Positions 1 to 64,000 of a stretch of DNA of 64,000 bases are shown here, piece after piece. Within the stretch, counting starts at the first letter, position 1; each line of letters starts with the position of its first letter. The notes below the pieces were generated by a model. That model was given only the letters and a program-made list of their open reading frames with translations. It did not search any database and was not told the origin of the DNA. The position numbers and the translations under genes were made by a program. The stretch spans positions 3,932-67,931 of the forward strand of contig CAKOIF010000006.1 of assembly GCA_934086485.1 (NCBI GenBank). Reading direction: 5' to 3'. This DNA comes from an uncultured Bacilli bacterium. Its GTDB lineage: Bacteria > Bacillota_I > Bacilli_A > RF39 > UBA660.

Positions 1-1701
1 ATTTAGCATTACTATACAAGGTGAACTAAATCCTTTTATCTTTTGCATTTCTTTTAGTGTTGATAAACCACTTATCTCTTTCATTTCATCACTAATAAGT
101 ATAAAATCATATTTTTTATGCGATTTAATTTTATCTACTGCATCTAGCCCATAATATAATACAGAATATGAAACACCATTTTTATTTAATATATTTTTAA
201 TCTTACTTATTAAAGTTTTATCTTGTGATACTATTAAGGCTTTTTGATAGTTATTAACCACATTTTCATAATTTGATAAGATACTTTTCGTTTCATCATG
301 ATATACTCTTTGATCTATTGTAAGGATAAATTCACTACCTTTTCCTAAATCACTTTTTATCATTAAGTTTCCACCCATCAGTTTAGTTACTTTTTGACAT
401 AGTTTTACATCTACTTCTTTTTTATTAAGAAGTTCTACTTCTTCCTTATCAAGAGCACCAGTCGCAGATAATATTTCATTTATTTTATCTATTTCTATAC
501 CAGGTCCTGAATCTGTTACCATAAATATTACTCTTGCATAATCATATTTTTCAATTACATTTACTTTAAACTCTACATACCCTACATTTGTTTTTTCTAA
601 TGAATTTACTATTAATGAATAAAGTACTTGTTTTATTTTCATATCATCACCATATAAATATAAATCATTATGGGGAATAATATATTTAAATTCAATATCT
701 TTTTTATTTTCTAAGGATACTCTTTTTGTAAGTTCTTCGCATACTTTTTTTAAATTATATTTTTTATCTATTATATTTATTTTTTGAGCATCAAGTGTTG
801 ATACATTCATTACATTATTTATAGTAAAATCTAATCTTTTTGCTAAATTTGATAAATCTTTAACATTTTCTTTGATTACTTTTATATCTTTTTCATTTTC
901 GATATTATTACATATACTTTCAATACTTTTAAGGGGATTTCTACTTTCTTGAGTTATTTCAAATAAGAAGTTATATTTATCTTCGTAATTAGATTCCATT
1001 ATTTCTTTATTTTTATATAGTTCATTAAGTATTTTTACATCTGGATTTTCAATGGTAAAGAACATTAGAAATGTTACGAAAGTTTGCATTGGAATCATAA
1101 GTGTTAATTCCGGATTAAAATATTGAACTAGCATTGTAATAATGCCAAGAATTATAAAAGAAAAAACTGGTGTATACTTTTTAGTTTTAATATTTCTAAA
1201 GTTTCTAATAAGCATAAATATTATAAATGCAATCATTATACCACTTAAACCATAAACATAATTAGCACTTGGTCCATAAGTATAATTTATATCATTGGCA
1301 TATAAAGGTAATATAGTAACTAAAACAATTGATATTATGCAAATGAAATACATAATCTTTTTCATTTTTTTAATTTTGGATAAATAAATATTTTTTTCCT
1401 TATACCTATCTTTAGAACTAATAACATAAATATAATAAGTAAATATTAACATCCACACTACGAAATAATATAATATAAACTTTAAAATAAATATTGCCAT
1501 ATTAGGATTAACATTATTGATTACCCTTATTGCTAGTGTAGCGGGAAATATCTCAATAACTAATCCTAAAAAGTTTGCTAAAACAAGTCTTTTATATATA
1601 GCATTTTCATCACTATCAATTCTTTGTTTGGAAAAATACACTATAATAAGCATTATACTATAAAATAAACTTACTATAGAAAAAAATATGTTATCCTTCA
1701 T
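1..1701 (-). CDS. Hybrid sensor histidine kinase-like protein with C-terminal receiver-like domain (partial, C-terminus beyond window start)
   Basis: Not in the ORF track because it runs off the window edge. Manual minus-strand translation starts at ATG 1701, with a GGTGG RBS just upstream. It gives a multi-TM hydrophobic N-terminus, an H-box-like FLFEITQESRNPL (~931-972), a G-box VTDSGPGIEIDKI (~485-540) and a receiver-like YDFILISDEMKEISGLSTLKEMQ (~60-190). All are in one frame. Confidence 0.6.
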   Translation of the reverse strand, partial: MKDNIFFSIVSLFYSIMLIIVYFSKQRIDSDENAIYKRLVLANFLGLVIEIFPATLAIRVINNVNPNMAIFILKFILYYFVVWMLIFTYYIYVISSKDRYKEKNIYLSKIKKMKKIMYFICIISIVLVTILPLYANDINYTYGPSANYVYGLSGIMIAFIIFMLIRNFRNIKTKKYTPVFSFIILGIITMLVQYFNPELTLMIPMQTFVTFLMFFTIENPDVKILNELYKNKEIMESNYEDKYNFLFEITQESRNPLKSIESICNNIENEKDIKVIKENVKDLSNLAKRLDFTINNVMNVSTLDAQKINIIDKKYNLKKVCEELTKRVSLENKKDIEFKYIIPHNDLYLYGDDMKIKQVLYSLIVNSLEKTNVGYVEFKVNVIEKYDYARVIFMVTDSGPGIEIDKINEILSATGALDKEEVELLNKKEVDVKLCQKVTKLMGGNLMIKSDLGKGSEFILTIDQRVYHDETKSILSNYENVVNNYQKALIVSQDKTLISKIKNILNKNGVSYSVLYYGLDAVDKIKSHKKYDFILISDEMKEISGLSTLKEMQKIKGFSSPCIVMLN

Positions 1702-1746
1702 ACAACCACCTAGTATAAGAATAACATATTTTGAATTTTATTTAAA

Positions 1747-3549
1747 CTATTTATGTAAAACTTTTATATTATTTTTTTCAAGTTCAATAGTTTCACATTC
1801 AATATTATTTGCAAGTTTATCAAGAGTTTGATAATCAACTTTTCCAAGTGGAGTTCTAGGAAGTGATGGGTAAATTACTAAATAAGCTGGTCTTTCCTCG
1901 GAAGCAAAAGCATCATTTAAATAATTTATAAGTTCATTTGTGCATTCTTCTTTAGTTTTTCCACATAAATCATCAAAAGAAACGTGACAAACTATTTTTT
2001 CATCTTTATGATTTAATTTACATAATTTAACACAAGGAAGTTCCTTTATTTTTTCCGCGATTAAAATGAGATTTACTTCTTTAGAATTGATTTCAAGTGG
2101 TTTTTGATCTCTATCAAGAACAAATAAACTTCCTGTATCGTGAACAAAACCAAAATCTTTAGTATTGTACCATTTTACGCCATTTTTATCAGTATAAATT
2201 ACACTATCGGTCATCTGTGGATTATTATAATAACAATTCATCATTGCTGGTCCAGTAACCCATATTCTACCTGGTTCATTATAACTTAAATCATTAAAAC
2301 TTCTATCTTTAATCATTACATTATTAAATGGAAGTGGAAGTCCTGATGATCCTATCATATTACAATTTGGATGTGCAACAGTAAAACAAGAATCCATTTC
2401 GCTTGCACCATAACCAGCTTCTTGAGTTATACCTGTTTCAGATTGAAATCTATTAACTTGGTTTATATCAGGTCTTTCACCACCAATAACAACTTTTTTT
2501 AGATTTCCAATATATTCATCTTTATTTTTATCATAAAGTACTGAATCCCATAAATATTGACTCCATATACCATAATTTGGTTTATGTTTAGCTAAATATT
2601 TTGGAACACTTTCATAACTTAAATCCATTTCAAGTATATTTTCAAGTCCAAGACTCATTGCCATACCAATTATATCAGCATCCCAGAATGCTAAGAATGG
2701 TGGAACAAGTGCTAAATTCTTTTCTCCTCTTTTAAGACCTAAATCAGCAATTTCGTGTTGCTTTGCAAGTGCATTATTTGCATCGTGTGAAAGTAATATT
2801 GCTTTGCTTTCTCCAGTTGTGCCTGAAGAAAGTGCAATATTCGAAGGAAGATGGTCTTCATAAACACTTTCCATAGGTCCATTATAATACTGACCATAGC
2901 TAACAAATTTACTTAAACTTATTGCTCCCTTAACATTTTTATTTTGGAGTTTATTATTAAGTGTAAATAATGCGGTCTTTAATTTTTCATCATTTAAAAT
3001 CGGTGTTGAAGCAGAAACTGGAAGTCTTAACTTTTTAATACTTTTAAATTCTTCATTATTTAATACTTCACTAATGCTAGGCTCTAAAATATCAAGAAAC
3101 ATAATTAAACTTGGATTTAAAAGTTTAATATGTTTATACATTTTTTCTTTATCTTCAGTAAAGTTAAAATGTGCAGTTATTGCTCCAACATAAGCACAAG
3201 CATATTTAAAAGCTATTAATTCTGGAGTAGAAAGTGCAATTGATACAACCTTATCTCCTTTTCCAATACCCATAGCTTTTAAAGAACGTATATATTTATT
3301 ACGCATAGCTATAAACTCACTATTAGTGATTTTTTTAAGACCACGGTTATTTAAAATAACATCATTTGGATAATCTTTATTACATGTTTCCTCGTAATCT
3401 GCTTGATTCATTTTAGGCAAATTCTCTTTCATTTTTTTAGGATCGTACCATTGTTCCCAAATTCTATCATTTTGAATAACTCCAGTAATTTGTCTATTTA
3501 GGTTAAATTTTTTATTGTTTTTTACAACATCATTTTCTCTCATTAACAA
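1747..3549 (-). CDS. AMP-dependent synthetase/ligase (adenylate-forming, acyl-CoA-ligase-like)
   Basis: 600-aa ORF with the AMP-binding signature SSGTTGESKAILLSH and downstream GYGASE / C-terminal PLGKVD-type motifs. Confidence 0.8.
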   Translation of the reverse strand: MLMRENDVVKNNKKFNLNRQITGVIQNDRIWEQWYDPKKMKENLPKMNQADYEETCNKDYPNDVILNNRGLKKITNSEFIAMRNKYIRSLKAMGIGKGDKVVSIALSTPELIAFKYACAYVGAITAHFNFTEDKEKMYKHIKLLNPSLIMFLDILEPSISEVLNNEEFKSIKKLRLPVSASTPILNDEKLKTALFTLNNKLQNKNVKGAISLSKFVSYGQYYNGPMESVYEDHLPSNIALSSGTTGESKAILLSHDANNALAKQHEIADLGLKRGEKNLALVPPFLAFWDADIIGMAMSLGLENILEMDLSYESVPKYLAKHKPNYGIWSQYLWDSVLYDKNKDEYIGNLKKVVIGGERPDINQVNRFQSETGITQEAGYGASEMDSCFTVAHPNCNMIGSSGLPLPFNNVMIKDRSFNDLSYNEPGRIWVTGPAMMNCYYNNPQMTDSVIYTDKNGVKWYNTKDFGFVHDTGSLFVLDRDQKPLEINSKEVNLILIAEKIKELPCVKLCKLNHKDEKIVCHVSFDDLCGKTKEECTNELINYLNDAFASEERPAYLVIYPSLPRTPLGKVDYQTLDKLANNIECETIELEKNNIKVLHK

Positions 3550-3616
3550 CCACCCCTCTTAATGTCACTAATTCTATCACATATTTATTAAAATGTCAAA
3601 TTTGTGTCAATAAGTA

Positions 3617-3646
3617 GTAAAAAATCAGTAATTTTACATACTGATT
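3617..3646 (-). terminator. Rho-independent terminator after the U32 gene pair
   Basis: 8-bp stem AATCAGTA/TACTGATT (3623-3630 / 3639-3646) followed on the minus strand by a U-run (plus-strand A-run 3619-3622). It overlaps the stop codon of 3645..4814. Confidence 0.6.
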
Positions 3647-4814
3647 AATTTATTTTAACTCTTAATAAATCATTTTCATTTAAATGTTTATCAACTTTTA
3701 ACTTAACAATCATTCTAGGCATATTTGCTTTTTCAATTAGTTCATCATTATCATTAAATATTTCATTTACTATGTAATCAAAAGTTTCTGTATTAGGTCC
3801 AAAAAACTGAATATTATCTCCTTTTTTAAAGAAATTTCTTTCTTCGATTACTGCAATATGAGTATTTTCATCGTATGATTTAACGATACCTAAAAAGTCT
3901 TGATTACTTTCTTCATCACGAAGATTATAATATTGATCATTTACACTCGGAAGACTCTTAAAAAACTGTGGAGCACTATCTCTATTTGCAACTCTATTAA
4001 GAACTTTTAAATAATATGATTTATCTTCTTCGGTTAGAGTATTATTTAATATTTTATCAATAATTTTACGATAGCATAGTATTACCGTAGAAATATAGTA
4101 TATAGAACGCATTCTACCTTCGACTTTAAATGTAGTTACTCCCAAATCAATCATTTCTTTGATATTTTCAATCATATTTAAATCTTTTGGTGTCATTGTA
4201 AATGGAGTTTTATCTTCATTAAAAACCCATCTGCAAATTTGAGCACATCCACCTCTGTTAGAGTCTCTTCCTGTCATAAATGAAGATAATATACATTTAC
4301 CAGAAATACTCATGCACATTGCTCCGTGAACAAAACATTCAAGTTCAAGACCAGTTTTGTCCTTTATAGCTTTAATATCATTTGTTAAAGCCTCCCTTGC
4401 AAGTACTATTTGATCTACACCAAAGTCTTTATAAAACTCTGCCGTAAAAGAGTTAAGTGTACTTGCTTGAGTAGAAAGTATTACCTTTGTTTTAAGTTTT
4501 AAATCTTTAATCATTTTTAAAACTACAATATCACTTGCAATAATGCCATCAACATTAACTCTTTCTAGATATAATAAATAGTCTTTTAAACCCTCAAGGT
4601 TTTCATTATGAAATACAATATTTACCGTAACATATACTTTTTTGTTTAAACTATGAGCATACTCTGTAGCATTTTTAATATCATCTAAATCAAAATTTTT
4701 GGCATTAGCACGAAGTGAGTAATTTTGACCACCAAAATATACTGCATCAGCACCATATAAAAAAGCAAATTTTAATCTTTCAAAATCTCCCGCTGGAGCA
4801 AGTAACTCGATCAT
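3645..4814 (-). CDS. Peptidase U32 family protein (YrrO/TrhP-like, tRNA U34 hydroxylation family)
   Basis: N-terminus MIELLAPAGDFERLKFAFLYGADAVYFGG is typical of the U32 family. It sits in the mltG-yrrM-yrrN-yrrO arrangement known from B. subtilis. Confidence 0.85.
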   Translation of the reverse strand: MIELLAPAGDFERLKFAFLYGADAVYFGGQNYSLRANAKNFDLDDIKNATEYAHSLNKKVYVTVNIVFHNENLEGLKDYLLYLERVNVDGIIASDIVVLKMIKDLKLKTKVILSTQASTLNSFTAEFYKDFGVDQIVLAREALTNDIKAIKDKTGLELECFVHGAMCMSISGKCILSSFMTGRDSNRGGCAQICRWVFNEDKTPFTMTPKDLNMIENIKEMIDLGVTTFKVEGRMRSIYYISTVILCYRKIIDKILNNTLTEEDKSYYLKVLNRVANRDSAPQFFKSLPSVNDQYYNLRDEESNQDFLGIVKSYDENTHIAVIEERNFFKKGDNIQFFGPNTETFDYIVNEIFNDNDELIEKANMPRMIVKLKVDKHLNENDLLRVKIN

Positions 4815-5584
4815 TTCTTGTCCCCCTTTATTTTATAAATAGTTTTATTATATAAAAATCCATCATCTGTTTCTACATTTATTTTTCCATTTACTAAATC
4901 TTTTATATCGTTTTCATTTAAACATATTGGATGATATATTGCATACTTAATATCCTTATTTAAATTATTAAGACCGTTAAAGTAAGGTAAATGATAAAAA
5001 TATGTACCATACTCATTTTCAAATAAAATAAATTTATGATTATTATTTTCTATAACCAAAGGATTTTCATACTTAACATTTTCATGTTTACTATAGTTTT
5101 TAATTAAGTATCTTCGTGAATAAGCACTTCCAATAAGTCCAAAAGCATATAAAGAAACCTTTTTCGAAGATTTAGAAATTATTTCATCCACTTCATCCTC
5201 GGTTATATCAAAAGGAAGTACTATGCTATCTACATATTCATTATAAATATTAACGCCTTCATAGTTACAAGCAAAATGACTTGGCATTAATATCTTTTCT
5301 ATTTTAACATCCTCAAGCATTTTAATAATACCTACATCATCAAAGATAATTCCTTTTATATTACTTGGAAGACTATGAAGCAAAGTATTTAACTTATTAG
5401 CACTATCTTCATCAAGAACTCTATTTACAAATAAATAACTATTTTCTTCCTTAATTTCACTTAAAGAAAATTCATTTTCTACGCCAACACAAAATGAAAA
5501 AAGTGGGTAAACAAAACTATCTACACCATTTTCCTTAAGTAAATTAATTTCTTTTTCACTTTTAATAATAAAAAGTTTATTCAT
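4811..5584 (-). CDS. Peptidase U32 family-like protein (YrrN-like partner)
   Basis: ORF ATGA-coupled to the downstream U32 gene, in the YrrN position of the conserved cluster. The likely start is MNKLFIIKSE (5584) rather than the track start at 5614. Confidence 0.6.
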   Translation of the reverse strand: MNKLFIIKSEKEINLLKENGVDSFVYPLFSFCVGVENEFSLSEIKEENSYLFVNRVLDEDSANKLNTLLHSLPSNIKGIIFDDVGIIKMLEDVKIEKILMPSHFACNYEGVNIYNEYVDSIVLPFDITEDEVDEIISKSSKKVSLYAFGLIGSAYSRRYLIKNYSKHENVKYENPLVIENNNHKFILFENEYGTYFYHLPYFNGLNNLNKDIKYAIYHPICLNENDIKDLVNGKINVETDDGFLYNKTIYKIKGDKK

Positions 5585-6173
5585 GATTTTTCTTCTTACT
5601 AACTGAAAGTCCATCCCCTATATCATAAAAGGTTGTCTCAAAATCAGTATTGTTTTTTAGAAAATCTATATAACTTTCAATTTTTGATACTAGTTGGCGT
5701 AAATTTTTACTTTCAATCGTATCACTTTTACCTACATAACCATGAAATTTTAAATTATCAGTTATAATAACACCAGTGTCCTTTAAAAAATATTGATATT
5801 TTTCAAAAAATCTTGTGTACTGTCCTTTAGCGGCATCAATAAATATTAAATCATATTTAGCCTCCACTGGAATATTTAACTCTAAAGCATCTTGAAGTGC
5901 AACATTTATTTTTTTATCAAGACCACATTCTTTAATATTTTTAACGCACTCTAAATATCTTTTTTCATCTCTTTCAATTGTGGTTACATAAACATCATCT
6001 TTAGCACTTGCCATAAGTATTGCAGAATAGCCTATTGCACTACCTATTTCTAATATATTTTTTACATTATTATCTTGAATATATTTCATAATAAATGCTA
6101 TTGAGTTTTTTTCAATTATCGGAACGCTATTTTCTTCCGCATATTTTTCTATTTCCTTTAATTTTTCTTTCAT
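5577..6173 (-). CDS. trmR: SAM-dependent O-methyltransferase (YrrM/TrmR-like)
   Basis: Class I methyltransferase motifs ILEIGSAIGYS and FIDAAKGQY. Its position between mltG and the U32 pair matches B. subtilis. Confidence 0.65.
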   Translation of the reverse strand: MKEKLKEIEKYAEENSVPIIEKNSIAFIMKYIQDNNVKNILEIGSAIGYSAILMASAKDDVYVTTIERDEKRYLECVKNIKECGLDKKINVALQDALELNIPVEAKYDLIFIDAAKGQYTRFFEKYQYFLKDTGVIITDNLKFHGYVGKSDTIESKNLRQLVSKIESYIDFLKNNTDFETTFYDIGDGLSVSKKKNHE

Positions 6174-6175
6174 TT

Positions 6176-7213
6176 TTAATTTTCACCTAATTTCTTTTGA
6201 ATTTCATAAAACCCTTTTATATCCTCGGCAAAATAAACTTTTCCTGTATTTATATCAGCATAAAAGTATTCAAAGTTTGTGTCTGATGGATTAAGTGCTG
6301 CATTAATACTTTCAAGTGATGGATTACATATTGGACCTACAGGAAGACCAATAAATGATAAATTTCTTGTATTATACGGATTAACTGCATTAAGTTCTTT
6401 AGTCGTAATTGTCTCTTTTAAAGATAAATGAGATCCATAATATGCTGTAACGTCCATTCCAAGAGCCATCTTTTTATCAAGCCTTGTATAAATAACTTGA
6501 CTTACTTTTTCTCTATCTTCTTTATTAACAGCCTCTTGTTCTATAATCGAAGCAATTGTAAGAAGTTCATGTATAGAATATTTACTAGATTTTAAATCTA
6601 AATTACTTAATTTTTTTTGAGTATTATTAAGCATTGTTCTAACTATTGTTTCAAATGATGAATTTTCATAAAACTCATAAGTATCTGGATATAGATAACC
6701 CTCTAAAGAGTAGTAAATATCTTTATTTTTTATATCATTTGTTATAAATGAATAATCTTTAATTAAACTATCTAAAAATTTTTCATCTTTTAAAGTTTTA
6801 ATCATATCATCATAGGTAATATCAAAATTAGCCTCAATTTGTTTTAGATATGTTTCTATACTTTTACCTTCGACAAAAGTAATATTAATTGTTTTAACAA
6901 TTTGATCTATTTTACCATCATTAATTTGATTAATTATACTTATTGCATTTTGCTTTTTATTAAATGTATATTTACCTGCTTGTAAGTTTAAACTTGGATT
7001 TATAAATACATAAGCAAGAGTTGTAAATTTACTTTTAATAAGTCCTGCTTTTTTTAAATTTGATACTATTTTTACTTTATTATCACCAGCATTTACACTA
7101 AATGATACTGAAGTATCCTCTTTATGGCCTGTAAAAAGTGTAATATAAGAAAATACTCCAATAAGTAGAACTACCACTGCTACAGTTATAATTATTATAT
7201 TTTTCTTTTTCAT
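6176..7213 (-). CDS. mltG: Endolytic murein transglycosylase MltG (YceG-like)
   Basis: N-terminal TM anchor and the YceG signature EGYLYPDTYEF. Synteny with ruvX. Confidence 0.88.
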   Translation of the reverse strand: MKKKNIIIITVAVVVLLIGVFSYITLFTGHKEDTSVSFSVNAGDNKVKIVSNLKKAGLIKSKFTTLAYVFINPSLNLQAGKYTFNKKQNAISIINQINDGKIDQIVKTINITFVEGKSIETYLKQIEANFDITYDDMIKTLKDEKFLDSLIKDYSFITNDIKNKDIYYSLEGYLYPDTYEFYENSSFETIVRTMLNNTQKKLSNLDLKSSKYSIHELLTIASIIEQEAVNKEDREKVSQVIYTRLDKKMALGMDVTAYYGSHLSLKETITTKELNAVNPYNTRNLSFIGLPVGPICNPSLESINAALNPSDTNFEYFYADINTGKVYFAEDIKGFYEIQKKLGEN

Positions 7214-7449
7214 TTTGCCCTCTTTATTTTATCTAATATTCTATTGGCAATTTCAATTTCTTCATCAGTTAATTCATTTAAAATTAAATCATCCTTAATT
7301 TTACCAATGTATGCATATTTAATACCTTTACTATTTTCTTTATTATCTGTGTAAACAACTATTGTCTGCTCTAAATCATTTTCAAATGTAAAAAGTATAT
7401 TATTCTCGGTTTTTGATTTACCATTTCCTGTAACAATTTTAGCCTGCAT
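7210..7449 (-). CDS. DUF1292 family protein (YrzB-like)
   Basis: 79-aa acidic protein between ruvX and mltG, in the same position as B. subtilis yrzB. Confidence 0.6.
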   Translation of the reverse strand: MQAKIVTGNGKSKTENNILFTFENDLEQTIVVYTDNKENSKGIKYAYIGKIKDDLILNELTDEEIEIANRILDKIKRAK

Positions 7450-7864
7450 TTTTACTCCTTATATATGTTTCAAGAATTATGGCTGCGGCTTGCATATCAA
7501 CTTTGTCTTTAATGTCTTTAGCGTGTTTGCCATTTGCAAGGAGAATCTTTTGTGCCTCTACTGAGGATAATCTTTCATCCACTAAAGCGACTTTTATATC
7601 AAGCGTTTTAAGAAGCTCGCAAAAATTATATGTTCTTTGAGCAGCAAAGCCTTCACTTCCATCCATATTTTTAGGAAGCCCAATTGCTATTTCTGTTATA
7701 TCCTCTTTAGCAATTATTTCCTTAAGTTCTAAAAAAGCAGTTTCATATTCTTCACTATTAAATCTAATTACTTTATAAGGTGTAATAATTGTATTTGTTC
7801 TATCGGAAATTGCAATACCTAACGTTTTTGTACCTAAATCTAGGCCCATATATCTTGTTTTCAT
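7439..7864 (-). CDS. ruvX: Holliday-junction-resolvase-like / pre-16S rRNA nuclease RuvX (YqgF)
   Basis: N-terminus MGLDLGTKTLGIAISD and size (141 aa) are typical of YqgF. Confidence 0.9.
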   Translation of the reverse strand: MKTRYMGLDLGTKTLGIAISDRTNTIITPYKVIRFNSEEYETAFLELKEIIAKEDITEIAIGLPKNMDGSEGFAAQRTYNFCELLKTLDIKVALVDERLSSVEAQKILLANGKHAKDIKDKVDMQAAAIILETYIRSKNAG

Positions 7865-8109
7865 CGTCCTAAATACCCATTTATAATAGCCATTAATACT
7901 TCTTCACGAGAAAATTTAGTAATCTTTTTTCTAGCATCTTTATATGATGTAATATATGTTGAATCACCAGATAGTAAATAACCAATTAGTTGACTAGTGG
8001 GATTATATCCCCTTTCCTCAATGGCCTTAATAACTTCATTAATACTTATCATAATTAACTCCTGTCTTAAAACTTTTAAATCAAATATTGAAGTTTTTTC
8101 AGAATTCAT
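7861..8109 (-). CDS. IreB family regulatory phosphoprotein (UPF0297, YrzL-like)
   Basis: GYNPTSQLIGYLLSGDSTYITSYKDARKKI matches the UPF0297 core. The likely start is MNSEKTS at 8109; the track start at 8163 adds an unlikely extension. Confidence 0.75.
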   Translation of the reverse strand: MNSEKTSIFDLKVLRQELIMISINEVIKAIEERGYNPTSQLIGYLLSGDSTYITSYKDARKKITKFSREEVLMAIINGYLGR

Positions 8110-8196
8110 TAAAATTTCACTTCCTTGCACTTTTATTTTATCAAAAAAAATATTAAACTGCAACCTTACAAAAAAATGTAAGCATTTTAACTTACA

Positions 8197-9498
8197 TTAA
8201 TCATTCTTATTTTTAAATTCTAATATAATTGGTGTTCCATCAAGTTCAAAGGTTTTTCTTATTTGATTTTCTAAATATCTTTCATAAGAAAAATGTACTA
8301 ATTTTTTATTATTTACCTCAAAAGTGAATTTCGGAGGTTTAATACTTGTTTCAGAAGCAAAATATATTTTAAGTCTTTTTCCTTTATATGAAGGTGGATT
8401 ATGCATTTGAACGCTTTCAATTATGCAATCATTAAGCGTGCTTGTTGCAATAACTCTATTATGTGATTCATAAGCATTAATTATTTCTGGCATTAATGTT
8501 CCAAGTCTTTTTGAGGTCTTTGCAGAAACAAATACTACTTTAGCATAAGACAAAAACTTAAATTCATTTTCCATTAACAGCTTCCATTTTTTAAGTTCTT
8601 CTTCAGGGCTTTCTACAGTATCCCATTTATTTACACATATTACAATAGCCTTACCAGCATCAGTTATATATGAGGCAATATGTTTATCGTGTTCAATAAT
8701 GCCCTCTTTGGCATCAATTACAAGGACACATACATCACTTCGATCAATTGCTTTTAAAGAACGAATATAAGAATATTTCTCAATTTGCTCATAGATTTTA
8801 CCTTTTTTTCGCATACCGGCAGTATCAATAACAACATATTCATTTCCATTATATTTAAATATACTATCAACAGCATCTCTAGTGGTTCCTGCAATATTAG
8901 AAACTATCAATCTATCCTCTTTCAAAAGAGCATTTACTAATGAACTTTTTCCTACATTTGGTCTTCCGACAAAGCAAAATTTTACTCTATTATCTTCTTT
9001 TTCTTTACCTTCACAAATATTTGCCTCTAAATAAGAATTTAATTTATCAAAACCAATATTATGTTCTGCAGAAATAGCAATCATTTCCTCAAAGCCTAAT
9101 TCATAAAAGTTATATAAATTATTTTGCCTTTCTTTATTATCGGCTTTATTTACTAAAACTAATACTTTTTTATTAGATTTATGAAGCATACTTGCAACCA
9201 TTTTATCTTCAGTAGATATTTCACAAGTGGCATCCACAATAAAAAGGATTAAATCAGCCTCATCAATTGCAAGAGTAGCCTGCGCTAAAATATCTTTATT
9301 AAAGTCACCATTTTCTAAAGAAAGTCCTCCGGTGTCAATCAAATGAAATGCTTTATCTTTTAAATTAACAATTCCATAAATTCTATCTCTTGTAACACCT
9401 GGTGTATCCATTATAATTGATTTTTTTTCTTTTATTAATCTATTAAAAATTGTACTTTTACCAACGTTTGGTTTTCCTATTAAACATACAGTTTGCAT
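8197..9498 (-). CDS. der: Ribosome-associated GTPase Der (EngA)
   Basis: Two tandem GTPase domains (GKPNVGKST...DTGG and GRPNVGKSS...DTAG) plus a KH-like C-terminus. Confidence 0.95.
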   Translation of the reverse strand: MQTVCLIGKPNVGKSTIFNRLIKEKKSIIMDTPGVTRDRIYGIVNLKDKAFHLIDTGGLSLENGDFNKDILAQATLAIDEADLILFIVDATCEISTEDKMVASMLHKSNKKVLVLVNKADNKERQNNLYNFYELGFEEMIAISAEHNIGFDKLNSYLEANICEGKEKEDNRVKFCFVGRPNVGKSSLVNALLKEDRLIVSNIAGTTRDAVDSIFKYNGNEYVVIDTAGMRKKGKIYEQIEKYSYIRSLKAIDRSDVCVLVIDAKEGIIEHDKHIASYITDAGKAIVICVNKWDTVESPEEELKKWKLLMENEFKFLSYAKVVFVSAKTSKRLGTLMPEIINAYESHNRVIATSTLNDCIIESVQMHNPPSYKGKRLKIYFASETSIKPPKFTFEVNNKKLVHFSYERYLENQIRKTFELDGTPIILEFKNKND

Positions 9499-9513
9499 AA
9501 ACTGTCCCCCTTT

Positions 9514-10008
9514 CTAATTACAATATAAATCTTCACTATACTTATCAAAATCAACAATTAAAGTCTTGTTATTGTTTGTTTTTTCTATACACGCATAAAC
9601 TCTTTTATTTTTTGTAAATACTTTAATTGATAACTCATTAACTACTAAATTATCATAATTATTAGTTACAACATTTTTACATAATTCACCATCATTATAT
9701 CCAAGTTTAGAACTCTTATTATTAGAGCATTTTGTATAACTATAAAGTTTTGGATCAACGGCTTCCTCAGATTCATAGTAATTATTGATAATCAAATCAC
9801 CAATAGTTAAAGTTGTTTCTAAACTATCTTTATTATCTTCTCCCCATTTTTCCGCTGCTGCTATCGCACTAGACATTTTATCTTCGAATAATTTTCTATT
9901 CATTTGTTTTCGCACGCCAATTACGCTAGACACACCAATTAAAGCAACAACTGATATAAGCACTATAACTGCCATAAGTTCCACTAAAGTAAATCCTTTT
10001 TTATTCAT
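9514..10008 (-). CDS. Prepilin-type N-terminal cleavage/methylation domain protein (pseudopilin-like)
   Basis: Class III signal MNKKGFTLVELMAVIVLISVVALIG (G/FTLVE motif). Confidence 0.75.
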   Translation of the reverse strand: MNKKGFTLVELMAVIVLISVVALIGVSSVIGVRKQMNRKLFEDKMSSAIAAAEKWGEDNKDSLETTLTIGDLIINNYYESEEAVDPKLYSYTKCSNNKSSKLGYNDGELCKNVVTNNYDNLVVNELSIKVFTKNKRVYACIEKTNNNKTLIVDFDKYSEDLYCN

Positions 10009-10022
10009 ATTCTTTTTCTCCT

Positions 10023-10604
10023 TTATAAATAACTTTCTATAATTTTAAGTATATCATCTCTACCTTTTTTCGTAATCGTAGAAAAAGGTACAAACACTTC
10101 TTCATCACCAAGTTTTAATGCACTCTTTATTAATTTATCTTGTTTAATACGACCATTTTTCTTGATCTTATCATATTTCGTGGCCACTACAGTGATATTT
10201 AAATTATAATATTTTAAATAATTATACATTAGTATATCATCCTCAGTCGGTTTATGACGATAATCCACAAGTAAAAAAACACATTGTAAATTACTTCTAT
10301 TTTTAATATAGTCCTCAATCATAAGACCAAATTTCTTTTGTTTTTCTTTAGAAACATTTGCATATCCATAACCAGGTACATCTACTAAATAAAAAGTATC
10401 ATTTACTAAATAAAAATTTAGAGTTTGAGTTTTACCTGGCTTCGAAGATGTATGAGCAAAATTTTTTCTTTCAACTAAGGAATTTATAAAACTTGATTTT
10501 CCTACGTTACTTCTTCCGACAAGTAAAAATTCTTTTTTATTATCACCAGGATATTGAGATACCCTAACTGCTATATTGGGTTCTTTTACAGATATTATAT
10601 CCAT
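10023..10604 (-). CDS. engB: Ribosome biogenesis GTPase EngB (YsxC/YihA)
   Basis: GRSNVGKSSFINSL and DVPGYGYA motifs. The likely ATG is at 10604, behind a GGTGGTG RBS; the track start at 10622 is a TTG. Confidence 0.9.
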   Translation of the reverse strand: MDIISVKEPNIAVRVSQYPGDNKKEFLLVGRSNVGKSSFINSLVERKNFAHTSSKPGKTQTLNFYLVNDTFYLVDVPGYGYANVSKEKQKKFGLMIEDYIKNRSNLQCVFLLVDYRHKPTEDDILMYNYLKYYNLNITVVATKYDKIKKNGRIKQDKLIKSALKLGDEEVFVPFSTITKKGRDDILKIIESYL

Positions 10605-10711
10605 ATACTTTTTCACCACCAATTAAATTATAAAGGAAAATGTTAAAAAAAGCAACATTCACAAATTTTAAAATTGTATTGAAAATGCAAAAAAAGAGCA
10701 TAAACTCTTTT

Positions 10712-11572
10712 TTATTTGGAACTAATTTTTAAAATGAATTTATCAAAATATGGACTTGCAAATGATAATATTAAACTTACTAAATAAATACCTATATTAA
10801 TATCTATAAAACTAAATGCAAAAGTAAAAACTCCTAAAAGAAAACCATATATATACTGCCCACCTTTAGTATAAGGTGAAAAAATACTTACTGTATTTAA
10901 AATTACAAAAGAAAATATTAAATTACTATTAATTGCTAAATTATGATCAAAACTTTTTGATAGTGCAAAATATAATGAAAGCAAGATATAATAAGTAATC
11001 AAGGCCGTGGTTGAAATATGCTTTTTATAGAAAAAATTGCAAAGTAAATATACAAGTAATAAAATACTATAAATAAATAAAGTATTGCTTATACCCCCTT
11101 CACCACTACCAAACAAATAATTTATTATACTATAACTATGACTGACTGATGTTTCATAAACATTTAAAAATGTATACTTATGAAATATTATAGCAATTAA
11201 AATTAATAACAAAATAGTGATTAAACTTATATTAACTTTTTTATATGTATATAAAATATTTACTAAAAATAAAATTATTAAATAAATAAAGATATTTGTA
11301 TTAGGCATAACTATTAATCCACTTAAAAGGTTTAAATAAAGTCTATAAGAAATAAAATCTTCTTTTTTATATTTTGAAAATACATAACTAATTAAAAAAG
11401 AAATTAAAATTAATAGCAAAGGTTTAAAACTATTAAAGATATTTACATATCCATTTTTATAAAGCAATATCCCATTTTTATATATACCATAAAGTAAAAA
11501 TGGAATTAATAATAGCATCTGTTTTAATAATATTTTTTTTTCATTAATTTTTGACTCTAAATATACTTTCAT
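10712..11572 (-). CDS. Polytopic membrane protein, RnfD/NqrB-like
   Basis: Very hydrophobic multi-TM ORF. ATG 11572 forms an ATGA overlap with the stop of the upstream RnfC-like gene. The N-terminal segment resembles RnfD N-termini. Confidence 0.45.
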   Translation of the reverse strand: MKVYLESKINEKKILLKQMLLLIPFLLYGIYKNGILLYKNGYVNIFNSFKPLLLILISFLISYVFSKYKKEDFISYRLYLNLLSGLIVMPNTNIFIYLIILFLVNILYTYKKVNISLITILLLILIAIIFHKYTFLNVYETSVSHSYSIINYLFGSGEGGISNTLFIYSILLLVYLLCNFFYKKHISTTALITYYILLSLYFALSKSFDHNLAINSNLIFSFVILNTVSIFSPYTKGGQYIYGFLLGVFTFAFSFIDINIGIYLVSLILSFASPYFDKFILKISSK

Positions 11573-12711
11573 TTTTGCCCTCTTAAATATTTTCTTAAAT
11601 TGATTTTGCACGGACATATATAAGTGCATAGTCCACAGTCAATACAATTTTTACTTTTTTTACCAGTGTCCATAACATTTTTGGGGTTTACTTTTACTGG
11701 ACATATTTTATAGCACATACCACATAAATTGCATTTCTTTGCTTCTTCATTTTCATTTGGAATAATTAAAACAGCCTTAGTATTATTTGTAACTACACAT
11801 TTTTTATAATCAATTTCGTACCCTGTCATTAAGCCATTATAAATATATAAAGCATCTTTAATATCAATATTTAATTTTTGAAAAACATCACTTAATAAAG
11901 TCCCTATTTTTACATTAACAACATAACTTTTTTCTAAAAAGGGGCTTGCAATTGTAATAAACGTATTATCTTTAAAATCATTATAAACTAAACCATTATA
12001 AATACTTAACATATCTTTTGCACTTATTACTAAACTATTTTCAGATAATCCCATATTTTCTAGCAAAAAGAAATTTGTCCCTAAAAGATATTTATCTTCG
12101 ATTAAACTTAAATTTATATTTGTATAAGTTCCTATTTTACTTAAAAATAAATTAATATTTTCTGTATCGTTACTTTTAATTGCAATATATGAATTTTTAA
12201 TTTTAAATGTATCACTAAAAACATCAGTCATTTTTAAAATCTCATTAGCATAAAATTGTAAAATATAGGGATTATTTTCTATATATGGTTCATCCTCGAG
12301 ACCATTTACCACTATATTGGAGATTTTTCTTGTCCTAATAATATTTAAATAGTCATCAAAGTTAAGACTTGTAAGAGTGCTAATTATATCCTCAGTAGTT
12401 ACACTCTTTATTTTATTTTTAGTCTCTTTAGTATTTTCTTCATAATTATTTTCAATGACAATACACTCTTTTAATGCTTCATCACATATTAAATTAGTTG
12501 TACCAATAATTTTTCCTGATATACTACTTTTAATTTTTTTTAATTTATTTTCTAATATGGCTTCGTTTTTTAAAACTTTAGAGTTTTGCTTTTTAATAAG
12601 TTCATAGCCATCTTCAATTGGAACATAAATATGGTCTGGATCCATAAATGAAAATATTTTACTTGCAAATTTTATGTCATATATTCTATCTAATTTTATC
12701 AATTTTCTCAT
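11569..12711 (-). CDS. RnfC-like iron-sulfur protein (2x[4Fe-4S] ferredoxin-type C-terminus)
   Basis: NGLEDEPYIEN resembles the RnfC GxECEPY motif. C-terminal CNLCGMCYKICP and CIDCGLCTYICP cluster motifs. Confidence 0.6.
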   Translation of the reverse strand: MRKLIKLDRIYDIKFASKIFSFMDPDHIYVPIEDGYELIKKQNSKVLKNEAILENKLKKIKSSISGKIIGTTNLICDEALKECIVIENNYEENTKETKNKIKSVTTEDIISTLTSLNFDDYLNIIRTRKISNIVVNGLEDEPYIENNPYILQFYANEILKMTDVFSDTFKIKNSYIAIKSNDTENINLFLSKIGTYTNINLSLIEDKYLLGTNFFLLENMGLSENSLVISAKDMLSIYNGLVYNDFKDNTFITIASPFLEKSYVVNVKIGTLLSDVFQKLNIDIKDALYIYNGLMTGYEIDYKKCVVTNNTKAVLIIPNENEEAKKCNLCGMCYKICPVKVNPKNVMDTGKKSKNCIDCGLCTYICPCKINLRKYLRGQK

Positions 12712-12894
12712 ATAATTTCCTCATTTATAATGATATCATAATCTTATCTAACTTACAATTTTAAATTTTGTTGAAAATATTCATTTATTATTTCTAATAC
12801 TTACAATTATGTTTTTTCTATTTTTCTCTATATTTTTAATTACAAAATTTTCATTATAATCAAAATACTATTTCATAAAGTTATATCGCATAGT

Positions 12895-13220
12895 TTAAAT
12901 GTGTTTCATAGATAAAAGTTCTCTATAATGACTCCAGGTCAATTGTGTCCACATTGTGGACACTTTTTGATTACTAAACAAATTATAAAATTGTTTCATT
13001 CTAAAAAGTGTTCTACGATTATATTTTTTACCAACTTCATTAACTAGTTTTTCTGCATATTTACCAATAATATCATTACTGTACTCTTTTCCAGCCTCAC
13101 TTAAAAGTTTACCTACTTCCAAATTAGTAAGAATTTTATTTCTTTTTTTAGATTAATCTTTTATCTTTGCATAAATTTCATTTTTAATAATTTTTCTTTT
13201 ATTTCATCATAATAATTCAT
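12895..13220 (-). pseudogene. N-terminal remnant of a third DUF1016/YhcG-like gene
   Basis: ATG at 13220 reads MNYYDEIKEKLLK and then shifts frame. The 75-aa ORF 12895..13122 matches residues ~35-110 of the two intact neighbours and ends there. Confidence 0.75.
12945..12963. repeat. Intragenic hairpin, copy A (GTGTCCAC-att-GTGGACAC)
   Basis: Perfect 8-bp stem and 3-nt loop, GC-rich in an AT-rich gene. It sits at the same codons (just upstream of LTWSHY) as in copies B and C. Confidence 0.7.
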
Positions 13221-13235
13221 TTAATCATTTCCTTT

Positions 13236-14129
13236 CTAATTTGTAATTTTAAATTCTCTTGCAAATATTCTTTCATCAGAACAGTACTCAATTATAAATT
13301 GATTATTTTTTTTAGATATAATAATACCAATAGTTTTCTCATGGTATGGTTTCTTAATAACTTTATCAACATAATTCATATAAACCTCAATTTGCCCAAT
13401 ATGTTCTTTTTTTAGTTCAGTTACTTTTAATTCAATAACAACATAACAGTTATACTCTGTATTAAATAAAAGTAAATCTATGTAATTATAATTATTACCT
13501 ATTTTAATTTTGTATTCATTGCCTCCATAAAGAAAACCATTACCTAATTGTCTTAAAAAATTATCCAAATTATTAAGTATAGCTTGTTTTAATGCATACT
13601 CGGTTAATTTTTCTTGATTGTCTTCAAATTTAATCAAAATTGGATTTGGCACTAAATCAGGTAACTTTAATTCTTCATTTTTAATTAATTTATTCTTTGT
13701 TTCTTCGCCTAGTCTTTCATATTCTTTGAATTTTATAAGCATTCTTAAACTTCTTACGTCTAAATTTCTTTGTTCACATACTTTAATATAATAATTAATT
13801 TTATTGTTATCATTTAATGGTAATAATTCTACATAATGGCTCCAGGTCAAAAGTTGCGACAACGTCGCGACTTTTGTATCAAAAAAGATATTGTAGAATT
13901 GTTTCATTCTAAATAAGGTACTTCGATTGTATTTTTTACCTACTTCATTAACTAGTTTTTCTGCATATTGGCCAATTATATCATTACCATACTCTTTACC
14001 AGCTTCACTTAAAAGTTTACCTACTTCAAAATAAGTAATAACTTTATTTCTTTCTTTAGAATAATCCTTTACCTTTGCATAAATCTCATTTTTTAATAAT
14101 TTTTCTTTTATTTCATCATAATAATTCAT
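13236..14129 (-). CDS. DUF1016 / YhcG-like PD-(D/E)XK nuclease family protein, copy B
   Basis: N-terminal YhcG-type region (GKEYGNDIIGQYAEKLVNEVGKKYNRSTLFRMKQFY...LTWSHY). C-terminal nuclease core IDLLLFN...VVIELKV. Confidence 0.8.
   Translation of the reverse strand: MNYYDEIKEKLLKNEIYAKVKDYSKERNKVITYFEVGKLLSEAGKEYGNDIIGQYAEKLVNEVGKKYNRSTLFRMKQFYNIFFDTKVATLSQLLTWSHYVELLPLNDNNKINYYIKVCEQRNLDVRSLRMLIKFKEYERLGEETKNKLIKNEELKLPDLVPNPILIKFEDNQEKLTEYALKQAILNNLDNFLRQLGNGFLYGGNEYKIKIGNNYNYIDLLLFNTEYNCYVVIELKVTELKKEHIGQIEVYMNYVDKVIKKPYHEKTIGIIISKKNNQFIIEYCSDERIFAREFKITN
13853..13871. repeat. Intragenic hairpin, copy B (GTTGCGAC-aac-GTCGCGAC)
   Basis: 8-bp stem with one T:G pair on the plus strand and a 3-nt loop. 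The flanking CAAAA/TTTTG can extend the stem. Confidence 0.7.
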
Positions 14130-14144
14130 TTAATCATTTCCTTT

Positions 14145-15041
14145 CTAATTTGTTAATTTAAATTCTCTTGCAAATATTCTTTCATCAGAGCAGTACTCAA
14201 TTATAAATTGATTATTTTTTTTAGATATGATAATACCAATAGATTTATCATCAGTTAAGTCTTTAACATTACTATCAATATAGTTCATATAAACCTGTAT
14301 TTGACCTATATGTTCTTTTTTAAGTTCGGTTACTTTGAGTTCTATAACTACATAACATTTATATTTTACATTATATAAAAGTAAGTCTATATAATTATAA
14401 TTATTACCTATTTTAATTTTGTATTCATTACCAATATAACTAAAGCCATTACCAAACTGTTTTAAAAAATTATCCAAATTATTAAGTATAGCTTGTTTTA
14501 ATGCATACTCGGTTAATTTTTCTTGATTGTCTTCAAATTTAATCAAAATTGGATTTGGCACTAAATCAGGTAACTTTAATTCTTCATTTTTAATTAATTT
14601 ATTCTTTGTTTCTTTGCCTAGTCTTTCATATTCTTTGGATTTTATTTTATTTCTTAAATCATTTCTACTTAAACACTGCTCTTCACAAACCTTAATATAA
14701 TAATTAATTTCATTTATGTCTTTTAATGGTAAAAGCTCTATGTAATGACTCCAAGTCAATTGTTGCGCCAGTGGCGCGACTTTTTCATCAGAAAAAATAT
14801 TGTAGAATTGTTTCATTCTAAATAATGTACTTCGATTATATTTTTTCCCTACTTCATTAACTAATTTTTCGGCATAACTACTAATTATATTATTACCATA
14901 CTCTTTACCAGCTTCACTTAAAAGTTTACCTACTTCAAAATAAGTAAGAACTTTATTTCTTTCTTTAGAATAATCTTTTACCTTTGCATAGATTTCATTT
15001 TTTAATAATTTTTCTTTAATTTCATCATAATAATTTACCAC
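14145..15041 (-). CDS. DUF1016 / YhcG-like PD-(D/E)XK nuclease family protein, copy C
   Basis: Paralog of 13236..14129. The likely GTG start at 15041 lies 6 nt after a GGAGG; the track start at 15128 adds a hydrophobic artefactual extension. Confidence 0.8.
   Translation of the reverse strand: MVNYYDEIKEKLLKNEIYAKVKDYSKERNKVLTYFEVGKLLSEAGKEYGNNIISSYAEKLVNEVGKKYNRSTLFRMKQFYNIFSDEKVAPLAQQLTWSHYIELLPLKDINEINYYIKVCEEQCLSRNDLRNKIKSKEYERLGKETKNKLIKNEELKLPDLVPNPILIKFEDNQEKLTEYALKQAILNNLDNFLKQFGNGFSYIGNEYKIKIGNNYNYIDLLLYNVKYKCYVVIELKVTELKKEHIGQIQVYMNYIDSNVKDLTDDKSIGIIISKKNNQFIIEYCSDERIFAREFKLTN
14762..14780. repeat. Intragenic hairpin, copy C (GTTGCGCC-agt-GGCGCGAC)
   Basis: 8-bp stem with one T:G pair on the plus strand and a 3-nt loop, at the same codon position as copies A and B. 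Confidence 0.7.
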
Positions 15042-15244
15042 TTTGTTCCTCCATTTCTTTAGTTTTTGAATTTTTACTGCAAAATAAAAAGCAGAAAAAC
15101 ATACCATTTTCCTTAAGAAAAGGTACATCTTTCCGCTTCGTATATATTTATTACCCCTATTTAAATATATGTAATCGTCTAATAATAATTGCTTGGTTTA
15201 TAAGAGGTCTACCTTGCATATACATAATATCAAAAATAATTTTA

Positions 15245-16660
15245 TTAATCAAGTTTTTTATGAAGTAATTCTTTTGTAATAATTGGGTTAGCTTTACCTC
15301 TAGTTTCTTTCATAACTTGACCAACAAAGAAATCAAAAATATTAGTTCTACCATTTTTATACTCGTTAATTTCTTTTTCGTGTGAAGATAAAATTCTATC
15401 AATTATACTTTCAATTAAATCTTCATCACTAACCTGTGCATCTTCTTTAGAAATAAAGTTTTTAGGTTCTTTTTCTTCCTCTAAAGATTTATAGAAAACC
15501 TCTTTAACTTGTTTTGATGATAAGACTCCACTTTCTTTTGCATCATTAATTTGTTTTAAAAATTCTGGTTTTAAATAAAAATCATTTATATTAATATCTT
15601 TTTCATTTATATATGAAGTAATAATTCCGTTAATATAATTTGCAGCCTCAATTGGTTTAATTCCTACTTCAACACATTTTTCAAAATAGTTTGCAATATT
15701 AATATCTTTAATTAAAATATTAGCATTATATTCATCAAGTCCTAAATTACTCATATAATTATCTTTTCTAGCATCTGCTAAAACTGGAATAGTTTTTCTA
15801 ATATTTTCTACAAATTCATCAGTTATTTCATAAGGTGGAATATTAGGTTCTACAAAATATTTATAGTCAATTGCATCAGCTTTACTACGCATATGGACTG
15901 TTGTACCTGTAGATTCATCAAATCTACGAGTTTCTTGATATAATGGTTCATTATTTTGAAGTGCCTCAAGTTGTCTTTTTTCTTCGTATAAAATAGCTAG
16001 TTTTACATTTGCTAAACTATTTACATTTTTTATTTCAACTTTTGGAGTAATATAATTTCCATTATCATCCATAAGATTTACGTTAACATCACATCTTATT
16101 TGGCCTTTTTTAGTATCTGCCTCGGAGATATCCGTATATTTATAAATTCTACACATTGTTTCTAAAAAAGCTATTGCTTCATCAGCTGAATGCATACAAG
16201 GTGCAGTAACTGTTTCAAGAAGTGGCACACCAGCACGATTATAATCAATAAGTGAAAAAGTCTGCAAGTGGTCAAGTGCCGCAGCATCTTCCTCTAAATG
16301 GATATCTAATATTTCTACATTAAATTTAGTGCCATTAAGTGATACCTCTAAATTACCATTAATACCTACAGGTCTTGTATTTTGAGTAATTTGATAACCT
16401 TTTGGAAGATCAGGATAATAGTAATTTTTTCTATCAAAAATCATATATTTTGCAACATCACATTTTAATATTAAAGCCATTTCAACTGCTTTTTTAACGC
16501 ATTCTTCATTTAAAGAGGGCATAAATCCTGGAAATGCTAAATCAATTTCATTAATATTTACATTAGCCATTTTATTATATACATTTGAAGATGGTGAAAA
16601 TACTTTTGTAGTACTTTTCATTTCAGCATGCATTTCAAGGCCAATAACTAACTTAGTCAT
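15245..16660 (-). CDS. gatB: Asp/Glu-tRNA amidotransferase subunit B
   Basis: 471 aa with GLEMHAEM... typical of the GatB N-terminus and a YqeY-like tail. Lies in gatC-gatA-gatB order. Confidence 0.95.
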   Translation of the reverse strand: MTKLVIGLEMHAEMKSTTKVFSPSSNVYNKMANVNINEIDLAFPGFMPSLNEECVKKAVEMALILKCDVAKYMIFDRKNYYYPDLPKGYQITQNTRPVGINGNLEVSLNGTKFNVEILDIHLEEDAAALDHLQTFSLIDYNRAGVPLLETVTAPCMHSADEAIAFLETMCRIYKYTDISEADTKKGQIRCDVNVNLMDDNGNYITPKVEIKNVNSLANVKLAILYEEKRQLEALQNNEPLYQETRRFDESTGTTVHMRSKADAIDYKYFVEPNIPPYEITDEFVENIRKTIPVLADARKDNYMSNLGLDEYNANILIKDINIANYFEKCVEVGIKPIEAANYINGIITSYINEKDININDFYLKPEFLKQINDAKESGVLSSKQVKEVFYKSLEEEKEPKNFISKEDAQVSDEDLIESIIDRILSSHEKEINEYKNGRTNIFDFFVGQVMKETRGKANPIITKELLHKKLD

Positions 16661-18086
16661 GGATATCCTCCTTTATAATTTTTTCAATATCATTTGCTAC
16701 CGCAAGCATATAACAATCATTTTTAAAGCCTGATGTAATATTTATTCCAACTGGCATACCTTCAAGTTTATTATAAGGTAAAGTTATTGATGGATACCCA
16801 CCAAAGTTTCCTATAACTAAATGATTATCAAGTACATTTTCATCTTTGCCCATTTCATCAGTTGTATCACATGTTTTCGGAGCAATATCACTTTGTGCAG
16901 GAAGAATTAATCCATCATACTTAGTAAATAATTCATTAAATGTATTTACAACTACTCTTCTTACTTTTTTAGCATTAATAAAATACTTTTCTTGATTTTC
17001 TTTTTGTAAGATAAATGAACCAATTACAAATCTTCTTTTGATAAGAGAGGAAAAGTTTTTAGTTCTAAAGTTTTTAATAACATCCATTGCACTTTCACCT
17101 TTTTCACGATGACCAAAACTTATTCCAGTAAGATTTGAATTATTTGATGTAACCTCAGCACAAGAAATTGATGTATAAACTGGTTTTAAAGCCTTTAATA
17201 GATTTTCATCAATACTTTCTTCATAGATTTCATAACCATTACTCTTTAATAAATCTAAAAGTTTATTAAAATCATCAATTATTTTAATTGTATTTGGATT
17301 TGTATATTTTGATTTATCTACTATTTCTTTAATATAAAATAATTTTTTACTATTTAAATTATTAAAATCTTTTGTTAAATCAACTTCATCCATATCTTTA
17401 ATAGTGGTCATATCTTTTTCATCAGAACCTTTAACTGCATTTACTACTGTTGCAGCATCTATCACAGAATTTGTAATAACGCCAATTGTATCAAGAGAGG
17501 AAGCAAAAGCAAAAAGTCCATATCTACTTATAAGACCATAACTTGGTTTATAACCCACTACGCCAGTATAAGCTGCTGGTTTTCTAATTGAGTCTCCAGT
17601 ATCTGTACCAATTGCAAAAGGTACTGTTTTTGTAGCCACTGCAACGGCACTTCCTGCTGAAGAACCAGCTGAAATTCTTTCTTCATCATAAGGATTTTTA
17701 ACTATGCCAGCATTACCAGTAAGGCCAGTTCCACCCATAGCAAGTTCATCCATATTAGTTTTGCCAATCATTATAGCACCACTTTGAGAAAGTTTTTCGT
17801 AAACTGTAGCATTATAAATAGGAACATAGTCTTTTAAAGTATTAGAGCAAGCTGTAGTTCTTATTCCTTTAGTTGAAATATTATCTTTCATTGCATAAGG
17901 AATACCACTTAATAATGAATTAATTTCATTATTTTCCTTTGGATCTAATACTAAATTATAAGCATTATATTTTTCATTTGTTTCTAATATCTTACTTTTA
18001 GAAAAATCAATAAGTTCTTTTGAAGTAACCTTCTTATTTATTAATTCATTATGAATTTCAATAATATTTTTATCATAATAGTTCAT
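16653..18086 (-). CDS. gatA: Glutamyl-tRNA(Gln) amidotransferase subunit A
   Basis: Amidase signature GGSSAGSAVAV-like (SAGSSAGSAVAVA), 477 aa. Confidence 0.95.
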   Translation of the reverse strand: MNYYDKNIIEIHNELINKKVTSKELIDFSKSKILETNEKYNAYNLVLDPKENNEINSLLSGIPYAMKDNISTKGIRTTACSNTLKDYVPIYNATVYEKLSQSGAIMIGKTNMDELAMGGTGLTGNAGIVKNPYDEERISAGSSAGSAVAVATKTVPFAIGTDTGDSIRKPAAYTGVVGYKPSYGLISRYGLFAFASSLDTIGVITNSVIDAATVVNAVKGSDEKDMTTIKDMDEVDLTKDFNNLNSKKLFYIKEIVDKSKYTNPNTIKIIDDFNKLLDLLKSNGYEIYEESIDENLLKALKPVYTSISCAEVTSNNSNLTGISFGHREKGESAMDVIKNFRTKNFSSLIKRRFVIGSFILQKENQEKYFINAKKVRRVVVNTFNELFTKYDGLILPAQSDIAPKTCDTTDEMGKDENVLDNHLVIGNFGGYPSITLPYNKLEGMPVGINITSGFKNDCYMLAVANDIEKIIKEDIHD

Positions 18087-18376
18087 TACTTCACCACCCT
18101 TATTATTTCAACTTCTCTATCAATATAGTCATCACAATTTTTAAGTGCATCCTCAATATCAATCATTCTTGAAGTTTTTCCATCACGTATTTCTTTTACC
18201 GTTAAATCCTGAGGAAAATGTAAAGGTTCTATATTTTCAAGTCCCTTTACATTATTTATTTTAGACATATTATCATTAATAACATCAAATTCCCTTAATA
18301 AAAGTTCATTTTCTTCCTCAGTAAGGCCAATTAATAGTTTATCAGCATAATCATTTATTATGTCTTTAGTAAACAT
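18086..18376 (-). CDS. gatC: Asp/Glu-tRNA amidotransferase subunit C
   Basis: 96-aa ORF immediately upstream of gatA, typical of GatC in size and position. Confidence 0.85.
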   Translation of the reverse strand: MFTKDIINDYADKLLIGLTEEENELLLREFDVINDNMSKINNVKGLENIEPLHFPQDLTVKEIRDGKTSRMIDIEDALKNCDDYIDREVEIIRVVK

Positions 18377-20118
18377 TATTTTTCCTCCGTAATGGTAATA
18401 CCTAACTCTTTTAATTGTTTATCAGTAAGTGTATTTGGACTTCCCATTAATAGGTCCATACCTTGTACATTTGGAGGGAATACTTGTACTTCACGAAGAT
18501 TTTCTTCATCAGTAAGAAGCATTACAATTCTATCAATACCTGGAGCCATTCCAGCGTGAGGAGGAGCTCCAAAAGTAAAGGCAGTATAAAGACTTCTGAA
18601 TTTATCTTTAACAACATCTTCAGTATAACCCGCTATAGCAAAAGCTTTTTTCATAATATTTATATCATGATTTCTAACAGCTCCTGAGGCCATTTCATTA
18701 CCATTACATACAAAGTCATATTGATATGCAACTATATCACCAGGATTCATATTATTTAATGCATCAATTCCACCCTGAGGCATACTAAATGGATTATGTC
18801 CAAAATCCCATTTTTTATCTTCTTCATTATATTCAAAGAATGGAAAATCATTAACAATACAAAATTCAAATCTACTATGATCAGTAAGTTCTAACTCTTC
18901 GCCTAAATAGTTACGAAGAAGTCCTGCAATTTTAATAATATGTTCATCTCCAGCAAGGACAAAAAGAACATCACCATCTTTAAGTTCAAATCTTTCATCT
19001 AAACTATTAATTTCTTCTTCAGATAAGAATTTTAAGATAGCACTTTTAATTTCACCGTCATTCTTTTTAAGGTAAGCAAGACCACCTGCTCCTTTACTTT
19101 TAACAAACTCCTCTAAATGTTTATACCAAGAATTACTCTTAGTTACATTAGAGCATTTTATGCATCTAACTATTTTACCTTTAAAACCAGCAAATTCACT
19201 ATTTTCAAATATATCTGAGGCATCTTCAATAATAAGTAGATTTCTTAAATCTGGTTTATCGCATCCATATTTTAACATTGCTTCTTTAAAAGATATTCTT
19301 CTAAAAGGTGCTGGAGAAACATATTTATCAGTAAAGTTTTTAAATGTTTCATAAAATACTTTTTCACCAACTTCGTATACATCTTCATCAGTAGCAAAAC
19401 TCATTTCAAGGTCTAATTGATAAAATTCAAGTGTTCTATCAGCACGGCAATCTTCATCTCTAAAACAAGGAGCTATTTGAAAATATCTATTAAATCCTGA
19501 TACCATTAAAAGTTGTTTATATATTTGAGGTGCCTGAGGAAGTGCATAAAACTTACCATGATAATTCCTTGAGGGAATTACGAAGTCTCTTGCACCTTCC
19601 GGAGAAGATCCCGTAATAATTGGTGTAGTAATTTCAGTAAAATCCATTTCTTTCATAGTTTTACGGATAAAATCTACTACTTTACTTCTGAAAACTATTT
19701 TATCATGAACATCTTTATTTCTTAAATCAAGATAACGATATTTAAGTCTTGTTTCTTCGTTTGCTTCTTTACTACGATTTATTTCAAATGGAAGTACATT
19801 TTCACATTTACCTAATACTTCAATAGTATCAAGAATTATTTCTATTTCACCAGTTTTCATATTAGGGTTTACATTACCACTTCTTTTTTGAACAGTACCA
19901 GTAATTGTTACAGTGCTTTCTCTAGTTAAATCTGAAAGTTTTTCACTTTCTTCACTTATAACTTGAACAATACCGCTTTCATCACGAACTGTTAAAAATA
20001 CAAGTGAGCCAAGATTTCTAATTGAATTAATCCAGCCACCAATTCTAACTGTTTTACCAGCATCCTCTATAGTTATTTCTCCACAATATTTATTTCTATA
20101 TTTATTATTACTATTCAT
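18376..20118 (-). CDS. aspS: Aspartate--tRNA ligase (bacterial type)
   Basis: 580 aa with class IIb motifs FYALPQAPQ, FRDEDCRADR and GMAPGIDR. Confidence 0.95.
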   Translation of the reverse strand: MNSNNKYRNKYCGEITIEDAGKTVRIGGWINSIRNLGSLVFLTVRDESGIVQVISEESEKLSDLTRESTVTITGTVQKRSGNVNPNMKTGEIEIILDTIEVLGKCENVLPFEINRSKEANEETRLKYRYLDLRNKDVHDKIVFRSKVVDFIRKTMKEMDFTEITTPIITGSSPEGARDFVIPSRNYHGKFYALPQAPQIYKQLLMVSGFNRYFQIAPCFRDEDCRADRTLEFYQLDLEMSFATDEDVYEVGEKVFYETFKNFTDKYVSPAPFRRISFKEAMLKYGCDKPDLRNLLIIEDASDIFENSEFAGFKGKIVRCIKCSNVTKSNSWYKHLEEFVKSKGAGGLAYLKKNDGEIKSAILKFLSEEEINSLDERFELKDGDVLFVLAGDEHIIKIAGLLRNYLGEELELTDHSRFEFCIVNDFPFFEYNEEDKKWDFGHNPFSMPQGGIDALNNMNPGDIVAYQYDFVCNGNEMASGAVRNHDINIMKKAFAIAGYTEDVVKDKFRSLYTAFTFGAPPHAGMAPGIDRIVMLLTDEENLREVQVFPPNVQGMDLLMGSPNTLTDKQLKELGITITEEK

Positions 20119-20130
20119 ATTAAATCCCTT

Positions 20131-21486
20131 CTAAAATTCACAATTTTTTGGTGTTCTTGGGAAAAGTATTACATCACGAATATTATCTACACCAGTAAGA
20201 TAAATAAGAAGTCTTTCAAATCCCATTCCAAATCCTGAATGAACACATGAACCATATCTTCTTAAATTTAAATACCAATCCATACTTTCAGTATCCATAT
20301 TAAGTTCTTTCATACGAGCAAGAAGTTTATCATAATCTTCCTCTCTTTGACTTCCACCCATTAACTCACCTGCTTCAGGTACTTCAAGGTCAACTGCTGC
20401 AACGGTTTTACCATCAGCATTTTGTTTCATATAAAATGCTTTAATATCTTTTGGCCAGTTATAAATAAATACTGGTCCATTAAAATATTCTGTAATATAT
20501 TTTTCGTGTTCTTTAGCAATATCTTCACCATACTTTGGTTCAAATTCAAACTTCTTACCACTTTCAATTAAAAGTCTAATACATTCTTCATGTGTAATTC
20601 TTGTAAATTTTGAATTAACTAATTTTGTAAGTTTTTCTATTAAGCCTTTTTCTACAAAACTATCTAAAAATTTCATTTCATCTTGAGCATTATCTAGTAC
20701 ATACTTAACAACATACTTTAGCATATCTTCCATAACACGCATATCTTCATTAAGATCTGCAAAAGCAATTTCTGGTTCAATCATCCAAAATTCTGCAGCA
20801 TGAGTTTTTGTATTACTCTCTTCTGCTCTAAAAGTTGGACCAAATGTATAAACTTTTTTATAAGCAAGAGCACATGTTTCTGCCTGAAGTTGGCCTGATA
20901 CTGTTAAAGCAGTCTTTTTACCAAAAAAATCTTTTGAATAATCAGGCTTTTCTCCTAAAGGAAGAGTTGTAACCTCAAACATTTGACCAGCACCTTCGCA
21001 ATCACTTGCAGTAATAAGTGGTGTATGTACATATACATAGTTATGTTCATTAAAATATTTATGAATTGCATAAGCTGCTACACTTCTTACTCTAAATACG
21101 GCTGTAAATAGGTTTGTTCTTGGTCTTAAATAAGCTTGCTCTCTTAAAAATTCACGAGTATGTCTTTTTGGTTGAATTGGGTAGTCTTCAGGACAAGAGG
21201 ATAAAATTTCAATAGAGTTTGCTTTAATTTCATAATCATCTTTACCTTCCGAAGGAACTAAAGTACCTTTAATTTTTAATGCAGATGACACTAAAAGTTT
21301 ACTTACATCCTCAAAATTATTCAAAGTTTTATCATAAACTACTTGGATTCCACCTTGAGTAGTACCATCAGAAAATGATATGAAACCAAATTCTTTCTGA
21401 GGGCGATGATTTTTAATCCAACCACATATTTCTATTTCTTTTCCAACATACTCTTCTTTTTCTTTTAATAAATCTTTTATATCCAT
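20131..21486 (-). CDS. asnS: Asparagine--tRNA ligase
   Basis: 451 aa. FRAEESNTKTHAAEFWMIEPE and GFGMGFERL are typical of AsnRS. Confidence 0.9.
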   Translation of the reverse strand: MDIKDLLKEKEEYVGKEIEICGWIKNHRPQKEFGFISFSDGTTQGGIQVVYDKTLNNFEDVSKLLVSSALKIKGTLVPSEGKDDYEIKANSIEILSSCPEDYPIQPKRHTREFLREQAYLRPRTNLFTAVFRVRSVAAYAIHKYFNEHNYVYVHTPLITASDCEGAGQMFEVTTLPLGEKPDYSKDFFGKKTALTVSGQLQAETCALAYKKVYTFGPTFRAEESNTKTHAAEFWMIEPEIAFADLNEDMRVMEDMLKYVVKYVLDNAQDEMKFLDSFVEKGLIEKLTKLVNSKFTRITHEECIRLLIESGKKFEFEPKYGEDIAKEHEKYITEYFNGPVFIYNWPKDIKAFYMKQNADGKTVAAVDLEVPEAGELMGGSQREEDYDKLLARMKELNMDTESMDWYLNLRRYGSCVHSGFGMGFERLLIYLTGVDNIRDVILFPRTPKNCEF

Positions 21487-21487
21487 C

Positions 21488-22720
21488 TTAAATCACTCCT
21501 AAAATATAATCTATTATTTCATCCTCAGGAACTTTTACTTCTTCTTTTGTAACATTATCTTTTACTGTAACAAGTCCTTTAGATAAATCTTCACTATTAA
21601 GTATAATTAAATTTTTTGCATTCATATTATCAGCTTCTTTAAACTGGGCTTTTAAACTTTTACCCATAACATTAGTTTCACATATAATATTATTTAATCT
21701 TAAATCTTGAGTAATAATATTTGCTTTAATCTTTTCTTCATCATTAACACACATTACATAAACATCGATATTATCAAGGCTATCATCACTCATTTGGTTA
21801 ATAATTCTTTCTATACCGCAGGCAAATCCTACCGCTGGTACTTCAGGTCCTCCTAAATTTTTAACAAGGTGATTGTATCTTCCACCACCACCAAGTGCTA
21901 AAGAATCATTAAGTTTAAGTTCATAAACCATATAATCATAATAATCAAGACCTCTTACTAAAGTATTATCAATTTCATAATCAACATCAAGATAATCTAA
22001 ATATGATAATATTTTATTAAATCTATCATTACTTTCTTTAGAATGATAGTCAAGTATACTTGGGGCATTTTTAAGTATTTCACTCTGATCATCTACTTTA
22101 CAATCAAGTATTCTTAAAGGATTAGTTTTAATTCTATTTTGACAATCTTCACATAAATTATTTATATGTGGAGTTAAATACTCTACTAAAGCTTTTTTAT
22201 AATTTTCTCTGTCTTCTGTCGAACCTAAATTATTAATTTTAACAGTTACATCAAGTCCAAGTTCTTTTAAAATGTTATATGATAGTGATATTACCTCAGC
22301 ATCAATCATTTCATCATCAGAGCCTAAACATTCCACACCAAATTGAGTAAATTCGCGATTTCTACCTAGTCCTGGCCTTTCATAACGATACATTGTACCA
22401 ATATAAAATTCTTTTACTACTGATGATTGATTTCCATAAAGTTTGTCTTCAATAAAGTTTCTTACTACTCCAGCAGTACCTTCAGGTCTTAAAGTAAAAT
22501 CTCTTCCTCCACGATCAGTAAAATCATAAGTTTCTTTTTGAACTATATCTGTGGTATCTCCAACACCTCTTTTAAATAGCTCAGTACTTTCAAAAAGTGG
22601 TGTTCTAATATATTTATAATTATAAATCTTAGCATATTCAGAAACTACTTCGCATATTCTTTGATACTTTTTAGAAACATCTCCAGTTACATCATAACAT
22701 CCTTTAGGTTTTGTAATCAT
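21488..22720 (-). CDS. hisS: Histidine--tRNA ligase
   Basis: 410 aa. RPEGTAGVVR and the class IIa motifs. Confidence 0.95.
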   Translation of the reverse strand: MITKPKGCYDVTGDVSKKYQRICEVVSEYAKIYNYKYIRTPLFESTELFKRGVGDTTDIVQKETYDFTDRGGRDFTLRPEGTAGVVRNFIEDKLYGNQSSVVKEFYIGTMYRYERPGLGRNREFTQFGVECLGSDDEMIDAEVISLSYNILKELGLDVTVKINNLGSTEDRENYKKALVEYLTPHINNLCEDCQNRIKTNPLRILDCKVDDQSEILKNAPSILDYHSKESNDRFNKILSYLDYLDVDYEIDNTLVRGLDYYDYMVYELKLNDSLALGGGGRYNHLVKNLGGPEVPAVGFACGIERIINQMSDDSLDNIDVYVMCVNDEEKIKANIITQDLRLNNIICETNVMGKSLKAQFKEADNMNAKNLIILNSEDLSKGLVTVKDNVTKEEVKVPEDEIIDYILGVI

Positions 22721-22740
22721 TTTAATTCCTCCTTATTACA

Positions 22741-22960
22741 AAAAAACCTAGATACTGTAAGGGCAGAAATAAATTCCACGGTACCACCTTACTTCTAGGT
22801 CTTAACTTTTTATCGCACTTATGCGTTTCTATGTTAACAAAAGTTTGTCGGGCTTTCCATAGAAAAAAATATTACTTTATTAATATAACACACTTTTTCT
22901 TAAAATTCCACTAAAAAATTACATTTTTTTAAGAAATAATAAATAGTATAAATTATGTAA
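22741..22960 (-). promoter_or_regulatory. T-box leader (tRNA-sensing antiterminator) of the hisS-asnS-aspS-gatCAB operon
   Basis: The minus strand reads AGUAAGGUGGUACCGUGG (22776-22793), the T-box consensus. It is followed by a terminator helix CCUAGAAGUAAGG/CCUUACAGUAUCUAGG plus U6 (22741-22800), which competes with an AGAAGUAA/UUAUUUCU antiterminator pairing. The upstream boundary and the specifier were not resolved. Confidence 0.8.
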
Positions 22961-23021
22961 AGTTATCTTCATAATCATTTACTAAAAAAGAAAAAAATTA
23001 TATAATTTAAATGGTGATGAT

Positions 23022-24380
23022 ATGAAAAAATATATATTTAGAGAATATGATGTAAGGGGTATATACCCTACTGATTTAAATGAAGAAGATGCATTTACTT
23101 TTGGTCATGCTTTTGCTTCATACATAAAAAATAATAAAGTATTAATTGGTCATGATAATAGACTTTCCTCAGAGGGATTAAATTCTTCTTTAGTAAAAGG
23201 CCTTTTACAAGGTGGAGCACACGTAATTGATTTAGGATTATGTACGACTCCTATTTACTACTACTATAAAAAACTGCTTAACGTTGAAAATGGCATTATG
23301 ATTACTGCCTCTCATAACCCTAAAGAATATAATGGTTTTAAATTTTCTTTTTCAATAAAGGGAAATGCCTGTGGTAAAGAAATATATGATTTTAGAGATT
23401 TTCTATTTAATGGTAATTTTAGAAATGCTCAAGGATTTTATCAAGAATATAATGATAATTTTGAAAGTTATATAAATAAAATTACTGAAAGTATAGATTT
23501 AGGAAGTAAAAAAATAAAAGCTGTATTTGACCCGGGAAATGGTACAGGGAGTATAATTTTAGAAAGAATCCTTAAAAAATTTGATATTGATTACAAAATA
23601 ATTAATGGAATTAGTGATGGTAACTTTCCAGCTCATCATCCAGATCCTTCAGTCGAAGAAAATATGCAAATGCTTAAAGAGGAAGTTGCAAATAATCATT
23701 TTGATATAGCTCTTGGTATAGATGGTGATGCTGATAGAGTTGGAGTTGTTGATGATAAGGCAGTATTTACACCCATTGATAATGTAATGATAAATATGTA
23801 TAAGTATTTAAATCCTAATTTAAAAAATAGAAATGCAATAATGGATGTTAAATGCTCTAAAGCAGTTATTGATGAAATGGAAAAAATTAACTTACCTCTT
23901 ACAATTTATCGTACAGGTAATAGTTATATGAATTTAAAAATAAATGAAATGAATTTAGATTTTGGTGGAGAGTTTTCAGGCCACCTTTGGTTTAAGGATA
24001 AATGGATTGGAACTGATGATGGAATATATAATGCTTTAAGAATTATTGAAATGCTTTCTAAAAGTAATCAAACATTTAGCCAGATGACTGAAAGCATTCC
24101 AAAATACTACCATACTCCTGAAATTAAAATTGAAGTAACCGAAGAAAATAAATCAAAAATAATCGATAAATTAAAAGAATATCTTGATAATGAAAATATT
24201 AAATATAATAATATTGATGGCATAAGAATTGATTATGAAGATGGATTTACTTTAATAAGACAATCTAATACAGGGCCAGTTCTTACAGTAAGATTTGAAA
24301 GAAAAGATGAGGAAACTTTAGAAAAAGAAAAACAAAAATATTTAGATTTAATCAAAAAAATATCATTAGAACTTAACTAA
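23022..24380 (+). CDS. Phosphoglucomutase/phosphomannomutase family protein
   Basis: Active-site loop ITASHNPKEYNGFK and Mg loop GIDGDADR; 452 aa. Confidence 0.9.
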   Translation: MKKYIFREYDVRGIYPTDLNEEDAFTFGHAFASYIKNNKVLIGHDNRLSSEGLNSSLVKGLLQGGAHVIDLGLCTTPIYYYYKKLLNVENGIMITASHNPKEYNGFKFSFSIKGNACGKEIYDFRDFLFNGNFRNAQGFYQEYNDNFESYINKITESIDLGSKKIKAVFDPGNGTGSIILERILKKFDIDYKIINGISDGNFPAHHPDPSVEENMQMLKEEVANNHFDIALGIDGDADRVGVVDDKAVFTPIDNVMINMYKYLNPNLKNRNAIMDVKCSKAVIDEMEKINLPLTIYRTGNSYMNLKINEMNLDFGGEFSGHLWFKDKWIGTDDGIYNALRIIEMLSKSNQTFSQMTESIPKYYHTPEIKIEVTEENKSKIIDKLKEYLDNENIKYNNIDGIRIDYEDGFTLIRQSNTGPVLTVRFERKDEETLEKEKQKYLDLIKKISLELN

Positions 24381-24387
24381 TGATTTT

Positions 24388-24693
24388 TTAATTCATAATA
24401 CTTTTCCATTTTGCTTTTAAAGTAATATTATCAAATACTAAAGTATTTTCATCAAACTTTTTATCATCGTAATACCATCCTTCAAAAATATAACCCTCTT
24501 TTACTGGTGATGGTGGTAAATCAATTTTTTGTGCAGGTCTTACAGAAATTGCTTCATAACTCTGTGCGCCATCAGTATCGAATGTTACTGTATATGATTT
24601 ACTACACCAAAGTATTAAAAAAGCAAGTAAAACAGTAATCATTATACCTAAAAAAATGTATGTAAATCTATACGCTTTTGTCACACTTTTCAC
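24388..24693 (-). CDS. Small membrane-anchored protein with a Listeria/Bacteroides-repeat (Flg_new-type) domain
   Basis: TM anchor followed by YTVTFDTDG...PVKEGYIFEGWYYD...ITLKAKW, typical of that repeat. The start is uncertain (GTG at 24693 or 24684). Confidence 0.6.
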   Translation of the reverse strand: MKSVTKAYRFTYIFLGIMITVLLAFLILWCSKSYTVTFDTDGAQSYEAISVRPAQKIDLPPSPVKEGYIFEGWYYDDKKFDENTLVFDNITLKAKWKSIMN

Positions 24694-24773
24694 CCTTTTT
24701 CTATTTTCTATCTATTAAAATAATATAATATTTTTTTTATTTAGTCAATGAATAACCATTATGTTTTATTTTT

Positions 24774-26489
24774 TTATAGTGTATTATTTTGAATCCTCAC
24801 ATCATTTCCCTCAAAAGAAAGTAAGTTAGGCATATATATAGTATTAATTTTATCCCTGTTATTATGTAAGAAATTACTATCAATAAATTTAACATTTGGA
24901 ATATAAATATTTTTAATTATTTTATTACTATATAAAAAGTTTGCTCCAATAACCTCAAGGTTTGGTAAATAAAGATGGCATAATGCAATATTATTTGCTA
25001 AAAAATTATCCTCAACACTAAATAAGTTTGGTGCATTAAGTCTACTTAAATCTCTATTTTTTCTTAAGAATGAAGCGCCAACTAAATTTAGATTCGGAAA
25101 ATCGCACTCTATTAAAGAATTATTTTCACTCATAAAGGAATAACCTACTCTTCTTAAATTTGGTAAACAAAGTGATTTTAATTTCTCATTGTAATATAGA
25201 AAACTATTGCCTGCTACCTCTAAAAAAGGCATATATACACTTTGAACATTTTTAGCATATGATATAAAACTGTAATCAACGCGTTTAACATTTGGTAAAT
25301 TAATAGTTTTCAAATTTTCCGCTCGCAATGCAAAACTATTACCAATAATTTCACATTTAGGTAAATAAATATATTCTAGTTCAAAAGAGCTTTTAAGAAC
25401 TCTATCTTCGATAATAATTGTATCTTTCGAAGAAAATCTTCTTATATGAAAACTATTTTGCATAAAATCATAATTAATTCTTCTTACGCCATCCATTACC
25501 ACACTGACAACTTGATTAAATTTATTAAGTTCTAAATATATTTTAATACCATCTTCACAAACAATATAAATTTCTTTACCCGTATCAATATTTTCAATCT
25601 TAATTGTTTTGATATGTTTGATAACATCCTCAGCAGTATCATATCTACATTTATCATAACATTTAAATTTTTTATTTACTAAGTCAAGAACAAAGCCATC
25701 AAATAATATATATTTTTCTTTTGGAAAGGTTACTTCCTCAAAATTATGAATTACAATGTTATCTGTACAGTAATAAATATTATTACATTCAAGATTGTAT
25801 CTATAATACTTTCCATCAATAGTTCTCACATAATTTGGCATTTCAAAAGCACAATTAGTATTTCTTTGCTTTATTCCAAAATATTTTTCAAAGGAATACG
25901 TAAGACCTTCAGCAATATTTTCTAAATTATTTTGATATGTAGCATCTGGGTTATTAACTGTATGATTATATCTATTTTTAATTGATAAATAATTAGTGGC
26001 TAATGTAAACTGCAATGAAAGGACACTAGTTCCGTACTCATCCTCCCTTTGGGGAATAGATTTTCTTTCTATACCTAAAGCATTATTTTTAACTGCAAAA
26101 AATACTCTATTTGTTTCAAGACGATTACTTTTAAAGGTACATAATTCTTCACCTTCAGCATAATACTTTTTATATGATAGTACTTCTTCATTAGTATGGC
26201 ATTCTTTTAAAGTATAGCCTGCATCTTCAAATAGTTCATAAGGTGTCTTTAAAGTCTGACTTAAAATTACATTATTTTTATTAAATTCATTCATAATAAA
26301 TTCTTGGAACTTATTAACCATATTATTTTCAATTAAATCGTCATACAAAAAATGATTTTCCTTAAATAAGGATAATATTAAGGAAGATAATACGCCTTCA
26401 TTTTCAAGTATACTTGGAAATAAGTCTCTACATAATTTACTAAATTTTTCACCATATTTTTTCTTTATAATTTTTAAATCACTATTCAT
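24774..26489 (-). CDS. Leucine-rich-repeat (BspA/LRR_5-like) protein with an unknown ~340-aa N-terminal domain
   Basis: The C-terminal ~230 aa consist of ~22-23-aa repeats (LPNxxxxxxxFxxxxxxLxxxx), for example IGNSFALRAENLKTINLPNVKRVDYSFISYAKNVQSVYMPFLEVAGNSF. No signal peptide. Confidence 0.65.
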   Translation of the reverse strand: MNSDLKIIKKKYGEKFSKLCRDLFPSILENEGVLSSLILSLFKENHFLYDDLIENNMVNKFQEFIMNEFNKNNVILSQTLKTPYELFEDAGYTLKECHTNEEVLSYKKYYAEGEELCTFKSNRLETNRVFFAVKNNALGIERKSIPQREDEYGTSVLSLQFTLATNYLSIKNRYNHTVNNPDATYQNNLENIAEGLTYSFEKYFGIKQRNTNCAFEMPNYVRTIDGKYYRYNLECNNIYYCTDNIVIHNFEEVTFPKEKYILFDGFVLDLVNKKFKCYDKCRYDTAEDVIKHIKTIKIENIDTGKEIYIVCEDGIKIYLELNKFNQVVSVVMDGVRRINYDFMQNSFHIRRFSSKDTIIIEDRVLKSSFELEYIYLPKCEIIGNSFALRAENLKTINLPNVKRVDYSFISYAKNVQSVYMPFLEVAGNSFLYYNEKLKSLCLPNLRRVGYSFMSENNSLIECDFPNLNLVGASFLRKNRDLSRLNAPNLFSVEDNFLANNIALCHLYLPNLEVIGANFLYSNKIIKNIYIPNVKFIDSNFLHNNRDKINTIYMPNLLSFEGNDVRIQNNTL

Positions 26490-26551
26490 AATACCCCCAG
26501 AAAGTAATAACTATTATAACATTATTTTAAAAAAAAGAAATAGATTTTGCT

Positions 26552-27691
26552 CTATTTCATCTTTCTATTAAAATCTTTTATTTCATCTTCATTATCAAGG
26601 TTACTATCTAAAAGTTCTTTGAATAATTTCTTTTGGGATAAAGTAAGTTTTGTAGGAATAATAATGTTTACTACAACATACATATTACCACGCATAATTG
26701 AGTTTGGACTTTTTAAACCTTTTCCTTTAAGTTTTAACTTTGTATAATTTTGAGTTCCAGGTTTTATTTCAAGAATAACATTTCCAGTAAGTGTTGGAAT
26801 TTCTTTTTCACAACCTAAAGTCGCCTCGGCAACATTAATTGGAAGTTCAAGATAAATATCATTTCCTTGTCTTTCAAAAAGAGGATGCTCTTTTATTTCA
26901 AAATCTACATAAAGATCGCCATTTTCACCATTTGAAGAGGCATTACCTTTACCAGCAAGTCTTAACTCGTGGCCAGAATCAACGCCTTCGGGTACTTTGA
27001 TTTTAATAGATTTTTTTTCATTAACAATACCAATTCCCTTACAATCAGGACAAATATTTTGATAAGTAACACCTTTACCCATACAATCTGGACATACTTT
27101 TTGAGTTTGCATCACCCCAAATATAGAACGAACCTGCTCTAAAACTACACCTCGGCCACCACATTTTGAACACGATTTTTCATTAAAACCGCCTTTACCA
27201 TCACAGGTTTTGCAAGGAGTTTTTAAATTTACCTCAATTGTTTTTTCACAACCAAATGCTGCCTCTTCGAAAGTAAGAGGAATAGTTACTTTTATATCAC
27301 TACCTCTTGAAGTTCTTTGTCTTCTTGCTCCTCCAAATGAGGAAAAACCACTTGTAAAGGATGAACCAAAATCATCATCCTCTCCAAAAACATGGCGAAG
27401 AATATCTCCTAAATCGATATCACTGGCATTAAAATTAAATCCGCCTTGACCACCAAAGTTACCTGTTCCATCAAATGCTGCAGAACCATACTGATCATAT
27501 GCTTTTCTTTTCTGTGGATCAGATAATATTGCATAAGCCTCTCCTATTTCTTTAAACTTTGCTTCATCACCCGTTTCTTTATTATCTGGATGATACATTT
27601 TAGCAAGTTTTCTAAAGGCTCTTTTAATTTCTTCGTCAGTGGCTGTTTTTGAAACACCTAAAAGTTCATAATAATCTTTTTTACTATTCAT
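26552..27691 (-). CDS. dnaJ: Chaperone DnaJ
   Basis: J domain YYELLGV...YHPD, a G/F region and four CxxCxGxG repeats. Confidence 0.95.
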   Translation of the reverse strand: MNSKKDYYELLGVSKTATDEEIKRAFRKLAKMYHPDNKETGDEAKFKEIGEAYAILSDPQKRKAYDQYGSAAFDGTGNFGGQGGFNFNASDIDLGDILRHVFGEDDDFGSSFTSGFSSFGGARRQRTSRGSDIKVTIPLTFEEAAFGCEKTIEVNLKTPCKTCDGKGGFNEKSCSKCGGRGVVLEQVRSIFGVMQTQKVCPDCMGKGVTYQNICPDCKGIGIVNEKKSIKIKVPEGVDSGHELRLAGKGNASSNGENGDLYVDFEIKEHPLFERQGNDIYLELPINVAEATLGCEKEIPTLTGNVILEIKPGTQNYTKLKLKGKGLKSPNSIMRGNMYVVVNIIIPTKLTLSQKKLFKELLDSNLDNEDEIKDFNRKMK

Positions 27692-29447
27692 AAAGACTTT
27701 CTAACTCCTTTCTTTTTTCATCAAAGAATTCAAATACTTCATCATAAAGTGATGGACTTTGTATATCTACGCCCGCTACTTTTAAACTTTTAACTGGTTC
27801 AAGTGTTGAACCAAGTTTTAAAAATTTAATATAACTTTCTAAAGCACCATCTTTTTTATTTATAATATCATTTGCTATTTTGAGTGCTGCAGCATAACCT
27901 GTAGCATATTGATAAACATAGAAATTATAATAAAAATGTGGAATTCTATAACATTCATATTTAATATCTTCATCAACTTCAACATTTGGTCCAAAATATA
28001 ATTTATTTAAATCTAAATATTCTTTTTGTACTAATTCTTTAGTAAGAACTGTTCCTTTCATTTCTTTGTTATGAAGATTATCTTCGAAATGTGCAAACAT
28101 AGTTTGCCTTATCATAGTTGCTTTAAATCTTTGTAATATACTATCTAATATATATTTTTTCTCTTCAATATTATCTGTATGATTTAACATATAATTTGTA
28201 AGAATTATTTCATTTACTTGACTTGCAACCTCCGCTACAAAGATGGAATAATTATAATCTTCATAAGTATTAAAGTTTTGAGCATAGTAATAATGCATTG
28301 CATGGCCTAGTTCGTGAATAAGAGTTGATACATCATCAAGTTTTCCTTCATAATTTATAACTACATAAGGATGAGCAAGATATGCACAAGTACAGTATCC
28401 ACCATCTCTTTTATTTTTCTTTGGATATACATCAATCCAATTATCTGAAAATGCTTTTTTAATTACCTCTACATAAGAATTTCCCATTACCTCTAAAGAA
28501 GATATTACAAGCTTTTTTGCTTCATCATATGTATATTTTTTATCAAAATCTTTTGTAATATTTGCATAAGTATCATATATATGAATTTTTTCTAAACCTA
28601 ATACTTTCTTTTTTAAGTCATAATATTTATAAAATTTAGGTAAATTATTTTTAATACCATTTATTAAATTATCATAAATATCATTTTTAATATCATTTGA
28701 ATATAAACTTAAACTTCTTGCGGAAGGAAATCCTCTTAATTTAGCAACTTTATTATTACTCATTACTTTTGTTGTATATATTGTATTAAAGGTATTTTCA
28801 TAATGTTTAATTTCTTTATAAATTTTTTCAAAAGCCTCTTTTCGAACGCTTTGTTTACTACTTTGTAAATATGTACTAAAGTTAGATATTGTAAGAGGTA
28901 CAACTTTACCTTCTTCATTAGTAATAGTGCCAAAGTCCATATCCGTTGTAAGAAGCATTTCACTTGCATCCTCACTTTTAGAGTACACAGATGTTAAAAG
29001 TGTAATAATTTTTTCTTCTTCTTTAGACTTAATATATTTTTTAGCTCTATAAATACTTTTTAAATTATTTTCATATTCCTTTAACTTTGGAAATTTTTTT
29101 ATATATTCTTTAACAAATTTAAAATCTTTTTCAAGTAGTTCTGGAACAACATAACTTTCTTTTTCTGATAATTCATTTAAGAAGTTAAGTACACTACCAA
29201 GCATTTCATTATAATTTTCATTTGTTAAATCTAAATCATTATTAATATGAGCATACAAATAAAGCCTTTCAAGTCTTTTTGAAATTTCATTATCATACTC
29301 CAAATATTCATATAACATTTCTGGACTAGATAATATTTTACCTTCATATTTAGAAATATTTTTAGCGTATTTTTTCAAAGATGCAAGCTCTTTTTTAGCA
29401 TCTTCATCACTTTTAAATAAAGCGCTTAAATCAATTTTTCCTTTCAT
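27684..29447 (-). CDS. pepF: Oligoendopeptidase F (M3B family)
   Basis: 587 aa with zinc motif HELGHAMH and an M3B-like overall layout. Confidence 0.85.
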   Translation of the reverse strand: MKGKIDLSALFKSDEDAKKELASLKKYAKNISKYEGKILSSPEMLYEYLEYDNEISKRLERLYLYAHINNDLDLTNENYNEMLGSVLNFLNELSEKESYVVPELLEKDFKFVKEYIKKFPKLKEYENNLKSIYRAKKYIKSKEEEKIITLLTSVYSKSEDASEMLLTTDMDFGTITNEEGKVVPLTISNFSTYLQSSKQSVRKEAFEKIYKEIKHYENTFNTIYTTKVMSNNKVAKLRGFPSARSLSLYSNDIKNDIYDNLINGIKNNLPKFYKYYDLKKKVLGLEKIHIYDTYANITKDFDKKYTYDEAKKLVISSLEVMGNSYVEVIKKAFSDNWIDVYPKKNKRDGGYCTCAYLAHPYVVINYEGKLDDVSTLIHELGHAMHYYYAQNFNTYEDYNYSIFVAEVASQVNEIILTNYMLNHTDNIEEKKYILDSILQRFKATMIRQTMFAHFEDNLHNKEMKGTVLTKELVQKEYLDLNKLYFGPNVEVDEDIKYECYRIPHFYYNFYVYQYATGYAAALKIANDIINKKDGALESYIKFLKLGSTLEPVKSLKVAGVDIQSPSLYDEVFEFFDEKRKELESLYE

Positions 29448-29463
29448 ATTTTATAACCAAATA

Positions 29464-29487
29464 TTAGGTCCTAGAAATAGGACCTAA
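29464..29487 (-). terminator. Stem-loop between dnaK and pepF (possible attenuator or terminator)
   Basis: 10-bp perfect stem TTAGGTCCTA/TAGGACCTAA with a 4-nt loop. The trailing U-tract on the minus strand is weak. Confidence 0.45.
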
Positions 29488-29505
29488 TACTCTACCTTTC
29501 TTTTA

Positions 29506-31323
29506 TTATTTTTCTTTATATTCAGCTTCCTGTGCATCGTCTGATGAATCATTTGAACTAGTTGTTTCAGTATTTTCAGCATTTGCTTTATTTGCCTCAT
29601 ATACTTTACCAGCAAGTTCCATAGCCTTTTTATTTAAACTTTCAGTCTTAGCTTTAATATCTTCGATGTCATTTCCCTTAAGGGCTTCCTCAAGGTCTTT
29701 AATTAATTTTTCAGCTTCTTCTTTATCTTTAGGATCAACTTTATCTTTTAAGTCCTCTAAAGCACGATTTGTTGCAAGAATCATTGAATCTGCTTCATTT
29801 CTTGCTTCACTTTCAGCCTTTTTCTTTTCATCAGCATCTTTATTAGCTTCAGCCTCTTTCATCATCTTATCAATTTCTTCATCTGAAAGATTTGTTGATG
29901 ATGTAATTGTAATTGATTGTTCTTTATTAGTTCCAAGATCTTTGGCAGTAACGTTTACTATACCATTAGCATCAATATCAAATTTAACCTCAATTTGTGG
30001 AACTCCTCTTCTTGCTGGAGGTATATTAGTAAGTTGGAAGTTTCCTAAAGTTTTATTATCTGATGCCATAGGTCTTTCACCTTGAAGTACGTGAATATCT
30101 ACAGCAGGTTGGTTATCTGCAGCAGTTGAGAATACTTGACTCTTACTTGTTGGAATAGTTGTATTTCTAGGAATAAGTACAGTCATAACATTTCCTAATG
30201 TTTCAATACCAAGTGATAGTGGAGTTACATCAAGTAGTACTACATCATTTACTTCACCAGTAAGTACGCCACCTTGAATAGCAGCACCCATTGCTACAAC
30301 TTCATCAGGGTTTACACTCTTATTTGGTTCTTGTCCAAGTTCTTTTTTAACAAGTTCTTGAATATAAGGAATTCTTGATGATCCTCCAACAAGGATTACT
30401 TTATTAATATCTTTTGCAGTAAGTCCAGCATCTTTTAAAGCTTTTCTAACTGGTTCAAGTGTAGAATCAAATAAATCTTTATTTAAATCTTCGAATTTTG
30501 CTTTTGATAAAGTAATGTCCATATGAAGTGGTTCTTTATTTTCATTTTGAGTTATAAATGGAAGTGAAATTTGTGTTGTAGTCATAGAGGATAAATCTTT
30601 TTTAGCTTTTTCAGCAGCATCTTTAACTCTTTGCATTGCCATAGCATCTTTTGATAAATCAATACCATGTTCTTTCTTAAATTCTGATACTAAATAATTA
30701 GCAACTCTTTCATCAAAGTCATCTCCACCTAAATGGTTATTACCTGCAGTAGATTTAACTTCGAAAACACCATCACCAAGTTCAAGAATTGAAACATCGA
30801 ATGTTCCTCCACCTAAGTCATATACTAAAATTGTTTGAAGAACATCTTGTTTATCAAGTCCATAAGCAAGAGCAGCAGCAGTTGGTTCATTAATAATTCT
30901 TTCAACATCAAGTCCTGCTATTTTACCAGCATTTTTAGTTGCTTGTCTTTGTGCATCATTAAAGTATGCAGGAACTGTAATAACAGCTTTAGTTACTTTA
31001 TCTCCTAAATAACTTTCTGCATCTTTTTTTAACTTAGAAAGAATCTTTGCACTGATTTCCTCTGGTGTATACATTCTTCCATTAGCCTCAACTTTTTCAT
31101 TTGTTCCCATTTTTCTTTTAATTGAGGAAATTGTATTTTTAACATTTGTTACTGCTTGTCTTTTTGCAGTTTCTCCAACTAGTTCATCGTCACCTTTAAA
31201 AGCAACTACTGAAGGAGTTGTACGGTTTCCTTCGGCATTAGGAATAACTTTTGCTTCCCCACCTTCAAGTACCGCTACACAACTATTTGTTGTACCTAAA
31301 TCTATACCAATAATTTTACTCAT
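29506..31323 (-). CDS. dnaK: Chaperone DnaK (Hsp70)
   Basis: 605 aa. [14 protein letters not shown] and the other Hsp70 signatures. Confidence 0.97.
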
Positions 31324-31343
31324 AATTTATCATTCCTTTCTTT

Positions 31344-31646
31344 TTATCGAGTAATTTTATTTTCATTATCTAATCTTGAATTAATTTCATTAACAATGTT
31401 AACTATTTCATCATTAATAATAATTTGTTCTTCACTAGATAAATTACTTAAAATTTTATTATAATTACTAGAAAACTCTTCATGCGAAGTAAGTCCTCTG
31501 GTAACTTTTAAAAGCTCCATTAATGAATCAAAATATGCTCTATCAAGTTCTTCAGATGTAAGTTTACTATGAATATCACTACTTTCTAAATGATACTCAC
31601 CAAAACTATTAAAAATTAATGACAAAGCTAGAAAATTATTATTCAT
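31344..31646 (-). CDS. Hypothetical 100-aa protein inserted between grpE and dnaK
   Basis: An ORF that overlaps the grpE stop by 8 nt. No recognisable motif. Confidence 0.4.
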   Translation of the reverse strand: MNNNFLALSLIFNSFGEYHLESSDIHSKLTSEELDRAYFDSLMELLKVTRGLTSHEEFSSNYNKILSNLSSEEQIIINDEIVNIVNEINSRLDNENKITR

Positions 31647-32205
31647 TAACTTTTACCATAGCTACTCTTATAACTTTATCATTATAAGTATAGCCTTTTT
31701 GCATTACTTCCACAACTACGCCTTCCTCTTCTTCCATAATACTGGTAGTCATAATTGCTTCCATAGTTTTTGGATCAAACTGTTTACCCATTGCTTCTAT
31801 CTCTTTAACACCAATTGCATTTAAAGTAGATAAAAGTGATGTATATATCATTTTAAATCCAGATAAGAATTTTGAAAGTTCATCAGTTAAGTTATCATCA
31901 TCAAGAGATATTGCTCTTTCAAAATTATCAATAATTGGTAAAATCTCTTTAATAAGTTTTTCACCATCATATTTATAAATATTAGCTTTTTCTTCATTAA
32001 AGCGTCTATTCATATTTTGCATTTCAGCATTTAATCTTAATATTTTATCTGAAAGTGCATTTTTTTCTTCAATTAATTTTTTATTTTCTTCAGCAAACTT
32101 TTTAATTTCTTCCATACATTTTTCATGATGATTATTTTTTTTATCTTTCTTAATTTCTTTTTCATTTACTGAAACTTTTTCTTCTTTTTTAATATCTTCT
32201 TTCAA
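31639..32205 (-). CDS. grpE: Nucleotide exchange factor GrpE
   Basis: 188 aa with a coiled-coil N-terminus and a GrpE-like C-terminus (MQKGYTYNDKVIRVAMVKV). Position between hrcA and dnaK. Confidence 0.9.
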   Translation of the reverse strand: MKEDIKKEEKVSVNEKEIKKDKKNNHHEKCMEEIKKFAEENKKLIEEKNALSDKILRLNAEMQNMNRRFNEEKANIYKYDGEKLIKEILPIIDNFERAISLDDDNLTDELSKFLSGFKMIYTSLLSTLNAIGVKEIEAMGKQFDPKTMEAIMTTSIMEEEEGVVVEVMQKGYTYNDKVIRVAMVKVNE

Positions 32206-32213
32206 GTTATCAC

Positions 32214-33212
32214 CTACTTTTTCTTCATTTGTTCTAGGACATAATCAAGTAGTCCATATACTTTAGCATAATCCATTCTTTTTGGGCCTATTATTGCAAT
32301 AGAACCTTTTTCTCCATTAATATCATAAGTCCTTTTTACAATAGTTGTATTATCATCGACTTGTGATTCATCACCTATATAAACCTTTATTTCATCACTA
32401 CCATCAATACTTGTAACTTTTTTGATAAATGATTCATCCTCAAGTTTATATGCAAGTTTTTTAATTGATTCTGGATTATCATACTCAGGCTGCTCTAATA
32501 CTTTAGCTTTTCCATTTACAGTAACATTTGCATTTTCATCAACAAAATCTGTAAAAGCATTATAAAATATATTATATACTTTTTCATAATTACTTATTTC
32601 CTGTGCAATAATTGGTTTTATTTCAAACTCTAAACGCTCTGAAACATCTTTAATTGGTGTTCCAATAAGCATCTTATTAATTATTTCACTAGTTTTAATA
32701 AGTTCTTTAACATTTGTACCCTCCGGTAAAATAAATTTTTTATTTTCTACAAGTCCTGTATTTGTACATACTAAAGCAACAATTTTATTTTCATCTATTG
32801 GAATAATACTTACTTGTTTAAGCAAATTATCCATGCTACTACTTCCTAAAACTATTGAAGCATAATTTGTTAAATCACTAATTATCTCCATACACTTAGT
32901 TATTGCATCAGATAATACTAAATCTTGATTTTTAACTACTCTCTGAAGTTTTAACATTTCGCTACCATTAAGTTTTTCAGGTTCCATTAAGTTTTCAACA
33001 TAATATCTATAACCTTTTTCTGAGGGTATTCTTCCAGAGGATATATGATTTTTTTCAATATAACCTAAATCCTCTAAAGTAGCCATCTCATTTCTTATTG
33101 TGGCACTTGATAAATTAAACTTTTCACAAAGTGACTTACTTCCAACAGGTTTAACGGACTTTACATAAGTCTCTACTATTACTTTTAGTAACTGTTTTTG
33201 ACGATTATCCAT
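32214..33212 (-). CDS. hrcA: Heat-inducible transcription repressor HrcA
   Basis: N-terminal winged helix RQKQLLKVIVETYVKSVKPVGSKSL, 332 aa, with CIRCE sites upstream. Confidence 0.93.
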   Translation of the reverse strand: MDNRQKQLLKVIVETYVKSVKPVGSKSLCEKFNLSSATIRNEMATLEDLGYIEKNHISSGRIPSEKGYRYYVENLMEPEKLNGSEMLKLQRVVKNQDLVLSDAITKCMEIISDLTNYASIVLGSSSMDNLLKQVSIIPIDENKIVALVCTNTGLVENKKFILPEGTNVKELIKTSEIINKMLIGTPIKDVSERLEFEIKPIIAQEISNYEKVYNIFYNAFTDFVDENANVTVNGKAKVLEQPEYDNPESIKKLAYKLEDESFIKKVTSIDGSDEIKVYIGDESQVDDNTTIVKRTYDINGEKGSIAIIGPKRMDYAKVYGLLDYVLEQMKKK

Positions 33213-33222
33213 AATGTCCTTT

Positions 33223-33249
33223 CTAGCACTTTCTTAACCAAAATGCTAA
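33223..33249. promoter_or_regulatory. CIRCE-like operator 1
   Basis: The minus strand reads TTAGCATTT-N9-AAGTGCTAG, against the consensus TTAGCACTC-N9-GAGTGCTAA. It lies 11 nt upstream of the hrcA ATG. Confidence 0.7.
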
Positions 33250-33268
33250 CATTATTATATTATGCAAA

Positions 33269-33295
33269 TTAGCACTTGTCAATACCTTTTGCTAA
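33269..33295. promoter_or_regulatory. CIRCE-like operator 2
   Basis: TTAGCACTT-N9-TTTTGCTAA (plus strand). It has 9-9-9 spacing but a weaker inverted symmetry. Confidence 0.5.
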
Positions 33296-33319
33296 ATATT
33301 TTTTATAAAAAAATTAATG

Positions 33320-34984
33320 TTATTTTCCTAACACTAATTTTTCTTCTGTAGTTAAGAATTCATTTACTTTAACAGCACTTTTTTGTAAAAAATCTAAAAA
33401 GTCATTAATACTAATACTTGCTTTGAAAGTAACCTCACCCTCATAAAAATCAGTAAACTCTATTAAAGAATCTTTTAAAGTTTCTTTTTGAATAACTTTA
33501 TAGTTTCCATGAGCAATACTATTTCTAATACCATTAATTATTTTTTCATTTTTAATTAATTTTGAATAAGTATTTACATAACTATTTACATTATTTATAG
33601 TAGACTGAATATTTATTAAATCATTATTATATCCACTAAGGTTTACATTAATTATATTTATTTGATTAGTTATTTTATTTATAGCATCAAGTTTTCCCAG
33701 TGAAGTTACTTTTGCTAAACTATTATTACAACTAACTAAAGCATTATTTAATTTATTTATATTATTTTTAATAGCATTTTCTTTTACACCTAAATCAGTA
33801 ATATATCCATCATCTGTTTTTTCCACTTCAACATTAAATGAACTTGTATCTATAAGTGAATAATCAAAACCATCTAAGTCTAAATTTTGATATTCATTTT
33901 TATTATGTAAGACATCATCATAACCATATGCAAATAAAGCATTAAACGAGGATATTAAACTTTGGGCTAAGTCATCAGTGGCTATATAAAGTTTACCATA
34001 TTTTCTTATTATATCATCATGAACTTTTTCATAATTAGATGTTCCTAATTCTTTTATTGAATTAAGAAGTAATAGATTATGAACACCAGAGACAATCATA
34101 CTAAAATTATCAAATTTATCTTTATTAAATAATTTATCAACTTCATATCCTACAATTTCAATAACTCTTTCATATGGCGTATTTGGAGTTGTACTATTAT
34201 AAAGGAAATTTGCTAATACATTTGTATCTTCATTTTTAGTACTAACTTTATTCCAAGAAACCACATAATCCTCTTTAACTTTTCTTTCAAAATTCATAAG
34301 TTCATTTAAATTTAAAGATTTAGAAAACGATGTAACAGTTTCATTAAATTTATCAAATATATATCCCTCAATTGGACTTCCGTCTTTTCTTTTAATTGTA
34401 ATATTATATTTATAATACATAGAAATCATATTTTTATATTCATTTAATGAATATCTTTCTTTATCTTTACCAACCCTGCTTTTAGTGTATACAAAACATC
34501 TTGTAAAAGATGAAGTATTATAATTTTGTAATGTTGAGGAAAATGATGATATAACAAAATTTGTAAGTTTTGGTATCGGAATAACTATATCATTACCTGA
34601 TACTTTTAATATAACTCTGTTATGAGCAAAATCTATCAAATACTCGCCATGACCTAGTTTATTTCTAATCGTAGTAACTAAAGTATAGCTATCTTTAAAA
34701 GTATAACCATTTATTTCATAACCATCTATTGTTTTATTAGCAATTAAATTTACATTTTTTTCCATTAATGAAAAAGGAAGTAAAATATTATTATTTTTAT
34801 CAACCATTTTTTCTTTAATAGCTAAAAATATACTTGAAACATTTCCCATAATAGCTCCATTTAAGTATTCCTTATTAGAAATATATTCACTATAAATAGG
34901 ATTACCAAATATCATCCCCATTAAAAATAAATCATATGCATAATTTCCTGAAAAATATTTTATTATAGTTTCTTCTTTATTCAT
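33320..34984 (-). CDS. Uncharacterised 554-aa protein with two HEPN-type RNxxxHG motifs
   Basis: TTIRNKLGHGEY (R107/H112; nt 34649-34666) and NGIRNSIAHGNY (R487/H492; nt 33509-33526). An Asn-rich coiled-coil-like segment lies between them. No signal peptide or TM segment. Confidence 0.55.
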   Translation of the reverse strand: MNKEETIIKYFSGNYAYDLFLMGMIFGNPIYSEYISNKEYLNGAIMGNVSSIFLAIKEKMVDKNNNILLPFSLMEKNVNLIANKTIDGYEINGYTFKDSYTLVTTIRNKLGHGEYLIDFAHNRVILKVSGNDIVIPIPKLTNFVISSFSSTLQNYNTSSFTRCFVYTKSRVGKDKERYSLNEYKNMISMYYKYNITIKRKDGSPIEGYIFDKFNETVTSFSKSLNLNELMNFERKVKEDYVVSWNKVSTKNEDTNVLANFLYNSTTPNTPYERVIEIVGYEVDKLFNKDKFDNFSMIVSGVHNLLLLNSIKELGTSNYEKVHDDIIRKYGKLYIATDDLAQSLISSFNALFAYGYDDVLHNKNEYQNLDLDGFDYSLIDTSSFNVEVEKTDDGYITDLGVKENAIKNNINKLNNALVSCNNSLAKVTSLGKLDAINKITNQINIINVNLSGYNNDLINIQSTINNVNSYVNTYSKLIKNEKIINGIRNSIAHGNYKVIQKETLKDSLIEFTDFYEGEVTFKASISINDFLDFLQKSAVKVNEFLTTEEKLVLGK

Positions 34985-36069
34985 TTTTTCACCATTATCA
35001 AAGGTACATACATTTCATCTTCTGTAAAACCAGCGTGATTAGATTTAAATATATGTCCTCCCCTTTTATACTTAAATATTTTATCACTTTTTGCAAGAGC
35101 AATAAAGTCCCCAATAGAATCTTCAAAGTATTTGTTTTCATTATTTAGGCCAAATAATTTAGACTCTATAGTTTCATTTTTATTCATTAATTTAAAATAT
35201 GCTGAAAAGTATTTATTAAATAATTTTTTAAATAAAGTTTTATCAGTTACATTAAAACTGCAGCATCTTCCCTCAAGCCAAACATTATCTATAATTAAAT
35301 CAAATAAATCAGGATAATCGCATAAATAAATATATTCACTATCAATATGACCATGATCTGCTGTAATAATTAATAAAGTGTTATTTAAATTTTTTGCAAA
35401 CTTTTCACATTTATCATTAATCATTTTCAAAATAGATAATACTTCTTTACTATCATTACCTTTTACATGCAAAGTGCTATCTGGATCCATATAATAGGCA
35501 TAAATATAATTTTTTTCTTTTATATTTAAATTGGATTTTATCATAGATAGCATTTCATCAATATCTTTATATGTTTCTTCATATTTAATTGGAAACACAA
35601 TTTTTGAATGATATTTACCATTTTCTAGAATTCTATCAGTAATCGTTTTATAAGGGAAATATTTTTCTGCAATATTAAACGGATATTCTTCATCACTATC
35701 TTTATATTTATTGGTAAACATTGTTACAAAAGCATTTTCTTTTTTATAATACATATCCCATCCTAAATAACCATGCGTGCAAGGATATTTTCCTGTCATA
35801 ATCGAAGTTGTAGCGCTAGTGGTGGTCGAAGGACAAGTCGAGGTAACTTTTTTAACTATATTATTTACTAAAAATGTATTAGGTATTTTTTTATTTATTA
35901 AATTATAACCCATTCCATCAAATAAAATAACCACTACATTTTTAGGCTTAAAAGAATTTAATACTTCATCAATTTCCCCGAGTGAGAAAACATTGCTTGC
36001 TAAATCAAAATATTTTTCAATACTACCTGCAATATTAACAACACTATTTTTATAATCTGGATAAATCAT
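34981..36069 (-). CDS. Alkaline-phosphatase-superfamily enzyme (nucleotide pyrophosphatase/phosphodiesterase- or PglZ-like)
   Basis: VVVILFDGMGYN (metal Asp), PSTTTSATTSIMTG (nucleophile Thr/Ser), DPDSTLH and ITADHGH motifs. 362 aa, no signal peptide. Confidence 0.7.
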   Translation of the reverse strand: MIYPDYKNSVVNIAGSIEKYFDLASNVFSLGEIDEVLNSFKPKNVVVILFDGMGYNLINKKIPNTFLVNNIVKKVTSTCPSTTTSATTSIMTGKYPCTHGYLGWDMYYKKENAFVTMFTNKYKDSDEEYPFNIAEKYFPYKTITDRILENGKYHSKIVFPIKYEETYKDIDEMLSMIKSNLNIKEKNYIYAYYMDPDSTLHVKGNDSKEVLSILKMINDKCEKFAKNLNNTLLIITADHGHIDSEYIYLCDYPDLFDLIIDNVWLEGRCCSFNVTDKTLFKKLFNKYFSAYFKLMNKNETIESKLFGLNNENKYFEDSIGDFIALAKSDKIFKYKRGGHIFKSNHAGFTEDEMYVPLIMVKK

Positions 36070-36491
36070 AAATGCCTCGAATATTTAATTTTTTCTATAA
36101 CTTTCTTAATCATTATAAATCCTGGAATATAAAATGTCAGTGAAAATATAAGCATTACAATACTTCCATCATTCCAATTTTTTATAATTATATAATTAAA
36201 ATATAATAAAAAGCTAAACCACATAATTATAAAAACAATATAGTATATATTACTAAATAAATGAAGCATTTTATTACCAGCATCTTCATTATACAATTTT
36301 ACAATTTGACAAGCATTCGAATAAATTCCTAGTAACATTCCAATTGAAAATAATAATATTATTATTTTATTAAATCCTCCATTCGAAGGTATACTTTTTA
36401 TTAAAAATAGCCATATAAAAAACATTATTATAATTGCTATACCATAAGTAATCGTATACAAAGTTTTTGAAATTTTATCAATTTTTTTCAT
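36066..36491 (-). CDS. Small 4-TM membrane protein (paralog of the upstream gene)
   Basis: 141 aa with four hydrophobic segments. Shares NWN(D/N)...FLYxPGxxM...KIKY with 36488..36955. Confidence 0.6.
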   Translation of the reverse strand: MKKIDKISKTLYTITYGIAIIIMFFIWLFLIKSIPSNGGFNKIIILLFSIGMLLGIYSNACQIVKLYNEDAGNKMLHLFSNIYYIVFIIMWFSFLLYFNYIIIKNWNDGSIVMLIFSLTFYIPGFIMIKKVIEKIKYSRHL

Positions 36492-36955
36492 ATAATATAC
36501 CCATATTTAATTTTTCTATAAGTTGCAAGACTCATAAGAAGGCCTGGTAAATATAAAAATAAAGTACAAAGAAATTCCTTTAAGTTTGAATTATTCCAAT
36601 TATTTATTAACGTATAATCATAGAAAATTAAGCTGCCAAACCAAAATATAAGAAAAGTTAAATAAATAATTATACTTACTATATTCAATATTTTTTCATC
36701 CTTTTTCTTAGTGTAAAAATCTAGCACTATAAAAATAAACACCAATGATGAAAGTATAAAAATACCGCCAATAAGAATTAATAATAATTTGATAATTCCC
36801 GTATAATCTTTAGTAAGGTGAAACATTAATTTGCTGCACATTGCCATTAAAAAACTCATAAAAATTGAAATTGTACTTAAGATTTTCTTCATATTTTTGT
36901 CTTTTGTTAAAGCTTTTTCTAATCTTTTTATCATTTTTTCTAATTTTTCTTCCAT
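36488..36955 (-). CDS. Small 4-TM membrane protein with a short amphipathic N-terminus
   Basis: The likely start MEEKLEK at 36955 lies 4 nt after GGTAGGAGG; the track start at 36988 is probably upstream read-in. ATGA overlap with the next gene. Confidence 0.6.
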   Translation of the reverse strand: MEEKLEKMIKRLEKALTKDKNMKKILSTISIFMSFLMAMCSKLMFHLTKDYTGIIKLLLILIGGIFILSSLVFIFIVLDFYTKKKDEKILNIVSIIIYLTFLIFWFGSLIFYDYTLINNWNNSNLKEFLCTLFLYLPGLLMSLATYRKIKYGYII

Positions 36956-37000
36956 AAAACCTCCTACCCTATAATTTAATAATAACACATATTGTTAATT

Positions 37001-37029
37001 AAAAAAAGGATGAAAATAAAATTTCATCA
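37001..37029 (-). terminator. Rho-independent terminator after surface-protein gene 37030..38580
   Basis: Stem GATGAAA/TTTCATC followed on the minus strand by CTTTTTTT. It separates that gene from the four-gene cassette. Confidence 0.65.
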
Positions 37030-38580
37030 CTAACTTGCTGTGTAAACATCATTATATGTACCACTGCCTGATAACTTTGCTTTAGATGATAGAGAAACGA
37101 CAGGGCGAGCGCCATATGCACCAGTCACAGTAGCGTAGTCCAAATCACCCGATGAAGAAACAAGGAACCCAAAAGCACCATAAATACTGGAAATAGCAGG
37201 CGACCCCGACCAATAATTTTGGTTTGTATACAAATAATATGAACTGTTGCTTGTATTATATACTCCTCCTGCCATTGCTACTTCATCCGCTGTTATTAAT
37301 CCTACTGGGTAGGTTAATGCCTTATTTCCTATACTACTTCCTTTTGATGTAAATTTATCACTTTCTGTTGGACAAGTTAATATTGGTTTTTTATTACTAT
37401 TTAATCTTACATTTGCTCCATAGAAATATGTTGTGCTAGTACTCATACTTCCACTTATTTCTCCTGGGGTTCCACTACTACTTGTTGTTGCACTTCGATC
37501 GTTACAAAATATTTGATCCGCCACTAAACTTTTTGTCGTTGCATCTATTTCCAATGTTGTTGTTTTATACCAATTATCTATTGCTGTTTTTATTGTACTT
37601 GCGGTGCTAGTTCCGTGTTGTGCACTTGCTGTATACATATAACCTACATACTCTGCTTTATTATAACTACTATTAAAGGTATAAGTTGTCGCATTTATTT
37701 GTGTTCCTGTTCCTGTCATTACTGTCGCTGTACTACTTGTTGGAGCCGTTGTACCAGAGTATATCATCCTTATACTTCCATCGCCATTAATTCTGATTAT
37801 TCTCCAGTACATATCTTTATCTCCTTCTTTTCCAAATTTTACCCAGTTATTATTTACTGCCCCCCTAAAGTAATATGACTTCATTCCAGTTGATGCAGTA
37901 TAATCATCATCAGCTTTATATAATCCTTTTTCACTTGCTGTTGTTACTTTACTAAAATCTGGAGTCGTTTCATTTACTGTATTATTTGCTAAAATTGTTT
38001 CCCATCCTTTTTTCTCTAAATCTATTACATCAGAAACCACTTTATTTCCTGCACTATCTTTAATCCATAAATAATACGTTCCTTCTGTTGTTATTGTAGT
38101 ACTTAAATTATAAGATATTCCACTTATTGAGGTCCAACTTGTTGGTTCAGTGCTGTTACTTGTACTTATTCCATAGCCAGATAGTTCTATATTATCAGTA
38201 AGTATTGCAGTTATTGTTGTGTCATTTATAATTAGATTGGATATAACTGGCTTTTCTGTATCAATTATCTTATCAAAATATAGTGAACACCTATCACTAC
38301 CGATAAAAGAGAAACTTACTGTACCTGAAGTACTATCATAGTTTAATACTTTACCATTATTTTCACAAATAGTCTTTTCTTCATTTAAAACATAATTACC
38401 TTTAGGTATTGCATCTGAACTTATATATTCTCCTGATTCACCTTTTACCATTATTGCTAAATTATTTTTCTTCGGTATGTATTTATTTTTAGGTTTATTA
38501 TATATTTTATTTACAAATAAAATACCTCCAATTAAAATTACTAATGATGTTAAAATTATAATTACCTTTTTATTTTTCAT
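37030..38580 (-). CDS. Membrane-anchored surface protein, hypervariable-C-terminus family (member 1)
   Basis: N-terminal signal anchor. Modules are shared with 47392 (KTICENNGKV...GSDRCS) and 61689 (EKPVISNL...GTYYLWIKDSAGNK). C-terminus NYWSGSPA...[variable]...GARPVVSL. Confidence 0.7.
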   Translation of the reverse strand: MKNKKVIIILTSLVILIGGILFVNKIYNKPKNKYIPKKNNLAIMVKGESGEYISSDAIPKGNYVLNEEKTICENNGKVLNYDSTSGTVSFSFIGSDRCSLYFDKIIDTEKPVISNLIINDTTITAILTDNIELSGYGISTSNSTEPTSWTSISGISYNLSTTITTEGTYYLWIKDSAGNKVVSDVIDLEKKGWETILANNTVNETTPDFSKVTTASEKGLYKADDDYTASTGMKSYYFRGAVNNNWVKFGKEGDKDMYWRIIRINGDGSIRMIYSGTTAPTSSTATVMTGTGTQINATTYTFNSSYNKAEYVGYMYTASAQHGTSTASTIKTAIDNWYKTTTLEIDATTKSLVADQIFCNDRSATTSSSGTPGEISGSMSTSTTYFYGANVRLNSNKKPILTCPTESDKFTSKGSSIGNKALTYPVGLITADEVAMAGGVYNTSNSSYYLYTNQNYWSGSPAISSIYGAFGFLVSSSGDLDYATVTGAYGARPVVSLSSKAKLSGSGTYNDVYTAS

Positions 38581-38800
38581 AACCTACTCCAATTCCGCTT
38601 AAATACTGGAGTACATTTTCCTAGATTATAATCATTTAGGAAAATTGCATCTCAATTTTATGGGAAAAGGACTAGAAATCTAATCAAAAAAATGCTAAAA
38701 TTAGGATAGAAATAGCATAAATACTAGGATTGATTTTCCTATATGATTATACTTTATGAAAGACTATTCCTTATAAACACTGGGTTTGTGAGACTTTTAA
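38581..38800 (-). promoter_or_regulatory. Conserved upstream module L1 of the surface-protein family
   Basis: Shares ordered blocks with 48712-48905 and 63530-63735: ACAAAC-N5-GTTTAT, TTTC(A/G)TAAAGTATAA, GAAAAT-N6-CCNAGTATTTA (twice), CCTTTTCCC(A/G)TAAAAT and TTCCTAAATGNTTATAAT. Confidence 0.6.
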
Positions 38801-38845
38801 ATACTTTTTTTAATACTTAAATTTCATTAAAAAAATGGAGCTTTT

Positions 38846-40351
38846 CTACTCCACAGTTTTAGTAATGATATTAATTTTATCATTTAGTTTTTTATTTTCC
38901 TCTTTTAAAGAATTATTTTCTTCTTTTAAAGTATTATAATTATCTAAAAGTTCATTATACTTATCGGTGATTTCATCATATTTTTCATTAATATCATCAA
39001 TAATATCAGTTTGATTTTTAATATTTTCATATTCTTTTTCAATATTATTTTTTAAAATATTAATATTTTTTTCATTAGCATAAATTTTAATTATACTATT
39101 ATCTCTAAAGTTATAATTATACACTTTATTATGCTTTAAATTATCGACTAAATCATCAAATATATTTTTAGCATTTACTCCATATTGATGTAAAATAATT
39201 CTATAAACGTAAGCATTTTCTTCAGTATGTGATGTAACAAAATCTGGGTATGTTTCTACTTCAATTTTAATATTATCTAAAGTATTATCAATTACAAATT
39301 CATAATGAGTATTTGTATCAATTAAAAGATTATCTTGCATCTTTACATTAAACTCACTTTTTGTAGTTTTAAACTTTGGAGAAATGCTATTTACATAGTT
39401 AATTTTAGATACCTCAATTGAAAATAATCCAGAACCTATTCCAAATATGGAAAGTGATGCAATTAAAGTAATAAGCATTCTTTTGAAAGGCACTTTCTTA
39501 CTAAATAATAAGTCAAATAAAAATTCTATAGTTAAAATATTTAAGAAAATAGTTGATAATGAAATAAGAATTAAGCCAATGTATGTAAGTCCATTAAAGG
39601 CAAAATATAGTATTATAATAAGTCCTATAAAAAATATAATTAAGGTAACTAGAAATGGAAATGTAAAGCAAGCTATAAAAAATTTAACAAAAACAATTAA
39701 AATATTAGAAAATAAATTAATAAATGAATAATTTTTATTTTCATTTCTATCTTTTTCTTTAATAGGTTTACTTTCCTTTACCTCTTTTGCAAATTTTAAA
39801 TCATTATCTTTTTTTAAATCCATTTTGTCTAAAAAACCTATTTTAAATATATATATCATTACTATAATAAATAAAGCAACATAAGCAAAGTCAAATATAA
39901 ATTCAAAGAAATTTGCCACAAAAATTGTAAAATCATTTTGACTAACGCTTGTTATTAAATTAGTTACTTTATCACTTAATAAGTTAACTGGTAACTTTAA
40001 TATTAATAATGCTAAAAAAGTAAACATCATAACTAAAAAACATTTTGTATTATCAAGAAGTGTATTATTAACAATAAAGTTATAAGTATTTTTTACAAAA
40101 CTAAAGAAACTATCAATTACATTTTTATCTTTATTTTCAGTATTATTAATATCTACCTCATCATTTGTAAGACTATCTAAAGAAACATTAAATATTTTAC
40201 ATATAGCAAGTAGCTTGTCCATTTCTGGGTATGTTTGCCCACTTTCCCATTTTGATACAGATTGTCTTGATACATCAAGTGATGCTGCCAAGTCTTCTTG
40301 ACTCATCTTATTTTCTTTTCTAAGTTTTACTAACTTTTCACTAAAATTCAT
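38846..40351 (-). CDS. Membrane-bound XRE-family HTH regulator with a C-terminal coiled coil
   Basis: N-terminal HTH_3 KLRKENKMSQEDLAASLDVSRQSVSKWESGQTYP, several TM helices, an extracytoplasmic domain, and a heptad-rich tail. Confidence 0.75.
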   Translation of the reverse strand: MNFSEKLVKLRKENKMSQEDLAASLDVSRQSVSKWESGQTYPEMDKLLAICKIFNVSLDSLTNDEVDINNTENKDKNVIDSFFSFVKNTYNFIVNNTLLDNTKCFLVMMFTFLALLILKLPVNLLSDKVTNLITSVSQNDFTIFVANFFEFIFDFAYVALFIIVMIYIFKIGFLDKMDLKKDNDLKFAKEVKESKPIKEKDRNENKNYSFINLFSNILIVFVKFFIACFTFPFLVTLIIFFIGLIIILYFAFNGLTYIGLILISLSTIFLNILTIEFLFDLLFSKKVPFKRMLITLIASLSIFGIGSGLFSIEVSKINYVNSISPKFKTTKSEFNVKMQDNLLIDTNTHYEFVIDNTLDNIKIEVETYPDFVTSHTEENAYVYRIILHQYGVNAKNIFDDLVDNLKHNKVYNYNFRDNSIIKIYANEKNINILKNNIEKEYENIKNQTDIIDDINEKYDEITDKYNELLDNYNTLKEENNSLKEENKKLNDKINIITKTVE

Positions 40352-40384
40352 AATCTTTCCTTCTTTCTAAAAAGATTTTATCAT

Positions 40385-40439
40385 GTAACTCAGTTGCGGA
40401 AAACCAATTTTAGGTTGTTTTTTGTAACTTTTTAGTTGC
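40385..40439. promoter_or_regulatory. Two GTAACT-N-AGTTGC near-palindromes upstream of the XRE-TM gene
   Basis: GTAACTcAGTTGC (40385-40397) and GTAACTttttAGTTGC (40424-40439), in the 89-nt gap before the ATG at 40351. Candidate autoregulatory operators. Confidence 0.35.
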
Positions 40440-40440
40440 A

Positions 40441-42600
40441 TTATCTATAATATGCTTCCTCTTTTACATGTCCATCCTTATCAAAATAGCTTGCATACTC
40501 TTTTTCTAAACTTAAATATTCATTATATTCATTTATAGCTCTAGGATCATTTCCAACAATGCATGAAATAATACTATAATCATCATTAATTAAAATGAAA
40601 AAGTCTTTATTATATATTATCTTTAAAGCATGCGATAAATCTAAAATTCCTAATGCTTTTTCATAATATATTTTATTTATATTTGTTATGTCTTCTTTGG
40701 TAATATACTCTTTTTCTATTTCTTTAGTTTCCATTCTTGGATCTAAATATCTAACAGTGGCTTCAAAACTTGAGGTAGTATAAAGTGATGTATCATCTTT
40801 TTTAGTAATTATATAGTTTGCATAATCATATCCACCCATATTAGCGTACATATCTGGTGTTTCATTTAATGGCCTTAAATTTTCATAACTAATAAGATCT
40901 TTAGGCATCATTTCAAAACCACCAATTCTTTCAATTTGATTTTTATAATTACCCATAAGTACTAAAGAAATGCTTTCTTCTTTACTTTCATTTACCGAAG
41001 AAATTTCAATCATTTTTTCAAAAGCAGTTTTTCCCACATTAAATATATTTCTCATATAATCAATATTTTTTACACTTATAGATTCAATTGAGTTACATAA
41101 AAGTACATTACCGTTTCTTACAAAAGGAATCATTGCACATACATTACCATTACTATCTTTTATAACTAAAACTCTTCCGTTAACATTTTCAGCGCAGTAC
41201 CTAACAAAAGAGTCTGCTTCCCCACCTATTTTAAAACAACAATTAGTTTTTGAACCCATTACAAATAAGTTAGGATCATCACAAGTAAGTGTTTCATAAT
41301 AATAACCATTTTGAGTTCCACTTACATAAGGGATAGTTTTTTGATAGTTATGGCGCACCTTTCTATATTCCTCACTTACATTTTGAATAATTTTATTATC
41401 ATCAGAAAATGATTGAAACTGTTTATTATCAACACATTCATTAATAATACTTCCCTCAAGTGGTGCTAAATCTGGATCAAGAGGTCTTAATATACCATTT
41501 TTAAGTAAATCTTTATAAAAATCTATTTTATTATAAATATGTTGTGTTTTAAATCTTTTTTCATATTCACTAAAGCCTGCATAAATAACACCAATATTTT
41601 GAGATATTTCATAATCGTTATTAAGAATACTTTTTAATAAACCATTAGGGCTAAAAAAGAAATTAATAAACTGTTCATCGTAAATAATTTTACCAGAATT
41701 TAAATGAATTTTTTGTAAATCTATTAAATATAAACTACTAAATACTTTTCTAAATTTATTTTCATCTTTATTTAACATATTAATTAACTTTTCAGAGTTT
41801 TGATAACCTAAGACCGCAATTAAATTTATAGCAAAACGCATTTGTCTATCATAATTATAATGTTTAAAATCTTCGAAATCATTTTGAACTACAGTAATTA
41901 AATTTTTAACTTGTTTAGGTTTAATATCAAGAAGTACCTCTAAAGAGTTATTATCAAAATTATTTAATTTATCTTTATATTTTCCTTCGACTAAAATTCT
42001 TTTATAAGAACTATAATTATACCCTATGATATCAATAAGATTTATATCACCACTTAATAAATAACCAATAATTTCATTTATTTTAGAATCTATATTTTCT
42101 AAATTAGAATTTTCCTTAAGAATATTAGATTTTAAATAATCATTTAAAGTAGATAAAACATTATCATTAAGTTTACCAGTTTGAATGTAATCTTTTTTCA
42201 TTTGTAAAAAAGTATTAATAAATTTTATATCTTTAATATCTTTATAATCTATATCTATATTATTAATCAATCCCTTATTAAAAAGTATTTCATATTCATT
42301 AAATATTACATTATAATCAAATCTTTTATCATCAAAACTATTTCCATTAATATCATTTATATTTGACATATCAAAAAATAAAGGTAAAGTTTTAGCAATA
42401 GTAATAAGCATTTTTTTATAATATTTATCGTAATCATACATATAAATATACATAAAAAGTTTACTTGCATTATCAAAAGAAATAGAACATAAATTTATTA
42501 ATTCTTCCTCAGTAAAGTCACGAAATCCATCTTCATTTAAAAACATTGTATTATTTATTTTAATATTTGGATGAGCATTAATAAACTGTTCTTTTGTCAT
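40441..42600 (-). CDS. Hypothetical 719-aa cytoplasmic protein, no recognised domain
   Basis: Long uninterrupted ORF with a GGAGG-like RBS (cggaggtaaaaATG). No TM segment or signal. Contains a Cys-containing segment TNCCFKIGGEADSFVRYCAENVNGR. Confidence 0.6.
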   Translation of the reverse strand: MTKEQFINAHPNIKINNTMFLNEDGFRDFTEEELINLCSISFDNASKLFMYIYMYDYDKYYKKMLITIAKTLPLFFDMSNINDINGNSFDDKRFDYNVIFNEYEILFNKGLINNIDIDYKDIKDIKFINTFLQMKKDYIQTGKLNDNVLSTLNDYLKSNILKENSNLENIDSKINEIIGYLLSGDINLIDIIGYNYSSYKRILVEGKYKDKLNNFDNNSLEVLLDIKPKQVKNLITVVQNDFEDFKHYNYDRQMRFAINLIAVLGYQNSEKLINMLNKDENKFRKVFSSLYLIDLQKIHLNSGKIIYDEQFINFFFSPNGLLKSILNNDYEISQNIGVIYAGFSEYEKRFKTQHIYNKIDFYKDLLKNGILRPLDPDLAPLEGSIINECVDNKQFQSFSDDNKIIQNVSEEYRKVRHNYQKTIPYVSGTQNGYYYETLTCDDPNLFVMGSKTNCCFKIGGEADSFVRYCAENVNGRVLVIKDSNGNVCAMIPFVRNGNVLLCNSIESISVKNIDYMRNIFNVGKTAFEKMIEISSVNESKEESISLVLMGNYKNQIERIGGFEMMPKDLISYENLRPLNETPDMYANMGGYDYANYIITKKDDTSLYTTSSFEATVRYLDPRMETKEIEKEYITKEDITNINKIYYEKALGILDLSHALKIIYNKDFFILINDDYSIISCIVGNDPRAINEYNEYLSLEKEYASYFDKDGHVKEEAYYR

Positions 42601-42818
42601 TTTTACCTCCGATTAATTTATATTTTTAAGACAGTATTTGCATGATATTTATATAATATGAGCATTTTATATCATCGATTGATTTTACACCTAATATTAC
42701 AACATTTTATGAACTTAGATTATTATTTTCTTTTTCATAAAATTCACACCTATTTATAGTATATATTTTTTTATAAACATTGTATATCATTTAACACACA
42801 CTTTACATTTTGATTTAC

Positions 42819-42856
42819 ACTATACAATTTTCAGGACTTTTACTATACAATTTTCA
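42819..42856. repeat. Direct repeat ACTATACAATTTTCA x2 (23-nt period) in the promoter region of the 719-aa gene
   Basis: Exact 15-nt copies at 42819-42833 and 42842-42856, between the small XRE gene and the 719-aa gene. Confidence 0.6.
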
Positions 42857-42884
42857 AAAAATAAAAATAGGACACTAAGTCCTA
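42855..42884 (-). terminator. Terminator of the small XRE gene
   Basis: Stem TAGGAC/GTCCTA (42868-73 / 42879-84) followed on the minus strand by TTTTTATTTTTT. It overlaps the stop codon. Confidence 0.55.
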
Positions 42885-43451
42885 CTCTATTGTAGTATTG
42901 CATGAACCATTATGATCTTTGAAGTAATCCTCAATATGCGCAAGCATTACATTAACATCATCATATTTTATAACATCAACATGATTAGCAATAAATGAAT
43001 CTCCACCCAAATTTATTACTTGATAATTTTTATTATATTCAATTTCATAAACATACTGTTCATTATCTAACATGCATTCAATTCTTGATTTACCTACAAT
43101 TTCTCTACCAGTGCTTCTTGCCCTAAATAAGATAAAAAGTAAAAATAGAAAAAGAGTAAACACAGCAATTCCTATACCAAATATTTTTAATAGTTTAATG
43201 ATAATACCCGCTAAACGTTCTGTATTGCTAACCTTTTGCACTAAAACATTATTAATATCATTTGAGGTAAGTTCATCTAAACTTATATTAAATATCTTTG
43301 ATAAAGTTTTTGCTTGCATAATATCAGGTGATGTTTCTCCAAGTTCCCACTTTGATATTGTTTGTCTTGTTACGCCAACTCTTTCAGCTAAATCTTCTTG
43401 TGAAAAATTATTTTGTTTTCTTAAATTTGCAATTTTTTCTCCTAAATCCAT
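42882..43451 (-). CDS. Membrane-anchored XRE-family HTH regulator (189 aa)
   Basis: HTH_3 NLRKQNNFSQEDLAERVGVTRQTISKWELGETSP, a single TM helix and a ~70-aa C-terminal domain. Confidence 0.8.
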   Translation of the reverse strand: MDLGEKIANLRKQNNFSQEDLAERVGVTRQTISKWELGETSPDIMQAKTLSKIFNISLDELTSNDINNVLVQKVSNTERLAGIIIKLLKIFGIGIAVFTLFLFLLFILFRARSTGREIVGKSRIECMLDNEQYVYEIEYNKNYQVINLGGDSFIANHVDVIKYDDVNVMLAHIEDYFKDHNGSCNTTIE

Positions 43452-43540
43452 AATATTCTCCTTTCATAAAAAAATTCTATCATTTTAAATACATTATCTC
43501 TACCAATATTTAATGGAACTTACGCAATTTTTATTAACAT

Positions 43541-43750
43541 TTAATATTTTATTTTTTTAACTGTATACTTATTCCAAATATTTTGAGGAATATTCTCATC
43601 AGCTAAATTAAATTGTTTAAGTCTTTCAATATACTTTCTTTCTAACTTCTTAAGTACCTCTTTAAAGGTGAGTCTTGATTTATCATTTGTAGAATAAGAA
43701 ATTTTATCGATATCGCAAAAAGTTTTAGAAAAGCTTATTGCATCTGTCAT
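43541..43750 (-). CDS. Hypothetical 69-aa protein
   Basis: ORF only, with no motif. Coding status uncertain. Confidence 0.3.
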   Translation of the reverse strand: MTDAISFSKTFCDIDKISYSTNDKSRLTFKEVLKKLERKYIERLKQFNLADENIPQNIWNKYTVKKIKY

Positions 43751-43785
43751 AAGTTCATTATCAAACCATATTTTTTTATAAATTT

Positions 43786-44964
43786 TTATTTCCTATCTAA
43801 TATGCAAAAGCATTCAATATGATATGTATAAGAAAACATATCTAAAATATAAAACTTTTTTATTTCATAATTAGTTAAATCTACTAAATTATTTGCTAAA
43901 CTTTGTGTATCACAAGAAACATAAATAATCCGTTGAGGACTAAGTTTATTAATAACCTCAATTGTCTTTTTATCAAGTCCTGCCCTTGCAGGATCTACAA
44001 TAATGGTATCAATTTTATCATTAATAAAACCTATTTTATCCTCGACTTTACCTAAAATAAAATTAATATTATCACATTTATTAATCTTTGCATTTATTAA
44101 GGCATTTTTAACAGCATTGGCAATTACCTCAATTGCATAAACCTTATTTACTGCTTTACTTGCTACAATTGATAGTGTTCCAACTCCTGAATATAAATCA
44201 AGTGTAGTATTTCCTACAATATTTTCTTTTATCAAATTAAAAAGGATCGAATTTATATAATTATTAACTTGAAAAAAAGAATTATAACTTACAGTAAAAA
44301 ATAAATTATTAATCATTTCCATAAAATTATCTTGTCCATAAATACATTTATCATTTAAAATTATTCCAAGAGTTTTATAATCCTCGGGTTTTAAAATAAC
44401 TGGAGTTTCTTTAGAATCGATTATAACAAGAATTTCATCATTATAATTTGCTCTTATAGTAACATTTGCATTTTTTAACTTCATATTTTTAACAAATTCA
44501 AATGCTTTATTAATTGATTTCTTAGTTATTTTACACTCCTCTATTTCAATAAGATTATGAGTTCTTTTTTCATAAAATCCAAGTTTTCCACCAACTATTT
44601 TAAGTTCTATTTTATTACGATAATACAAATCACTTTCATTTTTTATTACGTTTATATCTGGAATATCATATTTAGATAAAATATTTTTAACTCTTTCTTT
44701 TTTATATTCTAATGTATTTTCATAATTTAAATGACATAAACTGCATCCACCACATATGCCAAAATATTTACAAAATGGTTCTACCCTTTTAGAACTTTTG
44801 TATATAAAGGAATTAATAGTTCCTTCCATATAACTTTTTTTATCTTTTGTAATTATTACATCTACGGTTTCACCAGGAAGTGCTCCCTTTACAAAAATAA
44901 TTTTACCACTAATATTTCCAATTCCATTTCCCAAATGATCCATTCTATCAATATGTACTTGCAT
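43786..44964 (-). CDS. 23S rRNA (uracil-5-)-methyltransferase, RumA/RlmCD family
   Basis: TRAM-like N-terminus, Fe-S Cys cluster CKYFGICGGC, SAM fold LDLYSGVGT, catalytic C-terminus. The likely ATG is at 44964. Confidence 0.85.
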   Translation of the reverse strand: MQVHIDRMDHLGNGIGNISGKIIFVKGALPGETVDVIITKDKKSYMEGTINSFIYKSSKRVEPFCKYFGICGGCSLCHLNYENTLEYKKERVKNILSKYDIPDINVIKNESDLYYRNKIELKIVGGKLGFYEKRTHNLIEIEECKITKKSINKAFEFVKNMKLKNANVTIRANYNDEILVIIDSKETPVILKPEDYKTLGIILNDKCIYGQDNFMEMINNLFFTVSYNSFFQVNNYINSILFNLIKENIVGNTTLDLYSGVGTLSIVASKAVNKVYAIEVIANAVKNALINAKINKCDNINFILGKVEDKIGFINDKIDTIIVDPARAGLDKKTIEVINKLSPQRIIYVSCDTQSLANNLVDLTNYEIKKFYILDMFSYTYHIECFCILDRK

Positions 44965-45006
44965 CTTAATCACCAAGAATATTTTACCATAATTACTATA
45001 AAAAAA

Positions 45007-45858
45007 CTATTTTCGAGGCATATTTTTTAAATATTCTGTCTTAATATAATCATCAGTTATGTGAGTATATATTTCAGTCGAAGAAAGTGATGCGTGGCCT
45101 AAAAGTTCCTGTACGCTTTTAAGCGGGCACCCATTTTTTAACATATGTGTAGCAAAAGTATGTCTAAATGTATGAGGACTAACTTTAACTTTTAAACACG
45201 CTTTATCAATAATATTTTTGATAATAAGTTCAATTCCTCTTACAGTTATCTGTTTTCCTTTATTATTTAAAACTAAATACTCACTACTAAACTGTCTAGC
45301 ATTTAAATAATCATTAATTGCTTTAAGTGAATGATTGTTAAAGAAGACTATTCTTTCTTTACTACCCTTACCCATAACTTTAATACTATTATCCGAAAAG
45401 TTTATGTCCTTTATTTTAATATTTTTAAGTTCACTAACTCTTATTCCCGTAGCATATAAAAGTTCAATAATCATTTTATTTCTAAGCCCTAAAGCATCCT
45501 CATTATCAATACTATCAATTACTTTACGCATATCTTCATAGCTTAAAAAAGTTGGCAATTTCTTTTCTAATTTTGGATTACTAATTAGTTTAAAATAATT
45601 TACATTTACATAATTATTATCAAGTAAATAGTTATAAAAACATCTTAATGCAGATAATACAGCACTAATACTTTTATTTGATAAATTATCTATATATTTT
45701 AAATAATTCATTATTATATCTTTATTAATATTTTGATAATCTATATTATTATTTTTGCAATATGAAATAAATTCATTTACGTGAATTATATATTCCTTAA
45801 TTGTATATTCTGAGTAGTTTAATTCATATTTTAGGTATTCATTATATTTTTCTATCAT
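45007..45858 (-). CDS. Tyrosine recombinase, XerC/XerD-like
   Basis: ATGIRVSEL, HTFRHTFATHML and LGHASLSSTEIYTH catalytic motifs; 283 aa. Confidence 0.85.
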   Translation of the reverse strand: MIEKYNEYLKYELNYSEYTIKEYIIHVNEFISYCKNNNIDYQNINKDIIMNYLKYIDNLSNKSISAVLSALRCFYNYLLDNNYVNVNYFKLISNPKLEKKLPTFLSYEDMRKVIDSIDNEDALGLRNKMIIELLYATGIRVSELKNIKIKDINFSDNSIKVMGKGSKERIVFFNNHSLKAINDYLNARQFSSEYLVLNNKGKQITVRGIELIIKNIIDKACLKVKVSPHTFRHTFATHMLKNGCPLKSVQELLGHASLSSTEIYTHITDDYIKTEYLKNMPRK

Positions 45859-45910
45859 ATTTTATCCTTTTACCACCATAATTATATAAAATTAAAGTAT
45901 CCATTTCAAG

Positions 45911-45942
45911 TAAAAAAGTATAATCGTTTTCATATTATACTT
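45911..45942 (-). terminator. Rho-independent terminator after gene 45995
   Basis: 9-bp stem AAGTATAAT/ATTATACTT followed by a U-run on the minus strand. Confidence 0.6.
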
Positions 45943-45994
45943 CACTATTTTTTATTCAAAAATCGCTCTTCACAAAAGCGAAACACGATTTATA

Positions 45995-47068
45995 TTACAT
46001 CCCTATCCTATATGGATCTACTTTTGTTCCTGTCCCACTTACCACATATACATTAGATTTCAGATATAAGACTGGTCTGATAGAGCAGCCACGCGAAGCC
46101 GAGAAGTTGTCAAGATAGCCATAGTGGGAAACGAGAAGAGGTTTTGAAGAAGAATATGCACTCATTGTCCATTCATAACCATTTGAAAATAGCCAGTTTT
46201 TATTAGATGAGTTTTGAGGACTTCCACTACTTCCTAATACTCCAGTAAAGCCTTCGATTGCATAACCCCAATCACTTGCATACATCAGTCCTATTTTTGA
46301 AGTACCAGTTGCATGGGTAGCTATTTCCTGAGTATAATAATTTGCTGCAGTTTTATATGTTGAATCTCCTGCATCTATATTATAGTATACATCCTCAACC
46401 ATCTTGCCATAAAAATCAGTTACATCTATTCCATCTAATGAATAATCACATAGACCTTTTGCTGAAGTAAAATATGTATAACAATAACTATCGCATGAAG
46501 ATTTTCTTCCTAAATAACATGTATTTAAAAGATTTTGAATATTACTTCCCATCCATGTTGAATTACCTCCATATTTTATAGCCCCTATTGAATCATTTCT
46601 TATTATTTTTACTCTATTTTGAGTACTACTACATCCACTTTCTAAACATACTGGAATATTTCCTATTATTCTCCATAATTCATCATTAAACCATATATAG
46701 TTATCGGGGTTTTTACCTTGATATCTTTTACCATTTTCATTTCTAGTAGCTTTATTATTAACCTGCGTAATCAAATTAGTTACACTAGAGTTAAACGAAA
46801 CATCACAAGTAACTGTTCCAGTTATTTTAGTTATTTCTAATTTCCATGTTTTAGGATTCCATCTACCTTTTGCATTATTACAATTAACAGTTACATTATA
46901 TTTACCACTTGCTGGAAAAGACGTTGCACTATTACCATCAACAGTTAATGCAATAGTACTTCCTTTATATTTAAATGTTTTATTAGTATTTTTATTAATT
47001 AATATTAATGAAATAATAGAAATTAAAATTAATAATACACATATAACTATTTTTTTACTAGATTTCAA
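45995..47068 (-). CDS. Membrane-anchored surface protein, hypervariable-C-terminus family (member 2)
   Basis: By eye, about 85% identical in protein sequence to member 3 over the C-terminal ~270 aa. The likely TTG start at 47068 lies 6 nt after GAAAGAAGG; the track start at 47134 reads through a hairpin. Confidence 0.7.
   Translation of the reverse strand: MKSSKKIVICVLLILISIISLILINKNTNKTFKYKGSTIALTVDGNSATSFPASGKYNVTVNCNNAKGRWNPKTWKLEITKITGTVTCDVSFNSSVTNLITQVNNKATRNENGKRYQGKNPDNYIWFNDELWRIIGNIPVCLESGCSSTQNRVKIIRNDSIGAIKYGGNSTWMGSNIQNLLNTCYLGRKSSCDSYCYTYFTSAKGLCDYSLDGIDVTDFYGKMVEDVYYNIDAGDSTYKTAANYYTQEIATHATGTSKIGLMYASDWGYAIEGFTGVLGSSGSPQNSSNKNWLFSNGYEWTMSAYSSSKPLLVSHYGYLDNFSASRGCSIRPVLYLKSNVYVVSGTGTKVDPYRIGM
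46079..46153 (-). repeat. VR-like hypervariable patch of member 2
   Basis: Encodes SSSKPLLVSHYGYLDNFSASRGCSI. About 15% A on the coding strand. Homologous to 47245-47318 and 47476-47580. Confidence 0.6.
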
Positions 47069-47107
47069 AATATACCTTCTTTCTAAATTAATTTTAAATG
47101 TCGATAG

Positions 47108-47127
47108 AAGAAGCACGTATGCTTCTT
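47108..47127. repeat. Perfect 8-bp/4-nt-loop hairpin AAGAAGCA-cgta-TGCTTCTT
   Basis: Read directly. It lies between the TR-like copy and the start of gene 45995. Confidence 0.6.
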
Positions 47128-47244
47128 TGCCCATCTATTATTTTTTAAAAGTATAAAACTTTTAAGGATAATTAATATTTCTTATGCTTAACACTTTATA
47201 GCCATAGCCATAAAACCTAAACCAAACACAAGAAGTTCTAAAAA

Positions 47245-47318
47245 GATGGAGTAGCCATTCGAAGCCGAGTTGCTACCCAATAGCCGTTGTTGTTAGCGTT
47301 AAGAGGGTTCGAAGAAGA
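47245..47318 (-). repeat. Isolated noncoding AAC-rich copy of the hypervariable patch (template-repeat-like)
   Basis: Minus-strand sense: TCTTCTTCG AAC CCT CTT AAC GCT AAC AAC AAC GGC TAT TGG GTA GCA AC TCG GCT TCG AAT GGC TAC TCC ATC. Homology to the genes stops at both patch edges. It is not in an ORF. Confidence 0.6.
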
Positions 47319-47391
47319 CCAAATTTTAAAATAATTACCCTATATATACCTTTATTCAAAATCGGCTTCACATAGCGAAACACGATTTATA

Positions 47392-48711
47392 TTATATTCC
47401 TATCCTATATGGATCTACCTTACTTCCATTACCACTTACTACATATACATTAGATTTTAGATATAAGACTGGCCTGATGGAGTTGCCATACGAAGCCGAG
47501 GAGGAGGTGGAATAGGCAAACGAAGCCAACATGTTGCTGAGATAGCCGGGACTGATAGCGTTAAGAGGAGCCGAAGAAGAATATGCACTCATTGTCCATT
47601 CAAAACCATTTGAAAATAACCAATTTTTGTCTGATGAACTTTGAGGACTTCCATCACTTCCTAATACCCCACTGAAGTCTTCGATTGCATAACCCCAATC
47701 ACTAGCATACATGAGTCCTATTTTAGATGAAGTTGTTGCATGAGTTGCTATTTCTTGTGTATAATAATTTGCTGCAGTTTTATATGTTGAATTTCCTGCT
47801 CCTACATTAAAGTATACATCTTCAATCATTTTGCCATAATAGTCAGTTATATCTATTCCATCTGCTGAATAATCACACGTTCCTTTTGCTGATGTAGAAT
47901 ATGAATAGCAATAACTATCACATGATGATTGTTTTCCTAAATAACATGTATTTAATAAATTTTGAATATTACTTCCCATCCATGTTGAATTACTTCCATA
48001 TTTTATAGATCCAATTGAATCATTTCTTATTATTTTTACTCTGTTTTCTGCATTTGCACATCCACTTGTTAAACATACTGGAATATTTCCAATTATTCTC
48101 CATAGTTCATCATTAAACCATACATAATTATCTGGATTTTTGCCTTGATATCTTTTACCATTTTCATTTCTTGTGGCTTTATTATTTACTACTGTAGAAA
48201 GTAGTTCTTCATTACTTGGCGTTTTTGGAGTAAATGTAATATTGCATGATGAATTTGTTTTTGAAATATTATCAATTATAATACCATTAATTTTATAATC
48301 CCATGTACCACCAGTAATGCCATCACAATTAGTAATGCTTTTTGTATATCCCCCTAAAAGGTAATCTGGATTTGGAACATTAATTGTGAAATCTGGTATC
48401 TTTTCATAATATAAATAAACACTACATCTATCAGAACCTAATGTTTGATAAGCTAGTTTATTACCCACTATTGAGACTTTACCACCGTTTTCACATATGG
48501 TCTTGTCTTCATCAATATGATAATTTGTTAAATCACTTGGAATAGTATCTACTGAAGTATAACTTGTTTCTCCATCATTTTTAATATTAAATGCATAAGA
48601 CTTTTTTATAATACTTTTATTATCATCCTTTCTTGGATAAAAAATTATAGATAGAATTACCACTACAAATAATGAGAATAAAATGTATGCATATTTCCGA
48701 TTTTTGCCCAT
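47392..48711 (-). CDS. Membrane-anchored surface protein, hypervariable-C-terminus family (member 3)
   Basis: Signal anchor, an N-terminal module shared with member 1, and a C-terminal region shared with member 2. Confidence 0.75.
   Translation of the reverse strand: MGKNRKYAYILFSLFVVVILSIIFYPRKDDNKSIIKKSYAFNIKNDGETSYTSVDTIPSDLTNYHIDEDKTICENGGKVSIVGNKLAYQTLGSDRCSVYLYYEKIPDFTINVPNPDYLLGGYTKSITNCDGITGGTWDYKINGIIIDNISKTNSSCNITFTPKTPSNEELLSTVVNNKATRNENGKRYQGKNPDNYVWFNDELWRIIGNIPVCLTSGCANAENRVKIIRNDSIGSIKYGSNSTWMGSNIQNLLNTCYLGKQSSCDSYCYSYSTSAKGTCDYSADGIDITDYYGKMIEDVYFNVGAGNSTYKTAANYYTQEIATHATTSSKIGLMYASDWGYAIEDFSGVLGSDGSPQSSSDKNWLFSNGFEWTMSAYSSSAPLNAISPGYLSNMLASFAYSTSSSASYGNSIRPVLYLKSNVYVVSGNGSKVDPYRIGI
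47476..47580 (-). repeat. VR-like hypervariable patch of member 3
   Basis: Encodes SSSAPLNAISPGYLSNMLASFAYSTSSSASYGNSI. Carries a 30-nt insertion relative to member 2 and the TR-like copy. About 14% A on the coding strand. Confidence 0.6.
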
Positions 48712-48905
48712 AACTTCGCCTTCCTTTTTTCGTAAATTATATACATTTAGGAATTTTTATAGGCGATTTTATGGGAAAAGGGGTAGCAAAAATTAAAAAA
48801 ATTTGGTAAAATATATACATAAGGTAGGAAAATACTGGGATATATTTTCTCAAAAGTATATAATTTATGAAAAATAATGTTAGGTAAACGCTGAGTTTGT
48901 AGGAC
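48712..48905 (-). promoter_or_regulatory. Conserved upstream module L2 of the surface-protein family
   Basis: Has the same ordered blocks as L1 and L3, but the second GAAAAT-N6-CCNAGTATTT box is replaced by the RBS. Confidence 0.55.
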
Positions 48906-49156
48906 ATATCAGTGTTTTTTTATTTTTTAGTAAAAATAATAATACTTTACACTTTTTTAATATGTATAATTATGTAAAGTTTTTAGATAAAATATGTAAA
49001 TAAAATGTAAAATTTTGACTTTTTTTAAAAAATTTATCAAAAAAAGGAGGAAATTAGAAATTTTCCGGTAATAAGTATAGTGAAAGAAGAATTTTAAAAT
49101 GACATAGAAAATAATAAAAAGTGTAAAGTAGAATTTTTTCAAAAGGAGGTAAGAAT

Positions 49157-50158
49157 ATGACAGAAAATACTTTATATAATTCAAACAAAAAAGGACAATT
49201 TATGAAAGATAAGTTTGCAAGAGCTATACTAACTAACCCTGCAAATGAAGACTATTTAATAGCACTTTATAACTCATTAGAACCAGATAAAAATATTAAA
49301 GCAATTGGTGCTAAAATAATAACTAATGAAATTAATAATTATAAAGATGCTAAAGAAAGAATTACTGATGCAATAATGGAGGTAGAAACCACTAAAGGAA
49401 TTGATTTAGTTAATTTTGAAGTAAATGCTTTTAAATCTGATAAAATAATTAGAAAGAACCTATCTTATGTTTGCCATATGGTAATTAGAATGGTAGATGA
49501 AAATACGGGAGAATATTACAATAAGGTTGTACAAGTTAATATTAATAATTTTGATAGATTTGGGCAAGGAAAATTTGTATATAAATCAGAACTTTTTCCA
49601 AATGCTGAAGAGTTATTAGTAATATATGACATAAATGTTGCATTATTATCAAAAATGTCATATGATGATTATAGAAAATTTAATAAATTATCAACTGAAT
49701 ATTTATCTATAATTTTTACAAACAACGATGAGAAAATTTTCAAAGGTAATAAAATGATAATGAAAATAGTAAAGGAGTTGGAAGATATGTCAAAAAGTTT
49801 AGATGAGATGCTATACTATAATCCGGAAGAGTTTCTTAAGAAGGCTGCGCTTGATGCAATTACCGATGACATGAAAAAAGAAGCAGCCCAAAAGTCAGTT
49901 ACTGAAGAAATGAAGAAGGAAGCAGCACGAGAATCTGTTACTGATGAAATGAAGAAGGAAGCAGCACGAGAATCTGTTACTGATGAAATGAAAAAAGAAG
50001 CTGCAATTGAAATTGTAATCGAAGAAAATAATATAGCTGCTGCAAAAGAATTAATTAAAAATGGTATATCAAAAGAAATTATCTTAAAATCAATTGATAT
50101 AACTGAAAAACAGTATAATGATCTAAAAAATGAAGTTCAAAAAGAAACTAATAAATAA
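49157..50158 (+). CDS. Rpn/YhgA-like PD-(D/E)XK putative recombination-promoting nuclease with a repetitive C-terminus
   Basis: N-terminal region (ITDAIMEVETTKGIDLVNFEVNAFKSDKIIRKNLSYVCHM) resembles the PDDEXK_2 family. Good RBS AAAGGAGG. Confidence 0.55.
   Translation: MTENTLYNSNKKGQFMKDKFARAILTNPANEDYLIALYNSLEPDKNIKAIGAKIITNEINNYKDAKERITDAIMEVETTKGIDLVNFEVNAFKSDKIIRKNLSYVCHMVIRMVDENTGEYYNKVVQVNINNFDRFGQGKFVYKSELFPNAEELLVIYDINVALLSKMSYDDYRKFNKLSTEYLSIIFTNNDEKIFKGNKMIMKIVKELEDMSKSLDEMLYYNPEEFLKKAALDAITDDMKKEAAQKSVTEEMKKEAARESVTDEMKKEAARESVTDEMKKEAAIEIVIEENNIAAAKELIKNGISKEIILKSIDITEKQYNDLKNEVQKETNK
49859..50014 (+). repeat. About four tandem 39-nt (13-aa) repeats inside the Rpn-like gene
   Basis: Units encode (I/V)T(D/E)(D/E)MKKEAA(Q/R)(K/E)S. 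Units 49898-49936 and 49937-49975 differ at one base. Confidence 0.85.
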
Positions 50159-50194
50159 CTTAGTTTCTTTTTTTCTATAATAAAAAATGATGAA

Positions 50195-52219
50195 TTATTC
50201 ATCACAAGTAGGACAAATTACTTCACCATTTTTAATAACTAATAAATCATTACATTTAGGACATTTATCACCTGTTGGTTTATACCAAGATGCATATTTA
50301 CATTTAGGGAAATTATCACATCCGTAAAATTCTTTTCCCTTTTTAGTTTTTCTAACAATAATATTACCTTCGCATTTTGGACATTTACAAATAATTTCTT
50401 TTTCTGTTTGTTTATTTTCTTTTTTAATATACTTACAAGTTGGGTAATTAGAGCATGCTGTAAACTCACCGTACTTACCTTTTCTAATAACTAAAGGGCT
50501 GCCACATTCTGGACATTTTTCACCAGTTTCTTCGGGTTTCTTCTTTTCCATATTTTTAAAGGCATTATCTACAAGAGGAGCAAAATTATCATAAAAGTCT
50601 TTTAACATTTTTTTATAATCCTCATTACCTTCGGCAATCTCATCTAAATCTTTTTCCATATTAGCGGTATATTTAACGTTTACAATACTTGAGAAAAATT
50701 CTTGCAGTTTATCAGTGGTTTCAAAACCAACCTCTGTTGGAACAAACTTTTTATCCTCAAGGGTAACATATCCCCTATCTTTAATTGTGGAAATAATTGT
50801 TGCATAAGTTGAGGGTCTTCCTATACCAAGTGATTCAAGTTCTTTAATAAGAGAGCTTTCCGTAAATCTTGCTGGTGGTTTTGTAAAGTGTTGAGTTTTC
50901 GTAATTGTATCAGATAAAATTATACCTGCTTTATAATTTTTAAAGTCTGGTAAAATTGTATCTTCTTGATCTTCATAATCACCATAAACTTTTAAATAAC
51001 CATCAAATGTAAGAACACTACCAGTTGCTTTAAAACCATAATCATTATTATCAAGTAGTACAGTTGTCGAATTAAATTTAGCATCAGCCATTAATGAAGC
51101 AAGAGCTCTATAGTAAATAATTCTATAAAGTTTATATTCATCAGGTGCTAAATACTTTTTAATTTTATCTGGTTCATAATTAATATTTGTTGGTCTAATA
51201 CCTTCGTGAGCATCTTGAACATTTTCAGTCTTTTTACCCTTTTTAACATAACCTACATAGTCTTTACCAAACTTACTATTAATATAGGCAAAAGATGCAG
51301 AAGTAAATTCATCAGAAAGTCTTACACTATCAGTACGCATATAAGTAATAAGGCCATGAAATCCATCCTCAAGTTCAATACCCTCATAAAGTTTTTGAGC
51401 AATTTTCATTGTCTTTGAGGCAGCAAACCCTAGTTTATTAGAGCATGCCTGTTGAAGTGTTGAAGTTTTAAATACTTCTTTAGCACTTCTTTTCTTTTCT
51501 TTTTCTTCGACACTTTTAATAGTAAATGTATTTGTTAAACTATCAAGTATTTTATCAGCCTCTTTTTCATTTGGAATTTCTATGTCTTTTTCTTTATAAG
51601 TTTCTAAATTTGCCTTAAAGTCTTTGAAGTCAGCCTCAATAGTCCAATATTCTTTAGGAATAAATGCAAGTATTTCTCTTTCTCTATCCACAATAAGTTT
51701 TAGAGCAACAGATTGTACTCTACCCGCAGATTTACCAGCTGTTTTAGATTGCATAACTTTGCTTAATCTAAAACCAATAATTCTATCTAGAAATCTACGT
51801 GCTTCTCCAGAATGAACTAAATTCATATCAATTCTTCGAGGATTTTTTAAAGCCTTTAGAACAACATCTTTAGTAATTTCATTAAAAACAATTCTATCAT
51901 ATTTTTCATCAGGTACTTTTAATTCATCATATAAATGCCAAGAAATAGTTTCCCCCTCACGGTCTGGGTCGGTTGCAAGGTAAATATGATCTGCTTTTTC
52001 AATTAAATCTTTTAAATATTTAACATCTTTCTTTTTACCCTTAATTATTTCATAACTAGGTTTAAAATCATTTTCAATATCAATACCAAGCCCATATTTT
52101 CCAGATGTTGCTAAATCTCTAATATGACCTTTCGAAGAAACTACAGTGTAATCCCCACCTAAATATTTTGAAATTGTTTTACATTTTGCAGGGGACTCCA
52201 CGATTATTATGTTTTTCAT
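50195..52219 (-). CDS. topA: DNA topoisomerase I
   Basis: Toprim N-terminus IIVESPAKCKTISKYLG, the active-site Tyr region, and three C-terminal zinc ribbons. Confidence 0.96.
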   Translation of the reverse strand: MKNIIIVESPAKCKTISKYLGGDYTVVSSKGHIRDLATSGKYGLGIDIENDFKPSYEIIKGKKKDVKYLKDLIEKADHIYLATDPDREGETISWHLYDELKVPDEKYDRIVFNEITKDVVLKALKNPRRIDMNLVHSGEARRFLDRIIGFRLSKVMQSKTAGKSAGRVQSVALKLIVDREREILAFIPKEYWTIEADFKDFKANLETYKEKDIEIPNEKEADKILDSLTNTFTIKSVEEKEKKRSAKEVFKTSTLQQACSNKLGFAASKTMKIAQKLYEGIELEDGFHGLITYMRTDSVRLSDEFTSASFAYINSKFGKDYVGYVKKGKKTENVQDAHEGIRPTNINYEPDKIKKYLAPDEYKLYRIIYYRALASLMADAKFNSTTVLLDNNDYGFKATGSVLTFDGYLKVYGDYEDQEDTILPDFKNYKAGIILSDTITKTQHFTKPPARFTESSLIKELESLGIGRPSTYATIISTIKDRGYVTLEDKKFVPTEVGFETTDKLQEFFSSIVNVKYTANMEKDLDEIAEGNEDYKKMLKDFYDNFAPLVDNAFKNMEKKKPEETGEKCPECGSPLVIRKGKYGEFTACSNYPTCKYIKKENKQTEKEIICKCPKCEGNIIVRKTKKGKEFYGCDNFPKCKYASWYKPTGDKCPKCNDLLVIKNGEVICPTCDE

Positions 52220-54210
52220 TTAACATTCTCCTTTTCATTTTCAATTTTTTCAAATAAGTAAGCAAAATAATTATTTTTAATTGCTTTACTACTCATATTC
52301 ATTTTAGCATAAATTAATTCATTTATCTTCTTAATTTCTTCATCAGAATATGTAAAGTCTGTAAAGTAAGTAATCTTACCAGTACTTGCATTAAAATATG
52401 CATATTCATTTTTCCAAGAATAATCATAGAACACTACTAAACTTTGATAATTATCAGAAAATAAATCATCACCCATATAATATCTAGGATCATAATCTAA
52501 ATCAAAAAGGTTTGCCACTGTCGGAAGAATATTAATATAACTTGTATATTCATCCATAGTTATAGTTTCTTTTAAAGAACTATCATAAATAACAAGTGGT
52601 ACTTTTTCATTTTCATAATCACTTAAATCTCTATCAAGTATTTCATTTAATATATTAAGATTTATACCATAAGGATAATGATCTCCGAAAAGTACTATAA
52701 TAGTATCATCTAAAAGATTTCTTTCTTGTAAACCATCAATAAGTACGCCTAAAGCATTATCAAGTTCAGTCATTTTTGAAAGATATCTTTTAAGTTCAAT
52801 TGAATAAGAAGTATCCTCGAATTTATCTAAATATTTATCTCCATATTCACTATGTGATGCATAAGGTTGATGAGTTGTAACAGTTGTAATATAACTCATA
52901 AATTTACCATCAATATCATCGAGTTTTTCTAAATATTTTTCCATTAAAGTTACATCACTAGGCCAAGCACCATAAACATTGGAATAATCCATATTTAAAC
53001 TATTAACATCATAATAATTTTGACTACCCATATTTGGATGAATACTTGTTCTTTCATAATAAGTATTATCATAATCATGAAAACTATTTGTGGTATAACC
53101 TTTATTATTAAATAAATTAAATATACTTTCTGGATAAGTATTATTTACATATAAATTTGATGTACAATTATTATATATTGAATAAAGTGATGTCATTGCA
53201 CTAAATTCATTATTACCTGTAGCACAACTATTTCTCGGAGAATAATTATTTTCAAAGTAATAACTTGAACTTAATAATTTATAAAAGTTTGGAAAATATT
53301 CTTCATTAATAATGATGTCATTAACACTTTCCATCATAATAACTATTAAGTTCTTATCTTTATATTTACCAGTATATTCATTTTTACTAGTTATCATATT
53401 ATTAATATAAAAACTATTTAAGGAGTTAAGTGTACTATCAGTTTCATTATTTATAATATTTTCCCAAGTAGTATCATCAATATCTCTTTTATCTTTATCA
53501 GGATTATAGGCAATTACATCATTTTTATCAAGATTTGTTTCAATATATTTACTTTTTAAATCTAGTAAGCCATATGAAATAATACCAAAGTCTTTTACTA
53601 CTAAACTAGGATTTGAGGTTCCTTCGAAAAGTTCTTTTAAAGAAAGTACTTGATATTTATCGTTGTATTTATCGCTTAATGAATGATAATAAAATATTGA
53701 TGATAAGCAAAGTACTATAAGTAAAATGCAAGATACAATTTGATATTCATATCTATATTTCTTTTTTAAATGAAAATCTTTAGGTTTAGTTTTAAGTCTT
53801 ATACCATTAATAATAAAAACTAACATAAGAAGTATAAATGGTAAAAATAAAGTTAGAAATACTGGTTTACTGCTTTTAAGAAAATCTTTTATGTAATCTT
53901 TTACAGCCCCTGCTTGACTTACAGTATTAAAGGACATATAAACTCCTAAAAAGTTTAAAAATAGCATTTGGGCAAATGAATAAACAGAAAATATTAAAAC
54001 TGTTATACTCGAAAATATGTAAGAGACTTTTCTAGAAAATATTGAGTATATTAATGATAATACAATAGCAATTACATTAATACCTATAAAGGTTCTCAAA
54101 AAGGAAAAATTTAAAATATTTAAATTATTAATTAACCTAAAAATAACTTCGATTAAAAATCCTGAAGTAAGCAAAATCAAATAATTATTTAATATTTTAT
54201 TTTTACTCAT
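52216..54210 (-). CDS. LTA-synthase-family sulfatase-domain membrane protein (LtaS-like)
   Basis: Five N-terminal TM helices and an extracellular sulfatase-type domain (IVIMMESV, NEFSAMTS, FGDHYPYG). Confidence 0.8.
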   Translation of the reverse strand: MSKNKILNNYLILLTSGFLIEVIFRLINNLNILNFSFLRTFIGINVIAIVLSLIYSIFSRKVSYIFSSITVLIFSVYSFAQMLFLNFLGVYMSFNTVSQAGAVKDYIKDFLKSSKPVFLTLFLPFILLMLVFIINGIRLKTKPKDFHLKKKYRYEYQIVSCILLIVLCLSSIFYYHSLSDKYNDKYQVLSLKELFEGTSNPSLVVKDFGIISYGLLDLKSKYIETNLDKNDVIAYNPDKDKRDIDDTTWENIINNETDSTLNSLNSFYINNMITSKNEYTGKYKDKNLIVIMMESVNDIIINEEYFPNFYKLLSSSYYFENNYSPRNSCATGNNEFSAMTSLYSIYNNCTSNLYVNNTYPESIFNLFNNKGYTTNSFHDYDNTYYERTSIHPNMGSQNYYDVNSLNMDYSNVYGAWPSDVTLMEKYLEKLDDIDGKFMSYITTVTTHQPYASHSEYGDKYLDKFEDTSYSIELKRYLSKMTELDNALGVLIDGLQERNLLDDTIIVLFGDHYPYGINLNILNEILDRDLSDYENEKVPLVIYDSSLKETITMDEYTSYINILPTVANLFDLDYDPRYYMGDDLFSDNYQSLVVFYDYSWKNEYAYFNASTGKITYFTDFTYSDEEIKKINELIYAKMNMSSKAIKNNYFAYLFEKIENEKENVK

Positions 54211-55103
54211 TACTGTTTCCTTTCTATAATTTTTTTAACTGGACCGTAAGTAGTCCTATAAATATCTAATATACCATATTTTTCTAATAATTCAAGATGC
54301 CTTTTTGTAGGATAACCTTTATGTTTTTTATATTCATACTGTGGGTAAACTTTGTCATATTCATCCATTATATGATCTCTTGTTACTTTTGCAAGGACTG
54401 ATGCAGCCGCTATGGTAATACTTTTAGCATCTCCTTTAATTATTCCTAAGGAGTTTTCTCTTTTTAAATCCATTGCATCCGTTATTATAAAGTCTGGTTT
54501 AACTTTTAGGTTATCTACTGCTGTATTCATACCAAGTCTTGATGCCTCCAAAATATTTATTTCATCTATTTTTTTATTATCAATTATACTTATACTATAA
54601 CTTATAGCATCTTTTTTAATAATTTCAAAATATTTTTCTCTTTGTTTTTCGGTAAGTTTTTTTGAATCTGTTAAACCTGGAAGTTCATAGTTATGAGGAA
54701 GTATTACTGCTGCTGCAACCACTGGTCCACATAAAGGTCCTCTTCCTGCTTCATCAGTACCGGCAATTAGTTTATAACCTTTATTATATAATTCTTTTTC
54801 AAAATGGTGATTATCTTTTATAAGGATTAAATCTTCGATTTTTCTTTTTAAAGTTTTATTTTCCTCTTTAGAAAAAAGTGATTCTAAAGATTCAACTTTA
54901 AAATTATGAACTAATTCAAAATCACAAGTTTCATTTATAACTTTAATAAATTCATTATCAATGTTTTCACTACACATTAAAAATATATAATCACATTCTT
55001 TTATTATGCCATAAATAGTAAGTGCAGTTTTACCTGTAATTATATATTTATCTTTATCTATATTTAAATCATTTAAAATACTAATTATCTGTCTTTTCTT
55101 CAT
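54210..55103 (-). CDS. rnhB: Ribonuclease HII with a ~100-aa N-terminal extension
   Basis: GTDEAGRGPLCGPVVAAAV and DSKKL motifs in the C-terminal 200 aa. Synteny with rbgA. Confidence 0.88.
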   Translation of the reverse strand: MKKRQIISILNDLNIDKDKYIITGKTALTIYGIIKECDYIFLMCSENIDNEFIKVINETCDFELVHNFKVESLESLFSKEENKTLKRKIEDLILIKDNHHFEKELYNKGYKLIAGTDEAGRGPLCGPVVAAAVILPHNYELPGLTDSKKLTEKQREKYFEIIKKDAISYSISIIDNKKIDEINILEASRLGMNTAVDNLKVKPDFIITDAMDLKRENSLGIIKGDAKSITIAAASVLAKVTRDHIMDEYDKVYPQYEYKKHKGYPTKRHLELLEKYGILDIYRTTYGPVKKIIERKQ

Positions 55104-55941
55104 CTAGTGTAATTCCTTTTATTTTTCCTCCAATAATATCATTATATAGTCTTTCACTAACTTTTGTAAAGTCTGTTTCTCCATTTTTTGTGAATCCCCA
55201 TTTTAAAGATAAATTATCAAATACCTCAATTGCATCAGTTTCTGATGTTTTATAAATATCTTTTAAAATATTTGGGTAACTTTTAAGATAAAAATTAATT
55301 ATGTACATACCAATATCAGAGATATTTAAGACTTCTTTTTTTATTGAGCCAATTGTTGCCATATTATAAGCGTGAGTCATATTATCAAGTTTTGGCCATA
55401 ATATTCCCGGAGAATCTAAAAGTGTTATACCATATTTTGTAGGTAAGAAATTTAAATTTTTAGTTACTCCAGGTTTATTGCCAACATTTTGAACTTTTTT
55501 ACCAACCATATTATTAATTAAAGTTGATTTACCTACATTAGGAATACCTATTACTAAAGCTTTAATTTCTTTTTCTTTTAAGCCTTTATTTTTTCTTTTT
55601 TCTTGAATATATGAAGTACACTTTTTAGTAATATCAAATAATTTTTTAAAATCTTTATTATTTTTCAAATCAAGAAGAATTACTTCATAACCTGATTTTT
55701 TATAAAGCTCTACAAAATAATTTGTTTTCTTTTCATCACATAAATCTTTTTTGGTCATAACTAAAATTTTAGTTTTACCTTTTATTATTTCATTTATATC
55801 CTTTATCATCGTAGAGACTGGACATCTTGCATCAACAACTACATAGACAATATCAATTAAATTAATATTTTCAAGTATTTGTCTTTTTGTTTTAGCCATA
55901 TGTCCTGGATAATAATTAATTTTTGTTATATTTTCATTCAT
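55081..55941 (-). CDS. rbgA: Ribosome biogenesis GTPase A (YlqF)
   Basis: INYYPGHMAKTKRQ and a circularly permuted GTPase (TKKDL...GIPNVGKST). The likely start is MNENITK at 55941. Confidence 0.9.
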   Translation of the reverse strand: MNENITKINYYPGHMAKTKRQILENINLIDIVYVVVDARCPVSTMIKDINEIIKGKTKILVMTKKDLCDEKKTNYFVELYKKSGYEVILLDLKNNKDFKKLFDITKKCTSYIQEKRKNKGLKEKEIKALVIGIPNVGKSTLINNMVGKKVQNVGNKPGVTKNLNFLPTKYGITLLDSPGILWPKLDNMTHAYNMATIGSIKKEVLNISDIGMYIINFYLKSYPNILKDIYKTSETDAIEVFDNLSLKWGFTKNGETDFTKVSERLYNDIIGGKIKGITLDEEKTDN

Positions 55942-55956
55942 TACTTTCACTTCCTT
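55928..55956. repeat. 29-nt direct repeat, right copy (covers the rbgA start region)
   Basis: ATATTTTCATTCATTACTTTCACTTCCTT matches 58867-58895 at 27 of 29 positions. Confidence 0.75.
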
Positions 55957-56959
55957 ATTCATTATCACTATTTTCATTTAAATATTTATTATAAAATTCA
56001 TCCATTGAAGAAATATATTTTTGATCTTGTATAACCCTAAATTTTTCATATTCTTTTTCCGCTTTTTCTACTGCTTCCATATGAGATATACTGCCACTAT
56101 TATTTAATATTTCTTTTCTTCTAAATTTTAATAAATCATCAGTTGCATCTATCCAATCTTTCATTGTCATTACATGTCTTTGTTTTGCTTCATCTTCTGC
56201 AAAAACTAAAAACATATTTGTTAAATCTTTTAAATTATTCATTTCTTCTTCAGTTAAATAATTTTTAGCAACAGCTACATCATATTTATATATTAAACCA
56301 TCTGGAGAATTTTTCCAATTAGTTAATCCCATATGCTCTTTATCTGAGTTTGCTCTACTATATATTAATTCGGCAGCAGTATGCCCACTTATAGCGAAAT
56401 GTAATTTATTTTGAACTATTTTAAAAAAAGTGTATGCTTCTTCAGATTTAGGACTGTAATCAGTTGAAGTTGCAATAAATAAATCAGTTATTTTTTGATA
56501 TGCCATTCTTTCACTTACTCTAATTGTTTTAATACGTTCTAATAATTCATTAAAATATTTTGTATCATATTTATTTCCATTTATAAAACGTTCATCATTT
56601 AATGCAAATCCCTTTGTCATATATTCTTTTAGAATTTTTGTAGCCCATATTCTAAATTCTGTTGCTTTTTTAGAATTAATTCTATAACCAACAGCAATTA
56701 TAGCATCTAAACTATAAATAGTTGTGTTATAGTTTTTCCCATCATCGGCAGTTAACGAGCATTTCTCGGTAACTGAATTTTTATCTAATTCTTTTTCCTC
56801 AAATATATGTTTCAAGTGTAAACTTATATTATCTGTAGAACATTCAAAAACCTTTGACATACCTTTTTGTGATAACCATAAAGTTTCGTCTTTATAAATA
56901 GCATCTACTATAATATTACCTTCACTATTTTTATATATAATTAGTTTATTATCCTCCAT
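55955..56959 (-). CDS. RhuM-family protein
   Basis: WLSQKGMSKVF...IYSLDAIIAVGYRINSKKATEFRIWATKILKEYMTKGFALNDERF is typical of the Virulence_RhuM family; 334 aa. Confidence 0.8.
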   Translation of the reverse strand: MEDNKLIIYKNSEGNIIVDAIYKDETLWLSQKGMSKVFECSTDNISLHLKHIFEEKELDKNSVTEKCSLTADDGKNYNTTIYSLDAIIAVGYRINSKKATEFRIWATKILKEYMTKGFALNDERFINGNKYDTKYFNELLERIKTIRVSERMAYQKITDLFIATSTDYSPKSEEAYTFFKIVQNKLHFAISGHTAAELIYSRANSDKEHMGLTNWKNSPDGLIYKYDVAVAKNYLTEEEMNNLKDLTNMFLVFAEDEAKQRHVMTMKDWIDATDDLLKFRRKEILNNSGSISHMEAVEKAEKEYEKFRVIQDQKYISSMDEFYNKYLNENSDNE

Positions 56960-57198
56960 TAATATCCTCCTTTTCTATAGTTTTTTTAATTTTCAATATA
57001 TCACTTTCACTTTTTGGTTCATTTAATTGTCAAAATCAGAATTATGCAATAAATCTTGTATAACTCTAAATTTTTCATATTCCACTACTGTTACTTTCAA
57101 TAATATGGGTACTTGCAACAAATATCTTTGATAACAAGACATTTATTGTTTTATTAATCTCTTATTTATTATTAAAAGCAATTTCAATCATACAATAC

Positions 57199-58074
57199 TT
57201 AATCATTTGTCCCACCAATTAATTTTTGATCATCTAATTTCGTTATACCTATTATATTATTATCGCTTGCTAAAATAGTTATTTGTCTTTTAGCAGTTTC
57301 ATTTAGTTTTTCTAATCTATCTTTTTGACCAATATTATTTTCTATCATACTAGCATTTAATACCTCTAAATTAGATAAGACAACTAAATGTAAAATATCT
57401 GTATAATCTCTTATATTACCCTCCAATTTTGGATTATTTTCTCTCCACTCTTTTGCAGTCATCCCAAACAATGCTACATTTATTACATCTGCTTCGTTAG
57501 CATAAACAAAAAGTTTTTGTTTATCTGTTAAAGTAGGAACTAAATTTTCTTTAATACTATCAGTATGTATTCTATAATTTGTTTTTGATAAGCTTCTTCT
57601 AACAGACCATTCTATTTTTTCTTGATATGTTTCATTATATTTTAATCTTTCAAATTATTGAATCAAATATAATTTAAATGCGGGATCTATCCAAGACGCA
57701 AATTCTAAGGCAATATCTGGATGTGCAAATGTACCACCATCATATTTTCCTCTTTTACTTACAAAACCTTTAGCATTTGTAGTACTTATCCATCTAGAAG
57801 GACTCATTGTAAAAGAATTATTTGCAGAGTCATTTTTAAACTCGCGAGATTCCGCTAGTTTAAAATTTTCATTAAACAATTCTTCCCAAAGTGAATAAAA
57901 ATCAAAAGAACTTTTATTGCTCATCCACTTAATAACAACATCACCAGGATTATCAGGATTTTTGTATCTTGCCAAATCTGTTAAAGATATATAATCTATA
58001 TTATCAATTCTCATTACGTTTATCAAATTATCTTTTACATTCATTTTTGTTGTAATTTTATTATTCATATACAA
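57199..58074 (-). pseudogene. KilA-N domain protein interrupted by a single in-frame TAA
   Basis: ORFs 57655..58074 (KilA-N: LTDLARYKN...FAHPDIALEFASWIDPAFKLYL) and 57199..57471 are in the same frame. The sequence between them translates without a stop (FERLKYNETYQEKIEWSVRRSL...). The only block is the TAA at 57655-57657. Confidence 0.7.
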
Positions 58075-58232
58075 TCCTTCCTTTCTATTTTATATTTTAG
58101 ATACTACAAGAAAAATCAAATATATATTAAAAATCAATTTCATTTAATAAATTTTAGTATCTAAACATGTTTTTTTCTTATTATAAAAATGTTAAAAGAC
58201 TTATTTAACTGGCTTTTTATTTTTAACTTAGC

Positions 58233-58841
58233 CTAGAAACATATTACATAATGCATTTTATTTTGAACCTTTTTAAAAAACTTAATTGTTGTCGGAGATT
58301 TTTTATCATAATCCACACTTGTCGCATAAATATCAGTAACTTTTTGATAAAAGCGTCTTTCTGATAATCTTATTTCTCTTATTTCGGCAAGTAAAGAATC
58401 ATAATAATCTTCATCAAAGAACGTACCATTTGCCATTCTCTTTTTATCTATTATATAACCTTTTTTTGAATACTCTTTTAATATATAAGTTGCCCACCTT
58501 CTAAATTGGATGGCTCTATCTGAGTTTACTTTGTAACCTACTGAAATAACTATATCTAAATTATAAAAGAGTACATTCCTAGTAATTTCTCTATTGCCTT
58601 CTTTTTGAACTAGTGCAAAATTTGCACTAGTTGAATCTTCATTAAATTCAAGCTCAGAATATATGTTTTTAATATGCTTAGTAACTACAGTTCTATCAAC
58701 ATTAAAAAGTTCTCCAATAGCTTTCTGTGTTAGCCATAAATCACCATCTTCAAATCTAACTTGAATTCCCCTATCATGTGTTTGTCTTTCGAATATTAGA
58801 AATTCCGCACTACTGCTTCTTATCATTAAATCTTTTGCCAT
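58233..58841 (-). pseudogene. C-terminally truncated RhuM-family gene
   Basis: Aligns to residues ~1-200 of 55955..56959 and stops at ...KMHYVICF, whereas the full-length copy continues for ~130 more aa. A RhuM C-terminal scrap (VEYEKFRVIQD) lies at ~57020-57090. Confidence 0.65.
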
Positions 58842-58859
58842 TTTCATCACCTCCAGCAT

Positions 58860-59171
58860 TTATTGAATATTTTCATTCATTACTTTTACTTTCTTTTTTC
58901 TTATCAACTTTAATATCAAAAAAATAATTCCATATATTGTCCAAATTACTATATCTAATAATATACTATAAATTACAATGACAAATCCCAATACTTTTGC
59001 ACCCATAAATGATGTTAACTCCACTATGCCTAAAAAATTTGATCCATCTACATATAAATTGTTATCAGCACTATTTATTAGGTTATTAGATACACTTATT
59101 CCAAATATTATTCCCAAAATAATTATAATAATTGATATTACCACCAGTATTTTTTTGATATTTTTATTCAT
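58860..59171 (-). CDS. Small 2-TM membrane protein whose 3' end is formed by the left direct repeat
   Basis: Hydrophobic ORF. Its last codons ...KVKVMNENIQ* duplicate the rbgA start context KVMNENITK. Confidence 0.5.
   Translation of the reverse strand: MNKNIKKILVVISIIIIILGIIFGISVSNNLINSADNNLYVDGSNFLGIVELTSFMGAKVLGFVIVIYSILLDIVIWTIYGIIFLILKLIRKKKVKVMNENIQ
58867..58895. repeat. 29-nt direct repeat, left copy
   Basis: ATATTTTCATTCATTACTTTTACTTTCTT matches 55928-55956 at 27 of 29 positions. Confidence 0.75.
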
Positions 59172-59346
59172 TTTTACTATCACCCTTTTTCATTTTGTCA
59201 TATTTCATAGCACTTTTCTTCTTAATATATTTAATTTAAAATAAATATTTATAATTTTAATAAAAGAATCCTATCAAACTCATACATTCTAAGTATAACA
59301 CAATTGTGATATAAAAAAAAGAAAATAATCACTTATCTTCTTTTTA

Positions 59347-60795
59347 CTATATTCCTCTTACACGGGAAAAACGAAATTTTTCTTTTGGCACATTGCAATC
59401 TATTATTTGTCTATATTTTGGACCAAGATATTTTTTAAAATCGTCATATATACCCTTTTTAAGATTATATCTCTCTTTATATTGTAGGCCATACATATAA
59501 GGATAGTAAGAAGATTTATCCATTAATCCTAAATCACTTGCTCTACCTACCTTTATAGTTCCTATGCCATTGTTGGTTATATAAATAACTGTTCCATAAC
59601 ACATATAAATTGCAAGTATTCCATTACTATAATATTTATTAAAGAAAACAGCATTATCTAAAAAATCATCTAATCTCATATATTTTTCATAAAAATTGCT
59701 TTCAGAGGTAAAAAATTCATCAACTTCGGTTTTTTGACTATCATTTATATATTTTCTTAAAAAATGAATAAATTTTCCATCATTGCTTAATTTGATAACA
59801 AATTCCGGATCATTACTATACACATTTCTTGTTATAAAAATTTCATAATTATCATTTTCTTGGCTTTCATTCTTATCATTAGCATTTTCAAAATTCAACT
59901 TGACTTTAAAATCCAATTTTCTAAGACTTGATAATGTTTCTTTGTTTAATTTATTTTCTTTTACAAGTTGTAACTTTGCTAAAGCATCCTTTAATACATC
60001 TAAAGAAGTTTGAATTTGCTCATTATCAGTAAATTTTAATTCTTTCATTCTAGCATTAAAGTTTACTAGTATAGCATTATAAGTTTCATCAAGTTCTTTA
60101 TCTAATGCCTCTTTTTGCATAACCACAGTCATTATTTCACAGCGAAGTCTATTAGCACCATCTTGTAAACTAATTTTATCATCAATGATATCATTTAAAA
60201 TAACTTTTTTCATATTAAGTATTTTTTCTAAAGTACTCGCATCTATAGTTATATCTAGTGATTGAACTACATTATTCAATGTATTTTCAATATTTTCATA
60301 ATTTTTCTTTATAACATTTACTTTTTTAATAAATTCATCAATGCAATCTACTATATTATTATCATACTTTTTTAGAAACTTTTCAGGAATATTATTCAAA
60401 ACAGTTTTTCCATATTCTGATAGTACACTATTAATTTTTGCTAAAATGTTGTTGTAAGCTGAATTTAAAATAACCTTATTAGAAATATAAGCAAACGAAT
60501 TTACAAGTTCATTAATTTTATTAACACATTCATATTCAGCACTTCCAGATTCATAAACTTTTTTACTTACAAATTTTTGCAATTTTTCTTTTAAACTATT
60601 GAAGTATGTTAAATCATAATTCGTGGATTTACCTTTTAAAACAGCATAAGCAGCATTTACTTTTTTCATCATTTCATCACTTCCACCCATATCTGGATGA
60701 TATTTTTTTGAAAGTTCTAAATATTTTTTTCTTAAATTTTCCTCAGTAAAAGTACCTGTAAAACCAAATAAATTTAATGATTCACTATAATTCAT
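59347..60795 (-). CDS. Orphan J-domain protein (482 aa) with an unknown C-terminal region
   Basis: N-terminal J domain LRKKYLELSKKYHPDMGGSDEMMKKVNAAYAVL (HPD present). The remaining ~410 aa have no recognised motif. Confidence 0.7.
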   Translation of the reverse strand: MNYSESLNLFGFTGTFTEENLRKKYLELSKKYHPDMGGSDEMMKKVNAAYAVLKGKSTNYDLTYFNSLKEKLQKFVSKKVYESGSAEYECVNKINELVNSFAYISNKVILNSAYNNILAKINSVLSEYGKTVLNNIPEKFLKKYDNNIVDCIDEFIKKVNVIKKNYENIENTLNNVVQSLDITIDASTLEKILNMKKVILNDIIDDKISLQDGANRLRCEIMTVVMQKEALDKELDETYNAILVNFNARMKELKFTDNEQIQTSLDVLKDALAKLQLVKENKLNKETLSSLRKLDFKVKLNFENANDKNESQENDNYEIFITRNVYSNDPEFVIKLSNDGKFIHFLRKYINDSQKTEVDEFFTSESNFYEKYMRLDDFLDNAVFFNKYYSNGILAIYMCYGTVIYITNNGIGTIKVGRASDLGLMDKSSYYPYMYGLQYKERYNLKKGIYDDFKKYLGPKYRQIIDCNVPKEKFRFSRVRGI

Positions 60796-60977
60796 AATAA
60801 CCCCCTAAAAAAACTCATTAATTATACAATGAGTCTCAATTTCACTTTTTTGCAACCCCCATTGCTTAATCAGTGATTTAATTATAGCATAAAAGAGACA
60901 AAATGTCAAATCAGTGTAAAGTTTTAATTGTATTTTAATTTACCTTATTTTTAATTTTTTCATAATCTTTATGAACA

Positions 60978-61598
60978 TCATAATAATCTGGAAAAATATT
61001 TTTTGTATTTATTATATATTTTAAGCCAATCATCAAAAAGTTCTTCCTCTTTTAAAGAGGATAACACTAATTTATATAGTTCTTCTTTCTTTGTTATTCC
61101 AGTATTTTTAATATAATTTATACCTTCATCAATTTTATTCATTGAAAAATATATTTCTAATTTGAGAAACACTTGAAGCTCCAAAAGTATTCCAACTAGA
61201 AAATAGTAAAGAATATGATCCTCTTGAAAGTCTATTATAAACCATAATAAGTAAATTTGTTGCACCTAAACCATCTTTTGCATCCAGAGATATTTTAGTA
61301 AGATTTTTATAATAATTTTTAACTTTAAATCTCCATTTACTTCATTCTGTCTTTGATATTATTCTATTCGGACTTGCATATACATCAGACAGAAAAGATA
61401 ATATTTCATTTGCTAAATCATCAAAGTTAATAGTCTCGATCTTTTTAGTATTGGTTTATCAATATTAATGATAATGTCATCAATCTCTTTTTTCTCTTTT
61501 ATTTTTTTAGGAATAGACTTATAAAGTCCCACGATAACCTTTTCTAAGTCAGCTTTTGGATAATCTTTAATTTTTTCTTTTAATTCACAAACTTTCAT
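60978..61598 (-). pseudogene. Frameshifted remnant of a ~200-aa gene of unknown function
   Basis: ORFs 61413..61598 and 60978..61265 are collinear fragments. The intervening sequence translates in shifted frames (..ETINFDDLANEILSFLSDVYASPNRII.. / ..WRFKVKNYYKNLTKISLDAKDGLGATNLL..). Confidence 0.45.
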
Positions 61599-61688
61599 AT
61601 AAAACCTTTCTATTTAAAAATTCCCCAATTCATTCATTAACAATGAACCATTTATTTATCATTTTATGCAAGGTATTATCACAAATTT

Positions 61689-63529
61689 TTATCCAATATG
61701 ATATGGATCTGTAGAGGTTCCTGTTCCTCCAACTATTTTTAGGATACTAGAATCTAGATAAAATGTTGGTCGGACCGCAAACTGGCTAAGGCGGACATAA
61801 CTATCAGAGTAAACACGACCAGCCGAACGCAAACCAGAAGCACCATCCGAATACGAGCCATACGGGGTAAGTAACCATTCATCTTTATTAGACCCCCAAC
61901 TAGTTACTTGTGATGTAAATACCCAATCATTATTTTTACAATCACTATATGATGAACTGTTCCAATTATATAATGCTTTAGCTCTACAATTTGCCTTATA
62001 GTTGTACTACCACCAACTGTTGCATATCCATAATCGCTTGGATACATTAGTCCTACTTTAGCAAATACATATTCCGGATTACCACTATATAAATTTTGTA
62101 GTGTCCCACTTGTAGCATACGGACTTCTTTCTGCTTTATAATAGTTTTCTGTTGTTATTGTTTGACAATAATATTTACTTGATGAAGTTGCATTTTCCCC
62201 TCCTAAATGCCATTTTGCATTTACTATTGTACTGGATAATTTACTATTTACTCCACTTGTGGCAAGAAGTGTACTTAAGTAAGTTCCATTAAGTTCTGTT
62301 TTCAATGTTGCTGTAGACCAGTCATTAAGATTTTTACCGCTAGTTTGTGTTTGATTCCAATACTTACCACTTGTTCCTCCATAGTTATTTGTATCAAGTA
62401 TTTTTAACAAATTTTTTTTACCTGCACTAGTTGTTCCATTTGAGGAATATTCTTCTTTAAATAAACCTATTATTCTAAATAATAATGAAGATGAAGAACA
62501 AGTACCTTCTTTATTACTATCTAAGCATATATAATTATTTGGATCTGCTCCTTCATACCTTATACCATTCTCATTAAAAATATCTGTATTATTTGCTACC
62601 ATTAATGTCTCAAATGATGTCCCGAGTGATATTGTAAACTCTTTTGTAGTTTTGTTATTAGCACTATCTTTTACCCATAAATAATATGTTCCTTCAGCAT
62701 TTTGTGTAAAGGAAATTGTTTGACTTGTTCCTGAAAAGCTATTATATTCTTCAGGCTCTATAGTACTACTTTCACTTACTCCATAAAATGCAAGTGATAT
62801 GTTATCTGTAGCGGTAAATGTAACTGTAGTATCGTTAACACTTAACGAAAAAATAACTGGTGCTTCACTATCACTATTTTTATCAGCATATACATTACAT
62901 ATTGCTTTTTTGGTTGTTAATACTACAATGTTTCTCCCAACTATTGAAACTGTTGCTCCATTCGTACAACTTGTTTTACTTGTATTTATGGTGTAATAAT
63001 AACCTGTTTCATATAATGGTAATTGGCCCATTTGATTATAATTTTTATCATCAGTATTGCCTAATTCTTGTTGAACAAAAAGGTTTACTTCATAATCATC
63101 AATATAACCATCAATTGCATCAAAGTATACTTTACATTTTCCTTTCTTTGTGGCATCTACATAAAACTTTTGATTTTCATATTTTTCTATTGTTATTCCT
63201 GTATCACATACTGTCTTTGAACTTTGATATGTGTATGAAGTTGCACTTGGCACATAATAAGAAAGTGCATATGTACCAAGACCTACTCCATTATCATTTT
63301 TATTTTCTCTATATACTTTGATTGATACATCTGATGAATCTATTAAAGCTACTCCGGAGATTATTAATTTTGAACTCTTATTTTGATAAAATGAATATGA
63401 TATTAAAATTATACTAGAAAGTATTGATAAAATAATTATTGTTAATATTGTTAAGCATCTTTCTTTATTATTACTATAATACTCCTTAAAATTATTTACT
63501 AATTTTTTCAAACCTCTCACACCTTCCAA
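61689..63529 (-). pseudogene. Surface protein, hypervariable-C-terminus family (member 4), with a 1-nt frameshift near 62000
   Basis: The track ORF ends in out-of-frame sequence after ...YGYATVGGSTT. Shifting frame at ~61998-62002 restores KANCRAKALYNWNSSSYSDCKNNDWVFTSQ...EWLLTPYGS...AVRPTFYLDSSILKIVGGTGTSTDPYHIG* (stop at 61689-61691). The start is either TTG 63529 or TTG 63511. Confidence 0.7.
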
Positions 63530-63735
63530 ACCTAGGTAAATACTGGCATCTATTTTCGCAAATTATAAACATTTAGGAAAACGGCATATCGATTTTACGG
63601 GAAAAGGACTAGAAATTCACTCAAAAAAATGCTAGAATTAGATTAGAAATAGCGTAAATACTAGGATAGATTTTCTTAAATGTTTATACTTTACGAAAGA
63701 CAAAGCCTTATAAACACTGGGTTTATGAGGTTTTT
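63530..63735 (-). promoter_or_regulatory. Conserved upstream module L3 of the surface-protein family
   Basis: Collinear with L1 block by block, including both GAAAAT-N6-CCNAGTATTTA boxes. Confidence 0.6.
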
Positions 63736-63789
63736 AATTACTTTTTTTAATTAAAAAAAAATTAGTATTTTTACATACCAATTTATTTT

Positions 63790-64000
63790 TTAACCAATAT
63801 GATATGGATTTGGTGATGTTCCTGTTCCTCCGACTATTTTTAACATACTAGAATCCAAATAAAATGTTGGTCTAACAATATATTTACCGCTTGCTACTGA
63901 ACCAGCAGTTCCATTCATAGCAGATACGCTTCCAGTCCAACCTAGCATCGCTGCACCATATGAGGTGACCGAATCTGGTGAAATCATCCATTCTCCACCA
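63790..64000 (-). CDS. Surface protein, hypervariable-C-terminus family (member 5), C-terminal fragment cut by window end
   Basis: GEWMISPDS...[variable]...YIVRPTFYLDSSMLKIVGGTGTSPNPYHIG*. The 3' ~90 nt are closely similar to 61689-61780. Confidence 0.7.
   Translation of the reverse strand, partial: GGEWMISPDSVTSYGAAMLGWTGSVSAMNGTAGSVASGKYIVRPTFYLDSSMLKIVGGTGTSPNPYHIG

Follow-up and report, generated by a model that had tools for sequence, protein, structure and literature searches.

A palindrome at a fixed codon of DUF1016/YhcG genes as a putative binding site of the encoded protein

The window analysed here is a stretch of 64,000 nucleotides from an uncultured Bacilli bacterium (contig CAKOIF010000006.1), whose genome comprises 1.34 Mb with a GC content of 25.7%. 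Two genes and one gene remnant of the DUF1016/YhcG family (Pfam PF17761 and PF06250, COG4804, PADLOC PDC-S02) lie on its minus strand. This nuclease family is very widespread in bacteria, archaea and phages, and includes a gene of E. coli K-12; we know of no function or DNA target for it. The relevant features are listed below, where x2 designates the residue five before the Met of the M-R-x-F-Y motif, and palindromes are given without strand.

14145 to 15050, minus strand: gene copy C (301 aa), with the ParB-like helix-turn-helix domain DUF1016_N and the PD-(D/E)XK nuclease domain YhcG_C
13236 to 14129, minus strand: gene copy B (297 aa; 85% identity with C), which follows C on this strand after a gap of 15 nt
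12883 to 13200, minus strand: remnant copy A, partial N-terminal domain with an in-frame stop, without nuclease domain
14796 to 14834, minus strand: copy C, codons for the predicted recognition helix (RSTLFRMKQFYNI), covarying x2 = Ser74 (14829 to 14831)
13887 to 13925, minus strand: copy B, codons for the predicted recognition helix (RSTLFRMKQFYNI), covarying x2 = Ser (13920 to 13922)
12979 to 13017, minus strand: remnant A, codons for the predicted recognition helix (RRTLFRMKQFYNL), covarying x2 = Arg (13012 to 13014)
14762 to 14780: palindrome of copy C (sense strand GTCGCGCCAcTGGCGCAAC), encoding VAPLAQ plus one base
13853 to 13871: palindrome of copy B (sense strand GTCGCGACGtTGTCGCAAC), encoding VATLSQ
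12945 to 12963: palindrome of remnant A (GTGTCCACAaTGTGGACAC), perfect 9-bp arms around one central base, encoding VSTMWT

DUF1016_N was recognised by Pfam in copies B and C (83 and 95 bits respectively) and in remnant A (57 bits), the cut-off being 32.8 bits. YhcG_C scored 122 bits in copy B and 128 bits in copy C, and is absent from remnant A. The D...E-x-K nuclease motif is present in the translations (YIDLLL and VVIELK), and the candidate defence family PDC-S02 of PADLOC was matched with E values of 1e-60 to 1e-66. The fold of the C-terminal domain resembles NucS/EndoMS (Z 12.6), and a Foldseek search with the whole protein matched the nuclease domain only.

A preliminary description of the window, made from its letters, had reported a GC-rich hairpin with an 8-bp stem and a 3-nt loop in each copy. 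The three hairpins are indeed found at these positions, namely GTGTCCAC att GTGGACAC in copy A, with a perfect stem although the gene is a remnant, GTTGCGAC aac GTCGCGAC in copy B and GTTGCGCC agt GGCGCGAC in copy C, the last two with a single T:G each. Pairs 3, 4, 6 and 7 differ between the copies as claimed, and the peptides VSTMWT, VATLSQ and VAPLAQ directly precede LTWSHY. The hairpin codons are also as atypical as had been proposed: in four neighbouring genes, GCG, TCG, ACG and GTC make up 3%, 0%, 3% and 4% of their codon families, respectively. The coordinates given for the stem with a 3-nt loop are correct, but the element is more aptly called an odd palindrome around a single central base. 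The outer loop bases pair too in copies A and C (ACAaTGT and CCAcTGG), and in copy B the palindrome is extended outwards by A-T pairs (CAAAAGTTGCGAC/GTCGCGACTTTTG). In copy C, the centre falls on the first letter of a Leu codon; the Trp of LTWSHY comes six codons later. The T:G of copies B and C corresponds to a conserved difference between half-sites at pair 7, with C on one side and T on the other.

Across the whole genome, a search for 8-bp stems with 4 or more G/C in each arm gave 161 matches. Raising the minimum to 5 G/C left only about 30 distinct sites. Six of them lie at the same DUF1016 codon, of which three belong to the window and three to contig C8. On another contig, the same genome carries a fourth gene copy and three gene fragments, all with their own hairpin except the most decayed fragment. 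A chance origin of the hairpins is excluded. A scattered restriction, methylation or uptake motif was rejected as well: the stems occur in DUF1016 sequences only, and the other GC-rich hairpins of the genome are unrelated to them. The preliminary description had named such scattering, and a lack of pairable sequence in homologous genes, as observations that would speak against it; the palindrome is not scattered genome-wide, and homologues elsewhere have it.

More generally, a palindrome recurs throughout the DUF1016/YhcG family, and the hairpins of the window are its local version. The nucleotide comparison of many family members that the preliminary description had suggested showed that pairing and symmetry at synonymous sites are kept across homologues. 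A perfect stem of at least 8 bp was present in 60% of 157 target windows from bacteria and archaea, against 2.4% of 1233 control windows taken within the same genes. Family-wide, the palindrome is centred on the first position of a codon, the sixth ahead of the LxWSH Trp, and this centre is fixed in 85 sites. Pairs 1 to 9 are Watson-Crick in 78-91% of sites (19-36% in controls), and palindromic symmetry at synonymous third positions is seen in 81-93% of sites, where 19-39% is expected. Symmetry extends to the base adjoining the centre (92 of 113 sites, 44 expected), where pairing within a hairpin is impossible. The four gene copies of the present genome and its relic units share this dyad symmetry, and the E. 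coli K-12 yhcG palindrome has perfect 15-bp arms. In sister species, the differences between non-coding relic units are fully compensated pairs. Because synonymous sites are palindromic and arm changes are compensated in non-coding relics, we conclude that it is the nucleic acid, and not the peptide, that is acted upon. No description of the palindrome was found in the papers on DUF1016 and YhcG that were consulted.

The preliminary description had inferred selection on a nucleic-acid structure, and its first candidate was an antisense RNA element. Action at the nucleic-acid level stands, but the RNA part does not: the mismatches have no strand bias (37 of the G:U type, 47 of the A:C type), and together with the symmetry next to the centre this points to duplex DNA, not RNA. 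An mRNA hairpin acting in translation or decay, or an intrinsic terminator of antisense transcripts, is in our opinion very improbable. The plus-strand (antisense) hairpins of copies A and C do look like terminators, where shuffled sequences gave 0.2 on expectation, and an antisense T-tail follows at 56 of the 102 loci with a GC content below 45%. However, it is seen at just 7 of 54 loci with at least 45% GC and is absent in E. coli, intergenic copies that look untranscribed have the same symmetry, and the loop-flanking bases stay complementary. The Rfam 15 covariance models gave no match with E up to 1 on either strand of positions 12500 to 15400. RNA was thus rejected as a general explanation on the mismatches, the Rfam search and the poor conservation of the T-tail. 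A programmed frameshift at the A-run before the hairpin was discarded too, as this run is off the X XXY YYZ frame and no spacer separates it from the stem.

The N-terminal domain is a remote ParB/KorB-type helix-turn-helix, a homology of moderate strength that four methods indicate. In an hhalign comparison with the ParB HTH alignment, a probability of 88.9% was obtained (E 2.4e-6, 81 columns), for the HTH part only. Pfam HTH_ParB was matched by 4 of 16 members (best E 3e-4), and the best match among sequences of solved structures was B. subtilis Spo0J. In a VIA comparison, a model of the N-terminal domain matched Spo0J with Z 8.8, the ParB-parS complex with Z 8.7 and the KorB-operator complex with Z 6.9; nearly all top Foldseek ranks with this model were ParB or Noc. 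For a helical domain, these fold scores are moderate (Z below 9, Foldseek E of at least 0.23). The N-terminal CTPase domain of ParB, responsible for clamp formation and spreading, is absent, Pfam giving DUF1016_N and YhcG_C only. The protein may therefore act like a ParB-type site reader, yet it is no ParB.

Residues of the predicted recognition helix covary with base pairs of the palindrome. When x2 is Arg, pair 7 is G in 50 of 56 sites, with 6 exceptions; when it is Ser, pair 7 is C or T in 46 of 59 sites and G in one. The three copies of the window follow this pattern: the Arg of remnant A fits the G at pair 7 of its own palindrome, Ser goes with a pyrimidine in B and C, and both half-site states of pair 7 in these two copies (C and T) accompany Ser. 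T at pair 8 is associated with an aromatic residue or Met at x2+3. At pair 5, C accompanies Arg at x2+4 and A accompanies Asn at x2+1. About 18 of 23 phylogenetically independent pairs switch the helix residue and the base pair together. Counted by direction, independent pairs changed in the same rather than the opposite sense in 18.3 versus 0.8 cases (p ~4e-5) and 15.9 versus 0 cases (p ~3e-5), and for two further combinations in 8.5 versus 0.4 and 8.1 versus 0.4 cases. None of seven control combinations of residue and base pair gave a significant association among phylogenetically independent pairs, and since these controls lie inside the same block, linked blocks are an unlikely cause of the covariation. 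Codon choice follows the same rule. Where x2 is Arg, the third letter of the left codon is G for 9 different amino acids, and all 24 Val codons are GTG; where x2 is Ser or Ala, 12 of 14 Val codons are GTC. The link between helix and base pair is at the nucleotide level.

Taken as a whole, these sequence comparisons lead us to regard the palindrome as probably, though with considerable reservation, a putative binding site of the very protein that its gene encodes, its symmetry being upheld by templated repair. The preliminary description had left the choice between an antisense RNA, a DNA cruciform or recombination site, and a protein-binding site; the ParB-like helix-turn-helix and the position-specific covariation make the last the best supported, cruciform and recombination being kept as rivals. 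According to the proposed scheme, the site would be read on ordinary double-stranded DNA by a dimer, the reading head being the N-terminal ParB/KorB-type helix-turn-helix of the same protein, with x2, x2+1, x2+3 and x2+4 predicted to face base pairs 5 to 8 of each half-site. The gene of each paralogue would thus contain its own address. The likeliest effect of such binding would be a self-control independent of the promoter, as a roadblock or an operator, in which the in-gene site would act jointly with matching free copies near gene starts and stops. Such free copies, matching the variant of the gene itself, are found 24-136 nt before starts or 27-217 nt after stops in unrelated lineages, E. 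coli K-12 included. Tested against the Arg-G rule, 3 of them fit and 2 do not, a small and mixed sample; one of the free copies (locus L036) has C at pair 7 despite an Arg at x2.

Reading by the protein leaves part of the symmetry aside. In one subfamily (D), the inner pairs vary freely and seem to be unread, and local jumps, each of three compensated pairs, resemble an exchange between paralogous units. Symmetry at inner pairs 1 to 4 and next to the centre calls for a second process. We suppose that perfect symmetry, including at seemingly unread positions, is probably maintained by mutation, either by arm-to-arm templated repair or by inversion of the palindrome. The palindrome behaves in this respect like a template-switch or inversion hotspot, with both arms changing in concert and the loop or centre turning into its complement: of 13 changes of the central base, 10 yield the complement, against 28% in the flanks (p 3.7e-4), and the loop gct of E. 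coli is agc, its exact reverse complement, in Pseudocitrobacter. A symmetric reader selecting a C:G centre could mimic the centre-flip signal. A palindrome evolving faster than its flanks was rejected, as there is no overall excess of changes (14% versus 17%).

The mutational process might also be all there is. The palindrome would then be functionless and self-perpetuating, with arms kept perfect by template switching or arm-to-arm conversion, deletion prevented by in-frame coding, and covariation reflecting packing inside the protein, an alternative that we hold unlikely while taking it seriously. It would account for the flips of centre and loop, for the full compensation in the non-coding relics of sister species and for a symmetry beside the centre that is required neither by a hairpin nor by a helix reading the site, as well as for E. 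coli K-12 YhcG, where the Trp and His of the WSH motif are lost and the perfect 15-bp arms are retained. The covarying base pairs do specify residues of the palindrome-encoded helix, so that a covariation internal to the protein is conceivable. Nevertheless, the N-terminal end of the 13-residue recognition helix is unlikely, judging from secondary structure, to contact the 7-residue helix located beyond its C-terminal end, and the covariation follows third letters of codons across many amino acids. It is moreover position-specific, with an Arg-G and aromatic-T logic and flat controls. Self-perpetuation also sits poorly with the consensus TTCCAGACAnTGTCTGGAA, in which 0 changes were counted while the flanks accumulated 47-61 changes per 240 nt, and with matching copies at gene borders that lack homology in their flanks. 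Another candidate is a folded DNA, single-stranded hairpin or cruciform, that would be the substrate of the protein's own NucS-like nuclease or of a recombination system and would drive duplication, conversion or mobility; we consider it improbable. It is consistent with the NucS/EndoMS resemblance of the C-terminal domain, with GC-rich stems in a 26% GC genome, and with the clustering of tandem gene arrays, truncated copies and 77-nt relic units around palindromes. E. coli-type genes contain palindrome units duplicated in tandem, and one gene (locus L004) is flanked by 120-nt direct repeats, each with a palindrome. Against it, complementarity is retained next to the centre, where a hairpin cannot pair, and the sequence itself is conserved across phyla, beyond the pairing. 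Arms of 6-9 bp, as in the window, are short for cruciform extrusion. Breakpoints of the tandem copies at the hairpin, which the preliminary description had proposed to look for, are not supported either: remnant A runs on for about 60 nt and ends beyond its palindrome.

A bolder version of own-site reading, which strikes us as quite doubtful, would make YhcG a self-addressed site-specific nuclease that cuts its own palindrome and neighbouring relic copies under some condition. The breaks would then set off gene conversion, with the tandem copies and silent relic units as partners. If true, this would account for inner cores that are symmetric yet hypervariable, for the arrayed fragments and for paralogues having diverged into protein-site pairs that do not cross-react, and YhcG would resemble HO/MAT switching or homing, within a candidate phage-defence family.

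If the protein reads its own site, the family gains a concrete target sequence and a simple reading code, with Arg for G at pair 7, an aromatic residue for T at pair 8, and Asn for A or Arg for C at pair 5. At one fixed place in a gene family, a DNA site would then clearly prevail over the choice of codons and even over the encoded residues, and the naturally diverged protein-site pairs could be used as orthogonal parts. Compensatory changes in an intragenic hairpin need not imply an RNA structure.

Several known systems resemble the proposed one. Intragenic auxiliary operators, such as lac O2 in lacZ and gal OI in galE, combine a palindrome inside a coding sequence with promoter-near sites, as is proposed for DUF1016; they lie, however, in a regulated target gene and not in that of the regulator, and are not known to keep a family-wide codon position. 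Lin and Grossman reportedly described in 1998 that one parS of B. subtilis is inside the spo0J coding sequence. ParB/Spo0J-parS, Noc-NBS and KorB-OB have a DNA-binding fold remotely homologous to DUF1016_N, and sites of the ParB family are, like the DUF1016 site, contiguous palindromes of 13-25 bp. The operator read by KorB, a ParB family member, is an odd palindrome of 13 bp centred on a G/C (PMC13768133), and the DUF1016 site is likewise odd with a central G/C. Unlike ParB, DUF1016/YhcG has neither the N-terminal CTPase domain nor a ParA partner, and its helix-turn-helix is fused to a PD-(D/E)XK nuclease. Its site is at one family-wide codon position, directly behind the reading helix, and dictates the peptide. 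Whereas ParB systems bind their sites, site reading by DUF1016/YhcG is deduced here from covariation. On the mutational side, the quasi-palindrome hotspots of the Ripley template-switch model and the hairpin-loop flips of chloroplasts also show arms that change together and a loop or centre that turns to its complement, but these are mutational events at arbitrary sites, whereas the DUF1016 palindrome is at a homologous position in bacteria and archaea and covaries with a protein helix. Finally, integron attC sites and REP/REPIN elements conserve symmetry while their sequence varies, and have loose copies near genes, as is the case here. Incidentally, no integrase or RAYT gene was noticed beside the DUF1016 genes. 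Unlike attC, the DUF1016 symmetry passes through the centre without extrahelical bases, and unlike all of these elements, the DUF1016 palindrome has a core consensus of conserved sequence and lies in frame within a gene.

The three hairpins of the DUF1016/YhcG copies in the window were recovered exactly where the preliminary description had placed them, at the same codons just before the LTWSHY motif, and a further copy is present on contig C8 of the same genome.

DUF1016 copies of the window genome
14145-15050, minus strand: copy C, intact DUF1016_N + YhcG_C gene, palindrome peptide VAPLAQ before LTWSHY
13236-14129, minus strand: copy B, intact DUF1016_N + YhcG_C gene in tandem with copy C, palindrome peptide VATLSQ before LTWSHY
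~12883-13200, minus strand: copy A, truncated N-terminal remnant, palindrome peptide VSTMWT before LTWSHY
Contig C8:12470-13770, including the upstream array (locus L026:970-2355): copy D, the fourth DUF1016 copy, intact, EK/GARFGH/QLSWSHY, palindrome GGTGCCCgatttGGGCACC

The codons of these palindromes had been called atypical, and four neighbouring genes indeed hardly use them (GCG 3%, TCG 0%, ACG 3%, GTC 4%). A search of the whole genome (1.34 Mb, 25.7% GC) yielded ~30 distinct hairpins of comparable strength, 6 of which fall at one codon position of DUF1016 sequences, three in the window and the others on contig C8. Copy D is preceded by two relic units of 77 nt, ~100 and ~180 nt from it, in which conserved flanks (TTGAAAAA...AATTATC) enclose a palindrome that differs from unit to unit, and by an older N-terminal fragment, whose palindrome is decayed and does not belong to these six. 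The array of fragment and relic units is also found in the sister species, with palindrome differences that are compensated. Two other sets of hairpins in this genome, one at a contig end (C11:13-165, TCAGTGCA-nTTT-TGCACTGA, four times, spacing 42-45 nt) and one on contig C7 (17898-18090, CCCTCTGC-loop-GCAGTGGG, three times, spacing ~85 nt), may be repeat arrays of some kind.

The palindrome is a property of the family. Among 157 distinct sites, taken from the genus of the window, its phylum, and E. coli-like homologues of many bacterial and archaeal lineages, a perfect stem of at least 8 was present in 60% of the 90-nt target windows, versus 2.4% in 1233 control windows drawn from these genes. 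The centre falls on one fixed base in 85 sites, and an odd palindrome, perfect up to a single central base, was seen in 92 of 131. At the homologous place, yhcG of E. coli K-12 carries AAAGATTTGGCAGAC gct GTCTGCCAAATCTTT, with perfect 15-bp arms and the core GGCAGACgctGTCTGCC. The consensus TTCCAGACAnTGTCTGGAA (F-Q-T-L/V-S-G-K) is common to Woesearchaeota, Bacteroidota, Bacilli and cyanobacteria, and persists in genomes of 26-30% GC. No published description of the palindrome was found in the searchable DUF1016/YhcG literature. In some relatives of the same class (genomes G165 and G338; locus L127), TGA is a sense codon in DUF1016 genes, with 3 in-frame TGA; these also have the palindrome, with a free copy downstream.

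Copies of the palindrome also occur outside the gene site: 16-base matches with at most 2 mismatches numbered 19, versus ~0.1 expected in all loci searched. Part of them are tandem duplicates in E. coli-type genes, 36-51 nt apart and often differing at the centre only. In K-12, the interior of yhcG holds three tandem units (L001:13170-13260), and the WSH motif of its protein reads Arg and Thr where the family has Trp and His. Other matches are solitary and intergenic, without flank homology, and of the same variant as their own gene.

Free copies of the palindrome (L, collected DUF1016 loci)
Upstream of the start codon: 24 and 52 nt (L104); 44 nt (L146); 105 nt (L008, L024); 136 nt (L004)
Downstream of the stop codon: 27 nt (E. 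coli K-12; E. whittamii); 109 nt (L004); 195 nt (L127); 217 nt (L198)

The free copy of E. coli K-12 MG1655 is a perfect 25-nt palindrome with the family core, ATTCTGCAGACAgTGTCTGCAGAAT (L001:13971-13995, ~3368970-3368994), located between the convergent yhcG and nanQ genes; it starts 16 nt past the yhcG stop codon, with its centre 27 nt past. At locus L004, direct repeats of ~120 nt (1260-1400 and 2560-2700) lie on both sides of one DUF1016 gene in a cassette-like layout, each with an exact copy of the unusual palindrome of that gene (TTTGCAAGaagtcCTTGCAAA) and a second hairpin.

What could read such sites is suggested by the protein. In the AlphaFold2 model of copy C (pLDDT 88.8), the C-terminal domain resembles NucS/EndoMS (Z 12.6), and residues 91-97, encoded by the palindrome, form a short helix between one of 13 residues (73-85) and the WSHY helix (100-106). 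The N-terminal domain, described as "unknown, helical" in the one family study found (PMC1189080), is predicted to be a remote ParB-type helix-turn-helix, on which four methods were concordant. Its profile had B. subtilis Spo0J as first match among solved structures, and Pfam HTH_ParB was matched by 4 of 16 members (best E 3e-4). The N-domain model (pLDDT 90.1) had Spo0J (Z 8.8) and the ParB-parS complex (Z 8.7) as its nearest structures, followed by the KorB-operator complex (Z 6.9), and Foldseek placed ParB or Noc at nearly all top ranks. Finally, hhalign against ParB HTH domains of the window genome and relatives gave 88.9% probability (E 2.4e-6, 81 columns), with RSTLFRMKQFY as recognition helix and LTWSHY aligned to the ParB LSMGH. 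ParB-family proteins read contiguous palindromes. The KorB operator is an odd palindrome of 13 bp with a central G/C (PMC13768133).

Helix and palindrome were then compared in 173 sites with a usable palindrome, 60 loci of two further phyla having been added. Base pairs are counted outward from the centre, and x2 denotes the residue five before the Met of M-R-x-F-Y (Ser74 in copy C, ~17 codons upstream of the first palindrome codon). With Arg at x2, pair 7 was G on both arms in 50 of 56 sites; with Ser (59 sites), it was C in 40, T in 6 and G in 1. Mutual information peaked for x2 with pair 7, x2+3 with pairs 8-9 and x2+4 with pairs 5-6, and was flat for helix columns of the same entropy. At pair 8, T goes with Tyr, Phe, Trp or Met at x2+3, and G with Arg at x2+3; at pair 5, C goes with Arg at x2+4 and A with Asn at x2+1. 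Residues i, i+1, i+3 and i+4 of a helix in the major groove face adjacent base pairs, with Arg-G, Asn-A and aromatic-T contacts, and the pattern looks like such a helix. Associations were also counted over phylogenetically independent pairs, on a protein tree with helix and palindrome residues masked; none of seven control combinations was significant.

Independent-pairs test (same direction; opposite; median p)
x2 = Arg, pair 7 = G: 18.3; 0.8; ~4e-5
x2+3 aromatic or Met, pair 8 = T: 15.9; 0; ~3e-5
x2+3 = Arg, pair 8 = G: 8.5; 0.4; ~0.008
x2+4 = Arg, pair 5 = C: 8.1; 0.4; ~0.016

Those base pairs also fix residues in the helix that the palindrome encodes, and the covariation might therefore arise within the protein itself. 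This seems less likely: in the model the covarying residues are at the N-terminal end of the 13-residue helix, whereas the 7-residue palindrome helix follows its C-terminal end, and the association tracks codon third letters, not amino-acid classes. As judged from the sequences, covariation operates at the nucleotide level. With Arg at x2, G ends the left-arm codon across nine amino acids, and all 24 Val codons there are GTG; of the 14 Val codons that accompany Ser or Ala, 12 are GTC. On the right arm the codon encodes Ala, Thr, Ser or Pro, each with a middle C. In the window, Arg at x2 accompanies G at pair 7 in remnant A. In copies B and C the residue is Ser, and pair 7 has C on one arm and T on the other, the pair that had been reported as T:G. 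Pairs 5-9, those covarying with the helix, are also the ones retained in the relic units of copy D, as (G/A)GTG(C/T), the inner four being variable.

The preliminary description had proposed selection on a nucleic-acid structure, possibly an antisense RNA. Conservation of the nucleic acid stands: the palindrome-required base was found at synonymous third positions in 81-93% of sites, versus 19-39% expected from the codon usage of each gene itself. The antisense RNA is the proposal that fits worst. For this count and for the comparison of DNA and RNA, 116 sites were used whose best query is a window-family protein (alignment A1) and not E. coli YhcG, so that the protein alignment alone sets the centre. 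Watson-Crick pairing at pairs 1-9 reached 78-91%, versus 19-36% at control centres, and the mismatches were 37 of G:U type on the sense strand, 47 of A:C type (antisense G:U) and 58 others: wobble pairs are tolerated on neither strand. Rfam had no match at the window palindromes. On the plus (antisense) strand, hairpins A (12945-12973) and C (14762-14790) do show a simple intrinsic-terminator pattern (2 versus 0.2 expected from shuffles). However, the Lys codon and those immediately preceding the palindrome supply the T-run, and a T-tail was found in just 7 of 54 loci of at least 45% GC and is absent in E. coli; in AT-rich genomes such a tail simply results from Lys codons, and an antisense terminator was rejected as a general explanation. 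From these results, the element acts on double-stranded DNA or is kept up by a strand-symmetric process, and an RNA element is very improbable. The base adjoining the centre, where hairpin pairing is impossible, was palindromic in 92 of 113 sites (44 expected); folded DNA as a substrate for cutting or recombination seems to us unlikely.

The symmetry itself is probably renewed by a mutational process. Among 44 disjoint pairs of close relatives there were 13 changes of the central base, 10 of them to the complement, versus 28% of flank substitutions (p 3.7e-4), although C to T is synonymous there. Pseudocitrobacter has the E. coli 14-bp arms unchanged, with a loop, agc, that is the reverse complement of the E. 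coli gct, and in a relic unit upstream of copy D the pairs that differ in the sister species are fully compensated, with nearly constant flanks. Such changes are characteristic of inversion of the palindrome or of templated repair from arm to arm; the centre pattern could alternatively come from a symmetric reader accepting C:G either way round. The core evolves no faster than the flanks overall (14% versus 17%) and behaves in two ways, as an ultra-conserved consensus class and with jumps of three adjacent pairs in multi-copy lineages. L008 and L024 (98% identical here) differ in the central base of two sites, at 1306-1330 and 1689-1715, one being the palindrome inside the gene and one its free copy upstream, with opposite centres (g/c versus c/g) and no inversion of the intervening DNA.

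A palindrome without function that maintains itself is conceivable, with a rather low probability. We somewhat favour a self-addressed site: the ParB-like helix of the encoded protein would read the palindrome in its own gene and the free copies beside it, most plausibly controlling its own expression, while templated repair would sustain the perfect symmetry. Among the options raised initially, a protein-binding site fits best, given the ParB-like HTH and the helix-base pair covariation. The lac O1/O2 and gal OE/OI operator sets combine promoter and in-gene sites, and the DUF1016 sites may be arranged likewise. The window proteins also match the PADLOC candidate defence family PDC-S02, and an enrichment of DUF1016 genes beside phase-variable restriction-modification genes has been described (PMC9881135).

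Follow-up and report, generated by a model that had tools for sequence, protein, structure and literature searches.

Organization of the four-gene locus

On the minus strand of the window (the whole 64,000-nucleotide stretch of DNA analyzed here), four genes spanning 36955 to 33320 are chained through three 4-nt ATGA overlaps (36488-91, 36066-69, and 34981-84), as read from the ORF listing and the sequence (Table 1). The first gene starts at an ATG, although the mechanical ORF reaches further, to a GTG at 36988. The hairpin upstream of the block folds at -8.2 kcal/mol (z = -2.9); a consensus terminator scanner that requires at least 3 G-C pairs made no call there, because this hairpin has only 2. 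Downstream of the block lies a perfect TTGACA-17-TATAAT hrcA promoter (33282..33254) together with two copies of a CIRCE-like inverted repeat, TTAGCA-N15-TGCTA, at 33224-33249 and 33269-33295. These two sites are the only ones in the whole window, where 0.06 would be expected, and they are degenerate, the canonical 27-mer being unmatched within 3 mismatches. The arrangement described in the initial annotation (four genes, three ATGA overlaps, a strong ribosome binding site, a plausible terminator, and an hrcA CIRCE flank) was thus confirmed from the ORF listing and the sequence.

Three consecutive ATGA overlaps imply that the four genes would be translationally coupled, which counts against their being merely juxtaposed. 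Because six gene junctions of the window show 4-nt overlaps, as counted from ORF coordinates, and half of these (three) fall within this block, we read the coupling as denoting an operon and nothing more. The suggestion that the block is a self-contained insertion survives only in part: the block adjoins hrcA in every strain context examined in the species and its close relatives, and the variable part is the DNA upstream of the membrane-protein genes.

Table 1. Features of the four-gene locus and its boundaries (window coordinates).
Feature	Coordinates	Strand	Basis
Probable intrinsic terminator ending the surface-protein gene upstream; marks the operon's 5' edge	37001..37029	-	GAUGAAA-N6-UUUCAUC hairpin and U7 run
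Shine-Dalgarno sequence of the first gene	36960..36968	-	GGTAGGAGG, spaced five nt ahead of the start codon (ATG at 36955), read directly in the sequence
TM paralog A, small membrane protein of 155 aa, charged N-terminal helix, 3-4 predicted TM segments	36488..36955	-	Hydropathy
TM paralog B, 141 aa, 4 TM segments	36066..36491	-	Paralogy to A
NPP-type (alkaline-phosphatase superfamily) phosphodiesterase/pyrophosphatase, 362 aa	34981..36069	-	PF01663
Single-chain dual-HEPN protein, 554 aa, whole gene including stop codon	33320..34984	-	Family conservation, AF2 model
N-terminal HEPN-like unit, residues 1-155, motif R107-N-K-L-G-H112-G at 34649-34666	34520..34984	-	Conservation, hhalign
Central alpha/beta region, residues 156-389, no recognizable family	33818..34519	-	Confidently modeled (AF2)
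C-terminal HEPN unit, residues 390-554, motif R487-N-S-I-A-H492-G at 33509-33526	33323..33817	-	hhalign, conservation
hrcA sigma-70-type promoter and two CIRCE-like operators; 3' boundary, outside the cassette	33224..33295	-	Promoter and inverted-repeat scans

The small membrane proteins and the NPP-type enzyme

The first two genes were initially annotated as small four-TM paralogs, and this was borne out by 33% identity over 75 aa (E 6e-15). Paralog A retains 72% identity between strains (dN/dS 0.20) and paralog B merely 57-58% (dN/dS 0.4), with all four genes of the block under purifying selection (dN/dS 0.15-0.40). The paralogs fall into three types and number one to three among strains, fragments included, while the NPP and HEPN genes stay intact. 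Assignment of the paralogs to the SLATT or MAG0110 families was rejected on scores below the NCBIfam cutoffs, paralog A reaching 21.9 bits against 98 for MAG0110 and 15.3 (SLATT_1) against 41 for SLATT. No PADLOC model was matched by paralog B, and paralog A gave one weak match (SP_VI, E 0.0072).

The product of the third gene matches PF01663 (Phosphodiest) over its full length and above threshold (E 3.1e-21, 76.8 bits against a cutoff of 23, residues 45-339 of 362). When it was aligned to ENPP1 and ENPP5, the Thr-rich nucleophile segment and the DPDSxxH (DxDxxxH) and DHG metal-binding motifs fell in register. The alkaline-phosphatase fold assigned to it at the outset therefore stands. Unlike the ENPPs, the protein reads as having neither a signal peptide nor a TM segment; because hydropathy predicted no TM segment, it is probably cytoplasmic. 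The superfamily fold is also common to PglZ of BREX/Pgl, and an analogy with that system had been drawn, but the protein fails the PglZ thresholds (PF08665, 22.8 bits against 25 and over residues 182-243 only; TIGR02687, 13.2 against 270) and we rejected that identity. No BREX/Pgl partner genes occur at the locus, where the neighbors are the TM proteins, the HEPN gene, and hrcA, and no PADLOC model matched the enzyme.

A protein with two HEPN domains

Among 91 family members of the 554-aa protein, R107 of the N-terminal motif is invariant; conservation reaches 90% or above at N108, H112, and G113 of that motif, at R487, N488, H492, and G493 of the C-terminal motif, and at K57 and E58 in helix 2 of the N-terminal unit. 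Of 74 full-length genomic copies, 72 contain both RNxxxHG motifs, and each motif has the Rx4-6H form of the HEPN superfamily with a polar N after the R. Aligned by hhalign, the two units match each other (Prob 95.2%, E 2.8e-8) and, judged by this profile comparison, are homologous. The C-terminal unit in turn matches an 87-sequence alignment of pEK499_p136 (PF18736) with Prob 94.7% and E 6e-8; compared directly, the N-terminal unit is only weakly similar to that family (E 0.0025, Prob 12%), so that its link runs only through the C-terminal unit. The initial reading of a dual-HEPN protein is upheld by the conservation of both motifs and by this profile-profile link.

PF18736 was matched directly by 6 of 80 family members at E < 0.01 (best E 7.9e-6). 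Neither the protein of the window nor either half of it, when scanned alone, gave a PF18736 hit at E ≤ 10 (gathering threshold 26.6 bits), and the precomputed hits are marked 'weak'. Membership proper was rejected on this threshold, and we regard the protein as a distant relative. It shares with pEK499_p136 (prototype WP_000528932.1, from E. coli plasmid pEK499) a motif block 'I..hRNS[IV]AH' followed by a beta strand, 'I.F.D', and a last helix. The pEK499_p136 proteins, however, are single-domain proteins of about 160 aa from Proteobacteria and Bacteroidota, found on plasmids and in R-M/Pgl/toxin contexts, whereas the 554-aa protein, below the Pfam threshold, combines two units with a central domain of 230 aa and a coiled-coil hairpin of 80 residues.

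The AF2 model of the whole chain has a pLDDT of 92.2 and a pTM of 0.90, the latter indicating, at the level of the model, a confidently packed single-chain arrangement; the C-terminal domain modeled separately reached a pLDDT of 94. The HEPN fold has been described as an up-down core of four helices, made of a helical hairpin, a helix 3 ending in the motif (or the motif opening the loop that leads to helix 4), an insert, and a helix 4, with inserts tolerated (PMC3710099). Compared with that description by topology only, both units have the four-helix core with the motif ending helix 3: helices 3-26 and 38-60, helix 99-111 ending in the motif, a beta insert, and helix 137-152 in the N-terminal unit, and helices 393-429 and 432-472 (a long coiled-coil hairpin), helix 474-491 ending in the motif, a beta meander as insert, and the final helix 526-553 in the C-terminal unit. 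Foldseek returned no match for the full model at E ≤ 0.001 in PDB or BFVD; against PDB, neither the full model nor the C-terminal domain had a hit at E < 0.06, and coiled coils topped and dominated the hits. A search of PDB sequences with the family profile yielded no HEPN hit, and the pEK499_p136 clade appears, from these sequence searches, to be without a solved structure. The central region had no match in Pfam, PDB, or BFVD and is poorly conserved in sequence except at F347 and Y353; it is a candidate regulatory or sensor module.

Neither the dual-HEPN family nor the gene combination has a name in PADLOC, NCBIfam, PHROGs, or Pfam, in agreement with the original remark that this is not a named system. 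In PADLOC, family members scored weakly at best, and chiefly against models that contain a HEPN domain: 7 members matched RTasHEPN and 5 matched CARF_HEPN.

Distribution and gene neighborhoods

The family comprises 205 clusters at 50% identity, nearly all of about 550 aa. All members found come from a single group of gut Bacilli, and the family is apparently confined to those with small genomes; the records are named 'Mycoplasma sp. CAG:472' and 'uncultured Tenericutes', which we take to belong to the GTDB order RF39. Its members share 25-35% identity between genera, as against 43-54% identity to the NPP enzyme of the window for the NPP orthologs of other Bacilli (not necessarily from the same genomes), which are recorded as 'alkaline phosphatase family protein'. 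Diverged tandem duplicates of the HEPN gene, at 26-36% identity, occur in 4 loci, one duplicate being truncated and without the second motif.

The HEPN gene stands alone at about 60 of the 72 species loci, with none of the three partner genes within 8 kb. Across these 72 loci there is no recurring neighbor cluster and no MNT- or antitoxin-like partner; HEPN-MNT (type VII) and other two-gene toxin-antitoxin assignments were rejected for want of a conserved small partner gene. The neighbors are mostly housekeeping genes, among them RecG, UvrC, RpoD, RelA/SpoT, PFOR, alanine racemase, hrcA, HSP20, and chaperones, and the gene is usually present in one copy per genome, in conserved synteny within a genus and in the same orientation as the flanking core genes. 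As exceptions, 3 related species have a Dam-type methyltransferase upstream, and amidoligase genes turn up in a few cases.

All four genes co-occur only in the genus-level clade of the window (L001-L008). In one further lineage (L010, L011, and L016) the NPP and HEPN genes are close together with a different gene between them; in L010 about 0.8 kb separates the NPP gene from the HEPN gene downstream of it, and a different 4-TM gene precedes the NPP gene. In L009, a C1-family TM gene is directly upstream of the HEPN gene (HMM E 5.7e-9). Seven NPP ortholog neighborhoods in other Bacilli contain no dual-HEPN gene, and several include housekeeping genes, examples being those for tRNA synthetases, for a CCA-adding enzyme, and of the RelA/SpoT type. 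Within the species of the window, the NPP and HEPN genes are present in all 10 strain contexts examined, and the HEPN gene is also found in L001-L007.

Discussion

The reading that we favor, and consider probable on the sequence evidence, is a lineage-specific co-transcribed operon of three unrelated components, the last gene of which is predicted to encode an autonomous single-chain dual-HEPN endoribonuclease. The first component would be a set of small 4-TM paralogs, one to three in number and evolving fast, and the second a probably cytoplasmic NPP-type phosphodiesterase, apparently the representative at this locus of an enzyme that is conserved among related Bacilli. In this lineage the TM and NPP genes may be tied to the HEPN gene by nothing more than a common transcript. 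The third would be the 554-aa protein, with two pEK499_p136-type domains and an intact R-N-x3-H-G motif predicted to end each third helix. HEPN homodimers and Cas13 form a composite RNase site from two HEPN domains. By analogy, the two domains of the 554-aa protein may pair intramolecularly into a single composite, metal-independent RNase site, and the central domain of roughly 230 aa, together with the long coiled-coil hairpin, could gate that site such that RNA would be cut only on a signal. What is new is an undescribed family with two predicted intact HEPN ribonuclease domains per chain, usually encoded by a solitary gene.

Among known systems, Cas13 likewise combines a pair of HEPN domains, each bearing an R-N-x3-H motif, within a single polypeptide. 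The 554-aa protein is presumably shorter than known Cas13 proteins, and a Cas13 or type VI CRISPR-Cas identity was rejected, as no CRISPR array lies within 10 kb (26000-46000 holds no repeat array), and there is no conserved neighbor and no Cas13 PDB chain matched at E ≤ 10. Also comparable are the single-gene abortive-infection proteins AbiD/AbiF Abi_2, AbiU2, AbiV, and AbiJ, and RnlA/LsoA, which are HEPN RNase toxins encoded alone or almost alone; they have R-N-x3-H-type motifs, evolve fast, and carry extra N-terminal or central domains that are thought to sense infection (PMC3710099). The 554-aa protein, however, matches none of their Pfam or PADLOC models, and its gene is chromosomal, present in every strain context examined, and outside mobile or defense-island settings. 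Las1 is a eukaryotic housekeeping HEPN enzyme of rRNA processing. Eukaryotic Swt1, which acts in RNA surveillance, resembles the 554-aa protein in that its single chain holds paired HEPN domains (PMC3710099), and a preprint on Las1 shows that HEPN RNases can be housekeeping enzymes and that they need two motifs to cut (bioRxiv 10.1101/760058). Both differ from the 554-aa protein in being eukaryotic, in their other partner domains (PIN in Swt1), and in showing no detectable sequence relationship to it.

A housekeeping role must also be weighed, namely that the protein is a lineage-specific endoribonuclease of RNA processing or degradation in RF39-type Bacilli with no part in any conflict system. 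We consider this unlikely, but it is the strongest of the alternatives. The presence of the gene in all strain contexts of the species, its usual single copy, its synteny and core-gene orientation, neighbors such as RecG, RpoD, and HSP20, purifying selection (dN/dS 0.15-0.26), and the absence of an antitoxin or immunity partner all speak for it; the presence in all strain contexts, the synteny, the neighbors, and the lack of an antitoxin-like partner also count against a defense role. On the other hand, identity of 25-35% between genera is very fast divergence for a core enzyme, tandem duplicates have diverged and one has lost the second motif, the family is found in a single gut Bacilli group, and its nearest HEPN relatives are plasmid- and defense-associated, pEK499_p136 genes having been reported beside R-M, Pgl, and toxin genes (PMC3710099). 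With these hints of a conflict role, we consider an Abi- or toxin-like function triggered by stress or infection to be somewhat more likely than a housekeeping one. Extending the favored reading, we suggest only tentatively that the protein may found a new class of CRISPR-independent single-chain dual-HEPN RNases, in which an intramolecular composite site gated by a novel central sensor would make up a one-gene RNase, triggered by infection or stress and kept vertically across an entire uncultured order of human-gut Bacilli.

The initial annotation had instead proposed that all four genes form one membrane-associated defense or stress system, in which the TM proteins would sense or anchor, the NPP enzyme would make or degrade a nucleotide signal or process RNA ends, and the HEPN protein would be the effector. 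This now appears improbable. The three overlaps within a single frame of ribosome binding site and terminator, the retention of the block in all examined strains of the species and close relatives, the NPP and TM genes found near the HEPN gene in L010 and L009, and the occasional ties of the pEK499_p136 family to Pgl components (PMC3710099) are in its favor. Against it, the HEPN gene stands alone in about 60 other species and NPP orthologs lie elsewhere without it, co-occurrence of all four genes is limited to one clade, TM copies vary and fragment beside intact NPP and HEPN genes, the NPP enzyme is no PglZ, and PADLOC links neither it nor the TM paralogs, apart from the weak SP_VI match, to a defense system. 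The defense-island setting likewise falls on the mostly housekeeping neighbors and the presence of the gene in every strain context of the species; a mobile defense system was rejected, there being neither patchy strain presence nor enrichment of known defense genes nearby. A failure of the four genes to co-occur elsewhere and housekeeping surroundings of their homologs were outcomes that the initial annotation had itself set as counting against its proposal, and both were observed. We conclude that the four genes make up an operon local to a single lineage of gut bacteria, rather than a conserved multi-gene defense system.

That the RNxxxHG motifs are non-catalytic, the protein being a structural or coiled-coil scaffold or a nucleotide-binding HEPN protein devoid of nuclease activity, would accord with the long coiled-coil hairpin, with the failure of Foldseek to retrieve a solved HEPN structure, and with the ligand binding that is the only activity of some HEPN domains (PMC3710099), but is very improbable, as HEPN families that have become inactive typically lack either R or H (PMC3710099), and here R, N, and H persist in each of the two units throughout about 200 clusters.

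Results

The four genes lie on the minus strand and are joined by three ATGA overlaps, just as first described (see table), with hrcA downstream. Six junctions in the window have 4-nt overlaps when counted from ORF coordinates, so the coupling of the cassette indicates an operon and nothing more, and the original caution that such coupling is weak evidence was well placed. The CIRCE sites reported at hrcA were confirmed only as two CIRCE-like inverted repeats, the sole occurrences of their pattern in the window (0.06 expected); the canonical 27-mer had no match there with three or fewer mismatches, and by sequence the repeats are degenerate relative to it. An Rfam scan of the whole window returned zero RNA families.

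Features of the cassette and the adjoining heat-shock operon (window positions)
Feature	Position	Strand	Basis
Gene 1, small TM protein	36488..36955	minus	ORF table and sequence
Gene 2, small TM protein	36066..36491	minus	ORF table and sequence
Gene 3, NPP-type protein	34981..36069	minus	ORF table and sequence
Gene 4, predicted dual-HEPN protein	33320..34984	minus	ORF table and sequence
ATGA overlaps (three)	36488-91, 36066-69, 34981-84		sequence
GGTAGGAGG, ahead of gene 1	36960-36968
Hairpin and U-run upstream of GGTAGGAGG (-8.2 kcal/mol, z -2.9)	37001-37029
Perfect sigma-70-type promoter of hrcA	33282..33254
CIRCE-like repeats TTAGCA-N15-TGCTA at hrcA	33224-33249, 33269-33295
100-aa ORF between grpE and dnaK	31344-31646
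M3 oligopeptidase (PepF) gene between dnaK and dnaJ	27684-29447

Within the heat-shock operon, the 100-aa ORF overlaps grpE by 8 nt, is kept in all close relatives, belongs to no family and is under relaxed constraint (dN/dS 0.4-1.0 or more). The PepF gene overlaps dnaJ by 8 nt, and its position inside this operon looks unusual. In one close relative (L008, UBA6448; 6440-8842), the dual-HEPN gene is separated from hrcA by an insertion of two genes, which encode proteins of 304 and 494 aa, neither with a Pfam match.

With each GTDB species represented by one genome, a pattern scan yielded 72 HEPN loci. Almost all are in gut MAGs carrying the name Mycoplasma sp. CAG:472, uncultured Tenericutes or Bacilli, which we take to belong to the GTDB order RF39. 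These loci were compared by tblastn, and all ORFs lying no more than 8 kb from the gene were clustered all against all. The TM-TM-NPP-HEPN block was confined to close relatives of the window (L001-L008), invariably ahead of hrcA. One further lineage (L010, L011, L016) has an NPP gene (67% identity) near the HEPN gene, the two separated by a lipoprotein-like gene, and in L010 NPP is itself preceded by an unrelated 4-TM gene; in another locus (L009), a TM gene of the C1 family directly precedes the HEPN gene and NPP is absent. The HEPN gene of roughly 60 other species is solitary, with varying neighbors such as RecG, PFOR, UvrC, RpoD, alanine racemase, P-type ATPase, HSP20, RelA/SpoT, Dam methylase and S41 peptidase, and ORF clustering within 8 kb of the gene in the 72 loci identified no conserved partner. 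Conversely, none of seven other neighborhoods inspected around NPP orthologues (43-54% identity) contains a dual-HEPN gene; tRNA synthetases, a RelA/SpoT-type gene, a CCA-adding enzyme or ABC transporters occur in several of them. The solitary HEPN gene in so many species and the NPP orthologues without it correspond to two of the outcomes that the initial annotation had named as refuting its proposal, and the membrane-associated four-gene defense or stress module proposed there, with the HEPN protein as its effector, is not a real unit.

Partial recurrences near the HEPN gene comprised XRE-HTH membrane proteins, a paralogous surface-protein family, a 247-aa protein and HSP20. Surface-protein homologues (27-39% identity to that of the window) lie directly upstream in L023, L024 and L076 and farther upstream, by a few genes, in L005, L009 and the window. 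L023 arranges its XRE-TM, surface-protein and HEPN genes in the same order as the window does, without the TM and NPP genes. As several copies of this family exist, including partial paralogues at window positions 48391-48705 and 62585-62899, the adjacency may be due to chance. A 281-aa XRE-HTH 4-TM protein is encoded immediately upstream in a group of six loci (L041, L044-L046, L061, L065). The 247-aa protein (cluster C22; L015 7265-8005), which has no Pfam match, is encoded directly upstream in six species (L015, L021, L022, L032, L036, L051), overlapping the HEPN start in three of them; by eye, its glycine-rich loop and D..N/D.D motifs are reminiscent of a small protein kinase. HSP20 precedes the HEPN gene by one or two genes in four loci (L019, L021, L022, L040), RelA/SpoT follows that gene in L009 and, as judged by its cluster, probably in L024, and hrcA-grpE-dnaK adjoins the gene in the window's clade; this recurrence of stress genes in different lineages could be coincidence in small genomes. 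Four copies (L020, L029, L034, L066) are on short contigs binned in Bacteroidales MAGs (Muribaculaceae, Paludibacteraceae), which probably reflects mis-binning rather than real occurrence outside Bacilli.

Among strains of the window's species, cassette genes differ in their stability. The window GrpE sequence is listed in 3779 assembly-collection blocks, and 10 distinct strain contexts were returned. All 10 have NPP and HEPN ahead of hrcA with two or three TM paralogues, so NPP and HEPN look fixed in the species, and the TM genes and upstream DNA vary. DNA identity to other strains is 97-99% for the heat-shock operon, 88-95% for NPP and HEPN and 70-84% for the TM genes, upstream of which synteny is lost. 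All four genes are under purifying selection (dN/dS 0.15-0.40). Since dS for NPP and HEPN (0.25-0.36) resembles that for dnaJ (0.30), these two genes share the history of the chromosome, and for them the raised divergence of the cassette is rejected as a mark of horizontal origin; the TM genes, alone in the cassette, look like older alleles by their dS of about 0.7.

The TM genes are also the most diverged of the locus at the protein level (57-72% amino-acid identity vs 100% for GrpE). They are of three paralogue types (about 155, 140 and 143 aa) and differ in number among strains: two in the window, three in L006, L007, L085 and others, one in L008, and one plus a 68-aa fragment in L005. The DNA upstream of them is strain-variable (window 37030-42600 compared with L001 and L084-L093), containing a P-type ATPase in most strains and, in the window, genes for a 516-aa surface protein, a 501-aa XRE-HTH membrane protein and an uncharacterized 719-aa protein. 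The start of many public contigs, each about 6.2 kb long, appears to lie some 130 bp ahead of the first TM gene, as directly observed in L003 and L004; an assembly break at a junction that is polymorphic would fit this pattern.

The initial description of genes 1 and 2 as 4-TM paralogs was correct as to paralogy (33% identity, E 6e-15), with three to four TM segments predicted in each. Neither exceeded family thresholds in Pfam, PADLOC or NCBIfam, and a SLATT identity was dropped as its score was under threshold. The alkaline-phosphatase fold assigned to gene 3 was borne out: with 76.8 bits against PF01663 (cut-off 23), and with DPDSxxH and DHG metal motifs and a Thr-rich nucleophile segment corresponding to those of ENPP1, its sequence is that of an NPP-type member of the superfamily. 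The suggested PglZ/BREX relationship is ruled out by context and by scores under threshold for PglZ (22.8 bits over 60 residues only, cut-off 25) and TIGR02687, the BREX PglZ model (13 bits, cut-off 270). Zero TM segments were predicted, so the enzyme is probably cytoplasmic.

The 554-aa product of gene 4 had no direct family match above threshold in Pfam, NCBIfam, PADLOC, PHROGs or a PDB sequence search, and the only PADLOC matches among its family members were weak, mostly to HEPN-bearing models. Its family comprises 205 clusters at 50% identity, nearly all of about 550 aa and alignable end to end. The two motifs noticed at the outset are genuine family features: in a 91-sequence alignment R107 is invariant, N108, H112, G113, R487, N488, H492 and G493 are each at least 90% conserved, and hhalign finds the N- and C-terminal units bearing them to be homologues (95.2%, E 2.8e-8). 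When a family was gathered from pEK499_p136, the founding protein from plasmid pEK499, profile-profile alignment related this HEPN family to the C-terminal unit (94.7%, E 6e-8), bringing the RNS[IV]AH block and the next strand into register; PF18736 is matched directly by 6 of 80 family members. In a very confident AlphaFold model (pLDDT 92.2, pTM 0.90), both units are predicted to have the motif where the third helix ends at its C-terminus, with a beta insert and then a fourth helix after it, the arrangement described for HEPN domains (PMC3710099). Foldseek retrieved only coiled-coil and helical-hairpin matches, whether for the full model against PDB and BFVD or for the C-terminal domain against PDB; the overall fold is thus without a solved or viral counterpart, and the assignment of two HEPN units, based on profile-profile comparison and model topology, found no confirmation by the structural route. 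No published name, paper or curated model was found for the family, in keeping with the early impression that no named system was involved.

Discussion

We consider it reasonably probable that the cassette is a lineage-specific operon and that its HEPN protein is an autonomous RNase, as suggested by two intact homologous HEPN units in one chain with a confidently predicted fold, gene autonomy and purifying selection. HEPN dimers and Cas13 form a composite RNase site from two HEPN domains. By analogy, both units would pair within one chain to give a single metal-independent site, access to which may be controlled by the unmatched central domain (residues 156-389) and an 80-residue coiled-coil hairpin.

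The role of such an RNase is a more tentative matter. It is possible, if some way short of probable, that the protein is a one-gene RNase triggered by infection or stress. Pointing to a conflict role, the HEPN family shows 25-35% identity between genera, compared with 43-54% for NPP orthologues in other Bacilli; diverged tandem duplicates occur in four loci; and the nearest HEPN relatives are linked to defense and plasmids. These same observations argue against a housekeeping RNase, which we regard as rather unlikely; in favor of one, the gene is present in every strain context inspected, is syntenic at genus level, lies amid core genes and has no antitoxin partner that we could find. The tandem duplicates (L021, L048, L053, L054) share 26-36% identity with each other, and the second copy in L048, cut short at 441 aa, has no second motif. 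A Cas13-like reading is ruled out, there being no CRISPR array in window positions 26000-46000 and no similarity to Cas13 among PDB sequences at E <= 10.

The resemblance to Cas13 is thus one of architecture only, pEK499_p136 is a distant relative under the membership threshold, and single-gene HEPN Abi proteins are alike in concept, with none of their models matched. To our knowledge, Cas13 alone among well-studied bacterial RNases combines two domains of a single chain into one HEPN site. With its compact, Cas13-like predicted domain architecture, no evident guide RNA and a confidently modelled fold lacking matches, the 554-aa protein may offer a new scaffold on which to study the gating of HEPN sites and is a candidate for comparison with proposed Cas13 ancestors. 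RF39-type bacteria are common uncultured organisms of the human gut with reduced genomes, and in them the protein might act as an immune or stress effector encoded by one gene. A lesson for method is that tight ATGA coupling in one genome did not foretell a conserved functional module.

Follow-up and report, generated by a model that had tools for sequence, protein, structure and literature searches.

A fast-evolving protein family with two HEPN-type units in one chain and no CRISPR array in RF39-like gut Bacilli

The window, by which the whole 64-kb stretch of analysed DNA is meant, contains a reverse-strand gene for a 554-aa protein with a HEPN-type motif near each end (Table 1). The start ATG of this gene shares the sequence ATGA with the stop of an upstream gene for a phosphodiesterase-fold protein, and the two genes are translationally coupled. 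Farther upstream lie two paralogous genes for small proteins with four transmembrane segments (4-TM), which are present in two or three copies among strains. On the 3′ side, the short region before hrcA showed no terminator-like site in a promoter scan, and it has no room for an RNA gene or an array.

Table 1 Features of the locus and of the encoded dual-HEPN protein
Feature	Residues or length	Position	Strand	Basis or remark
Dual-HEPN protein gene	554 aa	33320..34984	-	ORF list
N-terminal HEPN-like unit	aa 1-155	34520..34984	-	AlphaFold2 secondary structure, full model and isolated domain, both pLDDT 93
K57-E58, end of second long N-unit helix		34811..34816	-	Candidate 'helix-2 acidic residue' of HEPN active sites
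N motif IRNKLGHGEY (R107, N108, H112, G113)	aa 106-115	34640..34669	-	Regex scan
Middle alpha/beta plus helical domain	aa 159-392	33809..34510	-	AlphaFold2 fold; matches no recognisable family
Long antiparallel helical hairpin, helices 1-2 of C unit	aa 393-472	33569..33808	-	AlphaFold2 helices 393-429 and 432-472
C-terminal HEPN core	aa 473-545	33350..33568	-	Helix 474-491 with motif, three strands 495-525, helix 526-545
C motif IRNSIAHGNY (R487, N488, H492, G493)	aa 486-495	33500..33529	-	Regex scan
Intergenic region 3′ of HEPN gene		33213..33319	-	hrcA promoter (perfect TTGACA-17-TATAAT) and CIRCE-like inverted repeat
Type I phosphodiesterase / nucleotide pyrophosphatase-fold gene	362 aa	34981..36069	-	Pfam PF01663, E 3e-21
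Pair of small 4-TM paralogues	141 and 166 aa	36066..36988	-	Hypervariable, 26-77% identity

The motif pair had been pointed out in an earlier note on this DNA. A regex scan recovers both motifs, at R107-H112 and R487-H492, and these are the only R-x(4-6)-H sites in the protein; the interval 33509-34666, which had been marked for them, is bounded exactly by the codons of R107 and H492. From the protein's own composition (R 1.8%, H 1.1%), 0.013 occurrences of RNxxxH are expected per protein. Two copies of IRNxxxHGxY are not due to chance, because their expectation is only ~7e-12. Both RNKLGH and RNSIAH fit the signature of the HEPN superfamily, R-x4-6-H with a polar residue (N/D/H) after the arginine.

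Conservation was examined with 104 full-length homologues of 530-600 aa, which can be aligned from residue 1 to the end and reach down to about 20% identity. In the N motif, R107 is present in 104/104, N108 in 95/104, H112 in 101/104, and G113 in 100/104 sequences. The corresponding counts in the C motif are 103/104 for R487, 96/104 for N488, 102/104 for H492, and 100/104 for G493. Arginine, asparagine and histidine are thus kept in 91-100% of the homologues in both units, and the two motifs are near-invariant over this range of identity. The variants differ between the units, RNK-AHG in the N unit and RNS-AHG in the C unit, each being conserved.

The AlphaFold2 model of the whole chain (pLDDT 93, pTM 0.90) predicts a single compact and confident body. 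Its N unit consists of helices 3-26/29-36 and 38-60, an insert (61-98), the motif helix 99-111, three strands (115-136) and helix 137-152, and the isolated N domain folds confidently alone, again with a pLDDT of 93. In the predicted secondary structure, R107-H112 close helix 99-111 and R487-H492 close helix 474-491. Each motif helix follows two long helices and is itself followed by a beta insert (beta-meander) and a final helix. As the HEPN motif has been described at the C-terminal end of helix 3 (PMC3710099), the predicted placement matches the helix-3 position in both units.

An Asn-rich, heptad-like segment ahead of the second motif, also remarked on earlier, is real and is modeled as the long antiparallel helices that serve as helices 1-2 of the C unit. 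This hairpin is the least conserved segment of the protein, and Foldseek relates it only to generic coiled-coil hairpins, for example the seryl-tRNA synthetase arm and MacA. The middle domain has lower column conservation than the HEPN units, has no Pfam match in 10 diverse members, and is a candidate sensor or regulatory module. In many HEPN families, the active site includes an acidic residue that is conserved in helix 2 close to the motif (PMC3710099). The candidate K57-E58 pair is conserved in >90% of members, and a global profile alignment, itself not significant, places it opposite K54-E55, a near-invariant pair in pEK499_p136. No conserved acidic residue equivalent to E58 was seen in the C unit.

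The two units were compared with each other and with known HEPN families by profile alignment. The N and C units align by hhalign at 93-95% (E 2.6e-8 to 2.7e-7), while controls against the middle domain score 1%; by this comparison, the two units are homologous to each other. The C unit also aligns with 61 sequences of bona fide pEK499_p136 proteins, collected with the namesake protein as the seed, at 92% (E 5.4e-7, 67 columns). At the level of profiles, the C unit is thereby homologous to the pEK499_p136 HEPN family. The N unit scores just 10% against the same profile, so that its link to known HEPN families is purely transitive and passes by way of the C unit, which it matches at 95%.

The nearest known system is pEK499_p136 (PF18736; WP_000528932, 'HEPN family nuclease', E. 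coli plasmid pEK499, 166 aa). The similarity of the C unit extends over helix 3, the RN-S-[IV]-AH motif, the beta strands and helix 4, and a viral single-domain member carries the identical string IRNSIAHG. The N unit has colinear K-E (helix 2) and R-N-x3-H, in an alignment that alone is not significant. Known members, however, are single-domain proteins of about 160 aa and presumed homodimers, whereas here two units share 554 aa, a 230-aa domain without a recognisable family lies between them, and helices 1-2 of the C unit are stretched to an 80-residue coiled-coil hairpin. Genes of the pEK499_p136 family are often plasmid-borne or have restriction-modification and Pgl genes nearby (PMC3710099).

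PF18736 itself matches 21/60 of the C domains of the family, with a best E of 2e-5, and some relatives have precomputed PF18736 matches with E <= 1e-5. For the window protein, the C fragment reaches 20.3 bits (E 4.8e-4), below the gathering cut-off of 26.6 bits, and the full-length protein has no PF18736 match. The N unit has sub-threshold matches to six different HEPN Pfam families in 26/70 members; both units match MAE_28990, RiboL-PSP, ApeA and Abi_2 weakly, always below threshold. Recurrent Pfam matches of either unit are to HEPN families only. In PADLOC-DB v2, 7/11 proteins tested gave marginal matches (E 5e-4 to 0.05), limited to the HEPN portions of models for RT-associated HEPN and CARF-HEPN, and an NCBIfam search found nothing. 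The family is accordingly unannotated, as no Pfam, NCBIfam or PADLOC model reaches threshold.

Structural confirmation was sought with Foldseek and was not obtained. No HEPN or Cas13 entry of the PDB was retrieved with the full model or the N domain (E > 0.2, TM about 0.2), and nothing significant was found in BFVD with the full model; the matches were generic coiled-coil or helical ones, and no rival fold emerged either. This miss is not strong negative evidence, because small helical bundles that carry large inserts are difficult targets for Foldseek. Likewise, when the PDB sequences were searched by HMM, be it with the whole protein or with the profile of the N or the C domain, no HEPN or Cas13 protein was retrieved, only noise and coiled-coil proteins.

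Altogether, the helix-end position of the motifs, the N-C homology, the pEK499_p136 match of the C unit, and the HEPN-only recurrent Pfam matches support the earlier assignment of both motifs to HEPN-type units. Remote homology to HEPN families was established for the C unit and not directly for the N unit, nor in the PDB profile searches. Similarly, the predicted structure bears out the assignment in that both motifs end helices in a HEPN-like order, and not in the recovery of a HEPN structure from the PDB.

It had also been claimed that no repeat array accompanies the gene, and this was confirmed over a wider range. Tandem Repeats Finder, a direct-repeat scan and Rfam at the gathering threshold revealed nothing CRISPR-like in the 64-kb window, and no CRISPR array was found in 68 related loci. 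CRISPR-like k-mer arrays at two of the loci (L035 and L065) turned out to be coding repeats. Rfam RNA families were absent from the window and eight related loci, and neither small ORFs (>= 25 aa) nor nucleotide elements in the flanking gaps were conserved beyond close relatives. By small ORFs, flank nucleotide similarity, and Rfam on the window and the eight loci, nothing conserved was found beside the gene that could be an antitoxin or ncRNA. The intergenic gaps around the gene in related loci are frequently only 0-60 nt.

The protein nevertheless resembles Cas13, especially Cas13b with HEPN domains at both termini, in carrying two conserved HEPN motifs near the ends of one polypeptide. The earlier statement that such proteins are much larger is outdated, since Cas13an has 429-577 aa (PMC12165695); the 554-aa protein is comparable to it in size, and the intramolecular composite RNase site presumed for this protein would follow the same principle as in Cas13. 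On the other hand, there is no CRISPR array, guide RNA or recognisable crRNA-binding lobe here, and neither the sequence nor the fold resembles a Cas13 structure of the PDB, to which this comparison is limited. Cas13an moreover has rearranged AbiD/F-like HEPN domains (PMC12165695), whereas the units described here are of the pEK499-like type with a canonical predicted order.

Other proteins share parts of this arrangement. Swt1 of eukaryotes and the MJ1666-type Csx1 also have tandem HEPN domains in a single protein (PMC3710099), and Csx1 has a beta-hairpin directly after the motif. However, in Swt1 the dyad lacks catalytic activity and is joined to PIN, and Csx1 is CRISPR-associated and fused to a CARF/Rossmann sensor; neither family was recovered in any of the searches run. 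The abortive-infection HEPN toxins (Abi2/AbiD/AbiF, AbiV, AbiJ, ApeA, RiboL-PSP, MAE_28990) are alike in their R-[NDH]-x3-H motif, their single-gene or small-operon organization, and their rapid evolution, but the double-domain architecture has not been described for them. AbiF in addition has an associated ncRNA (PMC12165695), unlike the present gene, which has neither a detected ncRNA nor an antitoxin.

The earlier note had further proposed activation by the neighbouring phosphodiesterase and membrane proteins. As a property of the family this is not supported, since the neighbours at 57 loci belong to 35 different families on the upstream side and 39 on the downstream side, and both genes are limited to particular clades. 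The phosphodiesterase is upstream only in the window clade and in L015, L016 and L020, which form one 38-41% clade, and as a partner it was rejected for being confined to these two related clades. It is 88-90% identical between genomes whose chaperone genes share 96-100% identity. The 4-TM protein is likewise limited to two clades, that of the window and a 47% clade, in the latter of which its homologue lies directly upstream of the HEPN gene. A membrane-protein partner in general was also rejected, because at least three TM segments are found in 7/35 upstream families versus 48/370 in the background (20% versus 13%), a small enrichment.

Across the loci, the HEPN gene is usually co-directional among housekeeping genes, and stress or translation genes are often adjacent or co-transcribed (hrcA-grpE-dnaK, relA-dtd, clpB, and the S10 operon). 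Known defence genes do not consistently accompany it. Members of the family are encoded on chromosomes, solely of RF39-like gut Bacilli ('Mycoplasma sp. CAG:472'), and the gene is fixed at one locus in 10/10 strain contexts of this abundant species. It is absent from INPHARED phages and PLSDB plasmids. The lone IMG/VR match is a single-domain pEK499-like protein, and a mobile-element origin was discarded.

Within this setting the gene diverges quickly. The dual-HEPN protein is 74-91% identical where the adjacent HrcA, GrpE, DnaK and DnaJ are 96-100% identical, and its dN/dS is 0.16-0.33 versus 0.00-0.12 for HrcA, GrpE, DnaK, PepF and DnaJ, an excess of about 1.3-fold over PepF and roughly 3- to 30-fold over HrcA, DnaK and DnaJ. 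Alleles at the same chromosomal position are 43-52% identical, with flanking proteins at 84-95%, and their similarity is mosaic along the protein, being lowest in the middle domain and the hairpin. Tandem paralogues exist at four loci, one copy being broken, and the gene position shifts within otherwise syntenic neighbourhoods (L018 versus L021). Within the species, the alleles form a swarm with more than 800 sequences in a single 90% cluster. The 554-aa protein founds a small, fast-evolving and previously unnamed family. By these comparisons, it evolves far faster than its housekeeping neighbours, a conflict-like pattern that counts in favour of a defence role.

We conceived that the protein works as a cytoplasmic, stand-alone RNase with two pEK499_p136-type HEPN units in a single chain, probably serving conflict or defence, and with the variable middle domain and hairpin as its sensor. 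We consider this the best explanation and somewhat better than an even bet. Two homologous units, aa 1-155 and aa 393-545, would have come from duplication or fusion, each appearing to retain the catalytic R-N-x3-H-G at the end of its third helix. By analogy with Cas13, the two units may pack together within one polypeptide and build one composite, metal-independent RNase site that would leave 2′,3′-cyclic phosphate ends. The roughly 230-aa middle domain and the 80-aa hairpin might sense a trigger or select the substrate, with the nuclease silent until needed. The role would most likely be conflict-related, the protein being an RNase toxin of the abortive-infection or innate-defence type in RF39-like gut Bacilli. 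Counting against a defence role are the lack of a PADLOC family match and of consistent defence neighbours, the fixed locus, the housekeeping setting, and the absence from phages and plasmids.

Losses of the motifs bear on whether the two units act together. The N histidine is missing in 3/104 proteins and the C histidine in 2/104, and both C-histidine losses are in proteins that also lack the N histidine (hypergeometric from these counts ~6e-4). The two double-loss proteins are mutually only 21% identical; judged from the alignment, both catalytic motifs were lost together in two independent lineages. Such joint loss points to functional coupling, although the decay of two independent sites after a general loss of function would look alike. 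Mean-field direct-coupling analysis of N-C contacts (104 sequences, effective number 103) was uninformative because the top pairs were gap and indel artefacts.

A different assembly of the same units is unlikely, yet it deserves the most attention among the alternatives. HEPN nucleases normally need two chains per active site, in contrast to the fused pair in one polypeptide of Cas13, and HEPN proteins other than Cas13 typically homodimerise (PMC12165695). In a homodimer, each unit could accordingly meet its own counterpart, N with N′ and C with C′, or the chains could pair head to tail (N with C′), and two sites of the canonical HEPN dimer kind would form in place of a single Cas13-like site within the chain. 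The confident fold predicted for the N domain alone would suit such pairing, and the distinct RNK-AHG and RNS-AHG variants are compatible with either model. Against it, two homologous units are found in each chain throughout the family, an arrangement that makes homodimerisation unnecessary, as in Cas13, and the pTM of the model indicates one compact body.

We find it rather improbable that the gene is instead a lineage-specific housekeeping or stress RNase (e.g., for rRNA/tRNA processing or stress-induced RNA turnover), vertically inherited in RF39-like Bacilli, and no defence gene at all. Its constant locus in the strain contexts sampled, its stress and translation neighbours, the lack of a detected antitoxin, the absence of the family from phages and plasmids, and the retention of length and architecture down to about 20% identity inside one bacterial lineage all speak in favour of this reading. 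What speaks against it is the above-described divergence of same-position alleles relative to their neighbours and a dN/dS that clearly exceeds the values of the chaperone and peptidase genes next to it. The tandem paralogues with a broken copy, the two lineages with catalytically dead motifs, and the variable position within syntenic neighbourhoods do so as well.

It is very unlikely that the motifs are HEPN-like while the protein is no nuclease and acts as a nucleotide- or RNA-binding scaffold or regulator. Some HEPN families are indeed non-catalytic (PMC3710099), and Foldseek gave no fold-level HEPN match. However, non-catalytic HEPN families typically lose R or H (PMC3710099), whereas R, the next polar residue and H are near-invariant in both units here. 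Finally, a Cas13-like RNA-guided nuclease related to compact Cas13an, with its guide RNA or array elsewhere in the genome, would agree with the size class and two-HEPN architecture of Cas13an and with its proposed derivation from two fused defence-type HEPN genes (PMC12165695), but it is hardly credible given the lack of an array in the window and 68 related loci, the absence of Rfam RNAs from the window and eight loci, the often narrow intergenic spaces, the dissimilarity to any Cas13 in the PDB, the canonical helix order of the model versus the rearranged HEPN domains of Cas13an (PMC12165695), and the closeness of the units to pEK499_p136 rather than AbiD/F.

The preferred reading thus remains the stand-alone dual-HEPN RNase. 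Judged from sequence, the proteins of this family are probably toxins or defence enzymes that cut RNA on their own. A bolder version, which we put forward tentatively and regard as doubtful, is an innate, protein-only counterpart of Cas13. In it, a pre-assembled HEPN pair would be kept off by the hypervariable middle and coiled-coil modules, which would directly recognise a phage or stress cue without guide RNA and then release collateral RNA cleavage. If true, it would be an independent or pre-CRISPR-like case, in reduced RF39 genomes, of the step proposed for the origin of Cas13, in which two HEPN genes are fused into one effector.

Fusion of a HEPN pair is regarded as the step with which type VI CRISPR began. 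A compact, CRISPR-free family with two active-looking HEPN units per chain offers a natural system to ask what such fusion achieves without RNA guidance, and it may reveal a new trigger-sensing module. RF39-like Bacilli are abundant, uncultured bacteria of the human gut, and to our knowledge their defence genes are poorly characterized. With this family they gain a further candidate for an immune or toxin gene, and a family model and name would help annotate thousands of gut metagenome contigs.

The dual-HEPN gene lies in a window of ~25% G+C, the minus strand of which carries nearly all genes. A regex scan of its product located IRNKLGHGEY at aa 106–115 and IRNSIAHGNY at aa 486–495, which are its only R-x4-6-H sites; the codons of R107 and H492 are the exact ends of the span 33509–34666 marked in the earlier note. 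With the protein's own composition, chance would give 0.013 RNxxxH sites, and the expectation for the ten-residue pattern occurring twice is ~7e-12. Because this expectation is so low, the paired motifs are real and non-random, and the observation of near-identical motifs at opposite ends of a 554-aa protein is confirmed.

Features of the window and of related loci (L0xx), with protein identities between the window and four close genomes
Feature	Position	Strand	Identity	Remark
Dual-HEPN ORF, 554 aa	33320..34984	-	74-91%	from the ORF list
Phosphodiesterase gene	34981..36069	-	88-90%	
4-TM genes	36066-36988	-	26-77%	two hypervariable paralogs upstream of the phosphodiesterase, also in L069-L078
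HrcA, GrpE, DnaK, DnaJ			96-100%	
hrcA promoter and CIRCE-like inverted repeat	33213-33319	-		107-nt spacer downstream of the dual-HEPN gene; perfect sigma-70 consensus TTGACA-17-TATAAT; TTAGCATTT-N9-AAGTGCTAG
516-aa protein	37030-38580	-		N-terminal TM helix, Ser/Thr-rich body, no family assignment
501-aa protein	38846-40351	-		N-terminal Cro/C1-type HTH (PF01381, E 3e-16), several TM segments, C-terminal coiled coil
100-aa ORF	31344-31646	-		inserted between grpE and dnaK; no family match
39-nt tandem repeat	49838-50005	+		inside ORF 49157-50158; ~four copies, 86% matches
DUF3800 near HEPN gene, plasmid pEK499 (L006)	746-3160			
DUF3800 near HEPN gene, contig of homolog P0124 (L079)	31727-36853			
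Viral HEPN gene and ATPase gene (L080)	4021-6204			IMG/VR contig
Broken dual-HEPN copy (L059)	8001-9306			149- and 207-aa fragments

Searched exhaustively with HMMER, 1.84 billion cluster representatives yielded 205 relatives, mostly of 530–600 aa, which align end to end with identity down to ~20%. Among 104 full-length members, R107 is kept in 104 and H112 in 101, R487 in 103 and H492 in 102, and the Asn following each Arg and the Gly following each His are found in >90%. The earlier proposal had been made to depend on conservation among homologs, and both motifs are near-invariant. The protein has no name in any source record, and at full length it matches nothing above threshold in Pfam, NCBIfam or PADLOC. 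Of the named genome records, the nearest are 'Mycoplasma sp. CAG:472' and MAGs of uncultured gut Bacilli or 'Tenericutes', all of which we take to be of RF39-like lineage. The family is absent from the phage and plasmid collections.

An AlphaFold2 model built with a 95-sequence alignment is confident and compact (pLDDT 93, pTM 0.90). In the model, the N motif closes helix 99–111 after helices 3–36 and 38–60, and the C motif closes helix 474–491 after helices 393–429 and 432–472, the latter two being an extended 80-residue antiparallel hairpin. After each motif come a three-stranded meander and the final helix of the unit (137–152 in the N unit and 526–545 in the C unit). In hhalign, the two units match at 95% (E 2.6e-8) over 62 columns that span the motif helix and the strands and reach into the first part of the final helix, whereas controls against the middle domain give 1%. 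By these profiles, each unit is a homolog of the other.

When scanned singly against Pfam, C units of 60 members match pEK499_p136 in 21 cases (best E 2e-5) and MAE_28990 in 20, and also MauJ and RiboL-PSP, while N units of 70 members give 26 sub-threshold matches across six HEPN families. The pEK499_p136 reference was WP_000528932, the 166-aa namesake from plasmid pEK499, annotated 'HEPN family nuclease' and scoring 168 bits on PF18736; its profile comprised 61 aligned members of its family. The C unit matches this profile at 92% (E 5.4e-7) over 67 columns. The N unit does so at only 10%. In a global alignment, itself not significant, K57-E58 of the N unit falls on the K54-E55 of pEK499_p136 (both near-invariant) and R107/H112 on R96/H101, which is suggestive of colinear signatures.

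Neither the whole model nor the N domain predicted by itself (pLDDT 93) retrieved a HEPN or Cas13 structure in Foldseek, where nothing reached E < 0.2, and profile searches of PDB sequences were empty. We class both units as divergent HEPN domains of pEK499_p136 type, their fold being predicted. The HEPN identity claimed for both ends stands by direct profile support for the C unit and by homology to the C unit, motif, and topology for the N unit, but not by Foldseek.

On the IMG/VR viral contig, a single-domain HEPN protein of 168 aa, pEK499_p136-like and with the motif IRNSIAHGH, is encoded directly after the gene of a 516-aa P-loop ATPase, and the two may form a two-gene module. Both on plasmid pEK499 and on the P0124 contig, the HEPN gene has a DUF3800 gene within a few kb, and on the P0124 contig an Abi_2 (AbiD/F-type HEPN) gene adjoins it; this proximity may be chance or a recurring association in defence islands.

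Among the 104 proteins, the N histidine is lost in three and the C histidine in two, both C losses being in proteins that also lack the N histidine (hypergeometric probability ~6e-4 from these counts). Because these two homologs, P0148 and P0260, are only 21% identical, their losses are independent events. The co-loss shows that selection treats both motifs as a single unit, a pattern expected also from general loss of nuclease function, so it does not decide between an intramolecular site and two sites formed between chains. Direct-coupling analysis with an effective number of 103 sequences was uninformative.

One chain holds two homologous HEPN-type units with both catalytic signatures intact. 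We conceive that, in the manner of Cas13, the units would pack as a pseudo-dimer and make a single composite, metal-independent RNase site. The variable modules would gate this site and either respond to a trigger or choose the RNA substrate, and activation would lead to RNA cleavage and then arrest of the cell or invader. Foldseek matches of the modeled hairpin are generic RNA- or protein-binding coiled-coil arms, such as the seryl-tRNA synthetase arm, a likeness that serves only as a lead.

The earlier note had seen no repeat array in the window, and the same holds in related loci. No CRISPR-like or Rfam-like element was found in the 64-kb window and no CRISPR-like array in 68 related loci, where two k-mer matches were coding repeats; an Rfam scan of eight loci gave none. 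Around the dual-HEPN gene there is neither a conserved small ORF nor a conserved nucleotide element. Its start codon overlaps the stop codon of the upstream gene, and no terminator-like site lies between the dual-HEPN gene and hrcA.

Neighbors were surveyed in 57 loci from 59 species-level genomes, with 35 different families upstream and 39 downstream. Multi-TM families are in only slight excess upstream (7/35, 20%, vs a background of 48/370, 13%). Company of the phosphodiesterase-fold gene (PF01663) is confined to the window clade and one clade at 38–41% identity, and that of the small 4-TM protein to the window clade and a 47% clade. The proposed activation through phosphodiesterase and membrane proteins is not a family-wide trait. 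In the window's own locus it may hold, because four genes form one tight block.

The most widespread recurrent neighbor is a soluble protein of 220–252 aa, the Gly-rich loop of which (LGQGCQGVCY...VYKVF) is kinase-like. Its gene stands directly upstream in six loci of diverse subclades (L019, L024, L025, L030, L033, L048), often with an 8–11 nt overlap (match at 8001). The 4-TM copy number is two to three among strains of the same species. The 501-aa protein has RmrA-like PADLOC matches through its HTH only, and in another clade (L038, L041–L043, L058, L062) shorter HTH + 4-TM proteins are encoded immediately upstream of the dual-HEPN gene. The 516-aa TM protein may be a hypervariable surface protein, since identity to its counterpart is only ~42% in a genome whose DnaK is 99% identical. 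The 39-nt repeat encodes a 13-residue Lys/Glu/Ala-rich repeat, and its host ORF is among the few plus-strand genes.

Between the window and the four close genomes, dN/dS is 0.16–0.33 for the HEPN gene vs 0.00–0.12 for HrcA, GrpE, DnaK, PepF, and DnaJ. The 100-aa ORF has ~0.6–1.0 between close genomes, vs 0.00–0.06 for the surrounding chaperone genes. The divergence gap between dual-HEPN alleles and neighbors widens at deeper levels. Alleles upstream of the same gene (L018, L026, L027) share 49–52% identity with flanking proteins at 84–94%, and L023 vs L030/L033 share 43–44% with flanking proteins at 91–95%. Identity along the protein is mosaic; against the window, for example, it is 99% in the N unit and 84% in the C core for L010, and 70% in the middle domain and 95% in the hairpin for L012. 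Divergence usually peaks in the middle domain and coiled-coil hairpin, and the variable middle domain (230 aa) has no detectable family.

Tandem paralog pairs occur in four loci (L024, L045, L050, L051), and one MAG holds an intact and a broken copy (L022 and L059). The gene takes different slots in otherwise syntenic neighborhoods, and it is present at the same locus in 10/10 distinct strain contexts of this very abundant species, retrieved via identical GrpE. Taken together, these features look like those of a conflict gene that is chromosomal, vertically retained, and diversifying, not those of a mobile cassette; a conserved housekeeping enzyme is the less likely alternative.

The closest known domain type, pEK499_p136 (PF18736), goes back to a computational definition, and restriction-modification and Pgl genes were noted in its vicinity (PMC3710099). 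Unlike the dual-HEPN protein, Abi toxins are single-domain with one HEPN only, the inactive Swt1 dyad is joined to PIN, and MJ1666-type Csx1 has a fused CARF sensor. Cas13 likewise has two HEPN domains per chain, and those of the dual-HEPN protein are terminal, as in Cas13b. The argument that Cas13-type proteins are much larger falls because Cas13an has 429–577 aa (PMC12165695), the size of the dual-HEPN protein. Cas13 hallmarks open to testing are nevertheless lacking, with no array, no guide, and no likeness to Cas13 structures. The interpretation in the earlier note is partly supported, and the dual-HEPN family is a new, lineage-restricted, CRISPR-independent, single-chain family within HEPN RNase toxins.

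Follow-up and report, generated by a model that had tools for sequence, protein, structure and literature searches.

In a diversity-generating retroelement (DGR), a non-coding template repeat (TR) is transcribed, and a complex of reverse transcriptase and Avd (RT-Avd) copies the TR to cDNA while misreading template adenines; the cDNA then replaces the variable region (VR). The DGR of Bordetella phage BPP-1 (mtd, avd, TR, brt) resembles the system described here in its adenine-specific TR-to-VR differences, its Avd-like accessory gene, the conserved spacer from TR to RT, the AAY codons of the TR, and a C-type-lectin fold (weakly predicted in our case) that ends in the VR. However, BPP-1 has a single target beside one TR and one RT, whereas the related cassettes here add an ORF of 92-99 aa between avd and TR, and the window itself (the whole stretch of 64,000 nucleotides that was analysed, or 64 kb) has only VRs and one orphan TR. 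The DGR of Treponema denticola, with TvpA and up to seven remote targets, is also chromosomal rather than phage-borne, with several paralogous surface targets that lie far from the RT (PMC4891356, PMC5758913). In some T. denticola isolates the target genes persist although part of the core cassette is gone (PMC4891356, PMC5758913). In contrast to our case, T. denticola has one TR for all targets; here there are at least 3 VR scaffold types of different length needing different TRs, and at least 1 TR adjoins its targets without a nearby RT. Stenotrophomonas sp. SKA14, which has two TRs and several tandem targets, shares with this system the presence of more than one TR and the paralogous target arrays (PMC6642488, PMC5758913), but a single DGR locus was reported there, while in our case the TRs are scattered and an RT is either missing or separated by at least 17 kb. 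DUF6273 has been published as a DGR target domain, C-type-lectin-like and with the VR at its C-terminus, and the targets of gut phages and Faecalibacterium prophages combine it with Ig-like domains (PMC11792537, PMC10743442), a combination that is also predicted for member 1 here. Those phage targets are tail or capsid proteins in a compact cassette; the proteins studied here are chromosomal, membrane-anchored and arranged in paralogue arrays, and their similarity to the Pfam DUF6273 family is sub-threshold. What is unusual in this system is the placing of TRs next to their targets and far away from an RT.

The host is an uncultured gut bacterium of 26% GC from the "Mycoplasma sp. CAG-472 / RF39-type Bacilli" group. 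Five paralogous genes in the window, referred to as members 1 to 5, each carry an A-poor, GC-rich patch near the gene end. We read these patches, with a probability of about 0.8, as DGR VRs of paralogous membrane-anchored surface proteins that are not now being rewritten in this lineage. The features are as follows, with the base counts of each patch given for the minus strand.

37030..38580, minus strand: member 1 gene, a 516-aa ORF with an N-terminal membrane helix, a beta-rich (Ig-like) region and a C-terminal DUF6273-like domain, as predicted by structure models and BFVD matches
37096..37212, minus strand: member 1 patch and putative VR, YWSGSP...GARPVVSL, 36 codons from W to R; A 12/117 (10.3%), GC 51%
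45995..47134, minus strand: member 2 gene, a 379-aa ORF, annotated with 357 aa in public assemblies
46079..46153, minus strand: member 2 patch and putative VR, EWTMSAY...SIRPVLYL, 75 nt, the length of the intact TR; A 11/75 (14.7%), GC 48%
47245..47318, minus strand: orphan TR of member 2/3 type, 74 nt, intergenic between member 3 and member 2, with no RT nearby
47392..48711, minus strand: member 3 gene, 439 aa, 99 orthologues aligned
47476..47580, minus strand: member 3 patch and putative VR, EWTMSAY...SIRPVLYL, 75 nt plus a 30-nt insertion; A 15/105 (14.3%), GC 52%
61689..63529, minus strand: member 4, a pseudogene in this strain, with one G lost at about 61998/61999
61768..61880, minus strand: member 4 patch and putative VR, EWLLTP...AVRPTFYL, untranslated here; A 14/113 (12.4%), GC 52%
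63790..64000, minus strand: 3' end of member 5, which is 619 aa on the full contig
63893..63990, minus strand: member 5 patch and putative VR, EWMISP...IVRPTFYL, 40 codons; A 22/98 (22.4%), GC 49%, the weakest A depletion of the five

On the minus strand, which is the coding strand, the five patches had 10-22% A and 48-52% GC, compared to 40.2% A and 25.9% GC in the rest of the window. Equally A-poor windows of the same length did not occur elsewhere in the 64 kb for members 1 and 4, and occurred at frequencies of 4.5e-4, 2.1e-4 and 4.4e-3 for members 2, 3 and 5, respectively. Equally GC-rich windows of the same length were absent elsewhere for 4 patches and had a frequency of 3.4e-4 for member 2. 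The patches are the most extreme stretches in the 64-kb window. A previous sequence-only reading of this DNA had described A-poor, GC-rich patches in five paralogs, and the exact counts and the comparison with equal-length windows confirmed it. Third codon positions were shifted likewise: GC3 was 0.38-0.63 and A3 was 0.00-0.08 in the patches compared to 0.13-0.15 and 0.41-0.47 in the remainder of the same genes. The conserved brackets were as it described them, with YWSGSP, EWTMSAY, EWLLTP or EWMISP before the patch and an RP(V/T) motif after it. The statement that the patches cannot be aligned between members, on the other hand, failed for members 2 and 3, which are alignable except for the one 30-nt insertion in member 3. 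Randomisation of every A in an average coding strand predicts 10% A, 20% C, 26% G and 44% T, and the member 1 patch had 10% A, 22% C, 29% G and 38% T. The patches keep the reading frame between their conserved brackets and recur unchanged in many independently made assemblies, which led us to reject both an assembly error and a horizontal acquisition of GC-rich DNA.

A DGR would produce such a composition in two ways. Asn codons (AAY) of the TR would become NNY in the VR, so that about three quarters of the adenines would vanish, and for fixed residues the TR would use codons that lack A (TCG, GCG, CGC, CCG, GGG, GTG) and are otherwise rare in the genome. The VR would be A-poor and GC-rich because its adenines were randomised and its scaffold codons were A-free to begin with. 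Variation among orthologues had the corresponding form. In the member 3 family (99 sequences), residues varied at discrete columns within the patch and were invariant between those columns, following the pattern EWTMSAYSSSxPLx[AV]xxxGYLxxxSASxGx[SA][IA]RPV. Variation in the member 1 family (62 orthologues) was likewise confined to the patch and to discrete codons. Among 57 distinct homologous DNA sequences of the member 4 type, NNY hypervariable codons alternated with A-free scaffold codons (TCG, GCT, TTG, GGG, GTG, GCG, CGC, CCG); the variable codons had an entropy of 1.4-1.9 bits at positions 1-2, and position 3 was T or C and almost never A. In all three families, the flanking sequence was conserved right to the patch edges. 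For the member 3, member 1 and member 4 types, homologue variation was confined to the VR at NNY codons of the kind that AAY would yield, as is the case for DGR targets.

The orphan TR of the window was exposed by way of a fused gene in a related locus (L094), and an adenine-tolerant rescan of the window confirmed it. This TR is damaged, in that 7 nt (TGGGTAG) replace 8 nt (CTCAACAA) of the intact copies; L184-L188 have an intact homologue in the corresponding position, and L094 has a variant. Mismatches between the window TR and the member 3 VR numbered 9 at A sites and 3 at non-A sites, and those between the halves of the window TR and the member 2 VR numbered 11 and 5. The orphan TR of L184 differed from its orthologous member 2 VR at 12 A sites and 1 non-A site. 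In the cassette of L099, 25 A sites were changed between the TR and its own target and none of the 76 non-A sites, and a base-by-base comparison of the TR and VR of L063 found 22 mismatches, all at TR adenines. TR/VR differences thus fell almost only at TR adenines in the window TR, L184 and L099 pairs, as expected of a DGR. The L099 cassette TR also aligned in register with the member 1 VR of the window, with differences at 28/38 A sites and 11/76 non-A sites (Fisher p=6e-10), as did the cassette TR of L095; the member 1 VR matched only these heterologous TRs, with 11-14 non-A mismatches. The non-A mismatches between TRs and VRs were mostly C-to-T or G-to-A, as expected of drift since the last homing event. 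As for a putative homing signal (IMH), the member 1 VR ends in GGCGCTCGCCCTGTC and the L099 TR ends in GGCGCTCGGCCTGTA, while the TR and VR of the member 2/3 type share only TCCATC past the last variable codon.

The window contains at least 3 VR scaffold types, of 36, 32 and 32-40 codons, and each type needs its own TR, in agreement with the previous claim that different members need different TRs. Two of the three scaffold types are represented by TRs whose differences are adenine-specific, and the member 1-type TR occurs in canonical cassettes of related genomes. No cognate TR for members 1, 4 or 5 was found in the window, on the part of the contig past its end or among some 190 loci from relatives, and adenine-tolerant scans upheld the previous observation that none is visible in the window. 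For the member 4/5 type, the about 190 loci included 80 metagenome loci with 6-kb flanks around member 4-type genes; neither a scan for Asn-rich ORFs, nor BLAST used to look for mismatches biased toward A, nor adenine-tolerant scanning of all these loci gave anything beyond chance. Members 4 and 5 were probably also written by a DGR, to judge by their codon signature. The suggestion that members 1, 4 and 5 are further targets therefore holds as to the VR signature on an A-free scaffold, but "past targets" is the better description in this strain because member 4 is a pseudogene and the window TR is damaged.

No RT-like ORF was found in the 64-kb window or in the ~7.6 kb of the 80-kb source contig past its end (L189), and the flanks of four of the five members have no match on record, to Avd or otherwise. 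RT-bearing contigs do occur in the same cohorts, but none of them could be linked to the genome studied here. A search of the window against Rfam gave no match. Related genomes have full cassettes (target, bAvd, TR, RT), with RTs adjoining family members in L063, L092, L095 and L099. The cassette RT belongs to PF00078 and has the motifs YMDD and IGNxxSQ, bAvd belongs to PF22296, and the cassette TR encodes LWSGSPNNFNSSNANEFNVNSSGNLNNNNVNNNNGARPVFS and then a stop. The motif TAGGAWACAAG-N6-CMTTGG was present once in each of 13 cassette loci, between the TR and the RT, and also on both orphan TRs of L076, with no other occurrence in 194 loci. The window orphan TR does not have this motif, which follows every other TR examined. 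The same motif had 19 exact matches in viral contigs, which is within chance by a rough estimate, and the one match inspected (L195) fell within a normal phage gene that had no RT in its vicinity.

The sequence-only reading had proposed structure prediction as a means of looking for a C-type-lectin-like or other DGR-target fold, and the model obtained does resemble DUF6273, although with a weak match (TM 0.3-0.45). A full-length model of member 1 made with 30 close homologues had a pLDDT below 50 in the C-terminal domain. When the C-terminal part was modelled by itself from a deeper, mixed alignment, pLDDT was 71.6 and pTM was 0.72, and the VR (residues 266-302 of the fragment) was modelled in beta-strands with pLDDT of 84-91. 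The best structural matches of this model, in BFVD, were gut-phage DUF6273 proteins, together with DUF1566 proteins (E 9e-4 to 0.1, with weak TM-scores of 0.3-0.45). A structure search of the PDB gave no significant match (E >=0.5), the weak ones being mostly C-type lectins and the C-terminal domain of Legionella Lcl, and a profile search of the PDB found nothing. The Pfam search of the window proteins gave no DUF6273 match; the best score for PF19789 (DUF6273) was 22.1 bits, below the cut-off of 23.5, for a longer homologue (P0134), and 4 of 30 family members matched at E 0.015 or weaker. These models weakly suggest that the domain which ends in the VR may be DUF6273-like (C-type-lectin-like).

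The VRs and the TR showed zero differences across L001-L010 and L190-L194, contigs from several samples that are 99.1-99.99% identical. The member 5 VR was identical in L190, L191 and L192, and the member 3 VR stayed unchanged where the rest of the protein had diverged by up to 6.5%. In 11 members of a 90% cluster, the member 1 VR was identical or differed by 1-3 residues, the rest of the protein being 88-100% identical. Conservation among strains had been named in the sequence-only reading as an observation that would refute its interpretation, and at strain level this is what was found, with all VRs identical in same-lineage contigs; hypervariability restricted to the patches was found among more distant orthologues only. 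Diversification between near-identical strains, as an active DGR would show, was not seen in this lineage but was seen in other lineages of the family. Lesions were also present in this strain, namely the scrambled TR, the 30-nt insertion in member 3 and the frameshift in member 4. The 1-nt change in length of the window TR means that homing would frameshift the targets. The insertion in member 3 lies within 47504-47541 with GGCTTCG repeats on both sides, is missing from nearly all listed orthologues, and leaves the VR unequal to the TR in length. In member 4, a 1-nt deletion (ACTAGTAAGG to ACTATAAGG) lies upstream of the patch, which is therefore untranslated in this strain; the deletion was also found in L010 and L191, whereas L190 and L192 have an undamaged gene (610 aa). 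Taken together, the VRs here are most likely relics of past homing, the system appears to be decaying in this lineage, and its machinery may have been lost, damaged or become very rarely active.

These results allow more than one scenario. All five members could be active DGR targets at present, with an RT-Avd and the missing TRs elsewhere in the genome acting in trans, and the stasis could reflect the sampling of one recently spread clone, shared between hosts and cohorts, rather than inactivity. Of the member 3-family pairs with >=99% identity outside the VR, 23% had completely different VRs, as did two pairs of the member 1 family that were 97-99% identical outside it. Moreover, cassettes with the member 1-type TR come from Hadza and MERR22-1, the same cohorts as the studied lineage; the 3' end of the member 1 VR (GGCGCTCGCCCTGT) is one base different from the L099 TR; and the cassette motif on the orphan TRs of L076 suggests that these are used in trans. 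We nevertheless consider present activity unlikely, because no VR changed between contigs with up to 0.9% of their sites different, the member 1 VR was kept across 12% protein divergence, and the non-A mismatches fit drift after a last homing; the altered TR length, the frameshift in member 4 and the mismatched length of member 3 argue in the same direction. It is highly improbable that the patches are ordinary hypervariable surface loops, shaped by selection and paralogue gene conversion with no retroelement and owing their composition to Gly/Ser/Ala/Tyr-rich sequence, for although the family genes have, outside the patches, mismatch clusters of the kind that gene conversion could leave, patch lengths vary by member and the member 4/5 TR was not found, synonymous positions are shifted also (GC3 0.38-0.63 compared to 0.14), variation follows NNY codons in which position 3 is held constant, adenine-specific TRs are present for two of the types, and the flanks are conserved up to the patch edges.

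The member 2/3 TR adjoins its targets at a distance from any RT, and the member 1-type TR belongs to complete cassettes in related genomes; an RT may act in trans on the orphan TR. It is possible, although we lean somewhat toward doubt, that the DGR of RF39-type gut bacteria is distributed, with one RT-Avd cassette serving several scattered TR modules that stand beside their own targets; the cassette motif on both orphan TRs of L076 points in this direction. If so, at least 8 surface proteins of a small genome would be diversified on at least 3 scaffolds, and the window would be such a system in decay. Both the use of distant templates by a DGR RT and the fate of target genes after a system stops firing become testable questions here. 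A short A-free, GC-rich stretch at a gene end in a very AT-rich genome would mark a DGR VR even without a nearby RT or TR, which could be of use in annotating fragmentary metagenome contigs. Members of the RF39 / "Mycoplasma sp. CAG" group, uncultured gut bacteria with small genomes, appear to devote many genes to retroelement-diversified surface proteins, which bear on binding to hosts, phages or neighbouring cells. This contig has eight family genes and related genomes have about ten or more each; the exact member 1 protein was present on 18 contigs.

The A-poor, GC-rich patches near the C-termini of the five paralogous surface-protein genes (members 1 to 5) are most likely variable regions (VRs) of diversity-generating retroelements (DGRs). 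The patches and their coding-strand A content, against a background of 40.2%, are as follows.

37096-37212, minus strand, patch of member 1, 10.3% A
46079-46153, minus strand, patch of member 2, 14.7% A
47476-47580, minus strand, patch of member 3, 14.3% A
61768-61880, minus strand, patch of member 4, 12.4% A
63893-63990, minus strand, patch of member 5, 22.4% A

Homologue searches returned 1,378 matches for member 3 and 7,747 for member 1. Among 99 full-length relatives of member 3 (75-85% identity), high-entropy columns occurred only in the patch and alternated with invariant residues, giving the pattern EWTMSAYSSSxPLx[AV]xxxGYLxxxSASxGx[SA][IA]RPVLYLKS. The pattern from 62 relatives of member 1 was YWxGSPxxFxSxxxxAxEFxVxSSGxLxxxxVxxxxGxRPV. 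Hypervariability restricted to the patch, which the sequence-only reading had proposed to look for in orthologues, was found in both sets. For the member 4/5 type, 80 metagenome loci were fetched, yielding 57 distinct sequences, in which variable codons had high entropy at positions 1 and 2 and T or C, almost never A, at position 3 (NNY). The codons between them were A-free and GC-rich (TCG, GCT, TTG, GGG, GTG, GCG, CGC, and CCG). NNY variable codons spaced by A-free codons are the footprint predicted if AAY codons undergo adenine-directed mutagenesis. Gene conversion, or selection acting on loops, could be proposed as the source of this variability in place of a retroelement; either would leave third positions free, yet they are fixed.

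Base counts in sliding windows of equal length bore out the claim that the patches are A-poor and GC-rich relative to the 64-kb background. Coding-strand GC was 48-52% in the five patches and 25.9% in the background. The A-poverty of the member 1 and 4 patches was matched by 0 other equal-length windows in the 64 kb, and at most 0.4% of such windows were as A-poor as the patches of members 2, 3, and 5. Third codon positions were 38-63% G/C and 0-8% A in the patches, compared to 13-15% G/C and 41-47% A elsewhere in these genes; the composition shift therefore goes beyond amino acid content. Randomizing all adenines in an average coding strand of the window predicts 10% A, 20% C, 26% G, and 44% T, and the member 1 patch has 10% A, 22% C, 29% G, and 38% T. 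Rewritten Asn codons are the main source of A depletion, to which A-free scaffold codons add; the non-A scaffold offered earlier as the cause was thus correctly recognized but accounts for the smaller part. The conserved brackets, (Y/E)W before the patch and RP(V/T) after it, are present as claimed.

A template repeat (TR) for the member 2/3 type lies in the window.

47245-47318, minus strand, TR of the member 2/3 type, TCTTCTTCGAACCCTCTTAACGCTAACAACAACGGCTAT-TGGGTAG-CAACTCGGCTTCGAATGGCTACTCCATC, in the 257 nt that separate member 3 from member 2

The clue to this TR was a gene fused to an Asn-rich tail in a related contig, L094, where the member 3 orthologue (10001-11263) continues from the VR directly into the TR and its downstream sequence; this fusion reflects either a genuine deletion by recombination between VR and TR or a collapsed assembly. 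In L184-L188, a widespread related lineage, the TR occurs at the equivalent site, with CTCAACAA where the window has TGGGTAG. The intact TR of that lineage differs from its member 2-orthologue VR at 12 adenines and 1 other base, and from its member 3-orthologue VR at 11 adenines and 7 other bases. The two conserved halves of the window TR have 9 adenine and 3 other differences from member 3, and 11 adenine and 5 other differences from member 2, the non-adenine differences being mainly C-to-T or G-to-A. No reverse transcriptase (RT) was found within 17 kb either side of the TR in the window, in the approximately 7.6 kb of the source contig past the window end (L189), or within 4 kb of the TR in L184-L188; the window TR thus adjoins its targets, apart from any RT. 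The sequence around it is predicted to fold more stably than shuffled controls (z = -3.7).

For the member 1 type, a scan of 78 species-representative loci identified one complete cassette adjoining a family member, in L063.

L063 cassette, in order: target, bAvd-like accessory gene, 99-aa ORF, TR, RT

The L063 TR encodes WAGSPNEFNSNNANEFNVNNDGNLNNNNVNNNNGVRGV, and 22 of 22 TR/VR differences are at adenines. More cassettes were found through homologues of the L063 RT, including L095/L096 and L099/L100, which are from the same cohorts as the window strain and whose TR reads LWSGSPNNFNSSNANEFNVN(SS/DD)GNLNNNNVNN(N/T)NGARPVFS*. Between the L099 TR and its own target, 25 adenines and 0 of 76 other bases are changed. 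The member 1 patch aligns codon for codon with these TRs over 36 codons, W to R. Differences fall at 28 of 38 TR adenines and at 11 of the 76 remaining bases (Fisher p=6e-10), which indicates that the patch was written from a TR of the L095/L099 type. The predicted template is a TR of this type, though not those exact copies. No cassette is beside member 1 in the window, where the neighborhood differs. Three tyrosine-recombinase genes precede the RT in L103 (506-3981).

TRs apart from an RT were also present in L076 (UMGS1172), which has two copies within a 1.5-kb non-coding stretch and lacks an RT out to 10 kb. One of the two matches a VR at a distance of 3.5 kb, and adenines account for 83% of the mismatches in this pair. 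The motif TAGGAWACAAG-N6-CMTTGG follows both orphan TRs (7534-7556 and 8404-8426), and one copy lies between TR and RT, upstream of the RT, in each of 13 cassette loci.

Loci with TAGGAWACAAG-N6-CMTTGG: L076, L063, L089-L093, L095-L103

The motif was found nowhere else in 194 loci; it is absent from the window, and at the window TR no copy was found even with three mismatches allowed. The motif may serve the TR RNA in recognition or priming, and together with the L076 TRs it suggests that one RT may use distant TR modules. In L089 (1-304) and L090 the RT gene has the motif, but the preceding 300 nt contain no TR. Treponema denticola has chromosomal DGRs with remote targets, the core cassette being partly lost in some isolates, and Stenotrophomonas sp. 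SKA14 has two-TR DGRs (PMC4891356, PMC5758913, PMC6642488). A full-text literature search found no paper on DGRs together with RF39. DGR variable regions as such are already known; the several dispersed TRs may be the new part.

Past the window end (L189 1-10000), three paralogues of the same C-terminal type (604, 487, and 484 aa) come after member 5 (619 aa), making the member 4/5-type genes a tandem array of five with patches of differing lengths; a P-type ATPase gene follows the array. No TR for these patches was found in the window, the contig extension, or any fetched locus, and composition and codon signature are what argue for their DGR origin. The proposal that members 1, 4, and 5 may be further targets with their own TRs outside the window is supported in part: for member 1, the patch matches the type of TR found in cassettes of relatives, and for members 4 and 5 a DGR origin is suggested by the patches themselves. 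Member 4 (gene 61689-63529) has lost one G at about 61998/61999 (relatives ACTAGTAAGG, window ACTATAAGG), which shifts the frame and brings a stop before the VR. The same loss occurs in two other assemblies, and two related strains have an intact 610-aa gene.

DGR diversification appears not to be active in this lineage. Same-lineage contigs, recovered from several samples, show 2-151 differences from the window over 7-22 kb (99.1-99.99% identity), none of them in any VR or the TR; patches conserved among strains were an outcome that the sequence-only reading had named as counting against its proposal. Because other proteins were used to retrieve the contigs, the comparison is free of bias for members 2, 3, 4, and 5 and their upstream paralogues. 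Eleven proteins in the 90% cluster of member 1 share 88-100% identity outside the VR, and their VRs are identical or 1-3 residues off. Five members that diverge by as much as 6.5% in their remaining sequence have the same member 3 VR, its unusual 30-nt insertion included. An 8-to-7-nt scramble in the window TR would put any target rewritten from it out of frame, and this TR and member 3 are no longer equal in length. Elsewhere in the family there is turnover: among member 3-family pairs sharing at least 99% identity outside the VR, 23% carry unrelated VRs. Between L189 (4622-4829 and 8324-9160) and L190-L192, strain differences cluster mid-gene in the family while VRs are identical; these clusters are consistent with gene conversion between paralogues.

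The C-terminal half was poorly resolved in an initial structure model. For the final 326 residues, a deeper alignment gave a model with pLDDT 71.6 and pTM 0.72 that placed the VR in confident beta-strands. PDB matches were not significant; most of the weak ones were C-type lectins, among them the C-terminal domain of Legionella Lcl. Several gut-phage proteins annotated as "DUF6273 domain-containing," and some with DUF1566, were among the best matches in predicted viral structures (E 9e-4 to 5e-2); Pfam DUF6273 matched below threshold only. Published work describes DUF6273 as C-type-lectin-like and as a DGR target whose VR is C-terminal (PMC11792537, PMC10743442). The modeled VR domain likely has a C-type-lectin-like/DUF6273-like fold. 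In MGYG-HGUT-04242, two VR-bearing domains occur in tandem within single proteins, each module with its own bracketed patch: a member 1-like then a member 4-like module in L027 (10001-12265), and a two-module protein with a different first module in L032 (7700-9403).

Members 1, 3, and 4 are each immediately preceded by a conserved leader of approximately 215 nt (38600-38814, 48711-48925, and 63537-63751; 62-85% identity between copies). It has no Rfam match and is probably a common promoter or 5' UTR of the family.

The window is chromosomal, with 26% GC and nearly all genes on the minus strand, including topoisomerase I, hrcA-grpE-dnaK-dnaJ, and an LtaS-like sulfatase. A near-identical copy is on an 80,407-nt Hadza gut-metagenome contig, with 2 differences in the 21.5 kb compared. 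MGYG-HGUT-04242 (uncultured "Mycoplasma sp.") is the nearest species representative among the fetched loci (about 92% identical to the window in nucleotides where the two overlap); it and the further relatives, "Mycoplasma sp. CAG:472," "CAG:776," and Hadza "uncultured Bacilli" genomes, are presumably RF39-type gut bacteria. At 12865-15128, a unit of about 909 nt occurs three times in tandem (75-96% identity) and encodes paralogous proteins of about 300 aa. The plus-strand gene at 49157-50158 contains four 39-nt tandem repeats (49838-50004; units ...VT(D/E)EMKKEAA...), the sole other strongly T-poor plus-strand stretch and unrelated to the patches.
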